From: Selaginella moellendorffii
Lineage: Eukaryota; Plantae; Lycopodiophyta
DNA: 64,000 nucleotides
Assembly: GCF_000143415.4 (NCBI RefSeq)
Contig: NW_003314262.1
Coordinates: 1,663,960 to 1,727,959, forward strand
Direction: 5' to 3'
Under the pieces are notes generated by a model. That model was given only the letters and a program-made list of their open reading frames with translations, made no database searches and was not told the origin of the DNA. How positions within the stretch are numbered: position 1 is the stretch's first letter; each line of letters begins with the position of its first letter. A program made the translations under genes and the position numbers. Of this stretch, positions 1 through 64,000 are shown piece by piece.

Positions 1-1026
1 TCTTTCGAATTTTCAAGTCTGTGCTTGATGTAAGCTGCAAATCTCGTCCAGGTATAGTTTAAGGCTAAGCTTCCGAGTTCCTCTACTTAACTTTTTCTTT
101 TAACTTTCTTTCATTGTTTTCTCTTTTTGTAGATCTTTGCCAGTCTCAGCAGCGACAATGAGCATGCTGCAGAGAGTTGTGACAGCAGGTCTCACTGAAA
201 CCGCCGATCTCTCGCTGAAGGACATGGCTGCTTGCGCATTTGGAGTGGTCGATAGCCACACGGAGGCGATCGTAAGCACTGTTCCTCCTTGTACTCCAGG
301 TAATAAATTCTTTGTGAGTTCGTGCGTTTTAAGAACTGACACACTTCGATTTTTAAAGGCCGAGCGAACAACTCCGGGATGGTTCCTGGCGCCGATATAA
401 CGGAGCTCCCTACAACCTCGACATTGTTAAAGAAGACGCATATCATCCCAGACTTGCTAGACAGGTTCTTTTCTTTGTGTTAAACGCTCAAGCTAGTGCT
501 CTTTCTTACGTACTTTATTTGTTTATTCAGTGTGGAGGAGAATGGATTTTTTCTGGAGATAGCCTTCGGCAACTTCCAGGTTTTTAATGGAATTATCATC
601 GACCGAGAAGTAATGCACGGACCACCGTCCGTAAGAGTGGTAGAAAGATCTGGTGGATCGAATTCCAGGCCAAGCTTGTTCTTGCTGCTACTCGTGGAGC
701 TCGAAGCCGGTGGAGAAGATTACTTGCAGTGGATGGTCTTGAAATCTCTTCAAACTGGTATTACTTCAAAAACTCTTTTGCAGAGTTCTCACTTTGGAAT
801 TGTCTTTCCAGGCTTTGAACACGAAGAAATCCTCGAGTATCGTCAAATGCCGTCCATCTCCAAAGGGAGGCACAAGCACGTCTTCCTTCTCTTCGACACA
901 GAGGCATGGATGCGGGAAACGGACGCCCCGGATCGCGGGAGGTTCGACGTCCACGATTTTGTCACGCGTCACGAATTTGGGGCGGCAGTCGCCGCCGTTT
1001 ACTTCGAATCTGAGACAGTCTGTTAG
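1..1026 (+). CDS. Divergent PEBP (FT/TFL1/MFT-family) protein with an N-terminal extension, probably 5'-truncated by the window edge. Inferred exons 133-299, 359-464, 531-757, 812-1026
   Basis: Removing GT-AG introns 300-358, 465-530 and 758-811 gives one frame: LLKKTHIIPDLLDS...LLLLVELEAGGEDYLQWMV...EEILEY...GRHKHVFLLF...DRGRFDVHDFV...GAAVAAVYFESE. This follows the PEBP motif order (VIGDVLD, DPDAP, YLHW, GxHRxVF, PVAAVYFN). Confidence 0.75.
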
Positions 1027-1174
1027 AAACCAGGCTGCCACGTGGCAAGCGGTTGCAAAGTGCCGCGGCCCGGGAATTCGCTACTGGCCGTTGGATCAAT
1101 CTGGGCCTCAACGGCCAGCATTTTGTTTGGTGTTCTTGGTTCTAGGGTGAAATATTTTCGTGTATCTCCTCGCG

Positions 1175-3243
1175 ATGGCTGGATCAGACGCTGGAATCTC
1201 TCATCTCAGCCCGGTAGCGCTTGCATTGGACGATGTTCTTGCGCGGCGGGAGCGCATCGAGCGCGCATTCCAAGAGCTGGAGTCCCGGCGGGCCGCGCTG
1301 GAGAGCTGCACGATCGAGTGGAAGCAGCTTGAGGAGCACTTCGCTCAGGTGGAAGCGGCGCTGCGGAAGAGGTACGAGGAGCTCAGCGATCGCGAGAAAG
1401 CCCTAGACGATGTGGAGGAAGGGCTGAGCCGGAGGGAGGAGGCGATCGCCGCGCGGGAGGAAGCATCGCTGGCCAGGGTCCAGGAGCAGCGCGAGGCAGC
1501 GATCGCGGCCATTGTGGAGGAGAAGCGGCGATTGACCGAGGAGCGGCAGGCCATCTATCTGGAGATTCCGGGGACAGGGATTGGAAATATCGGCAACCCG
1601 GAGGAGAATTGCGGATCCCCGGCCTCGGATCACGATCCTCTCGCCGCCCAGCAGCAGCATTCCGAGGAGAGCAACGATTCCCCCACGAACGGGCAAGGCA
1701 GCAGTGGAACACCCACGACAGAAGCAACGCCAGTGCCATCGCCCGCCCCAAAGCAGCCGACGGTCAACTCAGTGGTGGCGGAGGTGAGAGTTCGTCCAGA
1801 GCTTAAAACACTCTGTGAGAACATGGACGGGGAAGGCTTGAGAAGGTACGTGAGTGAGCATAGGAAGGATGTGAGTGCATTGAGGTTGGAGTTGCCGGTC
1901 GCAATTCGGTGTGCCATTGATCCGGCTCGTCTCGTCCTGGATGCCCTTGAGGGGTATAGCATCCCGTCTGATAGTGAGAGTGGTGGTGGTGGTGATAGAA
2001 AGGAGTCAGGGGTCTCGGCCAATCGCCGTGCTTGTGTGCTCATCTTAGAGAGTGCTGGCTCGGCTTTGGCCGACCCGGTTCTAGGAGTCGAGCATCCGGT
2101 GGTGCCGTTTAACATCAAGGAGCGTGCCAAGGAGCTTGCTGGCAGATGGAAGTCTAGGATGGATGTCCTCAAGGACTCTAGCGGTGCTGTGGCATCGGAG
2201 AATTCATTGGACGCGCAGGTGTTCTTGCAGCTCCTGGCAACTTATGGGATTGCCTCCGAGTATGATGATGAAGAGCTTTGCAGGCTTGTGACCACTGTCG
2301 CACGGCGCAGGCAGTCTCCTGCGCTTTGCAGGGCCCTGGGACTGGCCCCGAAGATACCAGGTCGGTGTCCTCAATCGTCTTGTGTTCTATGCGAGCTGTT
2401 CTTCGCGTTGGTTCAGTTTTTGCTTTTGTTTGTTGAAAGCGTTCTGAGAATTACGTTCGTTTCGTCTTGATGTCTTTGTTCTTCCAGATGTGGTGGACAA
2501 GCTTGCGAAGGAAGGAAAGCAAGTTGAGGCACTGGCTTTTGCTCATGCGTTCGAGATTATGGATCGAGTTGAACCTGTGCCGCTGCTCAAAGCCTACCTC
2601 AAAGATGCTCGAAAGTCAGCTCAAGTGATCCTGAAGAACGGCAACAACTCAGCTGCCGCACAGGTACCACAGAGTTTTTATATTACCCTACTTTTCTTTT
2701 GACAATGCATTTGTTCCTGTAAAGAACGACTCGTCGATGAAGGAGCTGTCAGCTTTGAAATCTGTCATCAAGTGCATCGAGGAATACAAGCTGGACGCTC
2801 AGTTTCCTCCGCAGTCGCTGCAGAAAAGGATCGATGTGCTGGAGAGGGCCAAGGCCGACAGGAAACGAGCAGCAGTTGCTGTCAAAGCACAAGCCAAGCG
2901 TCCTCGAGCTTGCAATGGAAATGGAACTGTCTATGGAAACGGTGAAAGGAGCTTCTATCGGCCATCGGACAGAGCTCAGTTCGGTGGCGTCGGCCTCTCT
3001 ACCTACGGGTTGGCCTCCCAGACAGGATATGACAGGAGGAACCAAGGGGGGTTTGCAACGACGACATACACTGGAAATCGAACTCCAGTTTCAATGTCTA
3101 CCTCATATCTGTATTCGGCTGACGGGCTGGGTTCGTCGCTCTACGGGTCTGCAGCTTATGGGAATCCTTCTTACAGCAGCTACCAGTTTGGAAGTGGACT
3201 CCCTCCGCCACCCCCAGCTTATCAAGCGTCCTTCCTGCACTGA
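1175..3243 (+). CDS. FRIGIDA-like protein; exons 1175-2360, 2488-2663, 2725-3243
   Basis: N-terminal coiled coil and FRIGIDA-domain motifs (LCENMDGEGLRRYV, AIDPARLVLDALEG, DAQVFLQLLATYGI, ELSALKSVIKCIEEYKL). Introns 2361-2487 and 2664-2724 are GT-AG and preserve frame. Confidence 0.92.
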
Positions 3244-3311
3244 GGTGTAAGTTTCTAGTGTTGTTTTCCTTCTAGTTTACTGAAGTGTATAGGGTTCAGG
3301 GTTTTGGGGGA

Positions 3312-5546
3312 ATGCGGCCTAGCTGGAGGAGAGCTCGATGGCATAGGTACTGCGAGTTTCATTCCAGTGCGGCAGTAGCAGCAGCCCCCTCTACCACTGC
3401 GAAGAATGGCAAAGGCTCTCACTACGGATCGTTCTTCCAATTTCTTCGGCAACACCCGCAGGTCGGAGGCTTGGCTCCAGCAGACCGAAATGGAAACGGG
3501 GCAGTGGAAGAACCCAGTACGTCGGAAAGTCCAGCAGAGGAGGAGACGCCGCTCAACATTCAAGCAGGAAATCTTCACATGTATCGACCATGTCGTCCTC
3601 CTCGGTGGGAGCCCTTCAAGTCCCGGGACACGATCGGCTCGTTCTTTTCAAAGATGGAAGCAGCTATAGAGGTGGGAAACGTTCTCCGGGAAATGGGCTG
3701 GAACGAGGATAGTCAGGTGAAAGTCGAGAAGCTGAAAGTGCCGTGGAATCCTCTGGTCGTCCTACAGGTGCTTAGGCAGCCTTTAGAACCGGATGCTGCA
3801 TGGGGATTCTTTCAGTGGTTGAAGGGAGTTGAAGGATACAGGCACACAGAGCATACTTACAACAGCTTGATCGAAGTTTTCGGAAGAGTCAAGGATGTCA
3901 CGGGTATACAGAAGGTTTTAGACGACATGTCCGCTTACGGCTGTGGGATGAATGTGGTTTTGTTCACTACAGTCATACATTGGTACAGCCGGGCCGATGA
4001 TATCGACAGGGCGGTGGAAATGTGGAACCAGATGTTGAAAGTGGGGTGCCTGCCAAACGTGGTGACTTACACGATGCTCATGAGCCTGCTCACGAAGCTC
4101 AAAAGGTTTAGACAAGTTGGAGAAATTTTCAAAGACATGGTCAGTGGTGGCTGCCGGCCCAACGTGAGAACTTACACCGTGCTCATTCAGTGCTTGGCCT
4201 CGTCAGGAAACCTGGACGCAGCTCTCTTGGTTTTTGAAAAGCTGGACAGTTTGAAGGCTTCTCCAACAGCTGCTACTTTCAGAGTGCTCATGGATTCCGC
4301 CGCCAGCGCGGGTGACTTGGAGCTACTCAAGGGGCTCTTCGAAGGGATGAAGAAGGCGAATCAGAAGCCAAACGGGAAAATGTACTTCACGGTGATGGAC
4401 GCGCTGAAGAAGGCTGGCAAGCTGACCGAAGCAGCGCCTCTCCTCGAAGCCATGGAGAGTATGATCGAGGCGGACCAACTTTACGCAGACTTTCAAGCTA
4501 AAACTCCTGATCAAGAGTCCACCAAGGAAGAGGATGATCGCCGCGGCTCTAGCGGTGGTGAAACTAAGGAACGGAGCGTCCCGTTACAGGATATGGAGGT
4601 GATGGAAGGCTTGGACAGGCCTCTCGTCGACATGAAGGCCTTCTCGACAATTATCTACAGATGGACGCCCGAGACCGCCGCGGCTTTGGAAGCCGCAAAC
4701 TTCCGGTGGGATCCTTGGAAGGTCTTGCGGGTGCTCATGGGAATGAGAGACGTGACGGCGGCGCTTCGGTTCTTCTACTGGGTGGAGAAGCAGCCGGGAT
4801 ACAAGCACGACAGCTTCGTCTACACCAAGATGATCAGCCTGCTGGGCCGCCACCACCACTTCTCGCAGGTGGAGGAGCTCCTGATGAAGCTCCAGAGCAG
4901 CGACATCGAGGTGAGCATCGTGACGATGAACTCCATCATCTTCACGCTCTCGGTGTCGCACAACCCGGACCTGGCCATGAAGATCTTCTACTGGATGAAG
5001 GACTTGAAGGTGAAGCCCAACACGCGGACGTACACGACCGTGATCGACATGCTGGTGAAGATGAGGCACTTCGACCGGGCCATGGCGATCTACCAGGAGA
5101 TGCTCGACGCTGGTTGCAAGCCCGACGCTCACACCTACACGGTGCTCATCCAGTCGCTGGGACGGGAGGGGAAGATCGATGCCGCGGAGCACTTGCTGGA
5201 GAAGATGCCGCTCAATGGCTGCAAGCCCAACGTCGTCAACTACACGTCGCTCATCAACTCGCTCATCCACTACGGCCGAGTGAGCCACGCGCTGGCGGTG
5301 TTCAAGAGGATGCAAGACGAGGGGGTGATGCCAAACTCCATCACGTACTCGCTCATGTCCAAGGGGCTCAAGCGTGCAAACATGCTCCACGATCTGGTGG
5401 AGGTGGAGAAGAAGATGGCCACCATCGATTTCTGGAAGCAGCAGCGTGTCAAGTCCGAGGACGAGACGCTCGTGAACGAGACGATCCTCAAAGCCTTGCT
5501 CCCAGAGTTAAAACGCGAGAGCCAAGATCAAAGACAAACCGAGTAG
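3312..5546 (+). CDS. Intronless P-class pentatricopeptide repeat protein, probably organelle-targeted
   Basis: Repeated ~35-aa motifs (PNVVTYTMLM, PNVRTYTVLI, PDAHTYTVLI, PNVVNYTSLI) and an Arg/Ser-rich N-terminus. First ATG is at 3312. Confidence 0.93.
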   Translation: MRPSWRRARWHRYCEFHSSAAVAAAPSTTAKNGKGSHYGSFFQFLRQHPQVGGLAPADRNGNGAVEEPSTSESPAEEETPLNIQAGNLHMYRPCRPPRWEPFKSRDTIGSFFSKMEAAIEVGNVLREMGWNEDSQVKVEKLKVPWNPLVVLQVLRQPLEPDAAWGFFQWLKGVEGYRHTEHTYNSLIEVFGRVKDVTGIQKVLDDMSAYGCGMNVVLFTTVIHWYSRADDIDRAVEMWNQMLKVGCLPNVVTYTMLMSLLTKLKRFRQVGEIFKDMVSGGCRPNVRTYTVLIQCLASSGNLDAALLVFEKLDSLKASPTAATFRVLMDSAASAGDLELLKGLFEGMKKANQKPNGKMYFTVMDALKKAGKLTEAAPLLEAMESMIEADQLYADFQAKTPDQESTKEEDDRRGSSGGETKERSVPLQDMEVMEGLDRPLVDMKAFSTIIYRWTPETAAALEAANFRWDPWKVLRVLMGMRDVTAALRFFYWVEKQPGYKHDSFVYTKMISLLGRHHHFSQVEELLMKLQSSDIEVSIVTMNSIIFTLSVSHNPDLAMKIFYWMKDLKVKPNTRTYTTVIDMLVKMRHFDRAMAIYQEMLDAGCKPDAHTYTVLIQSLGREGKIDAAEHLLEKMPLNGCKPNVVNYTSLINSLIHYGRVSHALAVFKRMQDEGVMPNSITYSLMSKGLKRANMLHDLVEVEKKMATIDFWKQQRVKSEDETLVNETILKALLPELKRESQDQRQTE

Positions 5547-5611
5547 ACGATCCTCGAAGCTTTGCTGCCAGAGAGTTGGAACGCGAGAGCCAGGATCAAA
5601 GACAAACCGGG
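5481..5611 (+). repeat. Imperfect ~66-bp tandem duplication spanning the PPR stop codon
   Basis: acgatcctcaaagccttgctcccagag...gccaagatcaaagacaaaccg (5481-5541) recurs as acgatcctcgaagctttgctgccagag...gccaggatcaaagacaaaccg (5547-5609). Confidence 0.9.
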
Positions 5612-5684
5612 AAGAACAAAACTTTGGTGCTCGGTGGATTTTTGGGCCCCTTTTGGAGAAGAATGTATACAGTGGAAGGAGTTT

Positions 5685-7000
5685 CTAGTGGGATTGCTCC
5701 AAGAGGATGTTGGTAGCCGCAACCATGTCGTTTCGAGCTTGGCTCAGAGCTTGGATGGCGAGGCCTCTATCGAAGCCCATTGAGACGAGAGTGGCGATGG
5801 ATTCTTCCGGAGGAGGCGGTGGAGGAGCGGCTGCACGGGCGGGAGCTTGCGGAGGAACGAATGGTCCCTGCAAAGATTATGGTCACTTAGAACTTGTTCT
5901 TCCTTTGGAAACAAAAACAAAAAGCTCTTTTTTACCTCGACTAAACGTCGCGAAGGCTCTCTCAAGCCTCTGGGGGCTGGCGATGGCCAGCTCAAGAGAA
6001 GGGGGGAGAAAATTCGAGAGAAGAACGATGCCACGCATTTTGGAAACTGTTTGGGTGACGATTTGTGTCAGGCGAAACAGTAAAAATCGGATTTTGTGCT
6101 TACCTTTAATCTTCTAATGCCAAAAATGTTGGATCTGTATGTAAATCCCGCCAGCACCCCGCACAAGCCTGGTATCAGAGATTGTCTCCACGAGGAGAGT
6201 AGTAGCTGCGCAAAGAAACTTTGCATTGTTGCGGTACAATTCAAGGAGAGAAGATCTGAGAACCTGAAGGCCAGCCAGGTACACGAAGGTCTTGTCCGAG
6301 AACTGCATTCGAAAAACTCGAAAGCGCGTAGAGATTGGTATGTCGAAGAAGTACGGTACAAAAGAAGCGAAGATCAATCCATAAGGTCCCGGCGCTAGGC
6401 TGATACCGGAAGTTGTGGGATCTGCGAGCACCCGAAACTCATCTTAGATTCCATAAAAGCGGAGTTTCTAGAGCTGATTACCTCTGAAAAATGCCAAGAC
6501 GGAAAGTTCCAACAGTGTCGAGATGATTGTAGTTGTAAGAACGAACACCTGTGATCAATCCATGGTTAGCAAGCTAAAGGAATTTATATTTTCTTATCAG
6601 CTCATACCGAGTACTTGTTTGATCCGATCTGCCGTTCAAACACCCGGAAGAAATAAATTAAATAGAGACCGAAAACTAGCTCGGGAGTCGAAGAGAAAAC
6701 GCAGGTCGCCGTCCCGAGACGCCATAGCTGGATATTTTGTACTACGGCCTACCAAAAAATCCTAGAGGTCAGCATCACAAGGAAAAAAAGTTCTTTTTTG
6801 GCGCAGCTACTTGATAGGAAAGACCACAAGCCTTGATGATGCTCCTCCGCGAAGTGCCGACGAGCAACGTCGCCAATCCACACACCACCACAACGCCCTT
6901 CGTGATTGGAGCATTCTCTGGAGATCGGGAGAACGCAATCAGCTCAATCAATCAATCCAGACGGAAATTACTCACGAAATCCCGACGGCCCGGCGTTCAT
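5685..7000 (-). CDS. Multi-exon rhomboid-like/UBAC2-type protein with a C-terminal UBA domain
   Basis: Starts MNAGPSGF|xNAPITKG at 7000. Internal [25 protein letters not shown] and [14 protein letters not shown]-terminal [39 protein letters not shown]. Several short introns. Confidence 0.88.
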
Positions 7001-7331
7001 GACTGCTGCGCTCCACTCGCCGCTTACAATTCCAGCGATTCAAGCTGCATTCGAGCGCCAAGCTGCCCCGATCGAGCTCGATCGTCCCCGCAAACAATCT
7101 TGACGCTTCCTTCCACAAAAACCCTAGATTTAGGGTACCAAATATCAAGGGCTTCCGTACGAAATGTCCACGTGGAACTGCCAGGAGTATACGTGGCTGC
7201 CGTTTGCCACGTTTTGCCACGTGTACGCCGGCCGGTTTCAAGTGTTTGAATTTGAAAGCCATGGGAAGGGAGGAGCGTTGGAGGGAGCCATGTAGGCCGG
7301 CGCGCACGGTGTCGCTTTAGGGTTAGGGCTG
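7001..7331. promoter_or_regulatory. Bidirectional promoter with telo-boxes and G-boxes
   Basis: About 330 bp between divergent ATGs (7000 minus, 7332 plus). AAACCCTA at ~7119, TTAGGGTTAGGG at ~7317, CACGTG at ~7169 and ~7218, TACGTGGC at ~7189. Confidence 0.6.
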
Positions 7332-9950
7332 ATGGGGCTGGATTGCGATGGCGCCGGGCCGCGCGCCATCATGGAGCGCAAGCGGATCGCCAATGCGCGG
7401 CAGACGGCAATGCGGCAGAGGTAAGCGCCCTTCTCTAGTGTGAAATTTCGGGAACACTCGTTTTCTTTTCCAAAATTTCGAAGGAAAAGACTCACAGAGC
7501 TCAGCTGATGTTATATTGCTTAAGCTGCTCTATGATAGTTTCTTTCTTTCTTTCTTGAGAGCTGTTTAGTCTTTTTCTTTGTTTTGTCTTAAATAGAATG
7601 AACTTGCCCATAATTTCTTCTTATAGAATCTTTGTTCCCTTTTTTCATTGGATAGTCGTGTTGATTTTTTCTCTTTTGGCATGTTATGAAAAGTTTTACT
7701 CGAGCTTCCGTGCTAATGACTTTTACACTGCAGAAAATTTCAGCGACTTGCAAGGCAGCAAGAAGAGGAGGATAAAAGGCTTGTGAAAGAAGCCTTGGAG
7801 AGCAGGAAAAAAGAAAGAGCGCGATTGTCTGCATATTTGTATTTAACGAGTCCGAAGGATACAACGCAGCAGCCATTGAGAACGCGTCAGAATTCCACGG
7901 TAAAAGCAAAACCAAGCAAGCCTTGCATCGTACAAAACCAAGACTTTGCCGCAAGGCTCAGAGAGACAATGAAAGCTGCTGCTCAAAACAGTTTCTTGCG
8001 TGATGAGACTCGGCAGCTTTTCTTTCGAATGGGCACACACGTCCCAAGCAGAACTCCATCAGAAGACTTGACTTGGGATCAATCGCGGTAAGAATTTTCC
8101 TTTTGGCTTTGTCTGCTTTAGATATATTAACCACCTTACAGTTTGCTAGGTTCCTTAGACGAGGAAACGGACAATGCACTTAGAAAATGTGCATCTGCGA
8201 AGAATCTGAGAGTGACGTTCCATCCGGCTGCGGTCGTGAAAGAAGATGCACTGGACCATGGTCAGGAAGCGGAAAGGCAGCTCTTCAGCGAGCAATTTGG
8301 CCGTTTTGCCGAGTCCAGGGGAGGAGACGTAATAAGACCGCTATCACCGACTATAGTTCTTGACGGGCCGGATCCTGATTCGTCATCGAACAGCTCGTTT
8401 CTTCAAACTACAGCAGAGACTTTGTCGAAGCCAGAAGGCAGGTTTTCCATCCCTCAGGCTTTGGCTGCTGATGAACAGAAGACTTCTATGGACAACTTGA
8501 ATGCATTTCTCGAAGAGGCACTAAAGCTCCGACTGGATAACGAAAATGCTACGAATCGGATGATTGCTGAAGTTACTGGCCTTGAATCACGTCTGGACGA
8601 CTTACAACCAATGACCTCACAAAGGGCATGCGGTTTGGGAAACGAGCAGGACGAGACGAACAGGTGCTCGAGCATGAAGGACATGCTAGGAGTAGGAGTC
8701 TCACAAGACACAATACAATTTCCCCAGGCCTCGGCATGTAGCAGGGACGAGGAAGAGTCACAGAGGACGATGCTAAGTAGAGACTGCAAAGTTTACAGGT
8801 CTGAGGCTTGGGAAGTCGGTTTTGGTGATTGCAGTGAGCAGAAGTGCGCAGTTCCTGCGCAGCAGGATCCAGAACCAACGACTTACAGTGAATTTCCTAC
8901 CTTATGGGATAGTACTTCTGAGGTTGCCTCGGGCAAGCAGTGTTCTACCGGTGGCAGTAGTTTGCCTTCGTATCCAGCGAGAGATGGAAATTATCATTCC
9001 TCAAGTGGTACTGTGGATTCCCGGGGATTCAAGCACAGGGCCCGTGTAGCTGATCTGACAGCGCTGTCAAGAGCAGAGACAAGTGTGCTTGCGTCGATAG
9101 AAAGGCTTGACTGGAAGCTCGCGTCCGCAATCGCCAGATGCCGGGATTCCGGCCTAGCTGATGGTCACTACTCAGTACAGTCCGCACCAACAGTCATCAG
9201 TCACGGGAATGGTAGCACAGGCTCTAACAACGCCAGGAGATACGACTCAGCTAGAACTCAAGTACGTATTCTTGTAGTTTTGCATTACGCTTTTTTCTTT
9301 TCATTCTTTTGTCTGACTGATGAATCTTTGTCAGAGTTCCCATTGTTTGAACCGATCCCGAAAGCGTCAAAATGTGGGACTGACAAATAAACGTCACGAC
9401 GGGAGGTTTCCATGCTCACAGAGGTGAGCAAATTTCGCTCTTCCGCGGCGTATGACGTCATTCTTAATCTGTCGAACGTTACAGCCAGCCGCGAGGTGAG
9501 AATTTTCCCCAGGTTGTGGACAGGACACTAGAGCCGAGATGCGCACCTTCAAACGGCAGGGAAGGTGTTATCGTGTTTCATCCGGATGCTTACTGCTTGC
9601 TGAATCCAGTTGCGAGTCCTTGACTGGGAAAGATGGCCAAATCATTCTTCTCAGTACTAGTAGAGGCACAGGTGGGTGAAGTAACGGGCACAGGGGGAAG
9701 GCGAAGAAATTCAGGTGAATCGACGCAAGTCAAAAGGCTGGTGGTTTGTACACCCGACTGCTGCAAGGAACGCATGGACTAGCTAACCTCTCCTTCACCA
9801 ACGCGAAACATAAACTAAAGAAACGATGACAGCACCATCTTTTGACTTCCACACCACACGAGTCCCACACTTTCGGTATGACGGTACTTTGCGTCCTGGT
9901 GCTCGGAGACGGAACGATCAGTGGCAACGAAGAAGAGGCTTAAGATATCA
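7332..9950 (+). CDS. Multi-exon coiled-coil/low-complexity protein, possibly CEP126/KIAA1377-like; 3' end uncertain
   Basis: Exon 7332-7420 splices in frame to 7734 (ERKRIANARQTAMRQR|KFQRLARQQEEEDKRLVKEALESRKKER). A large exon lies at ~8150-9261, followed by small GT-AG-bounded exons. Motif LTALSRAETSVLASIERLDWKL at ~9055-9120. Confidence 0.6.
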
Positions 9951-10256
9951 AAGTACATCGCACAGGCTCCTGTTTTGCTGCCAAGCGTGAGAGGACTTGT
10001 TTAAGTCAGCAACGGCACAGGCGACCAATATCTTCTCAGTGGGAAAGAAACCGGAGTGATTACAAGATTCCGAACATACAACAACGATTTTCTTTTCTCC
10101 TTGGAGGCAACGAATGGGAAGCCGGTAAGGTGGTCCTGTTTCTTCTTCCTTTTACTTTTCTTATTTCTAAACGTTTTCAGCTTTTCTGTTATTCCTTCCA
10201 GGACGCAAAATTCTGGGTGTCAAAATAATGGTTCCTCCAAAACTAGAGCAAAAAAC

Positions 10257-11246
10257 TTAAGAAGGCTCGGATATCGATTTCGAGTGTCCCAGCCGAAGTT
10301 CCAAGTCAAGCGCATTCGCCTCGCCGTCGACCACGATCAGTTTCATCCCGGACAGATCAGGACACTTCATCATCACATTTCCATTCTCGTCTGGTGAAGG
10401 CTGGTTGAAGCTGACAGCAACCGCTAGTTTCTTTCGGAGGCTACCGGTCGAAGAGTCGCTGCCGCTGCTGGAATTCAGGGAGGCCAAGTTGTGGGACGGC
10501 GACGACGAAAGCGACGAGCTGTTGTTAGTGGTGCTCAAGGACACATTCGGTGGAGACAGTGACAATTCGGGACCAGCAGCAGTGCTCGCAGCAATGACGG
10601 GATGAGGAGAAAAAATGGCAGCAGCGGCAGCAGCAGCAGCGGGCATTTGTTGTGGATAGACGAAATTCGCAGCGTGGTCGGGATGCATATGTATAGGTGG
10701 CCGGTTTAGAGGATGGTGATACGGATACACCCAGCAAAATCCAAGCGCTGGTGGAGTGGAAGGAGCTCCAGAAGCTGACGAGTGATCGTTGGAGCTGGGA
10801 ATGCTGGGAGCATTGCCGGCAGGATTGTTATTGCTGCCGGCTCCAACGCCACCGAGAGGGACAACAGGAACAGGAGCTACGCCGGCGGACGAGGAATTGG
10901 AGGCCGCCTTGGAGATCAAGCCGAGCTGGTTGGCGTATGCTCGCTCGCGACGATGGACGTTCATGTGGCCGCCGAGAGCTTGGGCCGTCCGAAACTCCCT
11001 GGCGCAGAAGCTGCAAGAGTAGGAGCGTGGAGGCCACTGGCCGCTGCAGCTGGCGGCGTCCTCGGCGAAAGCTCTCACTTCCCAGGAATCGTCCTCCGCC
11101 GCCGCTGCTGTTGGAGCTCTCGAGTTCCATTGCTGCCGCGCCGAAGAAGCTCTCCAGTTGGCCATGATCCCGGATGAGAAACTCTTGGGGGAAGTTCCAG
11201 TTTGGTGCTGCTGGAGTGAGAGCTCCCGCTCGCTGGAGTGGATCAC
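10257..11246 (-). CDS. Single-finger C2H2 zinc-finger repressor (SUPERMAN/ZFP10-11-like) with EAR motif; likely ATG at 11165
   Basis: [11 protein letters not shown]...[28 protein letters not shown] and C-terminal LDLELRLG; intronless. Confidence 0.93.
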
Positions 11247-12581
11247 AAACAGGACGAAGTGTGAGCTCCCTGCTCGCTGGAATGGATCACGAACAGGATG
11301 GATGGAAGTGCTACTCTGACAAACAGAATGGAGTGATCGCTGGACAGGATCGGATCACATGACAGGATGGATCACGAGACAGGATGGAGCTGTGCTGCTA
11401 GCTACGATTGCAAACCACGCAGACAGGATGGATTTGGTGGTGCTGGCTAGATCACAAACAGGATAGATGGTTTGCTCCACACCACTCGAGCAGGGGAGAA
11501 AAGCTCACAGGGAAGGGGAAGAAGAGGATGGAAGGAAAAAGGAGAGAATTTTTTATACGAGCAAGCACCGAGAAGATTATAAAACACTGCAGCCAAACAA
11601 GGGGGGAGCGAGCAAGGAGGAGATGAATACTTATACAAATCCGCTGGGTACCTACACGGCAATAGTTTAGTAATTTGATAAGCGAGGGGGTAGGAGAAGG
11701 GCACGAGCGTGCAAAAGAGGGAGGCCTTTGGCACACAGCATTGACAAGCTTGGCTTTTCTCGCGCGACCAGCCGGGATATTCCACCGTGATCTCGCGCCA
11801 AAGTTCAAATTTCGAATTTGAATGGTCCGGGCGAATCGTGGCCGTCGGCTGTCCGCGAGAGAACAGGAAGGCCCAAAGGCTACTGTTTTTGTTGTTTGGC
11901 TATGAGAGTGGGATCTTGGGTCCTACAATTGCCGGCCGCGAGATCGTCTTATTCAGTGCCCCGTTTTGCGTCTCACGGGATGCTCTTGCTAGTGTTTTGA
12001 TCTTGAGCGGTGTGTTTGATGTGGTGGAGTGGAGTGAGTGGCAGCTTTTGGAGGGGATTGGGGAGGTTTCATTCTTCTTCTTCTTCTTGTGCTTCGTCTT
12101 TGCCACTTTGCGGGATGAGCAGTGTGTTGAGAGAGGTTATTTGAGAAGGGGCCAACAGTTTGTACTACTTAAGGTGCGTCACTCTAGCATTGTGTGCTGT
12201 TTGTTTCCAGTTGGACTGGGGGTTTTAAGATTCTTTGATGGCTTGTGGGGTGCTCGCAGCCAAAGTAGTAATGGGTCAATTTTGTTCTTGTTCTCAAGTT
12301 TCACTTTGACCCAAGATCATCATCGCTATTGTTTGTTTACGTTTTAAACTAAGATAATACACTTTAAGCGCAAGAAATATTACTTAAGGATTTGTTTTCA
12401 TCACTGCTAATCGCCCGATCCAATAGTTAGATGAGTCACTCGAGACCAAAGTGGTCAAAGTTGAGGCTCCAAGTGTATGTTGTAGCCGAAATAACATCGT
12501 TCATAATAAAAAATCTCTCAGTCATTGAGCCCCGAGGACAATCCCACGGAGCCTGTTCACATCACAAACAATAGAATCAGG

Positions 12582-12600
12582 AAGAGAGAGAGAGAGAGAG
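12582..12600. repeat. (GA)n microsatellite
   Basis: Run of about 9 GA units. Confidence 0.9.
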
Positions 12601-12603
12601 CAC

Positions 12604-14360
12604 TTACTTGCACAATAGTGGCAGGTAAAGGTGACGTCCGTGCTCCTCGGTGAGAGATCTCATGCTTGCAGTCCTCAGTTGAAGAACCTCAAATTCGTCA
12701 GCAGCACTGCTCCAAGGCAGGGTGTTGCCTCCCAGAATCTTGAGGCAGCAATTAAGCAAGCTTTCCTGGTCATGCACCACGTTGCTGGACCTCCCCTCAC
12801 AAAAATAACAATCCGGGGACATCTCCCAGTTGGGGATTTTGGGCATCACGTCCAGGCCCGGCCAGGCCTTGTTCACTGCAGATACCAGGCTCGAAAATGG
12901 ACGATCGCAGGCCAGGCCCCAGTCTATCAAGCTGTAGCCACCACCCTTGCAGCAGATGTTTTCGAGACAAACGTCCCCGTGAATGACTCCTTTCGTGCCA
13001 CTGGCCTCCAGAGCCTCATACAGCTGCTTGCTCATCTCATAAACGTCAGCCGGTGCAAACTCCCTCGAGAACAATTGCTTGGAGAGGGAATCACCAGCAT
13101 CCTTGACAAGCATCGCCGGCCTGTTGGCACCTTCGATTGTCACCGGGAAAGCAGTGCCAGCACCGTCACCCAGCATGCCCTGGATATCATGTCTCTCTCC
13201 GTCTGGAACCACCTTTCCCAGCCTCCAGTAGGGAGCTCATCCGGTCCTGTCTACGTGCCTCAGAGTCTGGGCCAACTTTGAGCCACCACACTTCGCCTTC
13301 CCAAAAGACTTTCATAACCACAGATATTTTGTTGTTCCGGGTAGCTCCCACGACAGTTACCAGGATTTTCTTGAAGGGAGCGACTGTCTAGCTTACAGGG
13401 AAATACTCGTCGCTGACCCAGTAACCAGCCCTGGTCGTGAGTTTGACGCACCCGTAGTAGCCGTCCTTCATTTTGCTACGAGGACTTATCTTGGACGCAT
13501 TGGTCACCACAATCCGATGAAGAGCAACATCAAAGCTGGTGACTCGAGGTCTACTGTGTAGCTATCCCCTAGTTTGAAATCCCCACCCGCGACTGGAAGC
13601 AGGGGCCCGTCGTAAGCTTTCATGCGTGCCCCGTATGCATGGATCTGCCTCACGCACTGCACGTCCATGCCGTTCCGACAAGACCAAAGACTTCGTTTTG
13701 GAACGAGTAGAACGGCTCAGTTTTCGTTCTCTGCTTCCACAACAAGTTGCCAAGAATCACCACCCTTGTGGTCATCACCCTTTGTCCTCAGCTCTATAGC
13801 AACCCATGTATCGCCGATTTTGAAGAAGCTGTTTGGCCTCCTGGAGTACCCGCCTTCAAAAATAGAGTCCTCAGCCCCTTTCAAACCCCATGTAATGTCA
13901 ACGAGCACCCCTTGCACAGTAGCTATAGCTTTGGCAAGCGCCACGAACAGACTACGCTGCTGTCGATACAACTCAACCCCAATAACTTTTTTGTCAGATT
14001 CGTCTGTGACTACTTGAACCAGGCATTCCTTGGGAAGAGCGTCCAGGACGACGGCCTTCTTGCTTACCCAAAAGTTTTGAAAGCTGTCACATTCCATGTC
14101 CTGCCACCTTCTTACCAGATCGTGGTGAAGCTCCACAGTCTGCTGGTTATAGTCCGCCTAACCTTCCATGTTTGGAGGTGCTTGTATGAAGGGCACGAAC
14201 ACTTTGGCCTGTTTGAGGCAGTCGTCCCCTGCTCGGGCGAGCACGTCCTCCGTCATAGTCTGCGAGGAAGAGGAAGAGGTAGTAAGGTTGGCCTCTATCG
14301 CACGTCTCTCGTGTTCATACAGCAAAAGCCCAAGCTTGTTTAAGGCGCCTTTCCACTGCA
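12604..14360 (-). pseudogene. Decayed gene: degenerate PD-(D/E)xK-like segment followed by a fungal-type (FunK1-like) protein kinase
   Basis: Minus-strand translation gives RRPNSFFKIGDTWVAIELRTK...VRQIHAY, then VWWLKVG, GVIHGDVCLENI, YSLIDWGLA and HDQESL. It is interrupted by in-frame stops (~14157, 13717, ~13388) and frameshifts. Confidence 0.65.
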
Positions 14361-16414
14361 GTGAATTTATGAGCTACGTTGAGATTTTCATCAAAGAACT
14401 TACTATGAAGAAGCCTCAAAGCCCTAATACTGAAGTAAGATACTAAGAATATTTAAGTATATTTTAGAATTGTTCATGAAACAATTAAAAATATAATTAA
14501 CTAATTTAATGGGACCAGTAAAACACAAGATTTTAACAACCGCAACAAGAAGATTATCCAACCCTTAGATGTTTTTATTAATCAAGAACGAAAGTTAGAG
14601 TCCGACGCCATAAAGGCCAGGCTATAAATAACTAGTGGTTGTTTGGATTTTGCATGACCTTTGAAAAAAAATTTATATGCAAACATTTTTTGTGGTGGTC
14701 CAAAAATAATATGCAATCACATACAACAATTCAAGCACGAATATATTTTTATTTTACATTTTTTTCCAGGCCATACCCTCCAAAACATACCATACAAGTG
14801 TCATATGCAACTGGAATTCCTCTTGCAACCAAAAACTTCTTCACAAACTCTAATTTAATATTTTAATTTAATGGTAGTTTGATCAAAGATTTTAGGATAC
14901 AAATATGTAAGATTGAAATATTCAAGAGTAGCTTCTAATTCAACAAAGATATCGCTTTAGCCAAATCTAATTAATCTGCCAAATGATGGGAATTGTGAAA
15001 AGAGAAGATTTATAGTGTGTTCTCAAACAGCAAGTGGCAAATGATCCCAGATGTGAACAAAGTATAAAGTAAACTAATAAGTGAATCAATTTTATTATTT
15101 ATTAGTAACATTGATTTTATCATATTTATATAAAAGTACAATATTACCTTTCCAAATTGAAATCACATTTAACTAACATTGGCTGGGCAGTGGAGGGATG
15201 GTGGTGGCGGGCTAGGCTGAGCGGCCGTTGTGGCGTGGTGGCATGGTGGCATGGTGGCGGTGGCGTGCTTAGCGGTGTGGGCAGGGGTGCGGTGTGGCGC
15301 ACTGCTAGCTAGCTGTGAAGCTCTCAAAAACACACCAGAAAAGTTTTTCCTTTCAATTGTAACGCATGACCTCGATCCCAGGTGAGAGCAACTTTACCGT
15401 TTTTCACGTTGAGTCTCCTGGAAAAAAAACACGAGATTTAAGAAAATAGATCCAATTTTGAATAGCCTTACACTGGATAATCTTTAGATTTCCTGGAAAT
15501 CTCAGCAAAAACTAGAGAGCAAAAATTGGCTTGGAGAGACTTACAAAGCGCTCTACTGACTCGAGCATAATCTACAGCTGCTCGAAAAATCACGAAAATT
15601 CACAGTAAAGTGTAGAAGAATAGTGTTTTACTCAAGAAAGACTCACTCAAGCAACCTTGATTGGATGTATCAGCAGCAGGCTCCATCGTCTCTAGCTTTA
15701 CTACAGCCAGCATTGTCGAACTCACGAAATCCCAAAGTTCCAATCAATCAGTCGAAACGTCACACACATCCTTACCGTGTTTCCCATCTTGACAAGCGCC
15801 AATCCGTCTGCCAACGACACAGCGTCTAGAAATCCACAAACAGGCGTCAGAACAAATCAAATCCTGCCAGAATCACGAAAAGTCTTACTCGCTGAACAAC
15901 ACCTGCATAGTGGTCAAGCAAGTTACAGCCTAGAGTTGCTTAATTTTTATAATCCACTTTTTACTCGGAGGATGACGGCCTTGTTGCTCACCCAAAAGTT
16001 ATCAAGGCGCGATAGAAGGGTCTTCCTCATTATCCAGATCTATATGTTAAAAGGGATATACCATGAATATCCAAGTTTAAAAGAAATAATGTTTAAAATG
16101 TTATTAGCCTAATTCACTTTTTTTATTTTATAGATATAAGCTAACATCATTATAGTTATCATAATACATAATTCAAAACGAAGATGATTCTTGTATATTC
16201 TCATCTGACACAACACTGTTAATACACAGAGAGCAAGGAAGTATGTTCCCCTCCTAGTGTATTCAATGATGCCAGGCCTCTCTAATTTACATACATTGCC
16301 TTTGCAAAGCCCTCACGGAGCTCCTGCCATGGCATTGGCGCATTTGGAGAATCCCTCCTCCCCTTGTCTCTAGGCAGCGACTAGCGAGCAAAGATCGAAG
16401 CTCCGCCTCGCGCC

Positions 16415-17542
16415 ATGGGCCATGGCGGCAGCGATGGCGACGACTACCTCTTCAAGATCGTCCTCATCGGCGATTCCGCGGTCGGCAAGTCGAATCTGCT
16501 CTCCAGGTACTCGCGCAATGAATTCCATCTCAACTCGCGCGCCACCATCGGCGTGGAGTTCCAGACGCAGAGCATGGTGATCGAAGGCAAGGAGGTCAAG
16601 GCCCAGATTTGGGACACCGCCGGCCAGGAGAGGTTTCGAGCTGTGACCTCGGCGTACTACAGGGGCGCCGTGGGAGCGATGATCGTCTATGATATCAGCC
16701 AGAAGCAAACTTTCGAGAATGTGGAGCGATGGCTGGAAGAACTCCGAGGTAAGCTACTCTGGATCGATTCATAGATCTATTCAATCAATCCTTTAGATCT
16801 CTTTCTTTGCATCCTTTTCCACGAACTCCACCATCACATCCATTCCTCTTTCCTTTGTCATTTCTTTGGTTGTGCGATCGTCCACTGTTCTCTAGGTAGC
16901 GAGTAAATTTTTTAGCTCTTGTGTCTTTGTCCTCTTTGCGGTCGTTGGAAGTCGCGGAAGATCCCACTGTTTTCTTTCTCTTTCTGTTTTCGTTGAACTT
17001 AGTTTGCTCTTCTCGAGGCGAGTTTTTCGAGGGTGTTTTTTTCCATTTTTATTTTTGGGAGCGTTTGAGTCCTTTTCTATATTTCGCAGTTTGTCAGATT
17101 CTTTCTTTGCTTCTGACGTGATCACGGGGAAAATGTCTGACTTTGAGTGTTTCAGTTTACTTTCTCTACCATTGCTTCAAACATCCACAAGTCTTTGATT
17201 CTATTTTGTTTTCTCGCAGTGTACTCTGACTTTAGCCTGGTCACGATGCTCGTCGGCAACAAGTCCGACCTCGAAAGCTTGCGCCAGGTTTCCATCGAGG
17301 AGGCCACCGATCTCGCCGAGAGAGAGGGCCTCTTCTTCATCGAGACCTCAGCGCTCGACTCCACAAACGTGGCCGCCGCGTTCGAGACGGTGATCAAGGA
17401 GATCTTCGGCATGGTGAGCAAGAAAATCCTCTCCTCCGATTCCTCGAAGGCGCGGACGCTCAGCGGCACCAAGAAACTCGGCCTCGAGAATGGAAACAGC
17501 TCCAAACCTCAAGACTCCGGCCTAAGCTGCTGTTCTTCCTGA
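16415..17542 (+). CDS. RABA5: Rab11-family GTPase, RabA5 subclass; exons 16415-16748 and 17220-17542
   Basis: [17 protein letters not shown] effector loop, WDTAGQE, GNKSD, ETSA and C-terminal CCSS prenylation motif. GT-AG intron 16749-17219 preserves frame. Confidence 0.95.
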
Positions 17543-18004
17543 TCACGCACTTATTTATATATACCAATATGCTATTTAGTAAATATTATCATCGACCTGT
17601 TATTTCAAAACAAGTTAGAGCTTTTCGACTGGCCAGCCTCTTTTTTAAATCCGGATCTATCGGGTTTAACATCTAAAGGTGTTGACTTGCCCTAACCCTA
17701 AGATTGGGTGTAATGGCACATGGGGAATAGCTTCTAGAAGCTGTCACGTGGTCTCAGACAGGCCTTACGTTCGCTACTCTATTACACTAACACAGGAAAT
17801 AATGTACGTGGCCAATGGCGGGACGAGATCGTGTAACCATACCACCAAGGTTTTTGTCGCGAGTACGGCACTGGCCAGTGGCTCATTGCGATTGGGCCCA
17901 ATGGTACTATAAGTTTCTCAGGAACAGGGTGTGTGTCCCTTGTTCTCGCAAGGCTCTTTGGATCTCTGCTTCTTGTTCTTGCGACGCTCTTTCTTCTGCC
18001 TTTG

Positions 18005-18784
18005 ATGGCTGATTTCCAATCTCTCCCCGACGATCTCATCGTCGACAGCATTCTGTCCAAGATCAGGGACGCCAAGGCGCTGCTGCGCTGCTCGGCCGTG
18101 TCGCGGGACTGGCGGCGCTGGACGGCGCGCGTCCCGGCGCTGCATTTCGATTTCCCCAAGTCGTGGAAGCAGGATTGCGTGGTGAGGTCGCTCGACGCCG
18201 AGAAGATCGTCTGGGCGGCCATCTCCAGGGTCCAGGGCGGCGGCATCGGCGAGCTATCGCTGCGATTCTCCCCCACGGAGCCATCGCTCGTGTGTCTGTG
18301 CGAGAATGCCGTCCAGCTATGGATCCAGCACGTTAGCGCCAGCGTCCGCGAGCTCAAGCTCAGCAACAAGGGCTGCGCCTTCTCGGATCTCCTCCTTTCT
18401 CTCTCCGGATGCCCCAGGCTCTCCTCCCTCTCGCTCGAGTTTGGATACTTCGATGGGATCCCCCAGGGCTGCCGCTTCCCGGAGCTCAGGACATGCCGCT
18501 TCGCCAATGTGATCTTCCACGGCGACGATCTGGAGAGATTCGTGGCGTGCTGCCCGGCGCTGGAGGAGCTGACGATCGACGAGTGCTTCTCCACGCAGAT
18601 CCCAGTCGTGACGCTGCGCAGCAAGTCCATCCGGGCGCTCGTCGTCGCCGACACGCGATTCAATCGCCTGGCGCTGGAGACCGAGAGGCTGCGAGAGGTG
18701 TCGATCGCTCCTCCAAAGAGCTTTCCTGTGGATTTCCTCGGAAATCGTCCAGAAATCGCGAGCTGTGCCAATACCGACAACTAA
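18005..18784 (+). CDS. Intronless F-box/LRR protein
   Basis: F-box FQSLPDDLIVDSILSKI...RCSAVSRDWR followed by LRR-like repeats (CPRLSSLSL, FPELRTCRF, CPALEELTI). Confidence 0.88.
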   Translation: MADFQSLPDDLIVDSILSKIRDAKALLRCSAVSRDWRRWTARVPALHFDFPKSWKQDCVVRSLDAEKIVWAAISRVQGGGIGELSLRFSPTEPSLVCLCENAVQLWIQHVSASVRELKLSNKGCAFSDLLLSLSGCPRLSSLSLEFGYFDGIPQGCRFPELRTCRFANVIFHGDDLERFVACCPALEELTIDECFSTQIPVVTLRSKSIRALVVADTRFNRLALETERLREVSIAPPKSFPVDFLGNRPEIASCANTDN

Positions 18785-19554
18785 ACAGCGAAAGAAGCAT
18801 ATTCGATTTGACCAAGAACCTAAAAAGGATCCATTTTATGCCCTGGTATCATTAGTGTTATAGTAGAGGATAGAGAGCTCTCTTTCGAGCGGATTTAAGA
18901 GACGAGAAGCATTTGGGTTTCCTTTAAATCAAACTCTAGCTTTGCACTTCTATCGAAATTCACTGTTTGGAACTCACAACTTGGTGAAGGAGAGTGTTCG
19001 ATTGCAAGTCTTGTTGTTCCGGTCGATGTTGCAAACAATTTGGTCAGAGGTCAGCGCTGGCTTTTTCTTCGTTCTCTTAGATTTCTCGGTCTTTTCTTCG
19101 GCTGACTCTATCGTGGCCCGATCAAAAGCAGCAAGGCACGGAAAGAAGTTGTAAGGAATAACTCTTCGAGAAAACCAGGCCAAGTATATGACTGGAAAAG
19201 TGAGATGGGGTAAACTTTGGTGTAGATTTCTAATTCTACAGTGTCGATTTCAGCAATGCTGTTTTGATGAAGCACCTTCCCGGTGTCCTAACGAGCGTTG
19301 CAAAACGGACCCCGGTGTTTTGATGGTACCGCGCCACCAAAGTTTTTCTCCACAGAAGTTTGCGATGCTTTCCGCCTGGCAAGAACCAGAAGATTGTGGA
19401 GCGATGGCGATGCGTCATGGAGCATTTCGAGTAGATTCGTCACACCGCCAGCGTGATGGCCTTCAAGTTCCATGTCAACTTCGACTCTGGATCAGTTGTG
19501 TAAGTGGTCCTTTCTTCCGTAGTTTTTTCTTCTTTGGTTTTCCGTTCTGGTTTC

Positions 19555-19989
19555 ATGGTACTTTCAAAGCAGAGCATCCGGCAAGGCAGAGTGCTATCGA
19601 GCTCTTTCTTTCCAAGCACAGCAGGGCCCGTCGTCCACTTTCGCCAGGACTTCTCCCGAGAGCAAATGCAGGAGCTTCTGGCCGTGATCCGAGAGCTGCC
19701 GAGCGGAGGTCTGGAGTTCACCCCAGTGACTTGCGGTGGGCGATTCAGGCGCTTCCAGCAGTCGGGAGGGATTTGCAGCGGCAGTATAGCAACGATCGGT
19801 GGACGGGCAGCAACAACAACGACGATGGAAACAACCGAAGGGGCTGGCGTGGTCACGGAGACAACAACAACAGTGGAGACTGGAGAGAGGCACCCGTCCC
19901 TCGTCGCTGTGAGAGTGCTGCTTGCATTTCTCGGCTTTCCATCTGTCGTTTGCTTCGTCGCCACCACCGCAATGCTCGTGAGCTTGTAA
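19555..19989 (+). CDS. Possible terminal exon of an unknown protein with a Thr-rich stalk and hydrophobic C-terminus
   Basis: GC-rich ORF with ATTTTMETTE...TETTTTVET then VRVLLAFLGFPSVVCFVATTAMLVSL*. Upstream GTAAGT donor at ~19500. No family recognised. Confidence 0.35.
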   Translation: MVLSKQSIRQGRVLSSSFFPSTAGPVVHFRQDFSREQMQELLAVIRELPSGGLEFTPVTCGGRFRRFQQSGGICSGSIATIGGRAATTTTMETTEGAGVVTETTTTVETGERHPSLVAVRVLLAFLGFPSVVCFVATTAMLVSL

Positions 19990-20390
19990 GTTCTCCTCCT
20001 TGGCTCTTTGTGTTCTAGTTTCGTGAGCTTTGGCTTTCAGAAGAGCAGTGAGCAGTGACAAATTTGTGGCGATTTGGACTTTTGCTTGGACAGGCAAGTT
20101 GGTGTTCTTGTTTTCTTTTGTTCGTTGAAAAAGTACAGCCAAGAAATTCTTCGTCCGAAAGCACGGAAGATTTCTGGCTTTGTTTTGGAATCCCGACATT
20201 GAACCTGTAATGCTCGTTGACTAGTGTTGACTATTTTGACTCGAACGAATATTCGCCTGCCACGCGAGCCCTAAAGTCAACATTGCTTTACCGCCGCCTG
20301 TTTTGAATTGTGGAGAATATCCGCCCGTGACCTAAAAGGCTATGGCGGCAGGAGTACTTCTTCACGGCATTGGCGTGAAGCTCCGCGTCC

Positions 20391-22048
20391 ATGGCAGCCA
20401 GGGTTAGGTTCCAATGCGCTTGGCGCCGCCGCGGGATCTCCCCCACTTCTCTCCCTCTCCTTCTTAGGGCCGCGATGGATCCAGCGGCAGCAGCTCTGGA
20501 TCATCCGCCAATTCCTGTCTACTCCACGGCGGCGCGGCGATCGCTCAGCCAGGCCAACGGCGGTGGCGACGAATTGCGGCCGCATCACAAGCCTCTCAGC
20601 CTGTGGCCGGGTATGTACCACTCGCCAGTGACCGCCGCGCTGTGGAATGCGCGCTCCACGCTGCTGGAGAGGGCCGTGAATTCGTCAAACGATGGGCCTT
20701 CGCAGGTCAATCTTCTCACGCGGGCTCCCGGCGAGAGCCGCACTAGCGTGCTCTACAACTTCGTGTCCGACGTTGCTCTTCGGGAGCAGTATAGGAATCC
20801 CTGGAACAACATCCGGATGGGGAAGCTCATGGAGGATCTGGATGCTCTGGCCGGGACGATTGCCATGAAGGTAAGAGATCTAGATCTCGCTAGCAGTTTT
20901 TCTCTCTCGTTTTCTTTGTTCTTCTTGCTCATTCTTTGATGGTTTTTTTCTCCCTTCTCCAGCATTGTGCCGATGATGATAGCACGACGAGGCCACTGCT
21001 TCTAGTCACAGCATCGGTGGACAAAGTGAGCTTGAAGAAGCCTTTGCGTGTCGATGTCGATCTAAAGCTGGCTGGTGCGGTTGCATGGGTCGGGAGATCG
21101 TCCATGAAGATCCAAATGCAAGTCATCCAGCCCGCAACAGGTATAGCTCCTTGTTTACGATCACCTCTTCACTTCACAACTTTTTTCTCTCTCTCTTTTA
21201 CAGAGATTGTCACCGACGAGTCGCTCGCGCTCGTCGCAAACTTCACGTTCGTTGCCCGCGACTCCAAGACTCAAAAGTCGGCACCCGTGAACCATCTCTC
21301 GCCGGAGACCGACGAAGAGAAGGCGCTGTTTGCCGCGACCGAGCAGCTCGAGCTGAAACGAAAGCAAGCCCGGTCGAAGCAGCCCGACCAAGCCGACGAC
21401 CAGAGAGTGCAGCAGTTGCTGGCAGAGGCTCGGGTGTTGACCGACATGCCGGCTCTGGCGGACAAGAACAGCATACTCATCCAGCACACCAAGCTGGAGA
21501 ATGCGATCATCTGCCAGCCCCAGCAGCGCAATCTACACGGCCGGATATTTGGAGGATTTCTCATGCGCAGAGCGTTCGAGCTGGCGTTTTCTACGTGCTA
21601 CGTATTCGGGGGGCACAGGCCAGTGTTCCTGGAGGTGGATCACGTCGACTTCCTTCGTCCGGTTCGTATATATACGCGTTGCAAAGAACTTGCTTGATCC
21701 AAGCTCTCCTTTTCTCACAACAGGTTGATGTGGGTGATTTCCTGCGCTTTAGATCCTGCGTGCTGTACACCGAGGAAGAGAACTCCGCGCGGCCGAAGAT
21801 TCACGTCGAGGTGAAGGCCATCGTAACGCAACCCGAGTCACGATCGTCACAGGTGAGTCACAAGAAGTATAGAGAAGCGTGCTCAAGGTCTCTGGATTGT
21901 GTTCTCGCAGGTGTCGAACACATTCCATTTTACTTTCACGTTAGACACGTCGAGCTCCAAATCCGGGGACATGGTCGTACGGAGAGTGCTACCTTCGACT
22001 GAGGAGGAGGCACGACGTTGTGTTTCGAGGTACGACGCGGATCACTAG
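20391..22048 (+). CDS. Double-hotdog acyl-CoA thioesterase (ACOT9-like); exons 20391-20870, 20963-21140, 21204-21661, 21724-21852, 21911-22048
   Basis: YRNPWNNIRMGKLMEDLDALAG, LLLVTASVD, WVGRSSM, PQQRNLHGRIFGGFLMRRAFELAF, RRVLPSTEEEA. Four frame-preserving GT-AG introns. Confidence 0.93.
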
Positions 22049-22211
22049 CCACCGTGCCGGTCTAGAGTGGAAAGTTACAACACAATGAGCGTAGGTTCGC
22101 CATCTTTTCTGACGTGCATGTACAGAAAGTGTGCCAACTTTCTACTCCTTTAATCATCATCTATTTTTTCTAACCTGAAAAACGAATACCCTAATGGTTT
22201 AAGGTTGAAGA

Positions 22212-23813
22212 GATGGCACCTTGGCCGACGCGTTTCGCGCAACTGGGTTTTACGAGGAAGCAAGAGCAGACGCATTTGAGGCGCACGCTCTTGAACGCTA
22301 TGTGCGAACCTATGGACAACTATATTGGATTCCAGTCGCCGAGCTTTCCCTGGTGACTTACGTCGGCATCCTTCACCTGGGGCACCTGAGCCCCGACGAG
22401 CACGACCATCTTTACCACTGCAACGATGTGCCAAATGCCGCTTCCAGCTGCGCCTTCTTGCGGATTTCGCCCGGGAGCTGCTGCGGCACGACTTCGACGA
22501 TTCACACGAAGAAGACGAAGTGTGGGAGGCGCTGGAGCGGTTTTGTGCCAGCAAGAGCGTTGGAGTGTGTCCCCGTCGTTTCGTAAATCGTTGGCCCACT
22601 GACTCGGAATCCCGTCCTCTCCCGCCCTTCCGCCCTCCACCATCCGGCTTCATCTTTGGTATACGCATGCTTTCCTGACCAAATCCTTTTGCAACAGGAG
22701 ACGAGGGCAGTCTTTCTGGACAGTCCCAGCCTGTCAGCTATCGGGCACCCGGATATTTCGAGCAACCTTTTTACAGTAGTGGTATGCTTTTATTCTTTTT
22801 GAGTCTCTAACCGTGCTCTGTATATTTCAGGAAGGGAACCCGCCCTCAACATCTTTGATCTTGTCTACAAGTTGATGAAGAGCGACTACTTCTCGTGCTT
22901 GCCCGTGGACAGGCTGGGCTGGAACCTCCGGAGGGCCAGCGAGGGTGTCCCAGAGGTGCAAAAGAGGGTCGCAGAAGCGTACTCGGAGCTCAGGCCGTAG
23001 GCGAAACGTGTCTCCCGCATGAAACTGATTTAGCGACGTCAGCCTACGTTGTCTTCAAGCCGTTCCGCATCAAGGAGGCGAGGCACTTGCGTCGGCCCCC
23101 AAACTCGACCCTCCCGCTCTACCACTCGCTCCTCAACTGTGCTTCTCATGCTCGCCTCAGGCTTGTCCGCTGCGACCTTCAAGTCTACTACGACCACAGC
23201 TTGACGTGTAAGTGCTTTTTCTTCTGAAGCGAAGCGTATGATTCGTCTGTGACAAACTGTAGATGGTGAAATATGCACGAGAGGAGTGCACGTAAACATT
23301 ACATAGTGTCTTAACTGAAACTTTGTGTTTTCTTCTCCCTTTTAGGCTCTCAAAGACGGGTACCTTGTGGAGCAAAACCCGTCTATACTTGAGCTTAGCC
23401 TGAGGAACTGCACCATACGCGAGCACTGGTACATACGCAAGCACTGGTACGTAAATCAGCAGCTATGCTTTAGAGGGTATGTATGTAATTCAATTCTGAG
23501 GAGTTGATCAAATGCAGGACCGATTTTGGGGAAGCATGGGTGTTGAACATGCGTCCAGAGGATTACAAGGTTCCAGAGATAGTGGAGCGAGGCAACGAGA
23601 TGTTGTGGAAGGCAGTCAAGCAGCTGGGGCATGCAGACGTTCGTAAGTATGGACGCAAGAATGAGCCGCTGGTATCTGTGGTGTACCTGTACATGCTGAT
23701 CTCCCTTGGGAGATGGCAGCAAAGAGAAGGTGGCTGTTTAGGCACGGCGAGCCCAAGCAGATCGAGAACCTGGAAGCCATTGTGACTGCTCTAAGGGGAT
23801 GGATAACTCCATG
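22212..23813 (+). pseudogene. Fragmented multi-exon gene of unknown family
   Basis: GC-rich coding-like blocks in shifting frames (HDHLYHC/RCAKC, EEDEVWEALERFC, YKVPEIVERGNEMLWKAVKQ) separated by short intron-like AT-rich segments. Confidence 0.4.
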
Positions 23814-25029
23814 AAAATTCATCTTGAGAATACAATCTAGAGATACCAAAAGATTACATTCTTGTAGATCTCGGCCATCCTAAAAGACGCTTCATGAATA
23901 TGACAACTCGAGTCCAAACAATGGTATTGAAAAATTATAGCCACTAATGTTTATAAATCCAAGTGAGAAATGTGCGGTGTTTAGGGGCAAAGAAGAGTTG
24001 GAGCATCCGGTCTTGAATCTAGAAGAAAAGCCAAGAAGATGGGGACGAAGTATGAAGAGGAGGCAAAGTAGCTTACAATTGCAGAGGTTTTTGCTTTTTC
24101 CTTCTCAAGCGAAGTTCCCGAGGCAAAGAACTGGCATTCTAAACGATGAAGACGATGAAGAGTCAGAGGAGAACAATAAAATCGAGTGGAGGAAAGGTAA
24201 AAGGGACGAAGTAAATATCTTTGGTTCTCCATGTTTTAGAAAATCGCCTACTTGTAGATTCAATCTAGCATGCAGAAGGTTCTGCATTGGAGGACGCGGA
24301 AGCCCGGTAAATGCAGAAGAAGCTGGCTGAAAGTCTTCGCCCGGAGGATTTTCACCAGGGAATGGAAGAAAACGTGGGGAAGCTGACACTTTAGAGGTGA
24401 AGGTACATTTCTTTTCGTTTCTCTCATGCTTATTTTACTACAGCCTCTGACTGGAGAAGGTTAAAAAAGACCTCAATTCCTTGTCTAAGGACAAGCACTG
24501 ATGAGGTAAGTATCTATAGTTGTAATGGAAAAGTTTATTTTGGTACATGTTGCAGCAACGCTCCATTGTAAAAGCAACATTTTATTTGTTTCTAATGATT
24601 GAAATCAGGAAAGTTGAGAAGTCTTACGCGGAGGTTAAGCACATGGTTCTGTTAAGCTCCTGTCAATCAATCGTTTTCTATCTTCTTTTAAAGGCTGAAG
24701 GTATGTGACCATCCAGAAATTGCAAGGCTAAGTACGCTGCTTGATAAGGACTTCTTTTCGTCCAGAGCTTTTTATATCTTACCTGCTTTAGACAAGAAAC
24801 TACAACCACAAATTGTCCTGAATCGAGGGGAACCTCCTGAAGATTGACAAAAAGGAAGACCATAAGCGGTTTCAAGATGAGTTCTATAGAGAAGCAAACT
24901 TGCCAAAAAAGCTAGCCGAAGTTTCAAAGTAAGTTCGGCTGTTGCAGATGCTTACAGCAAGATTTCTGGACTTATTTTTTTTGCAGGTGTTCCCAAAATC
25001 CGGAAACTTGGTCGTACGAGAGGATCATT

Positions 25030-25600
25030 GCCGATGCATATAAACTCCAAGAGCGGTTTTGTCAGCAAGTGGCGTGAATCACTAACTTGGAAGCCCGTCC
25101 TCTGGAGCCCTTTCACCATCAGCAAAAGCTTTTTGAACAGGAGACGAGGGCAGGACAGTCCCAGCCGAGAGTGGTTAGCTATCCCTCAGCTCCGGATCAT
25201 GGTTTGTCCTTTCAACGGCCACGCTTGACAATTCAGACGAGCATTAGGGTTTTGGGGAGGCGTCATGCGGGGTCATGAGAGTCTCACAGTGTACGTAGCT
25301 TACAAACTCATTGCAGTGGAGAGAGGCCTTGAACAAACTTGTGCCTTTGCTGTATCAACACAAGGTGGATGACATAGAGAACAACCTCGAGTCCTCTTCC
25401 TCTACCACCCAGAGTAGGACGGAGGAGGCACTCGCCAGTACAGGGGACCACCCCCTCACACAGGCCAGAGTGTTCGTGCCCTTCATACGAAAATGGCCAG
25501 ACAGGTGATATCCTTCTGACTGCATCAGCTATAACCAGCACATTGTGGAGCTTCACGGTGATCTGATGAGCAGGTGGCGGGCCATGGGACAGAGCATGGT
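25030..25600 (+). pseudogene. Mosaic pseudogene fragment: 25050-25200 is paralogous to 22537-22760, and 25311-25590 is paralogous to the reverse complement of 14100-14360
   Basis: Shared strings gagcggttttgt, caggagacgagggcag and ggacagtcccagcc. QWREALNKLVPLLYQH...QARVFVPFI compares with QWKGALNKLGLLLYEH...QAKVFVPFI. Confidence 0.7.
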
Positions 25601-26456
25601 ACCAATCATGGTAGATTTCTCAAGCATGAATGACTGGCTGCCCAAAGAGGACAATCCTTATAGTCTCGGTCAGCATGGCTCTACCAAATGACATCGGATT
25701 AACCTAAGAACCAGGCATGGAGAGCATTTGGGTTTTCTTAAATCAAACTCTGGCTTACTGTTTCTTAATTTCTGGAACTATGACTTGCTCGATGTAGATT
25801 TACAAGTCATATTGGAGAGAAGTTGTCAAAGGGATTCTTTGAGAAAAACTGGGAGTGTAGCCAATACATATAGTAAGTATATGACCAAGAACACAAAGTG
25901 GGGGAAGTTTTGGTATAGATTTTTGATTCATTTTTAGCAGTGCCATTGTGATGAAACACTTTCCTAGTGAGCATTACAAAATGAGTTGGTGATTTCATGG
26001 TGCTTTTTCTTTGTGATACTTATGATGGTCCTTCCTATTTTATTCATTTAGTTCATGCTAAACTCATTAGAGACACTGTCTATTTCAATTTTACTATTCA
26101 TTCAGGAGTAGTCTTGGCCTTTATCAACATAACCATCACACTCTAAAACTTTAATATTGACATCTCAAATCAATTTCTTAGATGTCTCCGACACTTTGCA
26201 TTGTACTGGTTATGAAAACCCCACTTCCCCATCTTAAGAAGTTCTTTACTAGAAAACACTATCATCCTTTATTTTATTTCATACCAACATTTGCATAAAG
26301 TTTCATTTATTTATAATTTGTGTTAGGATTATCCATGGATCTATCATTTGGCTATTTTACCACTCTATCTCCTTTGGAGTTTTTACCTTCCAAATTGGAG
26401 CATTTGGGAATCCATCTTTCGAAATATATGTCATTTCCCATAAGACGTTAGTATTT

Positions 26457-29400
26457 TGTAAGTGACTAAATTTTTTCATTCTATTGTAGTCACTTAACCA
26501 CACCTCTAACCACTTAAAGAAGCCTCATTCACAACCTCCATAAGTCTAATTTAGGACTTGAGGTTTGCTAGCCTCAAGAATGGCATCTATGCCACTCAAC
26601 CTTGCACTTGGTCCAAGTGTTTCATATGTTCAATTCCATAACCGACACCCCAAAGTACCACCTACATACCAATTTACACTAAGGCCATGCCCATTCACCT
26701 TGGTCACACATGTGATCTAACACCACTTGTATCGCAATCCTGTCTCTCAAAGACTAAGCCATCCGTCCATGAGTGACTATCTTAGATCCACTCTTTAGCA
26801 TCCTTAAAATGCCCGCAGACATAGGGAACAACCTTCCCTAATATCCCTTTTACAGTCCCCATCAAGTCCTTTTTCTGTCCATGGCCGTGTTTGCCAATAT
26901 TGCCATTAGGACAAGGCACACATGCCTGACCACTAAGTCCCACTGTCCTTTGGGATTTCCTCACCACATGACCATATCCTTGGTCATTACATTAGAGGAC
27001 CACTCCTCTTCCTTTCCATAGTCTGGGATTTTGGAACAATATTTCGAAATATCGTAGCCCTATATGAGCCTCTCGGGTACTCTCCCCACCTTCTGCCTTT
27101 GGGTGCTCTAGCCATGGGCTTAGAGTGAGGTTCTGTTGAGCCACGTTAGGTATCCAAGTAAATAGTGCCACCCACGCTTGCACTGGGAGCATCGACCATT
27201 CAATCTCCTATCGGCTCTTGAACACTTCACTAAGCTACCCAGCTTGTCGATCCGTAGTTTGGCCCAAAAAGGCTATACCCAGATATTGGGTGATGAGCTA
27301 ACCATTGGGAAGTCCAAAACTAAAGTGAATAGCCTTTCCTAGCTAAACTGGCTCCATTGGGCTCTAACCCTCACACTCTTCCTACTATATTTTTGGAACC
27401 CCCTATGGCAAACCCCCTATGGTGAACCCCCTATGAACGGCATCACCCAAGATGCCTGGCATGACTCCCCATACTAGTGCACTAAATTATACTTAATATG
27501 CACTACAGATCATAGTTTAGAAACTTAATTCCTCCAAACTGTTAAGTCCTCTCACTTAACAAGTTTGTGATCATGCATGAACTCCTTCATGCTTGGCTTC
27601 ATGAGCCACCGCTTTTGAAGTCAACAATTAGGGTCTTTGTTCCCTTGACTTGCCAATCTCACTTAGCAAGTCACCTGACTAGTGTAATATGGTTTTATGC
27701 ATAAATGTATAAGTTATCGACCATCGACTTTTGTTCAAAGCCATATCTTTAAACACTCGGGAACTACTTCCCCCAACCTTGATAGCCTCGCCTCATGGTA
27801 AGTTTCAAAACCACGCTTCTGCTATGTTATTCTGATTTTGTGCATTCTTATAAATCATTTGCACTTATCTTTTTAGGTACTAACCTTTCTAGAATTTTCT
27901 TTGGGAACCTTGAAGAGACTCTATCCCTTAGCTTGATAAAGCCTTTCTTTTTGCAAACCTTCTAATTGTCATATGGTCTAATATGGACAATTTTGCATTT
28001 TACACTCTACATAACATTATGGTTGCTAATAGTAGCATTTTCAAGCACTCACTTGATTCTTTACTCCCAACTTGCATAACCACCATTAGTTATGCCTTCT
28101 GCTTTATAAAGTTCAGTTCTATCCTTTTACTATTTGCTTTTGGCATCATACGTTTCTTTCGGTTATTCTCCTCCAGGCTAAGAGGATAGCTTTGCACTTT
28201 TTATCGTGCCTTAGCAAGTATTCTTAGGGTTGAATCTACCTGATAGCCTAAGGAGTGGTTCTTCAATTTGGGTATGCTCATCTTATATCCCACACACCAG
28301 GATTAACATTGTTATTTATGTGCTTTTATATGGCTGTCACTAGCCTTACCAAAATCCTTTTTGGATTTATTCAATTCAGATAGATGAACTTTTCCCGTCT
28401 CCACAACCTTAATATTAAATAGCACCTCATATCCATTATTTACTAAAAATTTAATCCCTTGGGCTTTATCTAATGCCTTCATGATATTAAACACCACTTC
28501 CTGGTGCTCTAGGATATTTAAGTGTGTCTTATTTGATAATGAGTATTTCTCTTTATGACATTGACTTACTATATCACAACATAAGCAATTTATCCCCCAA
28601 GGTATATATCTAACCTTTTTATCCCAATACGAAATCTTGGGTAGTTAACTTCTACCAATCAAATCAATTATGTTGCATCTTTTGCTTAGTTGCTTCATAA
28701 TTGTTAAGTTCTACAACTCATTGCTAATGCTTCCACACTTCCATCATTATTTAGGTCACCACACTTTAAATGTATGCCTTCTAACTTAGGCTATGCTATT
28801 CCTATTTCCATTAGGATTTCTTTGGCAAGGGGTTTTTATGAACCCACTAATTTGACCTCAAGGCATCACACTTTAGCATATTTGGTATCTCCACACCATC
28901 AATTCTATGAGCTTACCCTTACGACACTTTCCACTTGTGTTTAAGTATTTGCCAAGACTAAAGTAGTCATTTCTCATGCTAACTATCAATTAGCATTGCA
29001 CTATAGTGTTCACACGCAACTTTGAGTTAAAGTTACTTTCTTCCAAGAACACTTTTTTCACAACTTTAGTATGGTAAATTTTGCTATTAATGAAATACCC
29101 ATTATTTTCATATTTGGATCTTATGATTTTTTCTGTCCTTCATAGGGTATAACACACTTCAGTCCAAATGCTTCCACCAGTTTTTTAGGACCATTCCTTG
29201 ACTTTACTCGAGTCATCCAACTTTTTGGACTTTACAAATATATGACCTGTAAGGTCCTAGCCTCTTGGCCATTTTTGAGATGCCAGTTCACTAGAATACA
29301 TCTTCTTGTATTCATGTGTTACTCATAAGGATCATCTTTGTAAGTGTTACTCTGACACTTGATTATTTTCCATTCCCTATGGGCTACTTTTGCCTTTTAG

Positions 29401-30150
29401 GATTATTCATCCATATAATGAATATACCGACTCATCCTCTAAGTACACCTTAAATTCCTTGGGTTTGTTCTAACATTTATAAAAGATAGCCCCAACTACT
29501 ATTTCAAAGACTTGTGTCCTCATTTGTATTTGACCTTCCACAACTATTAATTTTTAGTCTCAAATTTATGAGCATCAGCTTCAATTATATAAGAATAATC
29601 TTGTGACTTTTTTATTGTTTTAGAATCTCTATTTTTCCCATGATCCCAACTATAGTTATTTATCACAACTACATTAACAAGTTTGCTAAGTTAAATGCTC
29701 ATCTGAATCACATTCTCAACTCTATGAGGAAAACCTTATATTGTTCCTAAGATCCCAAAGTCGTTCCCTTATTAGCCCTTTTTTATCCACCATATTGCCT
29801 ACAAGTGCACACATGGACTGTAATAGACAATTATATCCTCTTGACTTGCTACTCCTCAAGGATAGGCCCACTCTTAGGACCTTCTGATACCAACACAAGT
29901 GGTGATATACTTGACCACCAATAAAATTCAGATTAAAGAATAATTTCGATACCAAATTGTAAGTGGCTAATTTTTCCATTCTACTTAAGTCACTTAACCA
30001 TAACTTCGACCATATGGAGGAGTCTCACTCTCAACTTCTATAAGTTCTATTCTGGACTTGGGGACTTATTAGCCCCGAGAATGGCATTTATGCCATTTAA
30101 ACTTTGCACTTAGTCCAAGTGCTTTATATGTTCAATCCCATGATTGACAC
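26457..30150 (-). mobile_element. Old, deleted family A LTR element: LTR fragment 26457-~27410, internal ~27435-29957, LTR fragment 29958-~30150
   Basis: tgtaagtgactaa... LTR terminus as at 49394. Internal sequence is collinear with ~52735-55261. Degenerate minus-strand PBS (cgataccaa) at 29947-29955. Confidence 0.8.
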
Positions 30151-31333
30151 CTAATCCAAAAGTATAGTAGAGAGAGTGTGGGGGTTGGACTATAGTGGAA
30201 TCAATTTGGTTAAAAAAGGCTAGTATAGCCTAGGAAGGCTATACTCACGTATTAAGTGATAATATAACCATTGCGAAGTTCAAGGCTAGAGTGAATACAG
30301 ACAAACAAGCAAGGGGGCTTAGTGAAGTGTTCAAAAGCCGGCTCTAACTCCCCTAGGAGATCAAATGGTCGATGCTCCTAATCCAAGTGTGGGTACCACT
30401 ACCTACTTGGATATTTGGCATAGCTCATCAGAACCTTGCTCTAGCCACCTGGTTAGGGCACCTAAAGGCGGATGGTGGGAAGAGTACCCATGAGGCTTGT
30501 ATAGGGCTATAATATTTTGAAATGTCATCCCAGAGTCCTAGACTATGAAAAGAAGAAGAATAGTCCATTTTTGTGGTGATCAAAGATGCAGTCATACAGC
30601 GAAGAGGTCCTAGAGGTCATTGGGACATAGTGGTTGAGCTATAGGCCTTGACCCAGTGGCAATATTGGTGAATATGGCTATGGATGGAAAGGGACTTGAT
30701 AAGGACTAAAAAAGGGATATTAGGAAAGATTATTCCCCATGTCTACTGGCATTCTAAAGATGCTAAGGAGTGGATTTGGGATGATCACTCATGGATAGAT
30801 GGTTTAATCTTTGAGAGATGAGGCTATGATGTAGGTGGTGTTGGACCACTAGTATGACAAAGATGAATAGGCATAACTTTAGCATAAAGGGCTGATATGT
30901 TAGTGGTACTTTTGAGTATTGTTCATGGGATTGGACATGTGGAGCACTTGGACCAAATGCAAAAGTTAAGTGGCATAGATGTCATTCTTGAGGCTAGCAA
31001 GTCCTTAAGTTCAAAATAGGACTTATGGAGGCTAAGAGTGAGACTCTTCCATATGGTTGAAAGTGTGGTTAAGTGACTAAAGTAAAATGGAAAATTTAGA
31101 CGTTTACAATTTGGTATCTGAGTTGTTCCTTAGTCTGACTCTTATTGGCGACTAAGTATATCACCATTTGTATTGGAATTGGAAAGTCCTAGGTATGGAC
31201 CTATCCTCAAGGAGTAGCATGTCAAGAGGACATGGCTCTCCACTCGAGTTCATGCGTGAACTTGTGTGCAATGTGGTGGATGGAAAAGGGCCAGTAAGGG
31301 AACGACTTTGGGATCTTGGGAATAGTATAAGGG

Positions 31334-34300
31334 TGTAAGGAATCAACTCCCGGAGGTGTCATAGGCTGTCGCGAATGTGACTTTGGGTATCGAAAGTTAC
31401 CTGTCGACCAGTCCTTACGGACACTCTTACCTTACTGCCACGATGGCAGGAGGTCGGTATTGCTGGACCCTTTATTGGCCCCTCTTGTTCAAGTGTTAGT
31501 AAATTGGACTTAGCATCTGTACTTGGCCGGATGAGCATAAGGACGGAATTCCTAAGTGTTTATTTGGCCAAGCATACTTGGCCCGGCTTTTTAGTTCTCT
31601 TTTGCTCTGTCTTGCACTGGCTTGACAAGAACCCTCGCGTATTGAGATTGGTCCCTCAATATCGCTGGATGATAGCATACCGTGTTTGCCAAACACCCTC
31701 GCTATCATGCCCTTTGTGTTAGTCTCAATTCGTCCCAAATGCTATTTATGGAAAGTGTCCAGATTTGCTCATTTGGCATATTTACAGAATGTAGAGATCG
31801 GCTTGAACACAATGGTGTTCGTCTTGTGTCCAAATTCGCAATCTAAGGACATTCCATATTTAGTAAGTTTCGAGCTTGTCCCAGAGACTAACTTCTAATA
31901 CTAAGGGAGGCTTGGGGTGAAAGCCCAAAGCGTGTGTTCCTCAAGGGGGGGGGGGCTGTGGGGGGTTCCAAATGTATAGTAGGGATAGTGGGTAGGTCGG
32001 GCATGGCCGACCAACCTGAGGTATAGTTTAGCTCCCGCTTGCGTGCTTGTCCTTGTTGCGGGTAGGGCATATCACACTTTTGTAAGCTAGGTGACTCCCA
32101 GAGCAGCAGGGGTGGCTGACACCGTTGGTCATTTCCTTGTCGGCGACAGCCGGAAGGTGTCTGAGCTGGTAGCGCATCCGCGTTAAACAAAGAGGTTCCC
32201 CCTAACTCATTTAAGTTGGTGCATTTCTCACATAGTGTGAGTACCATGAACTTTTTATAGAGTTGTTTCCTTGGCGGTATTCTAGACTGGAGTATGCATC
32301 GACGAGGACGTCGATCTTCCCAAGGGGGGGAGAGTGTCGCGAATGTGACTTTGGGTATCGAAAGTTACCTGTCGACCAGTCCTTATGGACACTCTTACTT
32401 TACTGCCACGATGGCAGGAGGTCGGTATTGCTGGACCCTTTATTGGCCTCTTTTGTTCAAGTGTTAGTAAACTGGACTTAGCATCTGTACTTGGCCGGAT
32501 GAGCATAAGGACGGAATTCCTAAGTGTCTATTTGGCCAAGCATACTTGGCCCGGCTTTTTAGTTCTCTTTTGCTCTGTCTTGCACTGGCTTGACAAGAAC
32601 CCTCGCGTATTGAGATTGGTCCCTCAATATCGCTGGATGATAGCTTACCGTGTCTGCCAAACACCCTCGCTATCATGCCCTTTGTGTTAGTCTCAATTTG
32701 TCCTAAATGCTATTTATGGAAAGTGTCCAGATTTGCTCATTTGGCATATCTACGGATTGTAGAGATCGGTCTGAACACAATGGTGTTCGTCTTGTGTCCA
32801 AATTCGCAATCTAAGGACATTCCATATTTAGTAAGTTTCGAGCTTGTCCCAGAGACTAACTTCTAATACTAAGGGAGGCTTGGGATGAAAGCCCAAAGCG
32901 TGTGTTCCTCAAGGGGGGGGGGGCTGTGGGGGGTTCCAAATGTATAGTAGGGATAGTGGGTAGGTCGGGCATGGCCGACCAACCTGAGGTATAGTTTAGC
33001 TCCCGCTTGCGTGCTTGTCCTTGTTCTGCGTCCGGCTTGGGTCTAAGCCCAAGTTCCATTCCATGCTAGCTGGTGGAGTACCCATGTCCTCGCGTTAGGC
33101 CACCGGTATGCCGAAATAGCGCGAGACTCCGTTTGGCTCCGTTTTGCGTGCTGGTCCTGGTATTGGGATGCTGGTTGCTCTAGGACTGTTCCAAGTCGCT
33201 CCGGGCCCATGTCCCTTCGCTCCTTGGGCTGTATGCTCGGGAGTTGCTCCGTGGTCCGGTTCCATCACTCCTTGGCGTCACGCTTGCGAGTTTGGCACCG
33301 TTCCTTCGTTCAGTGGCCCAAGGCCCTGAACCTCGGGTTCCTATGGACACGTGGCATGGACACGTGGTATGTGACACATGGCATCTGTCACGTGGCACAA
33401 AGAGGGTTTAGGTTCCGCTTCGTGGTGTTATCCTATGGTAAATCACCATAGGATAAAGGGTCAAAACCACGTGCGCTACATTTGGTATCAGAGGATGAGT
33501 CTCGGCGAGAACTATCCAATGAGATTGGGCAACTAGTCTCGTTGCATACGCAGAGATGAAAACGATGATCCGAGTGGGTACACGTTTTGGTGCAAAGATT
33601 TCACATTGGTTCCTTGGGATAGGTTTTGGTTACCGTTTTGTATCGTATTATATGAGCTTGCTCTTGGGCTCATAAGAAGGATTGAGTTGTTCCAGTAGCA
33701 CGAGTTTGCGCTTGGGCTCATGAGTGAGGCACATTAGCAACTCAAGATTGCACTTTGAGTTGGCAGGATTAATGATAGCCTATCGGTGGTTCCATGAGTT
33801 GTTCCATGTACCATAGGTGCAAATAAACTTTCCCTAGGTTTGTTATGAGTGGCAAATAGGCTGGTCCGTAGCTGTTTAGCACGGCACTAGTGGATCCTTC
33901 CTAGGCATGATTATAATTGGATCAATCAAGACTGTAGGGATTAATTTATTGGTTCAAGTAATCATTGCCGTGCTCTCTTATAAACTTTTCTTGGATTGAA
34001 CTGAAGGCAGTGCGAAAGCAAGCTTGAGGTTTAGTCAAGATGAGGCCGGAAAGAGAGTCGTCAGGGACGAAGGATCAAATACGTAAATTATTTTCTCTTC
34101 TTGGAGAGATGATCTACAACGAGGTGTTAACTCATTGCTTGGGTTCACATCATGCAATCAAGAGTCCCTATCTTGATGCATGTTGGAGATGGTGGTCTTA
34201 CAATGGTGAGTTGTGGGATGGATAGCGGTGAAACGTTATACCATTTTGTCTAGGCTTGCTATGGAAGACTGGGGTTGCAATGCTCAATTCTTTTCCGGGG

Positions 34301-37300
34301 AACCTTGCTATTGCTCCTTGAGTAGCTTGGTGTTGGATTAGTGTTGAGTTTGGTCGGAAAGAGAGTGGCATGAGCTTGTTCGTGTTGTGAACAAAAGTTA
34401 GCGATGTTGGGTGTTGTAAATCTCTATTGGTGGAGTGTGGCATTTATGTTGCATTTTGTCGAATTGAGTTGGCACTTGATACTCACATAAACCTTTGAAG
34501 TAATGACATTGGCATTGCTCGTGGTGTTGCTCAATCAATGATCAAGTCATTGTGATTTCTATATCATATCCATGTGATAATGAGCAATGTGTTTACGAAG
34601 TTGCTTGGTTAAACGATGATCAACCCCAAAGTGGTTGATGGAGAAGCTAGTCTACTTGCACGAAGTAGCATTGTAGTAACTTTGACTGGATTCTCGATGG
34701 TGGTTCATTATGCTAAGCTTAAGTAGGTACCTTGTTTACTAGAGTTCACCCATTAAGATGTTGGAAAAGGGTTATAGCAGTCATTTGCTATGGCTTGTTG
34801 GTTGATCCGTTAGCACTTAGAGTAGATTGTTGAATGGAGAAGATGTATAGTTGGGGCATTGACATCACTAGCACTTGTGTTAGTGGAGGTGGCATTGTTA
34901 TTTCAAGTGATGAGGAAGTTTCCTTAGAGCTTGATTTTCCATGTCATTTTTCTTGTTAGTGTTTTGGCTTCACATTGGATCTTGAAGGTGGTTGAAGAAA
35001 AGTGTTAGTGCAATATGGATATCCGAAGATGTGGTCTTCGTGATCAAGCCTTGGATGTTCATTTTGCACTTTGCGGATGTCGGTGTTGGATATCGGTTAG
35101 ATGGGTAGAGATGTTCGAGGCTTAAGCATACTATGGGTCATGAGAATTTGTGTTGAGGTGAACCTATGTGAAGTTGTTGGTAGGAAGAAGTTGGTTGAGT
35201 CTTGAAAGTTTGCATTCCTAGACTGAGAGTTATTCTTTCTCTAGGATGGAAATTTTCCACAAATTTTCTTAGACTTTTCCAATGGCTGATCTATTGATCA
35301 TTTTGTCCGGAAACCATTCCATTTTCGAAAGCCAGTACAAACTAGTGAAGGGGTTGGAGTTGATTTCGGTTGGCTTAGATCTTAGTAGGTAGTTTGTATG
35401 ATGCGACCCGAAAGGGATGCTAACTTTTGGGGCTAAAACAATTGAGTTGGATAGAGTCTGGAGTTGGTGTAGAAAAGTGGTTGTTGCGCTTTTCTAAGAA
35501 AGGTGACCCTTGTACCTTTCTTTTGTAGCGTTATGCTTGGTGGTAGGTTGCACCTTGCATTACGTTAAACTCTATGAGAGTAGTGAGCTCTCACTAATCT
35601 TGACTTGGTCTTGGTAGCCCTGCGCCTTGGCTGAGGATGGTGATGTCCAACTTAGTTGTTTGAGGTTGAGATGTTAGTACTTGTACTATAGCTTTGTCTA
35701 TGAGGAGGTTGTGTACCGATATGAGTCCATCTCATGGTCTTCACTTTAGTTTCGACTGAGTGTTGATCACATAGCTAGCCTCTTCAAGGCATGCTCAGAG
35801 CTATTGGCTAAATGTTCTAGTGAGCTTATTGCGGTTGAATTGGATTTGAGTGGTCATTTAGTTTGTGCTTGTCTATGAACTTTTATCTCGTACCTGGGGT
35901 ATCACGTTCATATTGGGCAAGTATATAACTTGATAACAAGAGTTGGTGTTTGGGTCTTGTGAAGGCAAGTTGAGGAGTGATTGTTAGTTGCTTTGCAACT
36001 AGTGATTACTTGTAGACTTAGTCGAGGACTGTTGACACTTGCTTTGCTTGATGATGATTTAGCTGTGATGAGCTTACTTTACTGGATGGTGTTGCGGAGG
36101 ATCGTGTCATTAGACATACATGGGTTTTCCATGTTGGCATGTCAATTCCTTTGTCGATATCATTTGGCTACGTTTGGTCTATAGTGTTGGATTTCATTGA
36201 GTCTTGGATGTGGTGATTCACTCCTTGATGATGTGTTATCTGAAATTGAGTATTGCTAAAGGATTGGTCTCGGATACTAATTAAGTATCTTCGACTTTGG
36301 TTAGCTTGGTTGCTAGGAAGTTTTGGGTGGTGATTCACTCTTGCTTTCTTCTAGTTTTGTTCTGGTGTTGATGGCATTGAAGTGATGCCTTGTCATTGAC
36401 ATTGTTGATATTGAGGTAAAATGAAATGAGATATCTCTCCATAGGATTAATATTGAGTTTCATTAGTCTCGATGGAGATAGTGTTGATGGTTTGGTTGTA
36501 GCTTTATGTTGTTGGCATTTGTACAATTGCTAGTTAGCAACTGTGTTGATGTTCAAATGAACTGAGTGGCAAGTTGAGTTAGTTGTGTTCTAGACGAGAT
36601 TGTTTAGTAGGGGTTGAGCTTTAGCTTTTCCTTGAAAAGTGATTTAGTCGTGAACTATGCTAACTTCCTGAGAGGAAGAATTAGTGTTCGATATTAAACT
36701 ATTTGAGTCCTTATTGGATTTCAGTTGGGATATATCGATCATTGATGATTTTTCTTATGCTTGTTATGAGGTGAGTTACGTCTTGCTGTAGATAGATTCA
36801 TGGAGGATCGTTTAGTGATCACTTATTGGGCATAGCTCTATTGTGCTTAGCTTTTGGATTGATGCAGACATGCTCTTCATTAGCTTTAGCATTATGAAGT
36901 TTGGCTTATGGATGTGTTGAGGAAGATATTGTGAGTTGCATCACGATTTCTTCTTTCACATTAAAGTTAGCTTTTATGAGACTTGTGATCATTATTAGGC
37001 AAGACTTGGCTATAGGCTTCTTCAAGCTTTGGTTCTTTGAGTTTTATGCTCATTGTTCCATTTGTTAGAAGTTGTTGGGGGAAGGCATTTTTGGCTCTTT
37101 AGCTTTGATGTTGAAGTTAGTATTTGCATCTAGCAATCATTGGTGATGATTGACTATCATCTAGGATAATTGATTATCCATGTCAAAAAGTTTTGCTTGA
37201 TTATTGTTGGTATAGAATGGTTTGCCGTTCTTCGGGATGGTGGATTCCTTCTTAGACGATGATTATGCATCTCTTTATTGATGGAATGATTGATGATCTT

Positions 37301-40300
37301 TCATGATGGTTAGTTGTTCTCTTTAATAGCTTTTGGCTTTTCGCAATACCACATGTTCTTTGTGGTTTGCTCTGGATTGGTCTTTTGGGTTTGAGACATC
37401 AATAGGATGTTGCTAACACTTGCTTAGGCAACTTGAGTTCCTTAGTGTTGTTGGCTGGGATCTATTCAGATTGACTAGTGTAATGGTTAATATGAACAAG
37501 CGTTTGTTTGCTTTGCAACATTCATTTTGTTCTGTTGATTATTGCTCGAGTTAGTTCTCATAGATTAGGATGTTATTTCCTTTGGGTGATACATTCGCGA
37601 GCATTGTGCTTGTTAGTCAATAATACTTTGTGTTCTTTGAGTTGTGTTTTGTGAGTTGTTTGGCATGCTATCTGCCATTTTCGGTAGTTCAGTTTCATCA
37701 TTGAGTTTACTTGATGATATACTTGCTATTGAATTTTGTTGGATGGTGATTCCTATGTTTACCACTTATGATGATCTTGGTGGTTCCTCTCTACTATAAT
37801 ACTAGTTTATCGGATGATAACTTACTTGGAATACTTTTGTGTTCTAAAATAAGATTTATTCACTGATAATTCCGACTCTAAGATATCATTGTCTATGACT
37901 TTGATATTTTCCATCTATTGATCTTTGAATTTGGGCCAGTATAGGCAGACTGGCTTCGGCACTTCGTGTGCATGTTGAAATCTCTAGTCATGGGGTAGCT
38001 ACTGTCGACTGGTCACATAACCCGCCTCTCTGTCGATGTTCTTTATTCCGTTGAAAGGGCGTGACTGTGTAAACAACTCTAACTGCCTGTTTACAGTAGT
38101 CTATCTAAACCTTACCGACGGGTTTGGTTTCTTTGCTTAGGAGGGTTGGGGCCTCTGGCTTCTCTCTCTATGTCCTTGCGGGTAGGGCATATCACACTTT
38201 TGTAAGCTAGGTGACTCCCAGAGCAGCAGGGGTGGCTGACACCGTTGGTCATTTCCTTGTCGGCGACAGCCGGAAGGTGTCTGAGCTGGTAGCGCATCCG
38301 CGTTAAACAAAGAGGTTCCCCCTAACTCATTTAAGTTGGTGCATTTCTCACATAGTGTGAGTACCATGAACTTTTTATAGAGTTGTTTCCTTGGCGGTAT
38401 TCTAGACTGGAGTATGCATCGACGAGGACGTCGATCTTCCCAAGGGGGGGAGAGTGTCGCGAATGTGACTTTGGGTATCGAAAGTTACCTGTCGACCAGT
38501 CCTTATGGACACTCTTACTTTACTGCCACGATGGCAGGAGGTCGGTATTGCTGGACCCTTTATTGGCCTCTTTTGTTCAAGTGTTAGTAAACTGGACTTA
38601 GCATCTGTACTTGGCCGGATGAGCATAAGGACGGAATTCCTAAGTGTCTATTTGGCCAAGCATACTTGGCCCGGCTTTTTAGTTCTCTTTTGCTCTGTCT
38701 TGCACTGGCTTGACAAGAACCCTCGCGTATTGAGATTGGTCCCTCAATATCGCTGGATGATAGCTTACCGTGTCTGCCAAACACCCTCGCTATCATGCCC
38801 TTTGTGTTAGTCTCAATTTGTCCTAAATGCTATTTATGGAAAGTGTCCAGATTTGCTCATTTGGCATATCTACGGATTGTAGAGATCGGTCTGAACACAA
38901 TGGTGTTCGTCTTGTGTCCAAATTCGCAATCTAAGGACATTCCATATTTAGTAAGTTTCGAGCTTGTCCCAGAGACTAACTTCTAATACTAAGGGAGGCT
39001 TGGGATGAAAGCCCAAAGCGTGTGTTCCTCAAGGGGGGGGGGGCTGTGGGGGGTTCCAAATGTATAGTAGGGATAGTGGGTAGGTCGGGCATGGCCGACC
39101 AACCTGAGGTATAGTTTAGCTCCCGCTTGCGTGCTTGTCCTTGTTCTGCGTCCGGCTTGGGTCTAAGCCCAAGTTCCATTCCATGCTAGCTGGTGGAGTA
39201 CCCATGTCCTCGCGTTAGGCCACCGGTATGCCGAAATAGCGCCAGACTCCGTTTGGCTCCGTTTTGCGTGCTGGTCCTAGCATTGGGATGCTGGTTGCTC
39301 TAAGACTGTTCCAAGTCGCTCCGGGCCCCTGTCCCTTCGCTTCTTGGGCTGTATGCTCGGGAGTTGCTCCGTGGTCCGGTTCCATCACTCCTTGGCGTCA
39401 CGCTTGCAAGTTTGGCACCGTTCCTTCGTTCAGTGGCCCAAGGCCCTGAACCTCGGGTTCCTATGGACACGTGGCATGGACACGTGGTATGTGACACGTG
39501 GCATCTGTCACGTGGCACAAAGAGGGTTTAGGTTCCGCTTCGTGGTGTTATCCTATGGTAAATCACCATAGGATAAAGGGTCAAAACCACATGTGCTACA
39601 TAGGCTAAAGGATCCCCGAAAACATGACCGAAATGACAAAGAGTTTATCAGATGGGACCGAGTCTAAGATTGAGTCCAAGACCGACTCTGAGACCAAGTT
39701 CGAGATAGAGTCCGGAATCAAGTCCGAGGCTGAATCGGAGACCGAGTTTGAGACCGAGTTTGAGACCGAGTTCGAGACAGAGTCCGAGATCCGAATCGGG
39801 TCTGAGACCAAGTCCGAGGTCAAGTCCAAAGTCGAGTCCGAGATCGGGTCTGAGATCGAGTCCAAGACCGAGTCCGAGACTGAGTCCAAAGTCGGGTCCG
39901 ACATCAAGTCCGAAATCGGGTCCGAGACCGAGTCCGAATACTAATACAGGTGAAGGGGTGAAAGCCCAAAGTGTGTGTCTCCCGGGGGGGCGGGGGGTTC
40001 CAAAAGTATAGTAGGGATAGTGATGTCTACGAATTAGTCTTGAAGGAACTCTCCAGTGGTGCTTCCAAACTGACTTGAGGTTGAAACTGGGGTCGAGGGG
40101 CCTTGGGTGGGAATGAGCATGGACTTGGGTGGTGCCGGAGGGGCCACCCCAGGAAGTGCTCAAGAGTAGCTCCCACTCCTGAAACGGAAACCGATTGCGG
40201 TGTTCCTGGCTCATGTGAAGTGGTGCCCCACTTGAGTACCTTGTGGCTCATTAGTCCTCGCCCTTCCTAGGGGCTTAAGCCTTTCCTTCAGGATGGAAGT

Positions 40301-40681
40301 GGGCCACGGTGTTTTGCCCCAGCATCCCAAAGCAAGTGTTGCACCCAAGACTTGGGATTTATGATCAAGTCTTGTGGTACCAAGGGATGTTAGGAACCTG
40401 ATGGGTTGGTGTGTTTGGCTGCTTGTGCCTGCGGGGAGTGTAGCTGAACCTTAAGTCCAGTTTAACCCAGGGAGGGGGATTGGAAGAGATTTAGGAATCC
40501 GTGGATGGATGGCTAACACTCCGTTGCTCGTGTAGTGAGTAGCTAAAACTAAATAGGACCAAGTAGGAGCTGGTACCATAGGCAGGAACTTTGGCAAGGG
40601 AACTTAGCAAAAGCCAAGGCAGTGTTGGATGGATAGATGAGGTAAGTTGGCAAATTGGAAAGGAAAAATTTGTGGCTTACA
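31334..40681 (+). mobile_element. Family C solo LTR (31334-31366 plus 39606-40681), split by element B
   Basis: Begins tgtaagga and ends tttgtggcttaca like the LTR at 57330-58485. No PBS follows. Flanks AAGGG/AAAGG are a one-mismatch TSD. Confidence 0.85.
31367..39600 (+). mobile_element. Family B non-autonomous (LARD-like) LTR element: partial LTR 31367-32055, LTRs 32335-33480 and 38455-39600, ~5-kb non-coding interior
   Basis: TGTCGC...CTACA termini. Perfect TSD TAGGC (31362-31366 / 39601-39605). PBS tggtatcagag at ~33483. PPT aagggggggagag precedes 32335 and 38455. No interior ORF over ~80 aa. Confidence 0.92.
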
Positions 40682-43600
40682 AAAGGTTTCCTCAAAGAGT
40701 TGAGGATGTGATCCAGATGAGCGTTTGACACAGCAAACGGGCTAATGTAATTGTGGTAAAAAACTATAGTTGGGATCACGGGAAAGATGCAGACTCCAAA
40801 ACAATAAAGGAGTCACAAGATTACCCTCATATAGTGGAGGTTGGTGCTCATAAATTTGAGATCAGAATTGATGACTGTGGGAGGTCAAATACGGAAGAGG
40901 ACACAAGTCCTTGAAATGGTAGCCGGGGCTACTTTTAATAAATGCTAGAACAAACCCAAGGAGTTGGGGGTGTGCTCGGAGGATGAGTTGGTATTCTCAT
41001 CACAAGGACAGATAGTTATAAGGGGCAAAGGTTGCTGCTAGAGAACAAAATCAAGTGTTAGAGTAACACTTGCAAAGATGGTCCTTGTGAGTAGGACATA
41101 AATACAAGGAGTTGTATTCCAGTGTGCTAGCACCTCAAGATAGGTCGTCGAATTAGCAAAGTCCAAAAAGCTGGATAACTCCAATCGAGTCAAGAAATAA
41201 TCCCAAGGGATTGATAGAAGCATTTGGACTGAGATGTATAGTGCCCCACAAAGGATAGGGAGGATCTTAAGATCCAAGTATGGAAATAGTGGGTATTTCG
41301 TTGGTGGCAGAATGTGCTATGCTAAAGTTGTGGGAAAGAGTTTCCCAGAAGAACATAACTTTGGCACAAAGTTGTGCATGAACTCTATGGTGCAGTGCTA
41401 ATGGATAGTTGGCATAAGAGACAGCTGTATTGATCTTGGCAAAAGACCTAGACACAAGTAAAAGGTGTCATAAAAGTAGGCTTGTGGAGCCGATGGTGTA
41501 GAGACACTAAATGTGCCAAGGTGTATTGCCTTGAGGTCAAGTTAACGGGTTTATAAGAACCCCTTCCAAAGGAATCCCAATGGAAATGGGAATTGCATAG
41601 CTTAAGCTGGAAGGCATGTGGTTAGAGTGTGGTGATCCAGATAATGATGGAAGTGTGGAAGCACTAGCAATGAATTGTAGGACTTGACAACTATGAAACA
41701 ACTAAGCAAAAGGTGCAAAATAATTGGTTAAACTAGTAGAAGGTGACTACCTAAGACTTCTTATTGGCATAAAGAAGTTAGATATACCCTTATGAGGGAT
41801 AAATTGCTTATGTTGCGAGATAATAAGTCAATGTCGTAAAGGGAATGCTCATTGCCAAAGAGGCTATCATTGGGACACCCAAGCACTCTAGAACACCAGG
41901 AGGTGGTGTTTGGGGCAATGGATAATGCCCAAGGGATAAAGTCCTTAGCAAATGATGGATAGGAGGTGCTATCCAAATGTCCAAGGTTGCGGAGACAGGA
42001 GAAGTCTATCTACCCAAATTGAACAAAGCCAAAAAGAGATTTTGGCAAGGCTAGTGATGGGCATATAAAGGCCCATAAGTAGCAACAATGACCCCAATGT
42101 GTGGGATTACAAGGTGAGCAAACCCGGATTGAGGAACCACTCCCTAGGCTGTCGGGTAGGTTCATCCCTATGAATACTTGCCAAAGCATGGTAGAAAGTG
42201 CAAAGCTATTTTCCTAGTATGGATGAGAATGACCGAAGGAAATGTATGAGGCCAAAAGGCAAGTAGAAAAGGATAGACCCGAACTATAGGAATCGAAGGG
42301 CATAACCAAAGGTGGTTATGTAAGTTGGGAGTGGAGAATCAAGTGGGTGCTCAAGCATGTTGTCACTAGCGACTATGATGCCATAGAGAGTCTAAAGCAT
42401 GGAATTGTCTATGTTAGACCATGTTAGGTGAAAGGAGAGGCCTTAGCAAGCTAAAGGACAAAGTTCCTTCAAAAGGTTCCCAAAGACAATTCTAAGTAGC
42501 TTGATACCTAGAAAGCCAAGTGTAAATGGTTCATAGAATGCAAAATCAAAGTGGTGCAGTATAAGCATGGTCTTAAAACTTGGCATGAGGTGAGGCTATT
42601 AAGGTTGGGGAAGTAGTTCCCGAGTGTTCAAAGAGAAAGCTTTGAACGAAAGTCAATGGTTAAGGACTTTCACGCTTATGCATGAACTATGTTACGGTGG
42701 CCGGATGACTTGCTAAGTGAGATTGGCATAGTTGAAGGTGCTAACTTAAAAAAGGGTGGCCTATGGGGCCAAGCATGGAGAAGTCCATGCATGATCATAG
42801 ACATGTCAAGTGAGAGGACTTGGCAATGCAGAGGAACTAGGTTCCTAAGCTGTGATTTGTAGCGCGTTTTAAGTCTAAGTTGGTGCATCGGCGTGAGGAA
42901 TTGCACCAGGCATCTTGGGTGATGCCGTCCGTAAATGCATATACGGAGGTTGGGTTCGAGTCCCGACCCTCTAGTGCTTGGGTTCGAGTCCCAAATCACT
43001 AAGGCGTGGTGATGGTTTGGAATATGAGGACACTTATTTTTCGGTGGTCATGGACTCTTAGTAAGGAGACTAGCTTGGGCACACTACCAAGTGGGGAATG
43101 CTCCGAAGTCGTGATACACGGTTAGATTGATTAATGTGAAAACTCGGCATATCTAACTTGAACACTTTGGTGCAAGTGGCACCAAGGATGTGGTGAATGA
43201 GATGGGGACACCCAGTCTCAGTTGCTATGGACCATTGGCTGGAAGGGCTGGCTTGGGTGCACCACCAAGTGTGGGGGATGCTTCCGGGGTCATGGTGAAC
43301 AACTTAAAAGTCTAGAAGACTTAATGCCTATTGGCAAACCTGTTAAGATGCCAAGGTTGGATCACTAAGTGATCTTATGGCTAAAACAAGGATAACGTCC
43401 TTGTGGGGTTAGGAAATAAAGTTCCTAATTCAAAGCATTGATTTGAACTATTGATGATGGTGTGGTTTGGGCAAAGGGACTAAGTGAGAAGAACACCTAA
43501 GGGAAATGAGTTGTGTCAAAGCGATAGCATAATAAGTCTGAAAAAAGTAGTCTCTATAGGAGACCCATAGGAGGGTCACAAAGTTGGGCCGTGGATAAAG

Positions 43601-46600
43601 CCCACAGTAGAAAATACTAAAAAGACATATTAGGGGTGAACACCCTCTGGACTTGGCAAAACAAAGTGTTTGTATAGAACCGAAAAGATACCTCGAAAAT
43701 GGAAGTAGTGATCCTATGTTGTTAGGTGCAACAATCAAGGATAGGAGCAAAAGACTAGTGGTTAAGAAAAAGGCCATGGGAATCATGGGAAAGAATCCAA
43801 ATGGCAAAATTAGGCCAAGAATACTAATGTGTTGGGTGCTAATGGATTGTGGGAAAGGCAATATGTTTCCAAGAATGGATTCCTAACTACTCCAATTTGG
43901 CAAAGGTGGAAGATCCAAGGGTGAGAGTGGTAAGGTAGCCAAATGATAGGGCCGTGAACAGCCTTAGTACAAATTATGATAACTGGAACTTAGTGCTAAA
44001 GGTAGTACGAAATCAAAGAGAGGATGATGGTGCCCTCAAGTAGAGAACTTTCTAGGATGGGGAAGTGGAGTTGCACCATATGTGCAATGCAAGGTGTTAT
44101 AGACACCCAGAAAATTGACTTCGAGAAGTCAGAATTAAAAGTTCCAAAGTGCAAAGGTTATATTGATGGAAATTAAGACTACTCGAGAATGAGTAATAGG
44201 ATTGAGATAGAGAAGATGTCTTTAATAGGTTTAGTGAGAACTAAATCAATAAAATGAGAGAATCACCACAAGTGGTCGAATGAGTCTCTAAGTTGGGAAG
44301 ACTATGCTCCTTAGAGGATGGGAAAGGCATGGTGAGCCTTTGGTATCAAACCATTGACAAATATTGGCGAGAAGCTAAGGATGGAAAGGGTAATACAAGT
44401 TGGTATTACTTTATAAAATAGTTTACTATTCAATGAGGACATTGAACTTTGTCTATGGGTGGTGGAGTTGTGAGACACAAAATCCCTAGGCCCCAAAGTG
44501 GAGCTAAAAGGGTGCCATGTGGTAGTGGCCAAAGCGAAAACTAAACAAGCGTAACACGTTTGGACTAAAAGCTCCAACTTAAAAGGTCGAGAGCGGGAGT
44601 GGAACTCCCAACGAAGGGCTCAAGGAACAAGCACGGAGCAAGCAATAAGTGAGTCTCTAGAAAAAGGACACGAGATGGATATGAGATGGACCCGAGATGG
44701 AGTCCGAGATGAACCCAAGATGGACTCCGAGATGGATCCAACATGGACTCCGAGATGGAGTCCGAGATGGATTTGAGATGGAGTCCGAGATGGAGTCCGA
44801 GATGGATTTGAGATGGAGTCCGAGATGGAGTCCAAGATGGACTCGAGATGGAGTCCGAGAAGGACCTGAGATGGAGTCCGAAGTTGAGACCGGGACCGAC
44901 ACCGGAACTGAGACCAAGACTGAGACCAAGGCCAAGGCCGAGACTAAGCCCAAGCTTGAGTCTGAGTCCGAGTCCGAGTCTGAGAGGGTGAAAGCCCAAA
45001 GCGTTCGTCTCCCAGACCCTAGGGGGTTTGGTGAGCTCCAAAAGTATAGTGAGGGGGAGGACTGTAGGACATTGAACTTCATCTATGGGTGGTGGAGTTG
45101 TGAGACACAAAATCCCTAGGCCCCAAAGTGGAGCTGGAAGGGTGCCATATGGTAGTGGTTAAAGTGAAAACCAAATGAGCATAACACGTTTGGATTAAAA
45201 GCTCCAACTTGAAAGGTCGAGAGCAGGAGTGAAACTCCCAACGAAGGGCTCAAGGAACAAGCACAGAGCAAGCAATAAGTGAGTCTCTAGAAAAGGGACA
45301 CGAGATGGACCTGAGATGGAGTCCGAGATGGAGTCCGAGATGGACCTGAGATGGACCCGAGATGGAGTTCGAGATGGAGTCCGAGATGGAATCCGAGATG
45401 GACCCGAGATGGAGTCCGAGATGGACCCGAGATGGAGTTTGAGATGGACCCAAGATGGAGTTCGAAATGGAGTCCGAGAAGGACCCAAGATGGAGTCCGA
45501 AGTCAAGACCGAGACCGAGACTGGGACCAAGACCGAGATTGAGACCGGGACCTAGACCGAGACCAAGGCCAAGGCTGAGACCGAGCCCAAGGCTGAGTCC
45601 AAGTCCGAGTCCAAGTCTGAGTCCGAATTCAAGTCTGAGAGGGTGAAAGTCCAAAGCGTTCATCTCCCAGACCCTGGGGGGTTTAGTGAGCTCCAAAAGT
45701 ATAATGAGGGGGAGGATTGCAATGGAGCCAGTTTGGCTAGGAAAGGCCAGTTTGGCCCAAGAAGGCTGTTCCCAAGTGTTGGGTGATGGGATAACCACTA
45801 GAAGTCCAAGGCTAAAGTGAATATAGATTGACAAGCGGGGTAGCTTGGTGAAGTGTTCAAGAGCCGGCTCTAGTTCCCTCGGAAGATCGACTGGCCAATG
45901 CTCTTAGTCCAAGTGTGGGTGGCACTACCTACTTGGATACCTAGTGTGGCTCAATGGAACCTCGCTCTAAACCCATGGCTAGAGCACCCAAAGGCAGAAG
46001 GCAGGGAAAGTACCCATGAGGCCACGGTGTTCCAAAATGTTGTTCCAAAGTCCCAGACTATGGAAAGGAAGAGGAGTAGCCCTCTGGTGTGGTGACCAAG
46101 GACATGGTCACACGGTGAGGAAGTCCTAAAGGACTGTGGGACTTAGTGGTCGGGCTTGTGGGCCTTGATCTAGTGGCAGTGTTGGTGAACACAGCCATGG
46201 ATAGAAAGGGATTTAGTGAGGACCGAAAAGGAGATATTGGGGAAGGCTATTCTCCATGTCTGCGGGCATCCTAAGTATGCTAAGGAGTGGATTTGGGATG
46301 ACCATTCATGGACGGATGGCCCAGTCTTGGAGAAATAGGATTGCAAAGCAGGTGGTGTTGGACCACCAATATGACCAAGGTGAATGAGCATGGCCTAATG
46401 TAATAGGCTGATATGTCGGTGGTACCTTGGGGTGCCGATCATAGGATCGGACACATGGAGCACTTGGACCAAGTGCAAAGGTTGAGTGGCATGGATGCCA
46501 TTCTCAGGGATAGCAAGCCCTAAGTTTGGAATAGGACTTATGGAGGTGGTGAGTGAGACTCCTTCAAGTGGTCAAAGGTGTGGCTAAATGACTAAAGTAA

Positions 46601-46623
46601 AATGGAAAATTTAGTCACTTACA

Positions 46624-47730
46624 TACTCCTCTTACTTTCTATGGTCTGGGACTTTGGGACAACATTTCGGAACACCGTGGCTCTACGCAGGCCTCGTGGG
46701 TACTCTCCACACTTTCTGCCTTTGGGTGCTCTAGCCATGGGCTTAGAGCGAGGTTCCGCTGAGCCATACCAGGTATCCAAATACGTAATGCCACCCACAC
46801 TTGGACTGGGAGCATCGACCATTTGATCTCCCGGGGGAACTAAAGCCGGCTCTTGAACATTTCACCAAGATACCCCACTTGTCGGTTTGTATTCACTCTA
46901 GTCTTGGATTTCCCAGTGGTCAGCTCATCACCCAACACTTGGGTACAGCCTTCCTGGGCCAAATTGGCTTCTCCTGGCAAAACTGGCTCCACTAGGCTCC
47001 AACCCCCACACTCTCCCTATTATTTTTTGGGAACCCCGGGGAGCACCCCCCCCCCCCCCCCCCATAGGGGATGATCGCTTTGGGCTTTCACCCAACTGCC
47101 TGTATTAGTATTCGGATTAGTCTCGGACTCGGTCTCGGTCTTGGTCTTGGTCTCGATTCCATCTCAGACTCCATCTGTTCTCGGGTTCATCTTAGACTCC
47201 ATCTCGGGTCCATCTCAAACTCCATTCCGGGTCCATTTTGGACTCCATCTTAGACCCCATCTTGGGTCTATCTCGGACTCCATCTTGGACTTCATCTCGG
47301 GTCCTTCTTAGACTCCATCTTAGACTCCATCTCGAACTCCATCTTAGACTCTATCTCGGGTCCATCTCGGGTCCATCTTGGACTCCATCTTGGGTCCATC
47401 TTGGGTCCATCTCGGACTCCATCTCAAGTTCATCTCGGACTCCATCTCGGACTCTATCTCGGACTCCATCTTGGGTCCATCTCATATTCATCTTGGACTT
47501 CACCACATGTCATGTGTTGGTCCTCTTGTGTCCTTTTTCTAGAGACTCACTTATTACTTGCTGCTTACTTGTTCCTTGAGCACTTCGTTAGGAGTTCCAC
47601 TCTTGCTCTCGACCTTTCAAATCAGAGCTTTTAGTCCAAACGTGTTACACTCGTTTGGCTTTTCCTTTGGCCACTACCACGTGGCACCCTTCTGGCTCCA
47701 CTTTGGGGCCTAGGGATGTTGTGTCTCACA
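46624..47730 (-). mobile_element. Family A LTR fragment
   Basis: Collinear with ~49940-51209, contains the ctccatctcgga array and ends gtgtctcaca. Confidence 0.85.
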
Positions 47731-48269
47731 GCATAGTTCTCAAATGTTGTTACAAAATAATGACAATCTAGTGATTGGAATTGAGCTTGGCCTCCTTACC
47801 ACTAGTACCATGATCAATGAGCTTATAAGTTCTTCTCTTTGGCTCTTTATATTCTTGTTTATATAGTTTCATGAACTTGATAAGAAGTTAACCATAATAG
47901 CAATAGATAAGACTTTTTTCTTGGTTTATTTTGTTCGTTGCTAAGGAAACTTGGTTTAAACTTGGTTTTTTCTTTATATTTCTTACTCTTATCTTGTTGA
48001 CCTATTTTTAACTCTAATGAATATGCTCTTTCCCTAAGTTAAATATGCTAGCATATCTAGGAATATCCACTATAGGTAAACTCAAAAATAATTCAATCTT
48101 GAAACTAGAGGAAAATGAAAGCAAATGATATAAATTTTTATCTCTATGCAAAAGGAAAGTGATGAAGATCTTCCAAAAGAGGATATTAATGGCTATAGAA
48201 TGTATTCCCTGTTGCAAAAGATTTTCCTTTTTTCTTCTCTTTTTTTTTTTTTCCCCCTTAAGCCAATTG

Positions 48270-49393
48270 GAAAATGGGCAATTGCTTGATGAAAGAGCCC
48301 TTAGTGGCTATTTTATCCCTATTTATCCCCTAAGTTTCCAAGGATCCATGGTGACAATATATCCAAATGTCATCCCATGATCATATGCGCTACACTCACC
48401 CCCTTTTCAGAGATGTCAATGTCTTTATTGACTATTGACTAACAACCCCTATTGAGCCAAGTATTGTAGTCCCATAGTGGATATTTTCATCCGTGGATAC
48501 TCCATATAAGAGGAAGGACAGACGCATAGATGCCCAATATGTACGATTTCAAATTTAATCACATGCGCTACACTCACCCTATTTTCAGATATGTCAATGT
48601 CCTTATTGACTATTGACTAAAGGAAAGACATATGCATGAATGTCCAATACGTACGATTTCAAATTTAATCACATGCGCCACTGACCCCCTTTTCAGAGAT
48701 GTCAATGTCCTTATTAATTATTGACTAACAACCCTATTGAGCCAAGTACCGTAGTCCCATAGTGGATACTTTCGTCCGTGGATACTTCACATAATAAGAA
48801 AGACATATGCATGGATGCCCAATACGTATAACCTCTACTGAGCCAAGTACCACAATACCATAGTGGATACTTTCGTCCGTGAATACTTCATATAAAAGGA
48901 AGAACATATGTATGGATGCCCAATATGTATGATTTCAAATTTTAATCATATGCGCTACACTCACCCCCCTTTTAGAGATGTCAATGTCCTTATTGACTAT
49001 TGACTAGAGGAAGGATGTATGCATGGATGTATAATACGTATGATTTCAAATTTAATCATATGTGCTACACTCACCCCCCTTTCAAAGATGTCAATGTTGT
49101 TATTGACTATTGACTAAAGGAAGGACGTATGCATGGATGTCTAACAATTTCAAATTTAATCACATGCGCTACACTCACCCCCCTTTTAGAGATGTTAATG
49201 TTCTTATTAACTATTGACTAACAACCCCTACTGAGCCAAGTACCGCAGTTCTATATAACAACCCCCCCTTTCAAAGATGTCAATGTCCTTATTGACTATT
49301 GACTAACAACCCCTACTGAACCAAGTACCACAATCCCATAGTAGATACCTTTGTCTGTGAATACTCCATATAAGAGGAAAGATATACGCATGG
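48270..49393. repeat. Modular tandem repeat array (units of ~110-180 bp) that continues at 56976-~57185 beyond the inserted element
   Basis: About 7 copies of catgcgctacactcacccc...gatgtcaatgtccttattgactattgactaa, interleaved with gagccaagtac...gtggatac and gcatggatgcccaata modules. 48270-48390 recurs at ~57063-57182. Confidence 0.85.
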
Positions 49394-52300
49394 TGTAAGT
49401 GACTAATTTTTCCATTCTACTTTAGTCACTTAACCACACCTCCGACCACTTGGAGGAGTCTCATTCACAACCTCCATAAGCCCAACTCAGGACTTGGGGC
49501 TTGCTTGCCCCGAGAATGGCATCCATGCCACTCAACCTTAGCACTTGGTCCAAGTGCTCCACGTGTCCGATCCCATGATCGACACCCCAAGGTATCACCG
49601 ACGTACCGGCCCGTTACGCTAAGGCCATGCCCATTTACCTTGGTCACACTGGTGGTCCAACACCACTTGCATCACCGTCTTGGCCCTCCAAGACTAGGCA
49701 AACCATCCGTGAGTGGTCATCTCAGATCCACTCCTTAGCATCCTTAGGATGCCCACCGACAAGGGGAATAGCCTTCCCCAATATCCCTCTGTCAGTCCCC
49801 ACTAAGTCCCTTTCTGCCCCTGGCCGTGTTTGCCAACACTGCCACTGGATCGAGACCCACAGGCCCGACCACTAAGTCCCACAGTCCTCTGGGACTTCCT
49901 CACCACACGACTGTGTCCTTGGTCACTACCCCAGAGGACTGCTCCTCTTCCTTTCCACAGTCTGGGCCTTTGGGACGACATTTCGGAACACCGTGGCCTT
50001 ACGCGAGCCACCTGGGTACTCTCCTCGCCTTCTGCCCTTGGGTGCTCTAGCCATGGGCTTAGAGCGGGTTCCGTTGAGCCACACCAGGTATCCAAGTAGG
50101 TAGTGCCACCCACACTTGGACTGGGAGCATCGGCCAGTCGATCTCCCGGGGGAACTAGAGCCGGCTCTTGAACACTTCACCAAGCTACCCCGCTTGTCGG
50201 TCTGTGTTCACTCTAGTCTTGGACTTCCCAGTGGGCAGCTCATCACCCAACACTGGGTCTGGCCTTCCTGGGCCAAACTGGCCTTTCCTGGCCAAACTGG
50301 CTCCACTGCAGTCCTCCCCCTACTATACTTTTGGAGCTCACCAAACCCCCCAGGGTCTGGGAGACGAACGCTTTGGGCTTTCACCCTCTCAGGCTCCGGA
50401 CTCGGACTCGGACTCGGACTCGGACTCGGACTCGGACTCGGATTCAGACTCGGACTCGGTCTCGGCCTCGGTCTCGGTCTCGGCCTCGGCCTCGGTCTCG
50501 GCCTCAGTCTCGGTCTCGGTCCCGGTCTCGGTCTCGGTCTCGGTCCCGGTCTCGGTCCCGGTCTCGGTCTCGACTTCGGACTCCATCTCGGACTCCATCT
50601 CGGACTCCATCTCGGACTCCATCTCGGGTCCATCTCGGACTCCATCTCGGACTCCATTTCGGGTCCATCTCGGGTCCACCTCGGACTCCATCTCGGACTC
50701 CATCTCGGACTCCATCTCGGGTCCATCTCGGACTCCACCTCGGACTCCAACTCGGGTCCATCTCGGGTCCACCTCAGACTCCACTTCGGACTCCATCTCG
50801 GGTCCATCTCGGGTCCACCTCGGACTCCACTTCGGACTCCATCTCGGACTCCATCTCGGGTCCATCTCGGACTCCACTTCGGACTTCAACTCGGGTCCAT
50901 CTCGGACTCCACTTCGGACTCCAACTCGGGTCCATCTCGGACTCCACTTCGGACTCCAACTCGAGTCCATCTCGGACACTCCCCCGTGTCATGTGTTGGT
51001 CCTTTTGGGTCCCTTTCTGGAGCCTCGCTTTTTGCTCGCTTCGTGCTCGTTCCTCGAGCCCTTCTTTGGGAGTTCCACTCCCGCTCTTGACTTTTCAAGT
51101 CGGAGCTTTTGGTCCAAACGTGTTACGCTCGTTTGGCTCTCGCTTCAGCCACTACCACGTGGCACCCTTTCCGGCTCCACTTTGGGGCCTAGGGATTTTG
51201 TGTCTCACAACTCCACCACCCATAGACTAAGTTCGATGTCCTCATCGAACGGTAAACCCTTTCATAAAGTAACACCCACACGTGTTACCTTTTCCATCCT
51301 TGGCACCTAGCCAATCTTTGTCTATGGTTTGACACCAAAGGCTCACCATGCCTTGTCCATCCTTTAAGGAGCGTAGTCTCTCCAACTTAGAGACTGATTG
51401 GACCACATGTAATGGTTCTCTCCTTTTATTGGTTTAGTTCTCGCTAAACCTCTTAGAGACCCTTCTCTAAGTCAATCCCACTACTCCTTCTCGAGTAGTC
51501 TTAATTTCCATCGATATAACCTCTGCACTTTGGAACTTTGAATTTTGACTCCTTGGAGTCAATTTCCTAGGTGTCTCTGACACCTTGCTTTGCACCTTTT
51601 GTGCAACTCCACTTCCCATCCTAGGAAGTTCTCTACTCGAGGGCACCATCATCCTCTCTTCTATTTCGTGCCAAAGTTCCAGTTATCATACTTTGTGCTA
51701 GGGCTGTTCATGGCCCTATCATTTGGCTACCTTACCGCTCCCTCCCTTGGAGCTTCCACTTTCGCCAAATCGGAGCAATTCGGAATCCATCCTTGGAAAC
51801 ACACTTCCTTTCCCGCAATTTGTTAGCGTCCAACACATTAGTGTTCCTCGCCTAACTTTGTCACTTGGATTCCTTCCCAGGGATTCCACGGCCCTATCTT
51901 GGCCACTCATCTTTTGCTCCTATCCGTTGATTGTTGCACCGAGCAACATCGAATCTCTACCTCCCTCCTTGAGGTATTCTTTTGATTCCTTAGCAAAGGC
52001 TCTGCTTTGCCAAGACTAGGGTGTTCACCCCTAGTAAGTCTCTTTTAGCATCTTCTGCTGTGGGCTCTATCCTCGGCCCAACTTTGTGACCCTCTCATGG
52101 GTCTCTTTAGAGACTACTTTCCTTGGACACACTATGCCATCGCGATGACATAGCTCATTTCCCTAAGGTGCTTTTCCCACTTGGTCACCTTGACCAAGCC
52201 ACACCATCATCAATAGTTCAAATCAACACTTTGAACTAGGAACCTTATTCCTTAACCCAAACAAGGACCTTGTCCTTATTTAGCCACAAGATCACCTAGT

Positions 52301-55300
52301 GATCTCACCTCGGCACCTTAACAGGTTTGCCAATAGGTACTAGGTCTTCCAGACCTTTAACTTGTTAACTACGACCCCGGGGGCATCCCCCACACTTGGC
52401 GGTGCGCCCAAGCCAGCCCTTCCGGCCAAGCGTCCATAGCAACTGAGATTAGGTGTCCCCATCTCACTCACCACGTCCTTGGTGCCACTTGCACCAAAGC
52501 GTTCAAGTTAGATATGCCGAGCTTTCACACTAAGCAATCTAACCGTGCATCACGACTCCGAGGCATCCCTCGCTTGGCGGTGTGCCCAAACCAGTCTCCC
52601 CACTGAGAGTCCATGACCACCGAAATATGAGTGTCCTCATATTCCAAACCATCACCACGCCCTAGTGATTTGGGACTCAAACCCAAGCACTAGAGGGTTG
52701 GGACTCGAACCCAACCTCCGTATATGCATCTACGGACGGCATCACACAAGATGCCTGGCGTGACTCCCCACGCCGGTGCACCAACTTATTTTTAAAGCGC
52801 GCTACAGATCACAGCTTAGGAACCTAGTTCCTCCACACTGCCAAGTCCTCTCACTTGACATGTCTGTGATCATGCATGGACTCCTCCATGCTCGGCCCCA
52901 TGGCCCACTCTTTTTGAAGTTATCACTTTCAACTAGGGTCTTTGTTCCCCCGACGTGCCAATCTCACTTGGCAAGTCCTCCGACCATTGTAACATGGTTC
53001 CTACATAAGCGTGAAAGTCCTTGACCATCGACTTTCGTTCAAAGCCCTCTCTTTGAACACTCGGGAACTACTTCCCTAACCTTGATAACCTTGCCTCATG
53101 GCAAGCTTCAAGACCACGCTTCTGCTGCGCCACTCTGATTTTGCACGTTCCATGAACCATTTACACTTGGCCTTTCTAGGTACTACGCTACCTAGAATTG
53201 TCTTTGGGAACCTTGAAGGAACTCTGTCCCTCAGCTTTTCTAAGGCCTCCCCTTTCGCAAGCTTTATAGTTGCCATATAGTCTAACATGGACAATTCCAT
53301 ATTTTAGACTCTCCATGGCATCACGGTTGCTAGCGGCAACACCCTCGAGCCCCCACTTGATTCTCCACTCCCAGCTGGCATAACCAACCTTGGTTATGCC
53401 CTTTGATTCCTACGGTTCGGTTCTATCCCCTTACTTCTTGCTTTTTGGCTTCACACCTTTCCTTTGGTCATTCTCCTCCAGACCAGGAGGATAGCTTTGC
53501 ACCTTCTATCATGCTTTAGCAAGTATTCTTAGGGATGAACCTACCCAATAGCCTAGGGAGTGGTTCCTCAATCCGGGTATGCTCACCTTATAATCCTACA
53601 CACTGGGATTACATTGTTGCTTATGGGCCTTTACATGCCCATCACTAGCCTTGCCAAAATTCCATTTTTGGCTTTGTCCAACTCGGGTAGACAGTCCTCT
53701 CCTGTCTCCGCAACCTTGGACATTTGGATAGCACCTTCTATCCATCATTCGCTAGGGACTTAGTCCCTTGGGCTTTATCCATTGCCCTCGCGACATCAAA
53801 CACCACCTTCTGGTGTTCTAGAGTGTTCGGGTGTCCCAATGATGGCTTTCTTGACAATGAGTATTTCCTTTTATGACATTGACTTACTATATCGCAACAC
53901 AAGCAACTTATCCCCCGTAAGGGTATATCCAACTTCCCTATGCTATTAAGAAGTCTTGGGTAGCTACCTTTTACCTGTTTAACCAGTTATTTTGCACCTC
54001 TTGCTTAGTTGCCTCATAGTTGTCAAGTCCTACAACTCATTGCTTGGTGCTTTCGCACCTCCATCATTATCTGGGTCACCACACTCCAACTGCATGCTCT
54101 GCAGCTTAGGCTATGCTATTTCCATTTCCATTGGGATTCCTTTGGCAAAGGGTTCTCATGAACCCACTAACATAGCCTCAAGGTATCACACCTTGGCACA
54201 TTTGGTGTCTCCACACCATCGGCTCCACAAGCCTACCTCTATGATATTTCCCCTTCGTGTCTAAGTCTTTGCTAAGACCAACACCGCTCTTTCTCATGCC
54301 AACCATCCGTTAGCACTGCACCATAAAGGTCACACACAACTTTATGTCAAAGTTGTTTTCTTCTGGGAACACCTTTCCCATAACTTTAGCATGGCATATT
54401 TTGCCATCGATGAGATACCCTCTGTTCTCATCCTTGGATCCTATGATCCCCCCCCATCCTTTGTGGGGTACAACACACCTCAGTCCAAATGCTTCCATCA
54501 GTCCTTTTAGGACCATCTGTTGACTCTACTTGAGTCATCCAGCAGTTTTGGACTTGGTTAATCCACAGACCCGTAAGGTCCTACTTGTGAGGCACTAGCT
54601 CACTGGAATACACTTCTTGCATTCTTGTCTTACTCAAAAGGACTATTTTCACAAGTGTTACTCCGACACTTGATTTTGTTCTCTGGGGGCAACCTTTGCC
54701 CCTTAGGACTACTTGTCCATGTGATGAGAACACCAACTCATCCACTTAATACACCCCCAACTCTTGGGGTTGTTCCAGCATTTATTAGAGGTAGCCCCGG
54801 CTACCTTTTCAAGGACTTGAGTCCTCTTCCGTATTTGACCTCCCACGGTCATTACTTCTGGTCTCACATTCATGAGCACCAACCTCAACTATATGAAGAA
54901 AATCTTATGACTCCTTTATTGCTTTGGAGTCTTTATCTTTCCCGTGATCCCAATTGTAGTTGTTTACCACAACTACATTAGCCAGTTTGCTAAGTCAAAC
55001 GCTCATCTGGATCACATCCTCAACTCTTTGAGGAAAACCATATATTGTTCCCAAGATCCCAAAGTCGTTCCATTATTGGCCCTTTTCTATCCACCACCTC
55101 GTCTACAAGTTCACACATGAACTGTAATGGAGAGCCATGTCTTCCCGACTTGCTACTCCTCAAGGATAGGCCCACTCCTCGGACCTTCCGATGCCAACAC
55201 TAGTGGTGATATACTTGAGCACCAATAAAAGTCAGACTAAGGAACAGCTCCGATACCAAGTTGTAAGCGACTAATTTTTCCATTCTACTTTAGTCACTTA

Positions 55301-56975
55301 ACCACACCTCCGACCACTTGGAGGAGTCTCATTCACAACCTCCATAAGCCCAACTCAGGACTTGGGGCTTGCTAGCCCCGAGAATGGCATCCATGCCACT
55401 CAACCTTAGCACTTGGTCCAAGTGCTCCACGTGTCCGATCCCATGATCGACACCCCAAGGTACCACCGACATATCGGCCCGTTACGCTAAGGCCATGCCC
55501 ATTTACCTCGGTCACACTGGTGGTCCAACACCACCTACATTCCAATCCCGTCTCTCAAAGACTGGGTCATCCATCCATGAGTGATCATCCCAGATCCACT
55601 CCTTAACATCCTTAGGATGCCTACAGACATGGGGAATAGCCTTCCCAATATCTCTGTTCCGGTCCCCACCAAGTCCCTTTCTGTCCTTGGCTGTGTTCGC
55701 CAACACTGCCACTGGATCGAGGCCCACCGGCCCGACCACTAAGTCCCACTATCCTCTAGGACTTCCTTACTGTGTGACTGTGTCCTTGGTCACTACCCCA
55801 GAGGACTGCTCCTCTTCCTTTCCACAGTCTGGGCCTTTGGGACAACATTTCGGAACACCGTGGCCTTACGCGAGCCACCTGGGTACTCTCCTCGCCTTCT
55901 GCCCTTGGGTGCTCTAGCCATGGGCTTAGAGCGGGTTCCGTTGAGCCACACCAGGTATCCAAGTAGGTAGTGCCACCCACACTTGGACTGGGAGCATCGG
56001 CCAGTCGATCTCCCGGGGGAACTAGAGCCGGCTCTTGAACACTTCACCAAGCTACCCCGCTTGTCGGTCCGTGTTCACTCTAGTCTTGGGCTTCCCAGTG
56101 GACAGCTCATCACCCAACACTGGGTCCGGCCTTCCTGGGCCAAACTGGCCTTTCCTGGCCAAACTGGCTCCACTGCAGTCCTCCCCCTACTATACTTTTG
56201 GAGCTCACCAAACCCCCCAGGGTCTGGGAGACGAACGCTTTGGGCTTTCACCCTCTCAGGCTCCGGACTCGGACTCGGACTCGGACTCGGACTCGGATTC
56301 GGACTCGGACTCGGCCTCGGCCTCGGTCTCGGCCTCGGCCTCGGTCTCGGTCTCGGTCCCGATCTCGGTCTCGGTCTCGGTCCCGGTCTCGGTCCCAGTC
56401 TCGGTCTCGACTTCGGACTCCATCTCGGACTCCATCTCGGACTCCATCTCGGGTCCATCTCGGGTCCATCTCGGACTCCATCTTGGACTCCATCTCGGGT
56501 CCATCTCGGACTCCATTTCGGGTCCACCTCGGACTCCATCTCAGACTCCATCTTGGACTCCATCTCGGGTCCATCTCGGACTCCACTTCGGACTCCAACT
56601 CGGGTCTATCTCGGGTCCACCTCGGACTCCACTTCGGACTCCATCTCGGACTCCATCTCGGGTCCATCTCGGACTCCACTTCGGACTCCAACTCGGGTCC
56701 ATCTCGGACTCCACTTCAGACTCCAACTCGGGTCCATCTCGGACACTCCCACGTGTCATGTGTTGGTCCTTTTGGGTCCCTTTTTGGAGCCTCGCCTTTT
56801 GCTCGCTTCGTGCTCGTTCCTCGAGCACTTCGTTGGGAGTTCCACTCCTACTCTTGACTTTTCAAGTCGGAGCTTTTGGTCCAAACGTGTTACGCTCGTT
56901 TGGCTCTCGCTTCGGTCACTACCATGTGGCGCCCTTCTGGCTCCACTTTGGGGCCTAGGGATTTTGTGTCTCACA
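49394..56975 (-). mobile_element. Complete family A non-autonomous (LARD-like) LTR element: 5' LTR 55262-56975, 3' LTR 49394-51209, ~4.05-kb non-coding interior
   Basis: TG...CA termini. Perfect TSD CATGG (49389-49393 / 56976-56980). Minus-strand PBS tggtatcggagc (~55247-55258) and PPT gggtggtggagt (51210-51221). Confidence 0.95.
50395..50977. repeat. Hexamer/dodecamer arrays (CTCGGA, CTCGGT, CTCCATCTCGGA) inside family A LTRs; related GAGTCC/GAGACC arrays in family C LTRs
   Basis: Also at ~44680-44980, 45300-45640, 47120-47490, 56262-56745, and in family C at 39655-39940, 57415-57685, 63790-64000. Confidence 0.95.
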
Positions 56976-59744
56976 CATGGATGCCCAATATGTATGAGAG
57001 TTCATGCTATTTGCTCTTATACCACATGTAGTGCACTTTATCTCTCTCCCCTTAAACTAATTAGAAAAGGGGCAATTGCTTGATGTGAGAGCCCTTAGTA
57101 ACTATTTTATCCCTATTTATCCCCCAAGGTTCTAAGGATCCACGGTGACAATATATCAAAATCTCATCCCATGATCACATGCATTACTGTAATTGAGAGG
57201 TAAGGGAAGTTCCTGAGACAAAGAACCAACATCCTACATATGAAGACAATGAGGAGTTAGGGGAGGAAAATGAAAATTAGCTGGAACAGAAAGGGGAATA
57301 TTATACAACTGAATTGACTACGAAATAAGTGTAAGGAACTAACTCGCCGAGGTGTTGTAGGCTAAAAGAGCCCCGAAAGCATAACCAAAATGATAAAGAG
57401 TTCATCGGATGGGACCAAGTCTAAGATCGAGTCCGAGACCGACTCGGAGACCGAGTTCGAGATAGAGTCCAGAATCGAGTCCGAGACCGACTCGGAGACC
57501 GAGTTCGAGACCGAGTTCGAGACAGAGTCCGAGATCCGAAATCAGGTCCGAGACCGAGTCCGAGGTCGAGTCCGAGGTCAGGTCCGAGATCGGGTCTAAG
57601 ATCAAGTCCAAGATCGAGTTCGAGACCAAATCCGAAGTCGGATCCGAGATCAAGTCCGAGATCGAGCCAGAGACTAAGTCCGAGTACTAATACGGGTCAA
57701 GGGGTGAAAGCCCAAAGTGTGCATCTCCCGGGGGGGGGGGGGGGATGTAGGGGGTTCCAAAAGTATAGTAGGGATAGTGAGGTCTAGGAACTAGTTTTGA
57801 AGGAAATCTCTAGTGGGGCTACCAAACTGACTTGAGGTTGGGATTGGGACCAAGGGGCCTTGGGTGGGAGTGAGCATGGACTTGGTTGGTGCTGGAGGGG
57901 CCATCCAAGGAAGTGCTAAAGAGCAGCTCCCACTCCCGAAAGGGAAACCGATTGTAGTGCTCCCGGCTCATGTGGAGTGGTGCCCCACTTGAGTACCATG
58001 CGGCTCATTGGTCCTCGCCCTTCCTAGGGGCTTGGACCTTCCCTTCGGGATGGAAGTCGGGGGGTAGAGGTACCCATACCGAGCCGTTAGGCCACGGTGT
58101 TTCGCCCCGACATCCCGAAGCAAGTGTTGCACCCAAGGCTTGGGATTTAGAGGCCCTGGGTCCCATGATCAAGTCTTGTTGTACCAAATGGTGTTAGGAA
58201 CCTGGAGGCTTGGTGTGCTTGGCTGCTTGTGCCTACGGGGAGTGTAGCCAAACCTTAAATCCAATCTAACCCGGGGAGGGGGATTGGGAGAGATTTGGGA
58301 ATCCATAGATGGATGGCTAACACTCCGTTGCTCGTGCAGTGAGTAGCTGAAACCAAGTAGGACCAAGTAGGAGCTGGTACAATAGGCGAGAACCTTGGCA
58401 AAGGAACTTAGCACAAGCCAAGACAGTGTTGGTCAGATAGACGAGGTAAGCTGGCAAATTAGAAAGGAAAAATTTGTGGCTTACAATTTGGTATCAGAGC
58501 CTTTTCCTCAGTTCTAGCGAAGGATAGAGGCGGATTGCTGGGAGATGGCAAAGGTAGGGCGGAAGCGAACCAAGGCAGAGAAGGACCCTCCTCCAGAGCT
58601 AGAGCCTCTGGTTGAACAAGAGGCTATGGATGAGGAATCCTTGCATAAGGAGGACTCTAGTGAGGAAACTTCCAAACAGGAGTCCGGTGGCGAAGTTCGG
58701 TCGTCCAAGGCTCGATTGGACATGCTAGAAGGACAGTTGGCATAGACCAATGCCCTGTTGGAGACTCTCGTACGCAAGCTAAAGCGTGACGAGAAGCGGA
58801 AGAAAAAGAGAAAGACTGCGGATGCTAGTAGCGCAGAAGGTGCGGACCCTTCGGCAGGGACTGAGGCAGAACCAAACAAGGTCGAATAGACAGAAGTAGA
58901 ATCAGTCCCTCAGGTAGTTCCCAAGTACAAACCAAAGCCCCCACCGGTCTTCAAGGGAGTGAATGACTATAAGGTGGTGGAGGATTGGTTTTACAATATG
59001 GAGGACTACTTTCGAGCGTTGCGATTACCGAGTTCGGAGAAGGTCCCATGTGCAAAACCATACTTGGCAGATAATGCCAAGTCTTGGTGGAGAACGACAG
59101 AGGCCAACGAAGGATCGGTGGCCACTTGGGACATGATGAAGGCGAGGATCCGCGCAATATACGTTCCTCCGAATGCCACTCTGCATCTGAGAGATGAGCT
59201 GAGTAGGCTGAAGCAGATTGGAACCATCCAAGAATATGTGAATGGGTTCATGGCAAAGAGGATACTGGTCACAGACATGGGGGATATGAATACATTCCAT
59301 GCCTTCATATCAGGTTTGCAAACCTAGGCTCGCGGTGAAGTGATGCGGTGGAACCCAACCAACTACAAGGAAGCATTGGATGCGGCCATCAAGGTGCATT
59401 TCAATGATAACCTGCGAAAGGGGAACACGACGGGGTCGGGATCCACATTTAGCAAAGGGGCCAAACCAAGAGGAACGTATAGCAGGGGGAAATTCAAGAA
59501 GAGTTTATCTAAGAATGAGTCCTCGGGGTTTCGGAAAGGCAAATCCAGTGGCCAGCGAGCGAGTACGTGGGGGAGTCAAGTGAAAAGAGACAAACCCACG
59601 GATAAGAAGGTCAAGTCGTATAGCAGCGTGGGAAACAACGTATGCTACAACTGCGGTGAAGTGGGACACTTTTCGAGGGAATGTCCCTTCCCGAAGAAGG
59701 CCAGAGCCAATATGGCCATCAAGTCGGGTGAAGTCCAAACTGAG

Positions 59745-59801
59745 GTATGTGATCCAGTCCTTAACTCAAAGTTACTCATTACACGAACAACTTTGGTAAA
59801 G
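59745..59801 (+). other. Candidate 57-nt in-frame intron between the gag zinc knuckle and the protease
   Basis: gag|GTATGT...ggtaAAG|agt; AT-rich relative to its flanks and host-like in size. Confidence 0.5.
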
Positions 59802-62418
59802 AGTCGTTCGCGACATCTACTAGCCCTCAGAGGGAAGCTCGGAGGTAGCTTTGTTAAGATCCTTATTGACACGGGTGCTTCGGATAATTTTGTGGCTGCA
59901 GATATAGTCCGGCAAGCTAGACTAACGGTGCAGCGGTTAGGCGAACCAAGGACTATAGAGTTTGTTCAAGGTAGCCAAAGCACTGATGAGGTACTTCGAC
60001 AAGCGAGAGTTGAAGTAGGGACATGGAAAGTAGACATGGATTTCACTGTGTTGGACATGGCGGGATTTGACGTGATCTTCGGAATGGATTGGTTTAATCG
60101 GTTCGTGGTAGCCCTGCATGGACAAGGTAGGAACCTTGTGGTACTGGCGAATGCCCAAGGAAGAAGATCTAGGGTGGAGGCCCAGGATCTAAAGGTAGGG
60201 CAAAGCAAGGCCAAAGATTCCTACTTAAACCTGGTGTCCACGAGAGGACAACTCACTAAAGGAACTAAGGCAGCCTTTTTGTGCTTACTCTCGGTGAAGA
60301 GTGACAAAAAGACATGAACAAAAGAAGTACCTTTAGTGATCTAGTGGGTGTTGGACCAATTCCAGGATACCATGCCAGAGGAGCTACTGGCGGGGTTGCC
60401 CTTTGCATGACCGATAGAACATAAGATTGAGCTGGTCAAGGGTGCTGAGGCAATGGTTCATCCCCCCTATCGTTTGAACGAAAAAGAACTCAAGGAGCTT
60501 AAGTGCCAACTAGAGGAGTTGGTGGAGAAAGGGTATGTTAGGTTGAGCAAGTCGCCATAAAGGGTGCCAGTGTTATTTGTGCAAAAGAAAGATGGTTCTA
60601 TGCGCATGTGCATAGACTACTAGTTGCTCAACAAGTGTACAAAGAAAAACAAGTACCCTTTGTCAAGAATTGAGGACCTGTTCGATAGGTTGGGAAAGGC
60701 AAAATACTTCTCAAGGATTGACCTAAGGTCAGGATACTACCAGATCAGGGTAGCCGAGGAAGATGTCGAGAAGACAACCTATCGAACGAGGTATGGGAGC
60801 TTTGAGTTTCTGGTGATGCCCTTCGGGCTATGCAATGCGCCAGCAACATTTTCGGTGCTGATGAACCACATCTTTGTACCCTATCTGGATCACTTCGTAG
60901 TCGTTTATATCGATGACATCTTGATCTATAGCGAGACGCTAGAGGAGCATGCCGAACACTTGGCGAAAGTGTTTGAGAAACTAAGGGAACACAAACTGTA
61001 TGCTAAAGAGAGCAAATGTGACTTTGCTCAACAAGAGGTAAAGTTTCTTGGGCATGTGGTGGGCCAGGACGGGCTCAAGGTGGACCCAGAGAAGGTCCAA
61101 GCGATCCAAGAATGGGAGCGACCATCGAATGTACATGAGTTGAGGGCGTTCTTGGGGCTATGCAACTACTACCGAAAGTTTATTAGACACTATTCGAAAG
61201 TAGCCCTGCCCTTAACGGACCAAACAGAAAAAGAGAAGATGGTATGGACAGCAGAATGCGAGGCAGCATTCGTCCACCTCAAAGGAAAGTTGAGGAAGGC
61301 TCCCATGTTAGCATTACCAGACTTTGGTAAGGACTTTGAGGTAGAAACAGATGCTTCAGACTTTGCGTTAGGCGCAGTTTTGAAGCAAGACAACCATCCA
61401 GTAGCGTTCTTCTTGAAGAAGTTGGACAAGGCTCAATGGAAGTGGCATGCCCATGAGAAGGAATTGTTTGCGGTGGTCAAGGCGCTCAAGGAGTGGCGAC
61501 ACTACCTTGGGAGACACTTCAAGGTTTACGCAGACAATGTGGCAACGAAACACTTCTTGTCACAGCCCGACCTGAGAGGGAAACAAGGTCGGTGGGCCAA
61601 TGCCTTGGCCGAGTTTGATTGTGAAATTCTGTACAAGCCTGGGAAGAGCAACATCATGGCGGATGCGCTAAGTCGAAAAATGAGCTTGAGGTTGGCGATA
61701 TCCAGCGCAACAGCAACCTTCTGAGACGATGTGCGAACAGCATATGAGAACGATGGTCTAGCACAAGAAGTGTTGCTCAGGAATCTAGAGGCACGGGAAG
61801 CTCACCAGAGAGGTGAGCTGCCAACGGAAGAGAAAACGGGTTATGCGGAACGCAACGGACTCATCTATTACAAGCAAACGAGGGTGTATGTTCCAGAAGG
61901 GGAACTAAGGAAGGTAGCCTTAGAAGAGTGTCATGACGGACTTTTTGTGGGACACGGCAGAGTGCCCAAGACGATGGGCTTACTCAAGAGGAAGTACCAT
62001 TGGCTAGATATGGCTAAGGACGTCCAAGACTATGTAAAGACATGTCCAACATGTCAGCAGGTCAAAGCCGTGACTAAGGCTAGTGGGGGCTTGTTGCAAA
62101 GCATCCCAATTCCAGATCGTCCGTGGAAATGTCTTACGATGGACTTCATCATAGGACTTCCCCCAAGTGAGGGGTTTGATGCGATATTCATGGTGGTGGA
62201 CCGATTTTTGAAAATGGCACATTTCATACCCACTACAACGGAAGTGGATGCGGAAGGTGTGGCAAAGCTGTTCTTTGAACAAGTGCTTCCAGTGCGGGGA
62301 AGGCCGGAAGAGATCATCTCAGATCGAGATAAGATCTTCACTAGTAGGTTCTGGAGGACTCTCCTGGAACAGTATCGCACCAAGTTGAAATTCAGCACAA
62401 CCTATCACCCACAGACAG

Positions 62419-62460
62419 GTATGGGTATTAAATCAAGTTTGGTGGCACTAACACTTCTTG
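62419..62460 (+). other. 42-nt intron-like insert in the integrase core; acceptor apparently mutated
   Basis: Splits the conserved YHPQTD(G)QTER motif. Starts GTATGG, contains CACTAAC, ends ttcttg rather than ag. Confidence 0.65.
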
Positions 62461-62878
62461 ACAGACAAACGGAAAGGGTGAATAGGCAGCTGGAGGATTA
62501 TTTGCGATGCTATGTCTCGGGAGACCAGACCGATTGGGTAAGTCATTTGGGACTTGCGGAAATGTGTTATAATAACTCACCACATTCGAGTATCGGGGTG
62601 AGTCCATGGGAAGTCATCAATGAGCGAGCTATTGAAGGTCCTGTGGAACTCGGCGTGGCCGAGTATCATGGAGAGTTACCCGCAGTGGAGGCATTCACAG
62701 TGGAAAGACTCAACATTTGGAATCTAGTGAGGGATTCTTTGGAACGGGCACAACAAAGGCAAACCAAGTACGCAAACCAGAAGTGCCGGGACGTAGAGTT
62801 CCAAGCTGGGGAGAAGGTGTGGCTGAACACCAAGAACCTCAAGCTACCAAGTGGGATCAGCCGAAAGTTGACCCAAAG

Positions 62879-62930
62879 GTAAAAATGCATGTATTCCTGT
62901 AAATGAATTGATCTTGAGTTCCTTAAGCAG
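62879..62930 (+). other. 52-nt GT-AG intron in the integrase C-terminal region
   Basis: caaag|GTAAAA...TTAAGCAG|gttcgcggggccttac. Removal restores KLTQRFAGPY and the frame into the chromodomain. Confidence 0.85.
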
Positions 62931-64000
62931 GTTCGCGGGGCCTTACGAGAATAAGGCTCGAATCGGTAAAGTGGCTTACCGTCTCCGACTTCCTCGAGAG
63001 ATGGGGAAGATGCATCCCATGTTCCACGTGAACTTACTCAAGCCGTATTTTGAGGATCCATTTCGCAAGGACCAAGTAAGACCTTTACCTGAGGTTATCC
63101 AAGGGGAAGAGGAATACGAAGTCGAGGCCATCCTCAATGCGCGCAAGAGCAAGTGACAAGGACGCAAGGTGAGAGAGTTCTATGTGAAGTGGAAAGGATT
63201 TCCACACTGCAAAGCAACATGGGAACTGGAGGAGAACCTAGCGAACGCACGAGATCTAGTGGAGGAATTTTTGCAAGGCAGAACTCTATGTACTTATGCA
63301 AAGTTCAATTAAATGTATCAATTTGAGAAGTTGAGCAATGGCATATGTTGGGACCCAAAGGCGCGCCGAAGGTAAGCTAATTAGCATGGGTTAGGTAGGT
63401 CAACCAGGCATAGGGGACTACGCCCGACTCCCTACGGGGATGTCAAATCCGTAGACGTATTCTGGGTTCAAGTCCCAACCCCCTAGTAAAGCAAGGTTGG
63501 GTTCAAGTCCCAACCCCATACTAGGGCATGGTGAGGTGAGGAGTATAGGGACACCTATATTCCGTTGTCATCGGCTCTTGGCCCGGGAGGCTAACTTAGG
63601 CACACCGCTAAGTGGGGGGATGCCCCCAGAGACATGGTCAACAAGTCGTAGGATAAAAAAGAGACGTTCGATGTGGGCATCGAACTTCTTCTATGGGTGG
63701 TGGAGTTGTAAGGAACCAACTCACCGAGGTGTCATAGGCTAAAAGAGCCCCGAAAGCATGACCAAAATGATAAAGAGTTCATCGGATGGGACCAAGTCTA
63801 AGATCGAGTCCAAGACTGACTCTAAGACCGAGTTCGAGATAGAGTCCGGAATCGAGTCCGAGACCGACTCGGAGACCGAGTTCGAGACAGAGTCTGAGAT
63901 CCAAAATCGGGTCCAAGACCGAGTCTGAGGTCGAGTCTGAGGTCGAGTCCGAGGTCGGGTCCGAGATCGGGTCCGAGATTGAGGCCAAGATTGAGTCCGA

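Follow-up and report, generated by a model that had tools for sequence, protein, structure and literature searches.

Two spliced, apparently unrecognised introns within the integrase of a Selaginella chromovirus family

That an intron disappears in a single round of retrotransposition has been the classic evidence for an RNA intermediate, and standard reporters are built on it (PMC12786077). Plant LTR elements are generally without introns, the exceptions given in the accessible part of a 2025 review being Ogre and EVADE, and the paper on BARE adds Bagy2 env and CRR as further cases (PMC3735527). Ogre, a Ty3/gypsy element of the Tat lineage, keeps an intron in its genomic copies and splices it from a subset of transcripts for the downstream Pol domains; according to the accessible text of the sources, this single intron is located between Gag-PR and RT-RH-IN, within a spacer whose mean length is 274 bp (PMC6317226, PMC4408406). 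The Ty1/copia elements BARE1, EVADE and copia are described as splicing their RNA into a Gag-only message, with the unspliced RNA encoding integrase and the two pools coexisting (PMC3735527, PMC5580714). For BARE it is reported that only the unspliced RNA is packaged and that spliced DNA copies could not be amplified (PMC3735527). Penelope-like elements keep introns after retrotransposition, which the accessible text terms highly unusual among retroelements; they are without LTRs or DDE integrase and move by another mechanism (bioRxiv 10.1101/2021.04.23.441226).

The family nearest to the element studied here is SM1-Galahad, a chromovirus of Selaginella moellendorffii that we place in the Galadriel clade following PMC3350952. 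It is described there as about 7.5 kb long, with LTRs of 1076/1146 bp, a poly-G run of 11-25 bp, a 13-nt tRNA-Met primer-binding site and hundreds of copies. Its main ORF of 3885 bp is without the chromodomain and is followed by two short ORFs, one of 316 bp and a final one of 309 bp that contains the chromodomain; the published reconstruction was made from several copies and the three-piece layout is therefore family-wide. The survey, in its accessible text, gives no intact SM1-Galahad copy, and describes the sister family SM2-Galahad as intact with a single 4731-bp ORF of 1577 aa (PMC3350952). The words 'intron' and 'splic' are absent from the text of that paper (0 matches).

The window, by which we mean the whole stretch of 64,000 nucleotides that was analysed, contains on its forward strand an LTR retrotransposon, interrupted by an insert, that runs from 57330 to past the window end. 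Its 5' LTR (57330..58485, 1156 bp, TG...CA) includes a run of 15 G at 57730-57744 and has 87% identity to the start of the 3' LTR, which LTR comparison places at 63707..64000 and which continues beyond the window end, giving an extrapolated total length of about 7.53 kb. A 13-nt primer-binding site follows at 58489..58501, which we take to be of the tRNA-Met type. The domain order found with Pfam is Gag, zinc knuckle, protease, RT, RNase H, integrase, SH3, chromodomain. Coding exon 1 (58545..62418) holds Gag, zinc knuckle, protease, RT, RNase H, the N-terminus of the integrase and both catalytic Asp residues in one frame. Exon 2 (62465..62878), recognised from homologue and Ty3 integrase (PDB 7q5b) alignments and from silent-biased differences between copies, holds the catalytic Glu and the remaining integrase core. 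Exon 3 (62931..63312) holds a Tf2-like SH3 domain (PF24626) and the C-terminal chromodomain (PF00385, E 1.2e-11). By its LTR, primer-binding site, Gag-PR-RT-RH-IN order and chromodomain the element is a Ty3/gypsy chromovirus. Reading-frame analysis of the window copy found no gag-pol frameshift, Gag through IN lying in one frame without a spacer; this and the chromodomain rule out an Ogre-type identity. The frame of exon 1 is unbroken from 58545 up to the first insert, yet it contains nine in-frame stops in the window copy, and exon 3 contains one, so this copy is dead, as the preliminary description of the locus had held.

The element matches SM1-Galahad, as compared by described features and not by sequence: the two have in common the size class, an LTR of more than 1 kb with poly-G, the 13-nt primer-binding site (for which the published tRNA-Met assignment agrees with ours), the three-ORF layout and the Selaginella host. 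The ORFs measure 3884 nt here from the ATG to a TAA in the first insert, 318 nt ending in the second insert and 309 nt; with the one extra base of other copies, described below, 3884 nt become 3885 nt, exactly the published main ORF. Whereas SM1-Galahad was published as separate ORFs (PMC3350952), the two breaks in the window element are spliced introns. In the homologue searches there was no homologue closer than about 46% over at least half of the query and no Selaginella among the named matches. These homologue proteins come from ORF calling and so cannot show introns in other families. A metagenome scan gave 11 loci with short C-terminal matches only, none informative on intron positions.

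The first insert occupies 62419-62460. The preliminary description had noted there 14 in-frame residues between HPQT and D-R-QTERVN, proposed an intron whose acceptor AG had mutated to TG, and expected that retention would probably inactivate the DDE site. Re-reading the sequence confirms the insert itself: it is 42 nt long, starts GTATGG, has CACTAAC at 62446-62452 and CTTCTT, and ends TG, while the next AG, also correctly noted, stands at 62463-62464 and would make it 46 nt. The insert is positioned four codons upstream of the catalytic Glu and stretches the D-to-E spacing to 49, from 35 without it. Among 233 integrase homologues the motif pattern was matched in 98, and 97 of these have 4 residues where the window copy has 18, the single exception being a degenerate mis-match. 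In the alignment to Ty3 integrase (PDB 7q5b) a 14-residue gap falls exactly at this position. Judged against these homologues, the insert is not a chance feature.

Other copies have a different form of it. In X1 and X2, two DNA-type runs from one sample, an additional base follows 62420 (5 and 7 contigs), and an insertion of four bases follows 62459 or 62463 (11 and 4; 9 and 12 contigs); these rows, of 4 to 12 contigs and about 2-6% of depth each, are not a copy count, and their low share probably comes from short contigs clipped at indels. Loose contig ends were also seen in X1/X2 at the intron 1 donor. The sole X4 contig that spans the insert (depth 68) carries both indels and the G at 62463 that had been predicted for other copies, and the spanning contig of X17 carries both indels as well. 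Intron 1 (62419..62464, phase 1, in the Asp codon of HPQT-D-GQTE) is thus 46 nt from GT to AG in the window copy and 47 nt, GT-AG, in the other copies seen (X1, X2, X4, X17). The window copy lost one base at the donor and four at the acceptor, which left the in-frame 42 nt and the TG end. The 4-nt loss sits in a GACA repeat that spans the acceptor and is assignable to neither the intron nor exon 2. The acceptor was therefore shortened and not, as first proposed, mutated from AG to TG. In the 47-nt form the extra donor base brings the TAA at 62429-62431 into frame at a point four codons ahead of the catalytic Glu, and makes the ORF exactly 3885 nt. Retention in the family consequently ends the ORF instead of adding 14 residues, and an integrase model with those residues would depict a decay product. 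The branch-like CACTAAC precedes the AG of intron 1 by 13 nt, and a loose-end class comprising 22 X1 contigs has a different sequence at this place.

A second insert, to which the title of the preliminary description alludes, was located at 62879..62930. It is 52 nt long, GT..AG, phase 2, and lies inside KLTQ-R-FAGPY; when it is retained, a TAA at 62880-62882 is in frame. Its A+T content is 67%, which no 52-nt window of exon 1 reaches. In a piecewise comparison with seven homologues the exon 1 and exon 2 pieces lie 2 residues apart, as expected, in all seven, and the exon 2 and exon 3 pieces lie the expected 1 apart in four and 0, 4 and 5 apart in the others.

We looked for exact joints in X1, X2 and X4 and in X15, X17 and X18; the last three, from three studies, are RNA-type by a guessed label and make up half of the six runs so labelled, none of the runs with this stretch being recorded as RNA. 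One 2500-nt contig of X15 skips both introns (short sides 118 and 119 nt). In X18, from another study, one contig skips intron 1 and a separate contig skips intron 2 (short sides 118 and 24 nt). The joints are 62417>62460 for intron 1 and 62876>62929 for intron 2 in both X15 and X18, so that each intron has its joint in two of the three RNA-type (guessed) runs; none is listed in the three DNA-type or unlabelled runs. Spliced support amounts to three contigs with depths of 2-11, at 1-6 contigs per RNA-type run. Retained forms are present too: X17 keeps intron 1 in its 47-nt form and its contig breaks within intron 2, and X18 has two further pieces entering intron 2. No joint is seen in X4 (51 contigs of unrecorded library type), where intron 1 is present in the dominant contig and intron 2 is retained as well. 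Raw RNA reads, sampled at about 12% of each of the runs X22 and X23, numbered 5 and 3, too few to inform, with no joint among those listed. Twelve exon letters occur in both X15 and X17 but not in the majority of X4, and close relatives therefore occur both spliced (X15) and unspliced (X17). Both inserts are real GT-AG introns, with the ends and the exact removal expected of U2-type spliceosomal introns, skipped in likely-RNA contigs and kept in DNA-type contigs. This bears out the original reading of the first insert as an intron, for which junction reads had been named as the check, and it lends support to the expectation that active integrase would come from spliced RNA, given that the family form of intron 1 holds a stop before the catalytic Glu.

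We hypothesize, with a probability of roughly 0.65, that this is a family with two short GT-AG introns in its integrase, in which the unspliced RNA is the packaged and reverse-transcribed genome and the doubly spliced RNA is the only source of full integrase. The unspliced RNA would encode a 1295-aa Gag-PR-RT-RH protein with a truncated integrase that ends before the catalytic Glu. The doubly spliced RNA would give a protein of about 1557 aa with the DDE core, SH3 and chromodomain, a computed length near the 1577 aa described for single-ORF SM2-Galahad (PMC3350952). In an element without a gag-pol frameshift, incomplete splicing of very short introns would be a way to limit integrase and may set its dose. 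New copies keep both introns, so the unspliced RNA would be the main template for reverse transcription; the spliced RNA would be kept out of it, most likely as a separate translated pool by analogy with BARE. No packaging-like signal was seen in the introns: neither their folding nor their pairing with the LTR, the leader or the 3' region went beyond the shuffle range. The introns also have no purine tract of at least 12 nt, and a crude motif scan of the LTR did not show a BARE-like pair of TATA boxes. As a separate observation, retaining intron 2 alone would give a protein with an intact DDE core and without SH3/chromodomain, which we could speculate to be an untargeted integrase form.

Of the known systems Ogre appears closest in logic, with a genomic intron whose splicing is needed for downstream domains. 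Unlike Ogre, the window element is a chromovirus with two introns of 47-52 nt that split integrase codons, and only the integrase and chromodomain depend on splicing. From what is described for BARE1, EVADE and copia, two coexisting RNA pools are alike, but the logic is reversed, since here it is the spliced RNA that gives integrase.

The introns were probably gained in the Selaginella chromovirus lineage rather than anciently retained, because SM2-Galahad has a single ORF and the homologues are uninterrupted, with the reservation that ORF-derived proteins are biased to intron-less elements. A broader reading, to which we give slightly better than even odds, is that an autonomous LTR element gained two integrase introns and multiplied to hundreds of copies without losing them, splicing acting as an integrase switch alongside a route that bars spliced RNA from reverse transcription.

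One explanation for the persistence of the introns without any RNA routing is that they are real and the integrase needs splicing, but that splicing is rare where the element moves, the few intron-less copies being purged or not multiplying. It is conceivable in view of the retained forms in RNA-type contigs, namely intron 1 in X17 and the intron 2 pieces in X17 and X18, which have depths of 15.9 and 3.4 against 2.0 for the spliced X18 contig; the introns are also shorter than the host introns of the window that were identified by eye, three in number (about 61, 127 and 471 nt). Against this, the sole X15 contig is doubly spliced, and splicing is thus not rare in at least one sample. The DNA-type contigs (18,573 in X1 and 24,044 in X2) bear on the number of intron-less copies: neither intron-less joint is among the joints listed, which are 15 of 54, a fraction that leaves room for rare splicing. 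The depth of the listed joints in X1 (134-345) is comparable to that of the single long contigs listed (113-142), compared with 0.36-1.5 million for the summed depth. This makes a multi-copy intron-less subfamily unlikely, and none is seen among the joints listed; single intron-less DNA copies are compatible with these data. We consider plain rarity of splicing an unlikely account and, on the BARE precedent, would rank separate RNA pools above it.

The junction contigs might alternatively be intron-less genomic retrocopies of spliced RNA, transcribed or sequenced as DNA, and not a record of present splicing, which we regard as improbable. The RNA label is a guess, and X15 and X17 differ at four listed exon sites and so are not the same locus. 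An RNA-type run, however, gave only 1-6 contigs against about 20,000 per DNA-type run, and both forms of intron 2 occur in X18. Even retrocopies of this kind would prove the inserts to be spliceable introns.

It could also be argued that the inserts killed the integrase and that the family is non-autonomous, borrowing integrase from, for example, SM2-Galahad, with splicing incidental. The published survey, in its accessible text without an intact SM1-Galahad and with an intact single-ORF SM2-Galahad (PMC3350952), would agree with this, but introns were not considered in that survey. We addressed this question by looking at silent sites in 37 exonic rows among 40 shown of 68, which are unpolarised and may reflect few branches. 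Among differences shared by X15/X17 and absent or polymorphic in X4, 16 of 17 are silent overall, and downstream of intron 1 the count is 13 of 14, where random transitions would be silent in 33.5% of cases (p = 6.5e-6). Among letters found in the window copy alone, 7 of 13 are silent downstream of intron 1 (Fisher p = 0.033). This bias in the spliced frame, which both joints restore, indicates that the exons behind the stop were maintained as protein with the introns carried along; it suggests that the spliced integrase was under selection and argues against a trans-complemented dead integrase, a reading that we find very improbable. All five differences seen in one or two runs are non-silent and include a stop in X17/X18, so some transcribed copies have decayed.

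A 42-nt intron with an AG to TG change, or a 14-residue insertion tolerated in the protein, is hardly credible: the window copy does read in frame through the 42 nt, and if the exon side were compared without gaps the difference would pass for two point changes, but the gapped contigs in X1, X2, X4 and X17 show the 1+4 extra bases, the published 3885-bp ORF fits the 47-nt form, and 97 of the 98 motif-matching homologues are without the insert.

If the reading of separate spliced and unspliced pools is true, the family would offer a natural case that breaks the rule of LTR elements losing their introns within a single cycle. High copy number together with two small introns retained in a catalytic domain would mean that such an element is able to separate its genome RNA from an mRNA differing by about 100 nt, and the choice of RNA for packaging would become testable by sequencing alone. 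It would further be a candidate case of intron gain in a retroelement and a candidate way to control integrase apart from Gag and RT. Where annotation takes introns to be absent, an active family can be mistaken for a broken one, which was apparently the case for SM1-Galahad. In a full-text literature search, with Repbase Reports, subscription journals and the SM1-Galahad supplement outside its scope, we met with no description of introns in SM1-Galahad or within the integrase of any LTR retrotransposon, and five small REXdb files gave no match. The family-wide intron pair, spliced out of the integrase of this known family, was apparently unrecognised before.

Positions 62884-62903 of intron 2 share 18 of 20 bases with 2704-2723, the 3' end of a predicted 61-nt intron in a host FRIGIDA-like gene; none of 200 shuffles scored as high, for a match spotted by eye first and tested post hoc. 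The likeness may be chance or a hint of the origin of intron 2. One loose-end variant class of X1/X2 contigs differs in this region. The short direct repeats found at the ends of the introns (5 and 4 nt) largely follow from the splice consensus, and we do not take them as evidence of insertion.

Elsewhere in the window, 26450-57000 is a nest of related repeats on both strands with no Pfam match in the ORFs scanned (for example, 50779-55036 against 44888-40687, 83% over 4.3 kb). The nest carries 12-bp tandem arrays like that in the LTR of the element, and its members are possibly LARD-like non-autonomous elements. An LTR-like stretch at 39601-40682 has 83% identity to the 5' LTR and is followed by a non-coding repeat with no primer-binding site, as in a solo LTR or a non-autonomous relative. 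Abutting it at 39601 is a 1426-bp direct repeat (32056-33481 and 38176-39601, 99.3% identity, 6120 bp apart), and the pair may be the LTRs of a very young element without detected coding domains. Positions 1-22000 are a gene-dense host region with FRIGIDA-like, PPR, C2H2 zinc finger, kinase-like, Rab GTPase, F-box/LRR and thioesterase genes, of which the FRIGIDA-like gene has 88-91% identity to Selaginella moellendorffii proteins.

Follow-up and report, generated by a model that had tools for sequence, protein, structure and literature searches.

Two short introns in the integrase gene of a Ty3/gypsy chromovirus of Selaginella moellendorffii, very likely SM1-Galahad

Loss of introns is the classic proof of retrotransposition. 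Several LTR retrotransposons are known to carry introns: a 2025 review treats Ogre and EVADE as the notable intron-bearing elements of plants in its section on the subject (PMC12786077), and a paper on BARE adds Bagy2 and CRR where it lists such elements (PMC3735527). According to the parts of three papers that deal with it, Ogre, from the Tat lineage of Ty3/gypsy, has an intron of about 274 bp between Gag-PR and RT (PMC6317226, PMC4408406, PMC12786077), which stays in the genomic copies and is spliced from a subset of transcripts to complete the polyprotein. BARE1 has a small 104-nt intron and separate RNA pools, and its spliced RNA is described as starting from a second TATA box, lacking the R repeat and not being packaged (PMC3735527). 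For BARE1, EVADE and Drosophila copia, the passages on splicing state that the spliced RNA is used for translation and is not reverse-transcribed, and that splicing removes Pol and boosts Gag (PMC3735527, PMC5580714). Outside plants, foamy viruses are described as making their integrase from a spliced pol mRNA, a separate subgenomic message without gag, while the genome is the unspliced RNA (PMC7828637). Introns also survive retrotransposition in Penelope-like elements, one Selaginella family of which has an inferred intron; these are non-LTR elements with a different enzyme and mechanism, and their introns are described as lying mostly in the 5′ region (PMC8557442).

The closest described family is SM1-Galahad, a chromovirus of the Galadriel clade from S. 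moellendorffii. In their account of the family, Novikov et al. (2012, PMC3350952) gave a length of 7.5 kb, LTRs longer than 1 kb with poly-G, a Met primer-binding site (PBS) and hundreds of copies, and found no intact copy. The element was presented with three ORFs: ORF1 of 3885 bp (1295 aa) without a chromodomain, then a short ORF of 316 bp and finally one of 309 bp that carries a group I chromodomain. The sister family SM2-Galahad was reported there to have a single intact ORF of 1577 aa. Neither 'intron' nor 'splic' occurs in the text or supplement of that paper (PMC3350952), and the literature searched, which is other than Repbase, subscription journals and two REXdb supplements, holds no report of introns in SM1-Galahad or inside the integrase of any LTR element. 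The family described below is apparently a known one with an unreported gene structure, and its splicing apparently a variant of a known strategy.

We analysed a stretch of 64,000 nucleotides of S. moellendorffii DNA (contig NW_003314262.1), referred to here as the window. Near its end lies an LTR-flanked element with the following features, all on the forward strand:

57330..58485, +, 5′ LTR, 1156 nt, TG..CA, with tandem repeats and a 15-G tract at 57730
58489..58500, +, primer-binding site, putative tRNA-Met type
58545..62418, +, exon A: gag, zinc knuckle, protease, RT, RNase H, integrase zinc finger and integrase core up to HPQT
62419..62464, +, intron 1, 46 nt, GT..AG, phase 1
62465..62878, +, exon B: catalytic Glu, remaining integrase core and start of the SH3-like domain
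62879..62930, +, intron 2, 52 nt, GT..AG, phase 2
62931..63312, +, exon C: GPY/F motif, remainder of the SH3-like domain and chromodomain
63694..63706, +, purine-rich tract preceding the 3′ LTR
63707..64000, +, start of the 3′ LTR, which runs into the window end

The type of the primer-binding site at 58489..58500 was assigned from its motif, which we take to be that of tRNA-Met. Pfam matches follow the order Gag-PR-RT-RNase H-integrase of Ty3/gypsy chromoviruses, and a chromodomain (PF00385, E 1.8e-11) lies at the integrase C-terminus in exon C, where it is joined to the integrase only after splicing. Domain order, LTR pair and chromodomain all agree with the first classification of the element as a gypsy chromovirus. 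If the two LTRs are of equal size, the element is about 7530 nt long. The 3′ LTR part and the 5′ LTR agree in 91% of 277 ungapped columns, the differences being 24 transitions and 1 transversion, and no clear pair of TATA boxes was seen in the LTR. The initial annotation had described gag-pol as staying in one frame from 58545; in fact exon A carries nine in-frame stops, all before 62880, and a further stop at 63154 interrupts the chromodomain (about 63115-63271), so the window copy with its 10 stops is dead. Its exon B also starts 4 nt shorter than in other copies. No second pol-bearing copy was found in the 64-kb window. An AT-richer stretch at about 59745-59800, between the zinc knuckle and the protease, begins with a donor-like GTATGT; compared with homologues it did not stand out as an insert.

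Intron 2 was the starting point of the work. As first described from the letters alone, a TAA (at 62880) closes the gag-pol frame after KLTQR, a 52-nt AT-rich GT..AG segment follows, and coding resumes one frame on with FAGPY, all of which we could confirm. The GC content of the segment is 0.33 against 0.49 in the flanks, a value not reached by any other 52-nt window of the coding region (4513 compared), and a branch-like TTGAT lies 23 nt upstream of its 3′ end. The segment splits the Pfam domain SH3_Tf2-1, with model positions 24-63 of 64 falling downstream. Among homologues, 17-26 residues separate the GxxVxL-type motif from GPY/F (182 motif matches), and removal of the 52 nt leaves 20 residues by hand count, which bears out the statement that excision restores the KLxxRFxGPY region. 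The segment had also been called of host intron size. Four host introns, read by eye in one neighbouring gene, measure 58-92 nt (their removal gives an open frame of 417 codons), which puts 52 nt at the lower limit of this small sample or slightly under it.

What the initial annotation missed is a second GT..AG insert, intron 1, at 62419-62464. Compared with 12 full-length homologues, 14 residues encoded at 62418-62459 are unique to the window copy and sit exactly between HPQT and DGQSER of the Ty3 integrase, so that the insert separates the second catalytic Asp from the catalytic Glu. Of 250 homologous motifs, 242 have HPQ[T/S] joined directly to [D/N]GxxE; the remaining 8 differ by substitutions and not by insertions. 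The D,D(35)E spacing is a feature of the integrase family, and once intron 1 is removed the Asp-Glu spacing is 35 residues, as in the Ty3 alignment. The intron is 46-47 nt long in other copies, and the window copy lacks a few letters relative to them at both ends of it; because of this shortening the insert is in frame only in the window copy and was therefore overlooked. CTAAC lies 17 nt before its 3′ end. Both introns have the features of the U2 type (GT..AG, branch-like motif, AU-richness), although the AU-richness of intron 1 is mild, a GC content as low being reached in 7% of other windows. AGGT spans both junctions of intron 2, so that four letters can be assigned to either side, and GACAG ends both exon A and intron 1. 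Such short direct repeats at both introns would fit a gain by insertion with a short duplication, although much of them is splice consensus. The two introns resemble neither each other nor other DNA of the window beyond chance.

For transcripts, we examined contigs aligned to 62280-63270 from four probable RNA runs (X15, X17, X18 and X20, from four studies), whose RNA status was guessed. Only two joints occurred in them, namely the skip of the 52-nt GT..AG segment and the skip of intron 1. Intron 2 was skipped exactly in three of the four runs (X15, X18 and X20, from three studies), with 255, 24 and 252 letters, respectively, on the short side of the joint; the spliced junction proposed at the outset as a check is found in contigs of all three. 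Intron 1 was skipped in two of the four (X15 and X18; 42 nt in window coordinates). In X15, one 2500-nt contig lacks both introns and extends to the chromodomain. The X20 contig keeps intron 1, lacks intron 2 and is chimeric on its 5′ side. X17 retains intron 1, and separate contigs of this run end inside intron 2. A second contig of X18 keeps most of intron 2 and has a poly-T end near the intron-2 donor, which suggests an antisense polyadenylated RNA.

The X15 and X20 contigs differ at 8 listed sites; therefore at least two copies splice intron 2. X17 retains intron 1 and yet has most of the listed X15 variants in common with X15, which means that near-identical sequence occurs both spliced and unspliced. 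Intron 2 is a real intron of the spliceosomal type, as first proposed, with an exact 52-nt skip in three of four probable RNA runs; exact removal from RNA (the RNA status of the contigs being guessed) and presence in DNA are found together, as for U2-type introns.

Raw reads were sparse. Three runs labelled as RNA-Seq were sampled at about 12%, 9.2 million reads each, and gave 6, 3 and 0 reads at the locus, none of which crossed the spliced intron-2 junction. One 150-nt read of X22, a labelled run, was deduced from bin depths to end at 62417 and resume at 62460; this would be the same intron-1 joint as in the contigs, beneath the threshold at which joints were listed. Three raw reads enter intron 2 and stop at 62903, apparently on a chimeric copy. 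Signs of expressed chimeric copies came from X18, X20, X22 and X23: one copy breaks off at 62903 inside intron 2 in three runs, and another, with unrelated sequence joined before 62385, had a depth of 59. We considered polyadenylation within intron 2 at 62903 and rejected it, as the X18 contig continues there with non-A sequence absent from the window. Expression of the family is very low and partly chimeric, and given the chimeric 5′ part of the X20 contig, some of the splicing seen may derive from read-through fragments and not from autonomous copies.

The introns are present in genomic DNA throughout the family. We aligned 13,014 contigs of the DNA run X1 to 62200-63400. The two bins that cover intron 2 have summed depths of 1.03 and 0.86 million, against 0.30-1.23 million in other bins; intron 2, which might have been private to the window copy, is family-wide, its depth matching that of the flanks. 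Over intron 1 the depth dips to 0.32 million, and the loose ends there belong to contigs which have the intron along with an indel relative to the window copy. We attribute the dip to these indels of the window copy and not to absence of the intron. Neither intron skip was among the 15 best-supported of 28 DNA joints (depth 131-345), and those below the best 15 had lower depth where visible, from which we infer that intronless DNA amounts to at most about one copy's worth. Beyond the family, protein searches gave no close relatives, the best identities being at most 42% (79 matches), 50% (36 matches) and 51% (among 150 matches listed), and thus offered no annotated spliced protein of the family for comparison. 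A scan for related loci gave 11 distant metagenome loci with 40-61% identity over short stretches, which say nothing about the introns, and none in viral contigs.

Sequence variants were used to look for selection on the spliced frame. The tests cover the variants listed, 40 of 144 and 40 of 68, with four non-coding ones dropped, and the frequency cut was placed at a visible gap. Among the X1 coding variants (36 of the 40 listed), all nine with frequencies of 39-73% are synonymous in the spliced frame, including six of six downstream of intron 1, and the shared variants in exon C are synonymous in three of three cases. Differences between X15 and X20 are synonymous at seven of eight sites. The union of both sets downstream of intron 1 gives 11 synonymous changes of 12 (neutral share 0.34, binomial p 6e-5), whereas of 22 changes found largely in the dead window copy alone, 9 are synonymous (Fisher p 0.005). 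As these variants segregate among intron-bearing copies, the spliced frame has likely been under selection after the introns were gained.

The element has the size, LTRs above 1 kb, TG..CA ends, poly-G, Met PBS, copy number and host of SM1-Galahad. Of three host genes of the window that were looked up, two cluster at 90% with proteins named from S. moellendorffii. The ORF lengths agree as well. The frame comprises 1291 codons between the ATG and intron 1, and by hand reading the unspliced frame of X17 and X20 goes four codons into intron 1 before a stop, which together makes 1295 aa, the published length of ORF1. Our ORF3 has 309 nt, equal to the published 309 bp, and ORF2 has 318 nt, 2 nt off the published 316. 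The chromodomain follows, by eye, the fourth logo of REXdb Additional file 7, which we took as Galadriel, the labels in that file being jumbled. The family is very likely SM1-Galahad, matched by description and not by sequence identity to the exemplar, and the published consensus appears to carry both inserts. Membership in Tcn1 was rejected, since a PBS of the tRNA type is present here but absent from most Tcn1 elements. The two introns would explain both the published three-ORF layout, whose breaks are the introns in the element described here, and the failure to find intact SM1-Galahad copies.

Most probably, only the doubly spliced mRNA serves to make the complete integrase with its chromodomain, and packaging and reverse transcription use the unspliced RNA. 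The latter is argued by the daughter copies, which keep the introns; on this point the initial annotation, which had the unspliced RNA as the copied genome, fits the DNA data. Translation of the unspliced RNA would yield Gag, PR, RT and RNase H followed by a truncated integrase that lacks the catalytic Glu, some 1295 aa altogether, and that of the doubly spliced RNA a polyprotein of about 1557 aa with full integrase and chromodomain, within which the integrase could reach the particles in trans. The likeliest route would be two RNA pools as in barley BARE, one capped, processed and translated, the other copied, and such pools would let the introns persist at little cost.

The same data bear on the switch in targeting that was proposed at first, with the unspliced RNA encoding an integrase that lacks GPY/F and the chromodomain. 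They do not support it in its original form: in X17, in X20 and in the published 1295-aa ORF, the frame read without splicing ends within intron 1 and does not reach the catalytic Glu. The unspliced RNA therefore encodes a catalytically incomplete integrase, and retention of intron 2 also cuts the SH3-like C-terminal domain. An amended switch would work through RNA lacking intron 1 and keeping intron 2, which would encode an active integrase without chromodomain, splicing of intron 2 then enabling targeting to heterochromatin. It could draw on the retention of intron 2 in some X17 and X18 contigs, on X20 as a sign that the introns can be spliced independently, and on Tf1, whose integrase without the chromodomain is more active and less specific according to work cited in PMC3350952. 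We nevertheless consider it improbable, as the required isoform is missing from both contigs that extend across the two introns (few as these are), fully unspliced RNA stops before the catalytic Glu, and the X18 contig with intron 2 has the poly-T end and may be antisense RNA. The stop would moreover fall within the SH3-like domain before GPY/F and, judging from integrase structure, would likely cripple the enzyme.

Little credence goes to the reading that the inserts inactivated a master copy, leaving a non-autonomous family that parasitises a helper such as SM2-Galahad and is spliced by accident. The absence of an intact SM1-Galahad beside the single intact ORF of SM2-Galahad, both as reported in the account of the families (PMC3350952), would suit it, as would the very low and partly chimeric expression. 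However, the 2012 search for intact ORFs would miss intron-bearing copies, the shared variants are almost all synonymous downstream of both inserts, exon C included, and two independent accidents would each have to supply GT..AG, a branch-like motif and exact restoration of the frame. It seems highly improbable to us that the spliced contigs reflect assembly artefacts or one or two genomic copies without introns. The guessed RNA status of X15, X17, X18 and X20, the view of only the best 15 of 28 DNA joints and the possibility that DNA and RNA runs come from different plants leave some room for it. Against this, the same exact joints recur in three studies with different sequence variants, near-identical variants exist spliced and unspliced, and the deduced read of a labelled RNA-Seq run has the intron-1 joint; splicing would also be the simplest origin of an intronless copy.

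The reading with doubly spliced mRNA as the source of integrase can be extended. It is possible, though rather unlikely, that SM1-Galahad gained both introns after its split from the intronless SM2-Galahad, that the introns sort copied RNA from RNA which is only translated, and that the splicing rate sets the amount of active integrase per particle. If true, this LTR retrotransposon would depend on the host spliceosome to put together its catalytic triad, and its own replication would select for retained introns.

Compared with the systems described above, the element resembles Ogre in that introns persist in the genomic copies and their splicing, in part of the transcripts, completes the polyprotein. 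Ogre's one intron gates all of RT-RH-IN as the papers on it describe, whereas here two introns of about 50 nt gate only the integrase, and one of them, unlike in Ogre, splits the integrase catalytic triad. Both introns lie within the integrase and not between PR and RT, where no comparable insert stood out in a protein comparison with 12 homologues. With BARE1, EVADE and copia the element would share a spliced RNA which is translated and not copied into DNA. The polarity is opposite to that of their accounts, since splicing here does not truncate the polyprotein to Gag but completes Pol, both splices restoring the frame. Integrase from spliced mRNA and a genome of unspliced RNA would also be common to foamy viruses, although the spliced message here is only about 100 nt shorter and still encodes Gag. 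Survival of introns through retrotransposition is shared with the Penelope-like elements.

Although they are spliced, and although the integrase probably requires their removal, two introns of about 50 nt are retained in hundreds of copies. Spliced and unspliced RNA differ by less than 2% of their length, which makes the family a natural reporter for the separation of translated and copied RNA. ORF-based screens are suggested to misjudge such families as dead. The family is also a case of intron gain, with the intronless sister family as the likely ancestral state.

The chromovirus lies beside other repeats of the window. A long LTR element whose internal DNA measures about 4 kb is present in several copies, at 49384-56975 (minus strand), 40687-45719 and 27431-30151. 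Six-frame translation of the copy at 51210-55250 gave no Pfam matches. The long element has the Met PBS, an LTR repeat motif and 3′ non-coding pieces in common with the chromovirus, and is possibly a non-autonomous, LARD-like partner of it. At 39601-40682 lies an LTR that is 83% identical to the 5′ LTR of the chromovirus and is followed directly, with no PBS, by the internal region of the non-coding element; it is possibly a recombinant. A young element at 32056-39601 has 1426-nt LTRs that are 99.3% alike and 4.6 kb of internal DNA without a Pfam match, and a 691-nt partial LTR duplicate stands beside it at 31367-32057. The nested block of LTR elements begins at about 26000. Positions 1-22000 are dense in host genes, including PPR and C2H2 zinc finger genes, together with others which, from their motifs, are presumably FRIGIDA-like, F-box, Rab and thioesterase genes.

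Follow-up and report, generated by a model that had tools for sequence, protein, structure and literature searches.

The window, by which we mean the whole 64,000-nucleotide stretch of Selaginella moellendorffii DNA analysed here, has Frigida-like, PPR and F-box plant genes in its first 22 kb or so and, beyond these, LTR elements nested in one another. The Frigida-like ORF shows 91% identity to a protein of S. moellendorffii. The last of the LTR elements, on the forward strand, is a copy of a high-copy family that we call family C. It opens with a 1156-bp 5' LTR (57330-58485) that has TG..CA ends and a tract of 15 G at 57730, followed by a 13-nt primer-binding site (PBS) of tRNA-Met type, read from the sequence (58489-58501), by a gag-pol region (58545-63308; gag, CCHC, PR, RT, RH, IN and chromodomain) interrupted by several stops in this copy, by a polypurine tract (PPT, 63693-63706) and by the start of a 3' LTR (63707-64000) that runs beyond the window. 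LTRs, PBS, PPT and the order gag-PR-RT-RH-IN are thus present as for a Ty3/gypsy chromovirus, and tblastn with relatives bearing PF00385 places the chromodomain at 62923-63282 (44.7%, E 1e-24).

Family C matches a Galadriel-type Ty3/gypsy chromovirus and fits SM1-Galahad, an assignment made by published description only. The available text on SM1-Galahad (PMC3350952) reports an element of about 7.5 kb (an estimated 7533 bp for C) from the same host species, with LTRs of more than 1 kb that include a G tract, a 13-nt tRNA-Met PBS and a chromodomain in a later, short ORF. Its ORF ending in integrase has 1295 codons, against 1291 codons in C up to the start of the first of two intron-like inserts (PMC3350952). 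Insert 1 (62419-62460, forward strand, about 42 nt with an approximate 3' boundary) lies in integrase, starts with GT, contains CTAAC and amounts to 14 extra residues inside the HPQTDGQTERVN motif of relatives; the published 1295-codon ORF would end four codons into it. Insert 2 (62879-62930, forward strand), also in integrase, is a 52-nt GT..CAG stretch recognised by a change of frame, across which the related protein continues without missing residues. Contigs cover insert 2 to a depth similar to that of the sequence on either side, and insert 1 is seen in other copies from loose contig ends. From the reading frames, the two inserts are likely to explain the split ORFs published for SM1-Galahad. 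RNA reads on C (9, 3 and 0 of 9.2 million per run, with zero "RNA-guess" contigs) were too few to expect splice joints or piles of read ends, and none appeared. The word "intron" is absent from the text of PMC3350952 available to us, and its section 2.1 makes no mention of 3' UTR hairpins. In its accessible part, a 2025 review cites Ogre and EVADE alone as intron exceptions among plant LTR elements (PMC12786077); the inserts would add a Galadriel element to that short list.

A second family, A, is represented by three copies. A3 (49394-56975, reverse strand) is a full non-coding LTR element of 7.6 kb with a 4043-bp interior, flanked by the 5-bp target duplication CCATG. An earlier note on this DNA had described family A as devoid of coding capacity, and tblastn agrees: the frames of C find no match in 1-57000, nor do 10 related polyproteins in 23001-57000. 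With more than 4 kb, LTRs, PBS, PPT, a target duplication and no coding region, family A fits the description of a LARD. The PBS of A3 (at about 55236-55248, reverse strand) is identical to the 13 letters with which the interior of Helenus-1_SMo opens and differs from that of C at two positions. Within 31333-40682 A1 is interrupted by a C solo LTR, into which a young non-coding LTR element has in turn been inserted; the latter lacks a T-arm but has 1426-bp repeats 99.3% identical to each other and a tRNA-Met-type PBS. Long arrays of a CpG-rich 12-bp repeat occupy A and C LTRs at 57410-57700, 50300-51000, 56180-56750 and 44660-45700.

What, then, do a coding and a non-coding family have in common? 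Outside the interior, the LTRs share the 12-bp tandem repeat region and their last 30 bp. Within it, alignment of A3 with C returns a block in the 3' UTR (72.6% over 164 columns), a second copy in A3 of the 3' half of that block (75.4% over 114 columns) and 42 nt at the PPT, just before the LTR (90.5%), the PPT itself being identical. One further match, of 24 nt with an E of 0.22, we take as chance. The PBS of the two elements is similar by eye, so that block, PBS and PPT region are all that the interior of A3 shares with C.

In C, the block (63398-63645, forward strand; delimited by comparison and folding) is roughly 250 nt long, lies between pol and PPT inside a 3' UTR of 400 nt, and is predicted to form about ten hairpins. 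Its counterparts are at 52358-52785 on the reverse strand in A3 and at 42878-43306 on the forward strand in A1, located by sequence and by a covariance model, with folding in addition for A3. The state of the family is read from contigs of family C aligned to the window copy (sets of 17,774, 22,830, 3,789 and 10); the shares given below are depth-weighted, not copy counts, and variants are recorded at a cut of 8%. The block opens with eight nucleotides (63398-63405) that form a palindrome in most copies, completed by a majority G at 63402; their A3 counterpart, GGTGCACC, is palindromic too. This stretch precedes hairpin H1 (63407-63424, forward strand, from contigs and alignment), in which a majority G at 63410 (88% of depth) closes the sole broken pair while a majority A at 63416 and G at 63417 yield the GGAG loop that most copies have, as do A2 and A3. 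Downstream, at 63540-63627 on the forward strand, a hairpin with a GACA loop is followed by three more; this unit, supported by comparison, RNAalifold and a covariance model, occurs twice in family A. Searched against the window, the covariance model of the 3' half of the block recovers the five copies on which it was trained; no other match exceeds 11.3 bits. Directly 5' of the PPT, an 8-bp hairpin (63666-63685, forward strand) has the same stem in A3. In A2 (27431-27520, reverse strand) the block breaks off immediately ahead of T-arm 1, where it is fused to LTR interior. We had considered A2, which has no arms, as evidence against a need for them, and rejected it because the PPT is missing as well; for the same reason the deletion appears to postdate insertion.

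The arms in question are the feature to which the earlier note had drawn attention: tandem GGGTTYRAGTCCC units at three places, with the geometry of a tRNA T-arm. All are present, six units in three pairs, at 63464-63476 and within 63483-63524 in C (unit 63499-63511, on a basal helix of 6 bp), at 42952-42964 and 42980-42992 in A1 (both forward strand), and at 52712-52700 and 52684-52672 in A3 (reverse strand). Every unit reads in the sense of its own element, and all lie inside the element, between about 190 and 1450 nt ahead of the 3' LTR. Five of the six match the Pol III B-box GGTTCRANNCC exactly, the unit at 52684-52672 having the loop TTTGAGT, and there is no further exact match in the 64 kb. 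Five matches compare with 1.25 expected and were reached or exceeded in 3 of 100 shuffles; however, the three pairs are homologous, so that they represent one event seen three times rather than independent copies. The description as an isolated pair of hairpins needs amending, in that the arms, though real, are two of about ten hairpins in the larger shared block.

Nor do the stems all have the claimed 5-7 bp. Arm 1 of the 63-kb copy retains only 3 bp, its outer stem having gone because nine letters after 63462, present in other copies, are missing there. Arm 2 does show a perfect 7-bp stem in the window, but this is not the state of the family: C at 63497 accounts for 89% of contig depth and G at 63512 for 78% (run X1, with which X4 agrees), which gives three G-C pairs, one G-U, a C-A mismatch and two more G-C pairs, and makes it likely that the perfect stem arose by two deamination events in the window copy. 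For loop 1, 82% of depth reads TTCGAGT (G at 63470), and loop 2 is TTCAAGT in family C, with no variant recorded at 63505 at the 8% cut. At family level the loops of A and C differ only at the R of TTCRAGT. The two arms resemble a tandem duplicate.

Is the block conserved as a structure? Between C and A3, 53 of 54 stem pairs stay paired, with six one-sided changes, seven two-sided changes and one broken pair. Under a transition-only null the expected numbers are 1.8 for two-sided changes (P 1.5e-5 to 4.5e-5) and 7.7 for broken pairs (P about 0.001), although these P values are optimistic, since the pairs were hand-picked, counted outward from shared loops in helices chosen by eye. All stem changes are transitions, a class of change that decay driven by methylation would yield as well, and one of the seven two-sided changes is private to A3. 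However, at five A-T pairs of C that stand opposite G-C in A3 no variant is recorded at 8%, which indicates a family-wide state and not decay of the window copy. RNAalifold finds two-sided changes in 10 of the 31 pairs of the GACA unit across five sequences. A1 and A3 are also modestly more alike in the block than outside it: they are identical at 380 of 426 positions in the block (89.2%) versus 2827 of 3324 elsewhere (85.0%; Fisher p 0.023), and over the twin arms at 60 of 63; 93 of 3788 windows score at least as high. Conservation of the loops, with one difference in 14 positions against 28% divergence in the block, is not clearly stronger (P about 0.07, by hand arithmetic).

Folding gives a more uneven picture. 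Over 271 nt the block folds better than all 200 shuffles in both C (z -3.59) and A3 (z -4.54), and in all three copies folding is better for the sense than for the antisense strand. In 150-nt windows the block of C scores z -1.14 and -2.05, while the minimum elsewhere in C is -3.83. The non-coding interior of A3 (51210-55252) has z below -3 in 17 of 39 such windows. In longer sequence context the predicted probabilities of the two arms are 0.99 and 0.99 in A3, 0.36 and 0.18 in A1, and 0.01 and 1.00 in the C copy. Taken together, the sole long internal similarity between A and C, the two-sided changes and the A1/A3 identity support the earlier suggestion of a selected cis element and, as far as comparison of copies can tell, point to selection on the block at the level of RNA structure.

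There are several scenarios that might explain such a pattern. The units could descend from a tRNA or SINE that the element captured and now work as a Pol III promoter, an arrangement like that of Helenus or Cassandra. Stretches one mismatch away from an A-box do occur upstream, at a distance of 59 nt in C and 72 nt in A; however, they are not homologous between the families and each misses a consensus base. A run of four T is absent from the 540 nt of C and 720 nt of A3 scanned downstream, a single T5 being found in A1 only. With neither a conserved A-box nor a terminator in C or A3, the promoter suggested in the earlier note is unsupported. Searches for a tRNA are equally negative: ARAGORN reports no genes, and Rfam covariance models, scanned over the whole window, return no match in the block with an E of 1 or less. 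At E up to 10 there is no match for A3 and three weak ones for C, among them mascRNA (15.3 bits against a threshold of 42.5) and tRNA-Sec (13.7 against 47), which rest on the T-arm alone. Mimicry of tRNA consequently extends to the T-arm but not to a cloverleaf or acceptor end, neither of which ARAGORN or Rfam finds. The Helenus family does exist in the same species and, like Cassandra, consists of LTR retroelements with a Pol III-type box, but the accessible description places A and B boxes together inside the LTR of an element below about 1.3 kb (within a 120-bp LTR in Helenus-1_SMo), while here two B-like units lie internally, outside the LTR (PMC10886601). We regard this scenario as very improbable. 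The same units might instead act on the DNA as stand-alone B boxes that bind TFIIIC, for insulation or tethering, with no Pol III transcript involved. In yeast and mammals TFIIIC can bind a B box that stands alone, and an exact GGTTCRANNCC in five of six units fits such binding. Yet a B box comprises only 11 bp and leaves the paired outer stems, the basal helix and the hairpins with two-sided changes unexplained, so that we consider a role of this kind improbable.

Two further scenarios accept a selected RNA structure. Imagine that one hairpin was duplicated before A and C split and that any stable hairpin would do, the likeness to a T-loop being incidental. The tandem-duplicate look of the arms, the imperfect stem 2 of most C copies and the weakness of loop conservation taken alone all speak for this, as does the fact that twin B-box-like pairs arise elsewhere for other reasons. 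If so, however, we would not expect all family-level loops to fit TTCRAGT with a closing G-C pair and to vary only at R, when the neighbouring pre-PPT and H6 hairpins did alter their loops; we judge the scenario unlikely. Alternatively, introns in pol might make it necessary for unspliced genomic RNA to be exported or stabilised, and the block might be the element that does so. CTE and RTE are elements of this sort in simple retroviruses and IAP, and the block has a comparable position directly before the PPT, in an element whose DNA copies retain two intron-like inserts. Against this, the block would be part of spliced and unspliced RNA alike, and it offers no acceptor stem or CCA end, which the tRNA exporter requires. 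Intron-bearing plant LTR elements are described as needing special export, but TAP/NXF1, the CTE receptor, as unused in plants, in the part of the review available (PMC12786077). An export or stability role thus also seems unlikely, marginally more so than incidental likeness.

This leaves the reading that we favour, with somewhat better than even confidence: the block is a folded signal on genomic RNA, read by the element's Gag/Pol for packaging or dimer formation. Of the three options in the earlier note (a TFIIIC-binding insulator, a Pol III promoter, a tRNA-mimic packaging signal), an RNA-level signal is the best fit, with the proviso that the likeness to tRNA holds for the T-arm only. The block would fold in vivo on genomic RNA, each TTCRAGT loop would adopt a T-loop fold, and that T-loop might dock on another loop or be bound by a protein, as in box B of brome mosaic virus (BMV), the reader presumably being the Gag/Pol of the element. 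Family A may have kept the block so as to be mobilised in trans by C, as the shared PPT region, LTR end and block suggest. Since the interior of A3 shares only block, PBS and PPT with C, nature has already made the comparison that narrows the candidate signal to about 250 nt, small enough for in vitro probing. Some further points sit uneasily with this proposal. In most C copies the 5-bp T-stem of arm 2 has a C-A mismatch at its foot, and known retroviral packaging signals lie mostly in the 5' leader, whereas the block is in the 3' UTR. A more elaborate version, in which genomic RNA is selected through a 3' UTR module of twin T-loops that mimic the tRNA elbow or interlock as a platform for primer tRNA, in which the non-coding partner has stolen that module, and in which integrase is expressed from spliced RNA but the packaged RNA is unspliced, strikes us as doubtful.

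How widespread is the block? So far it has been seen in one species only. Among 76 related metagenome Ty3/gypsy loci it has no match (best E 0.44) and the twin T-arm none either, with lone weak matches in six loci; the test of distribution is limited, since many of these loci break off before the 3' end and L123 is the only close relative from the Galadriel clade. Several of the loci have almost no 3' UTR. That the block is absent from them implies that relatives do without it, and it looks like a lineage-specific addition. In one contig from a diverged relative, both flanks align at about 80% and 199 other letters replace the block (63392-63640). A different element is more common: a pre-PPT hairpin with an AGGA loop and differing stems of 5-9 bp is found, by eye, in family A and in at least 21 of the 76 loci (L126, L130, L134, L138, L141-L144, L150-L153, L157, L163, L170, L178, L181-L183, L188 and L189). 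A3 has it near 51225-51245, and C (63666-63685) keeps the stem with the loop TGGG; this hairpin looks like a widely conserved cis element. In viral contigs a generic twin-B-box pattern has at least 122 matches, by eye mostly phage tRNA clusters and remnants, and a stricter one 13, from which it follows that the pattern alone is not diagnostic. In many phage contigs (L001-L122) a tRNA gene or tRNA remnant is followed, 12-30 nt on, by a single additional T-arm.

The block is apparently undescribed in the literature searched: for T-loops, B boxes or introns in Galahad elements we found no description in titles and abstract openings, Repbase and subscription journals being outside the scope of that search. 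To our knowledge, most packaging signals in plant LTR retrotransposons have yet to be mapped, and so has the set of features that a non-coding element must keep in order to be mobilised along with its partner. Among retroviruses, the packaging or dimer signal of MLV has twin GACG loops and that of HIV-1 the SL1/SL3 hairpins. The block seems to resemble them in grouping short hairpins, one with a GGAG and one with a GACA loop, and in having a short palindrome, but the retroviral signals are located in the 5' leader and lack a T-loop pair. With LARDs, family A shares the features listed above, and the accessible account holds that such elements must retain recognition sites for the proteins of their partner (PMC4350172); the difference is that in family A the shared site can be pinpointed. 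A T-loop pair was not described for LARDs in the literature searched. A close parallel is box B of BMV, an internal copy of the T-psi-C loop in a stem-loop of a replicating RNA which, in the part of the source available, acts in cis to select that RNA via protein 1a, as tested by mutation (PMC4083346). The corresponding feature, a T-loop consensus in a 7-nt hairpin loop closed by G-C, is present here, although its prediction is weak for A1. Box B occurs once per RNA, in an RNA virus, while the spikemoss units are twinned, belong to a retroelement and are predicted only (PMC4083346). If the T-loop pair does act as a packaging signal, it would extend this trick of a plant RNA virus to retroelements.
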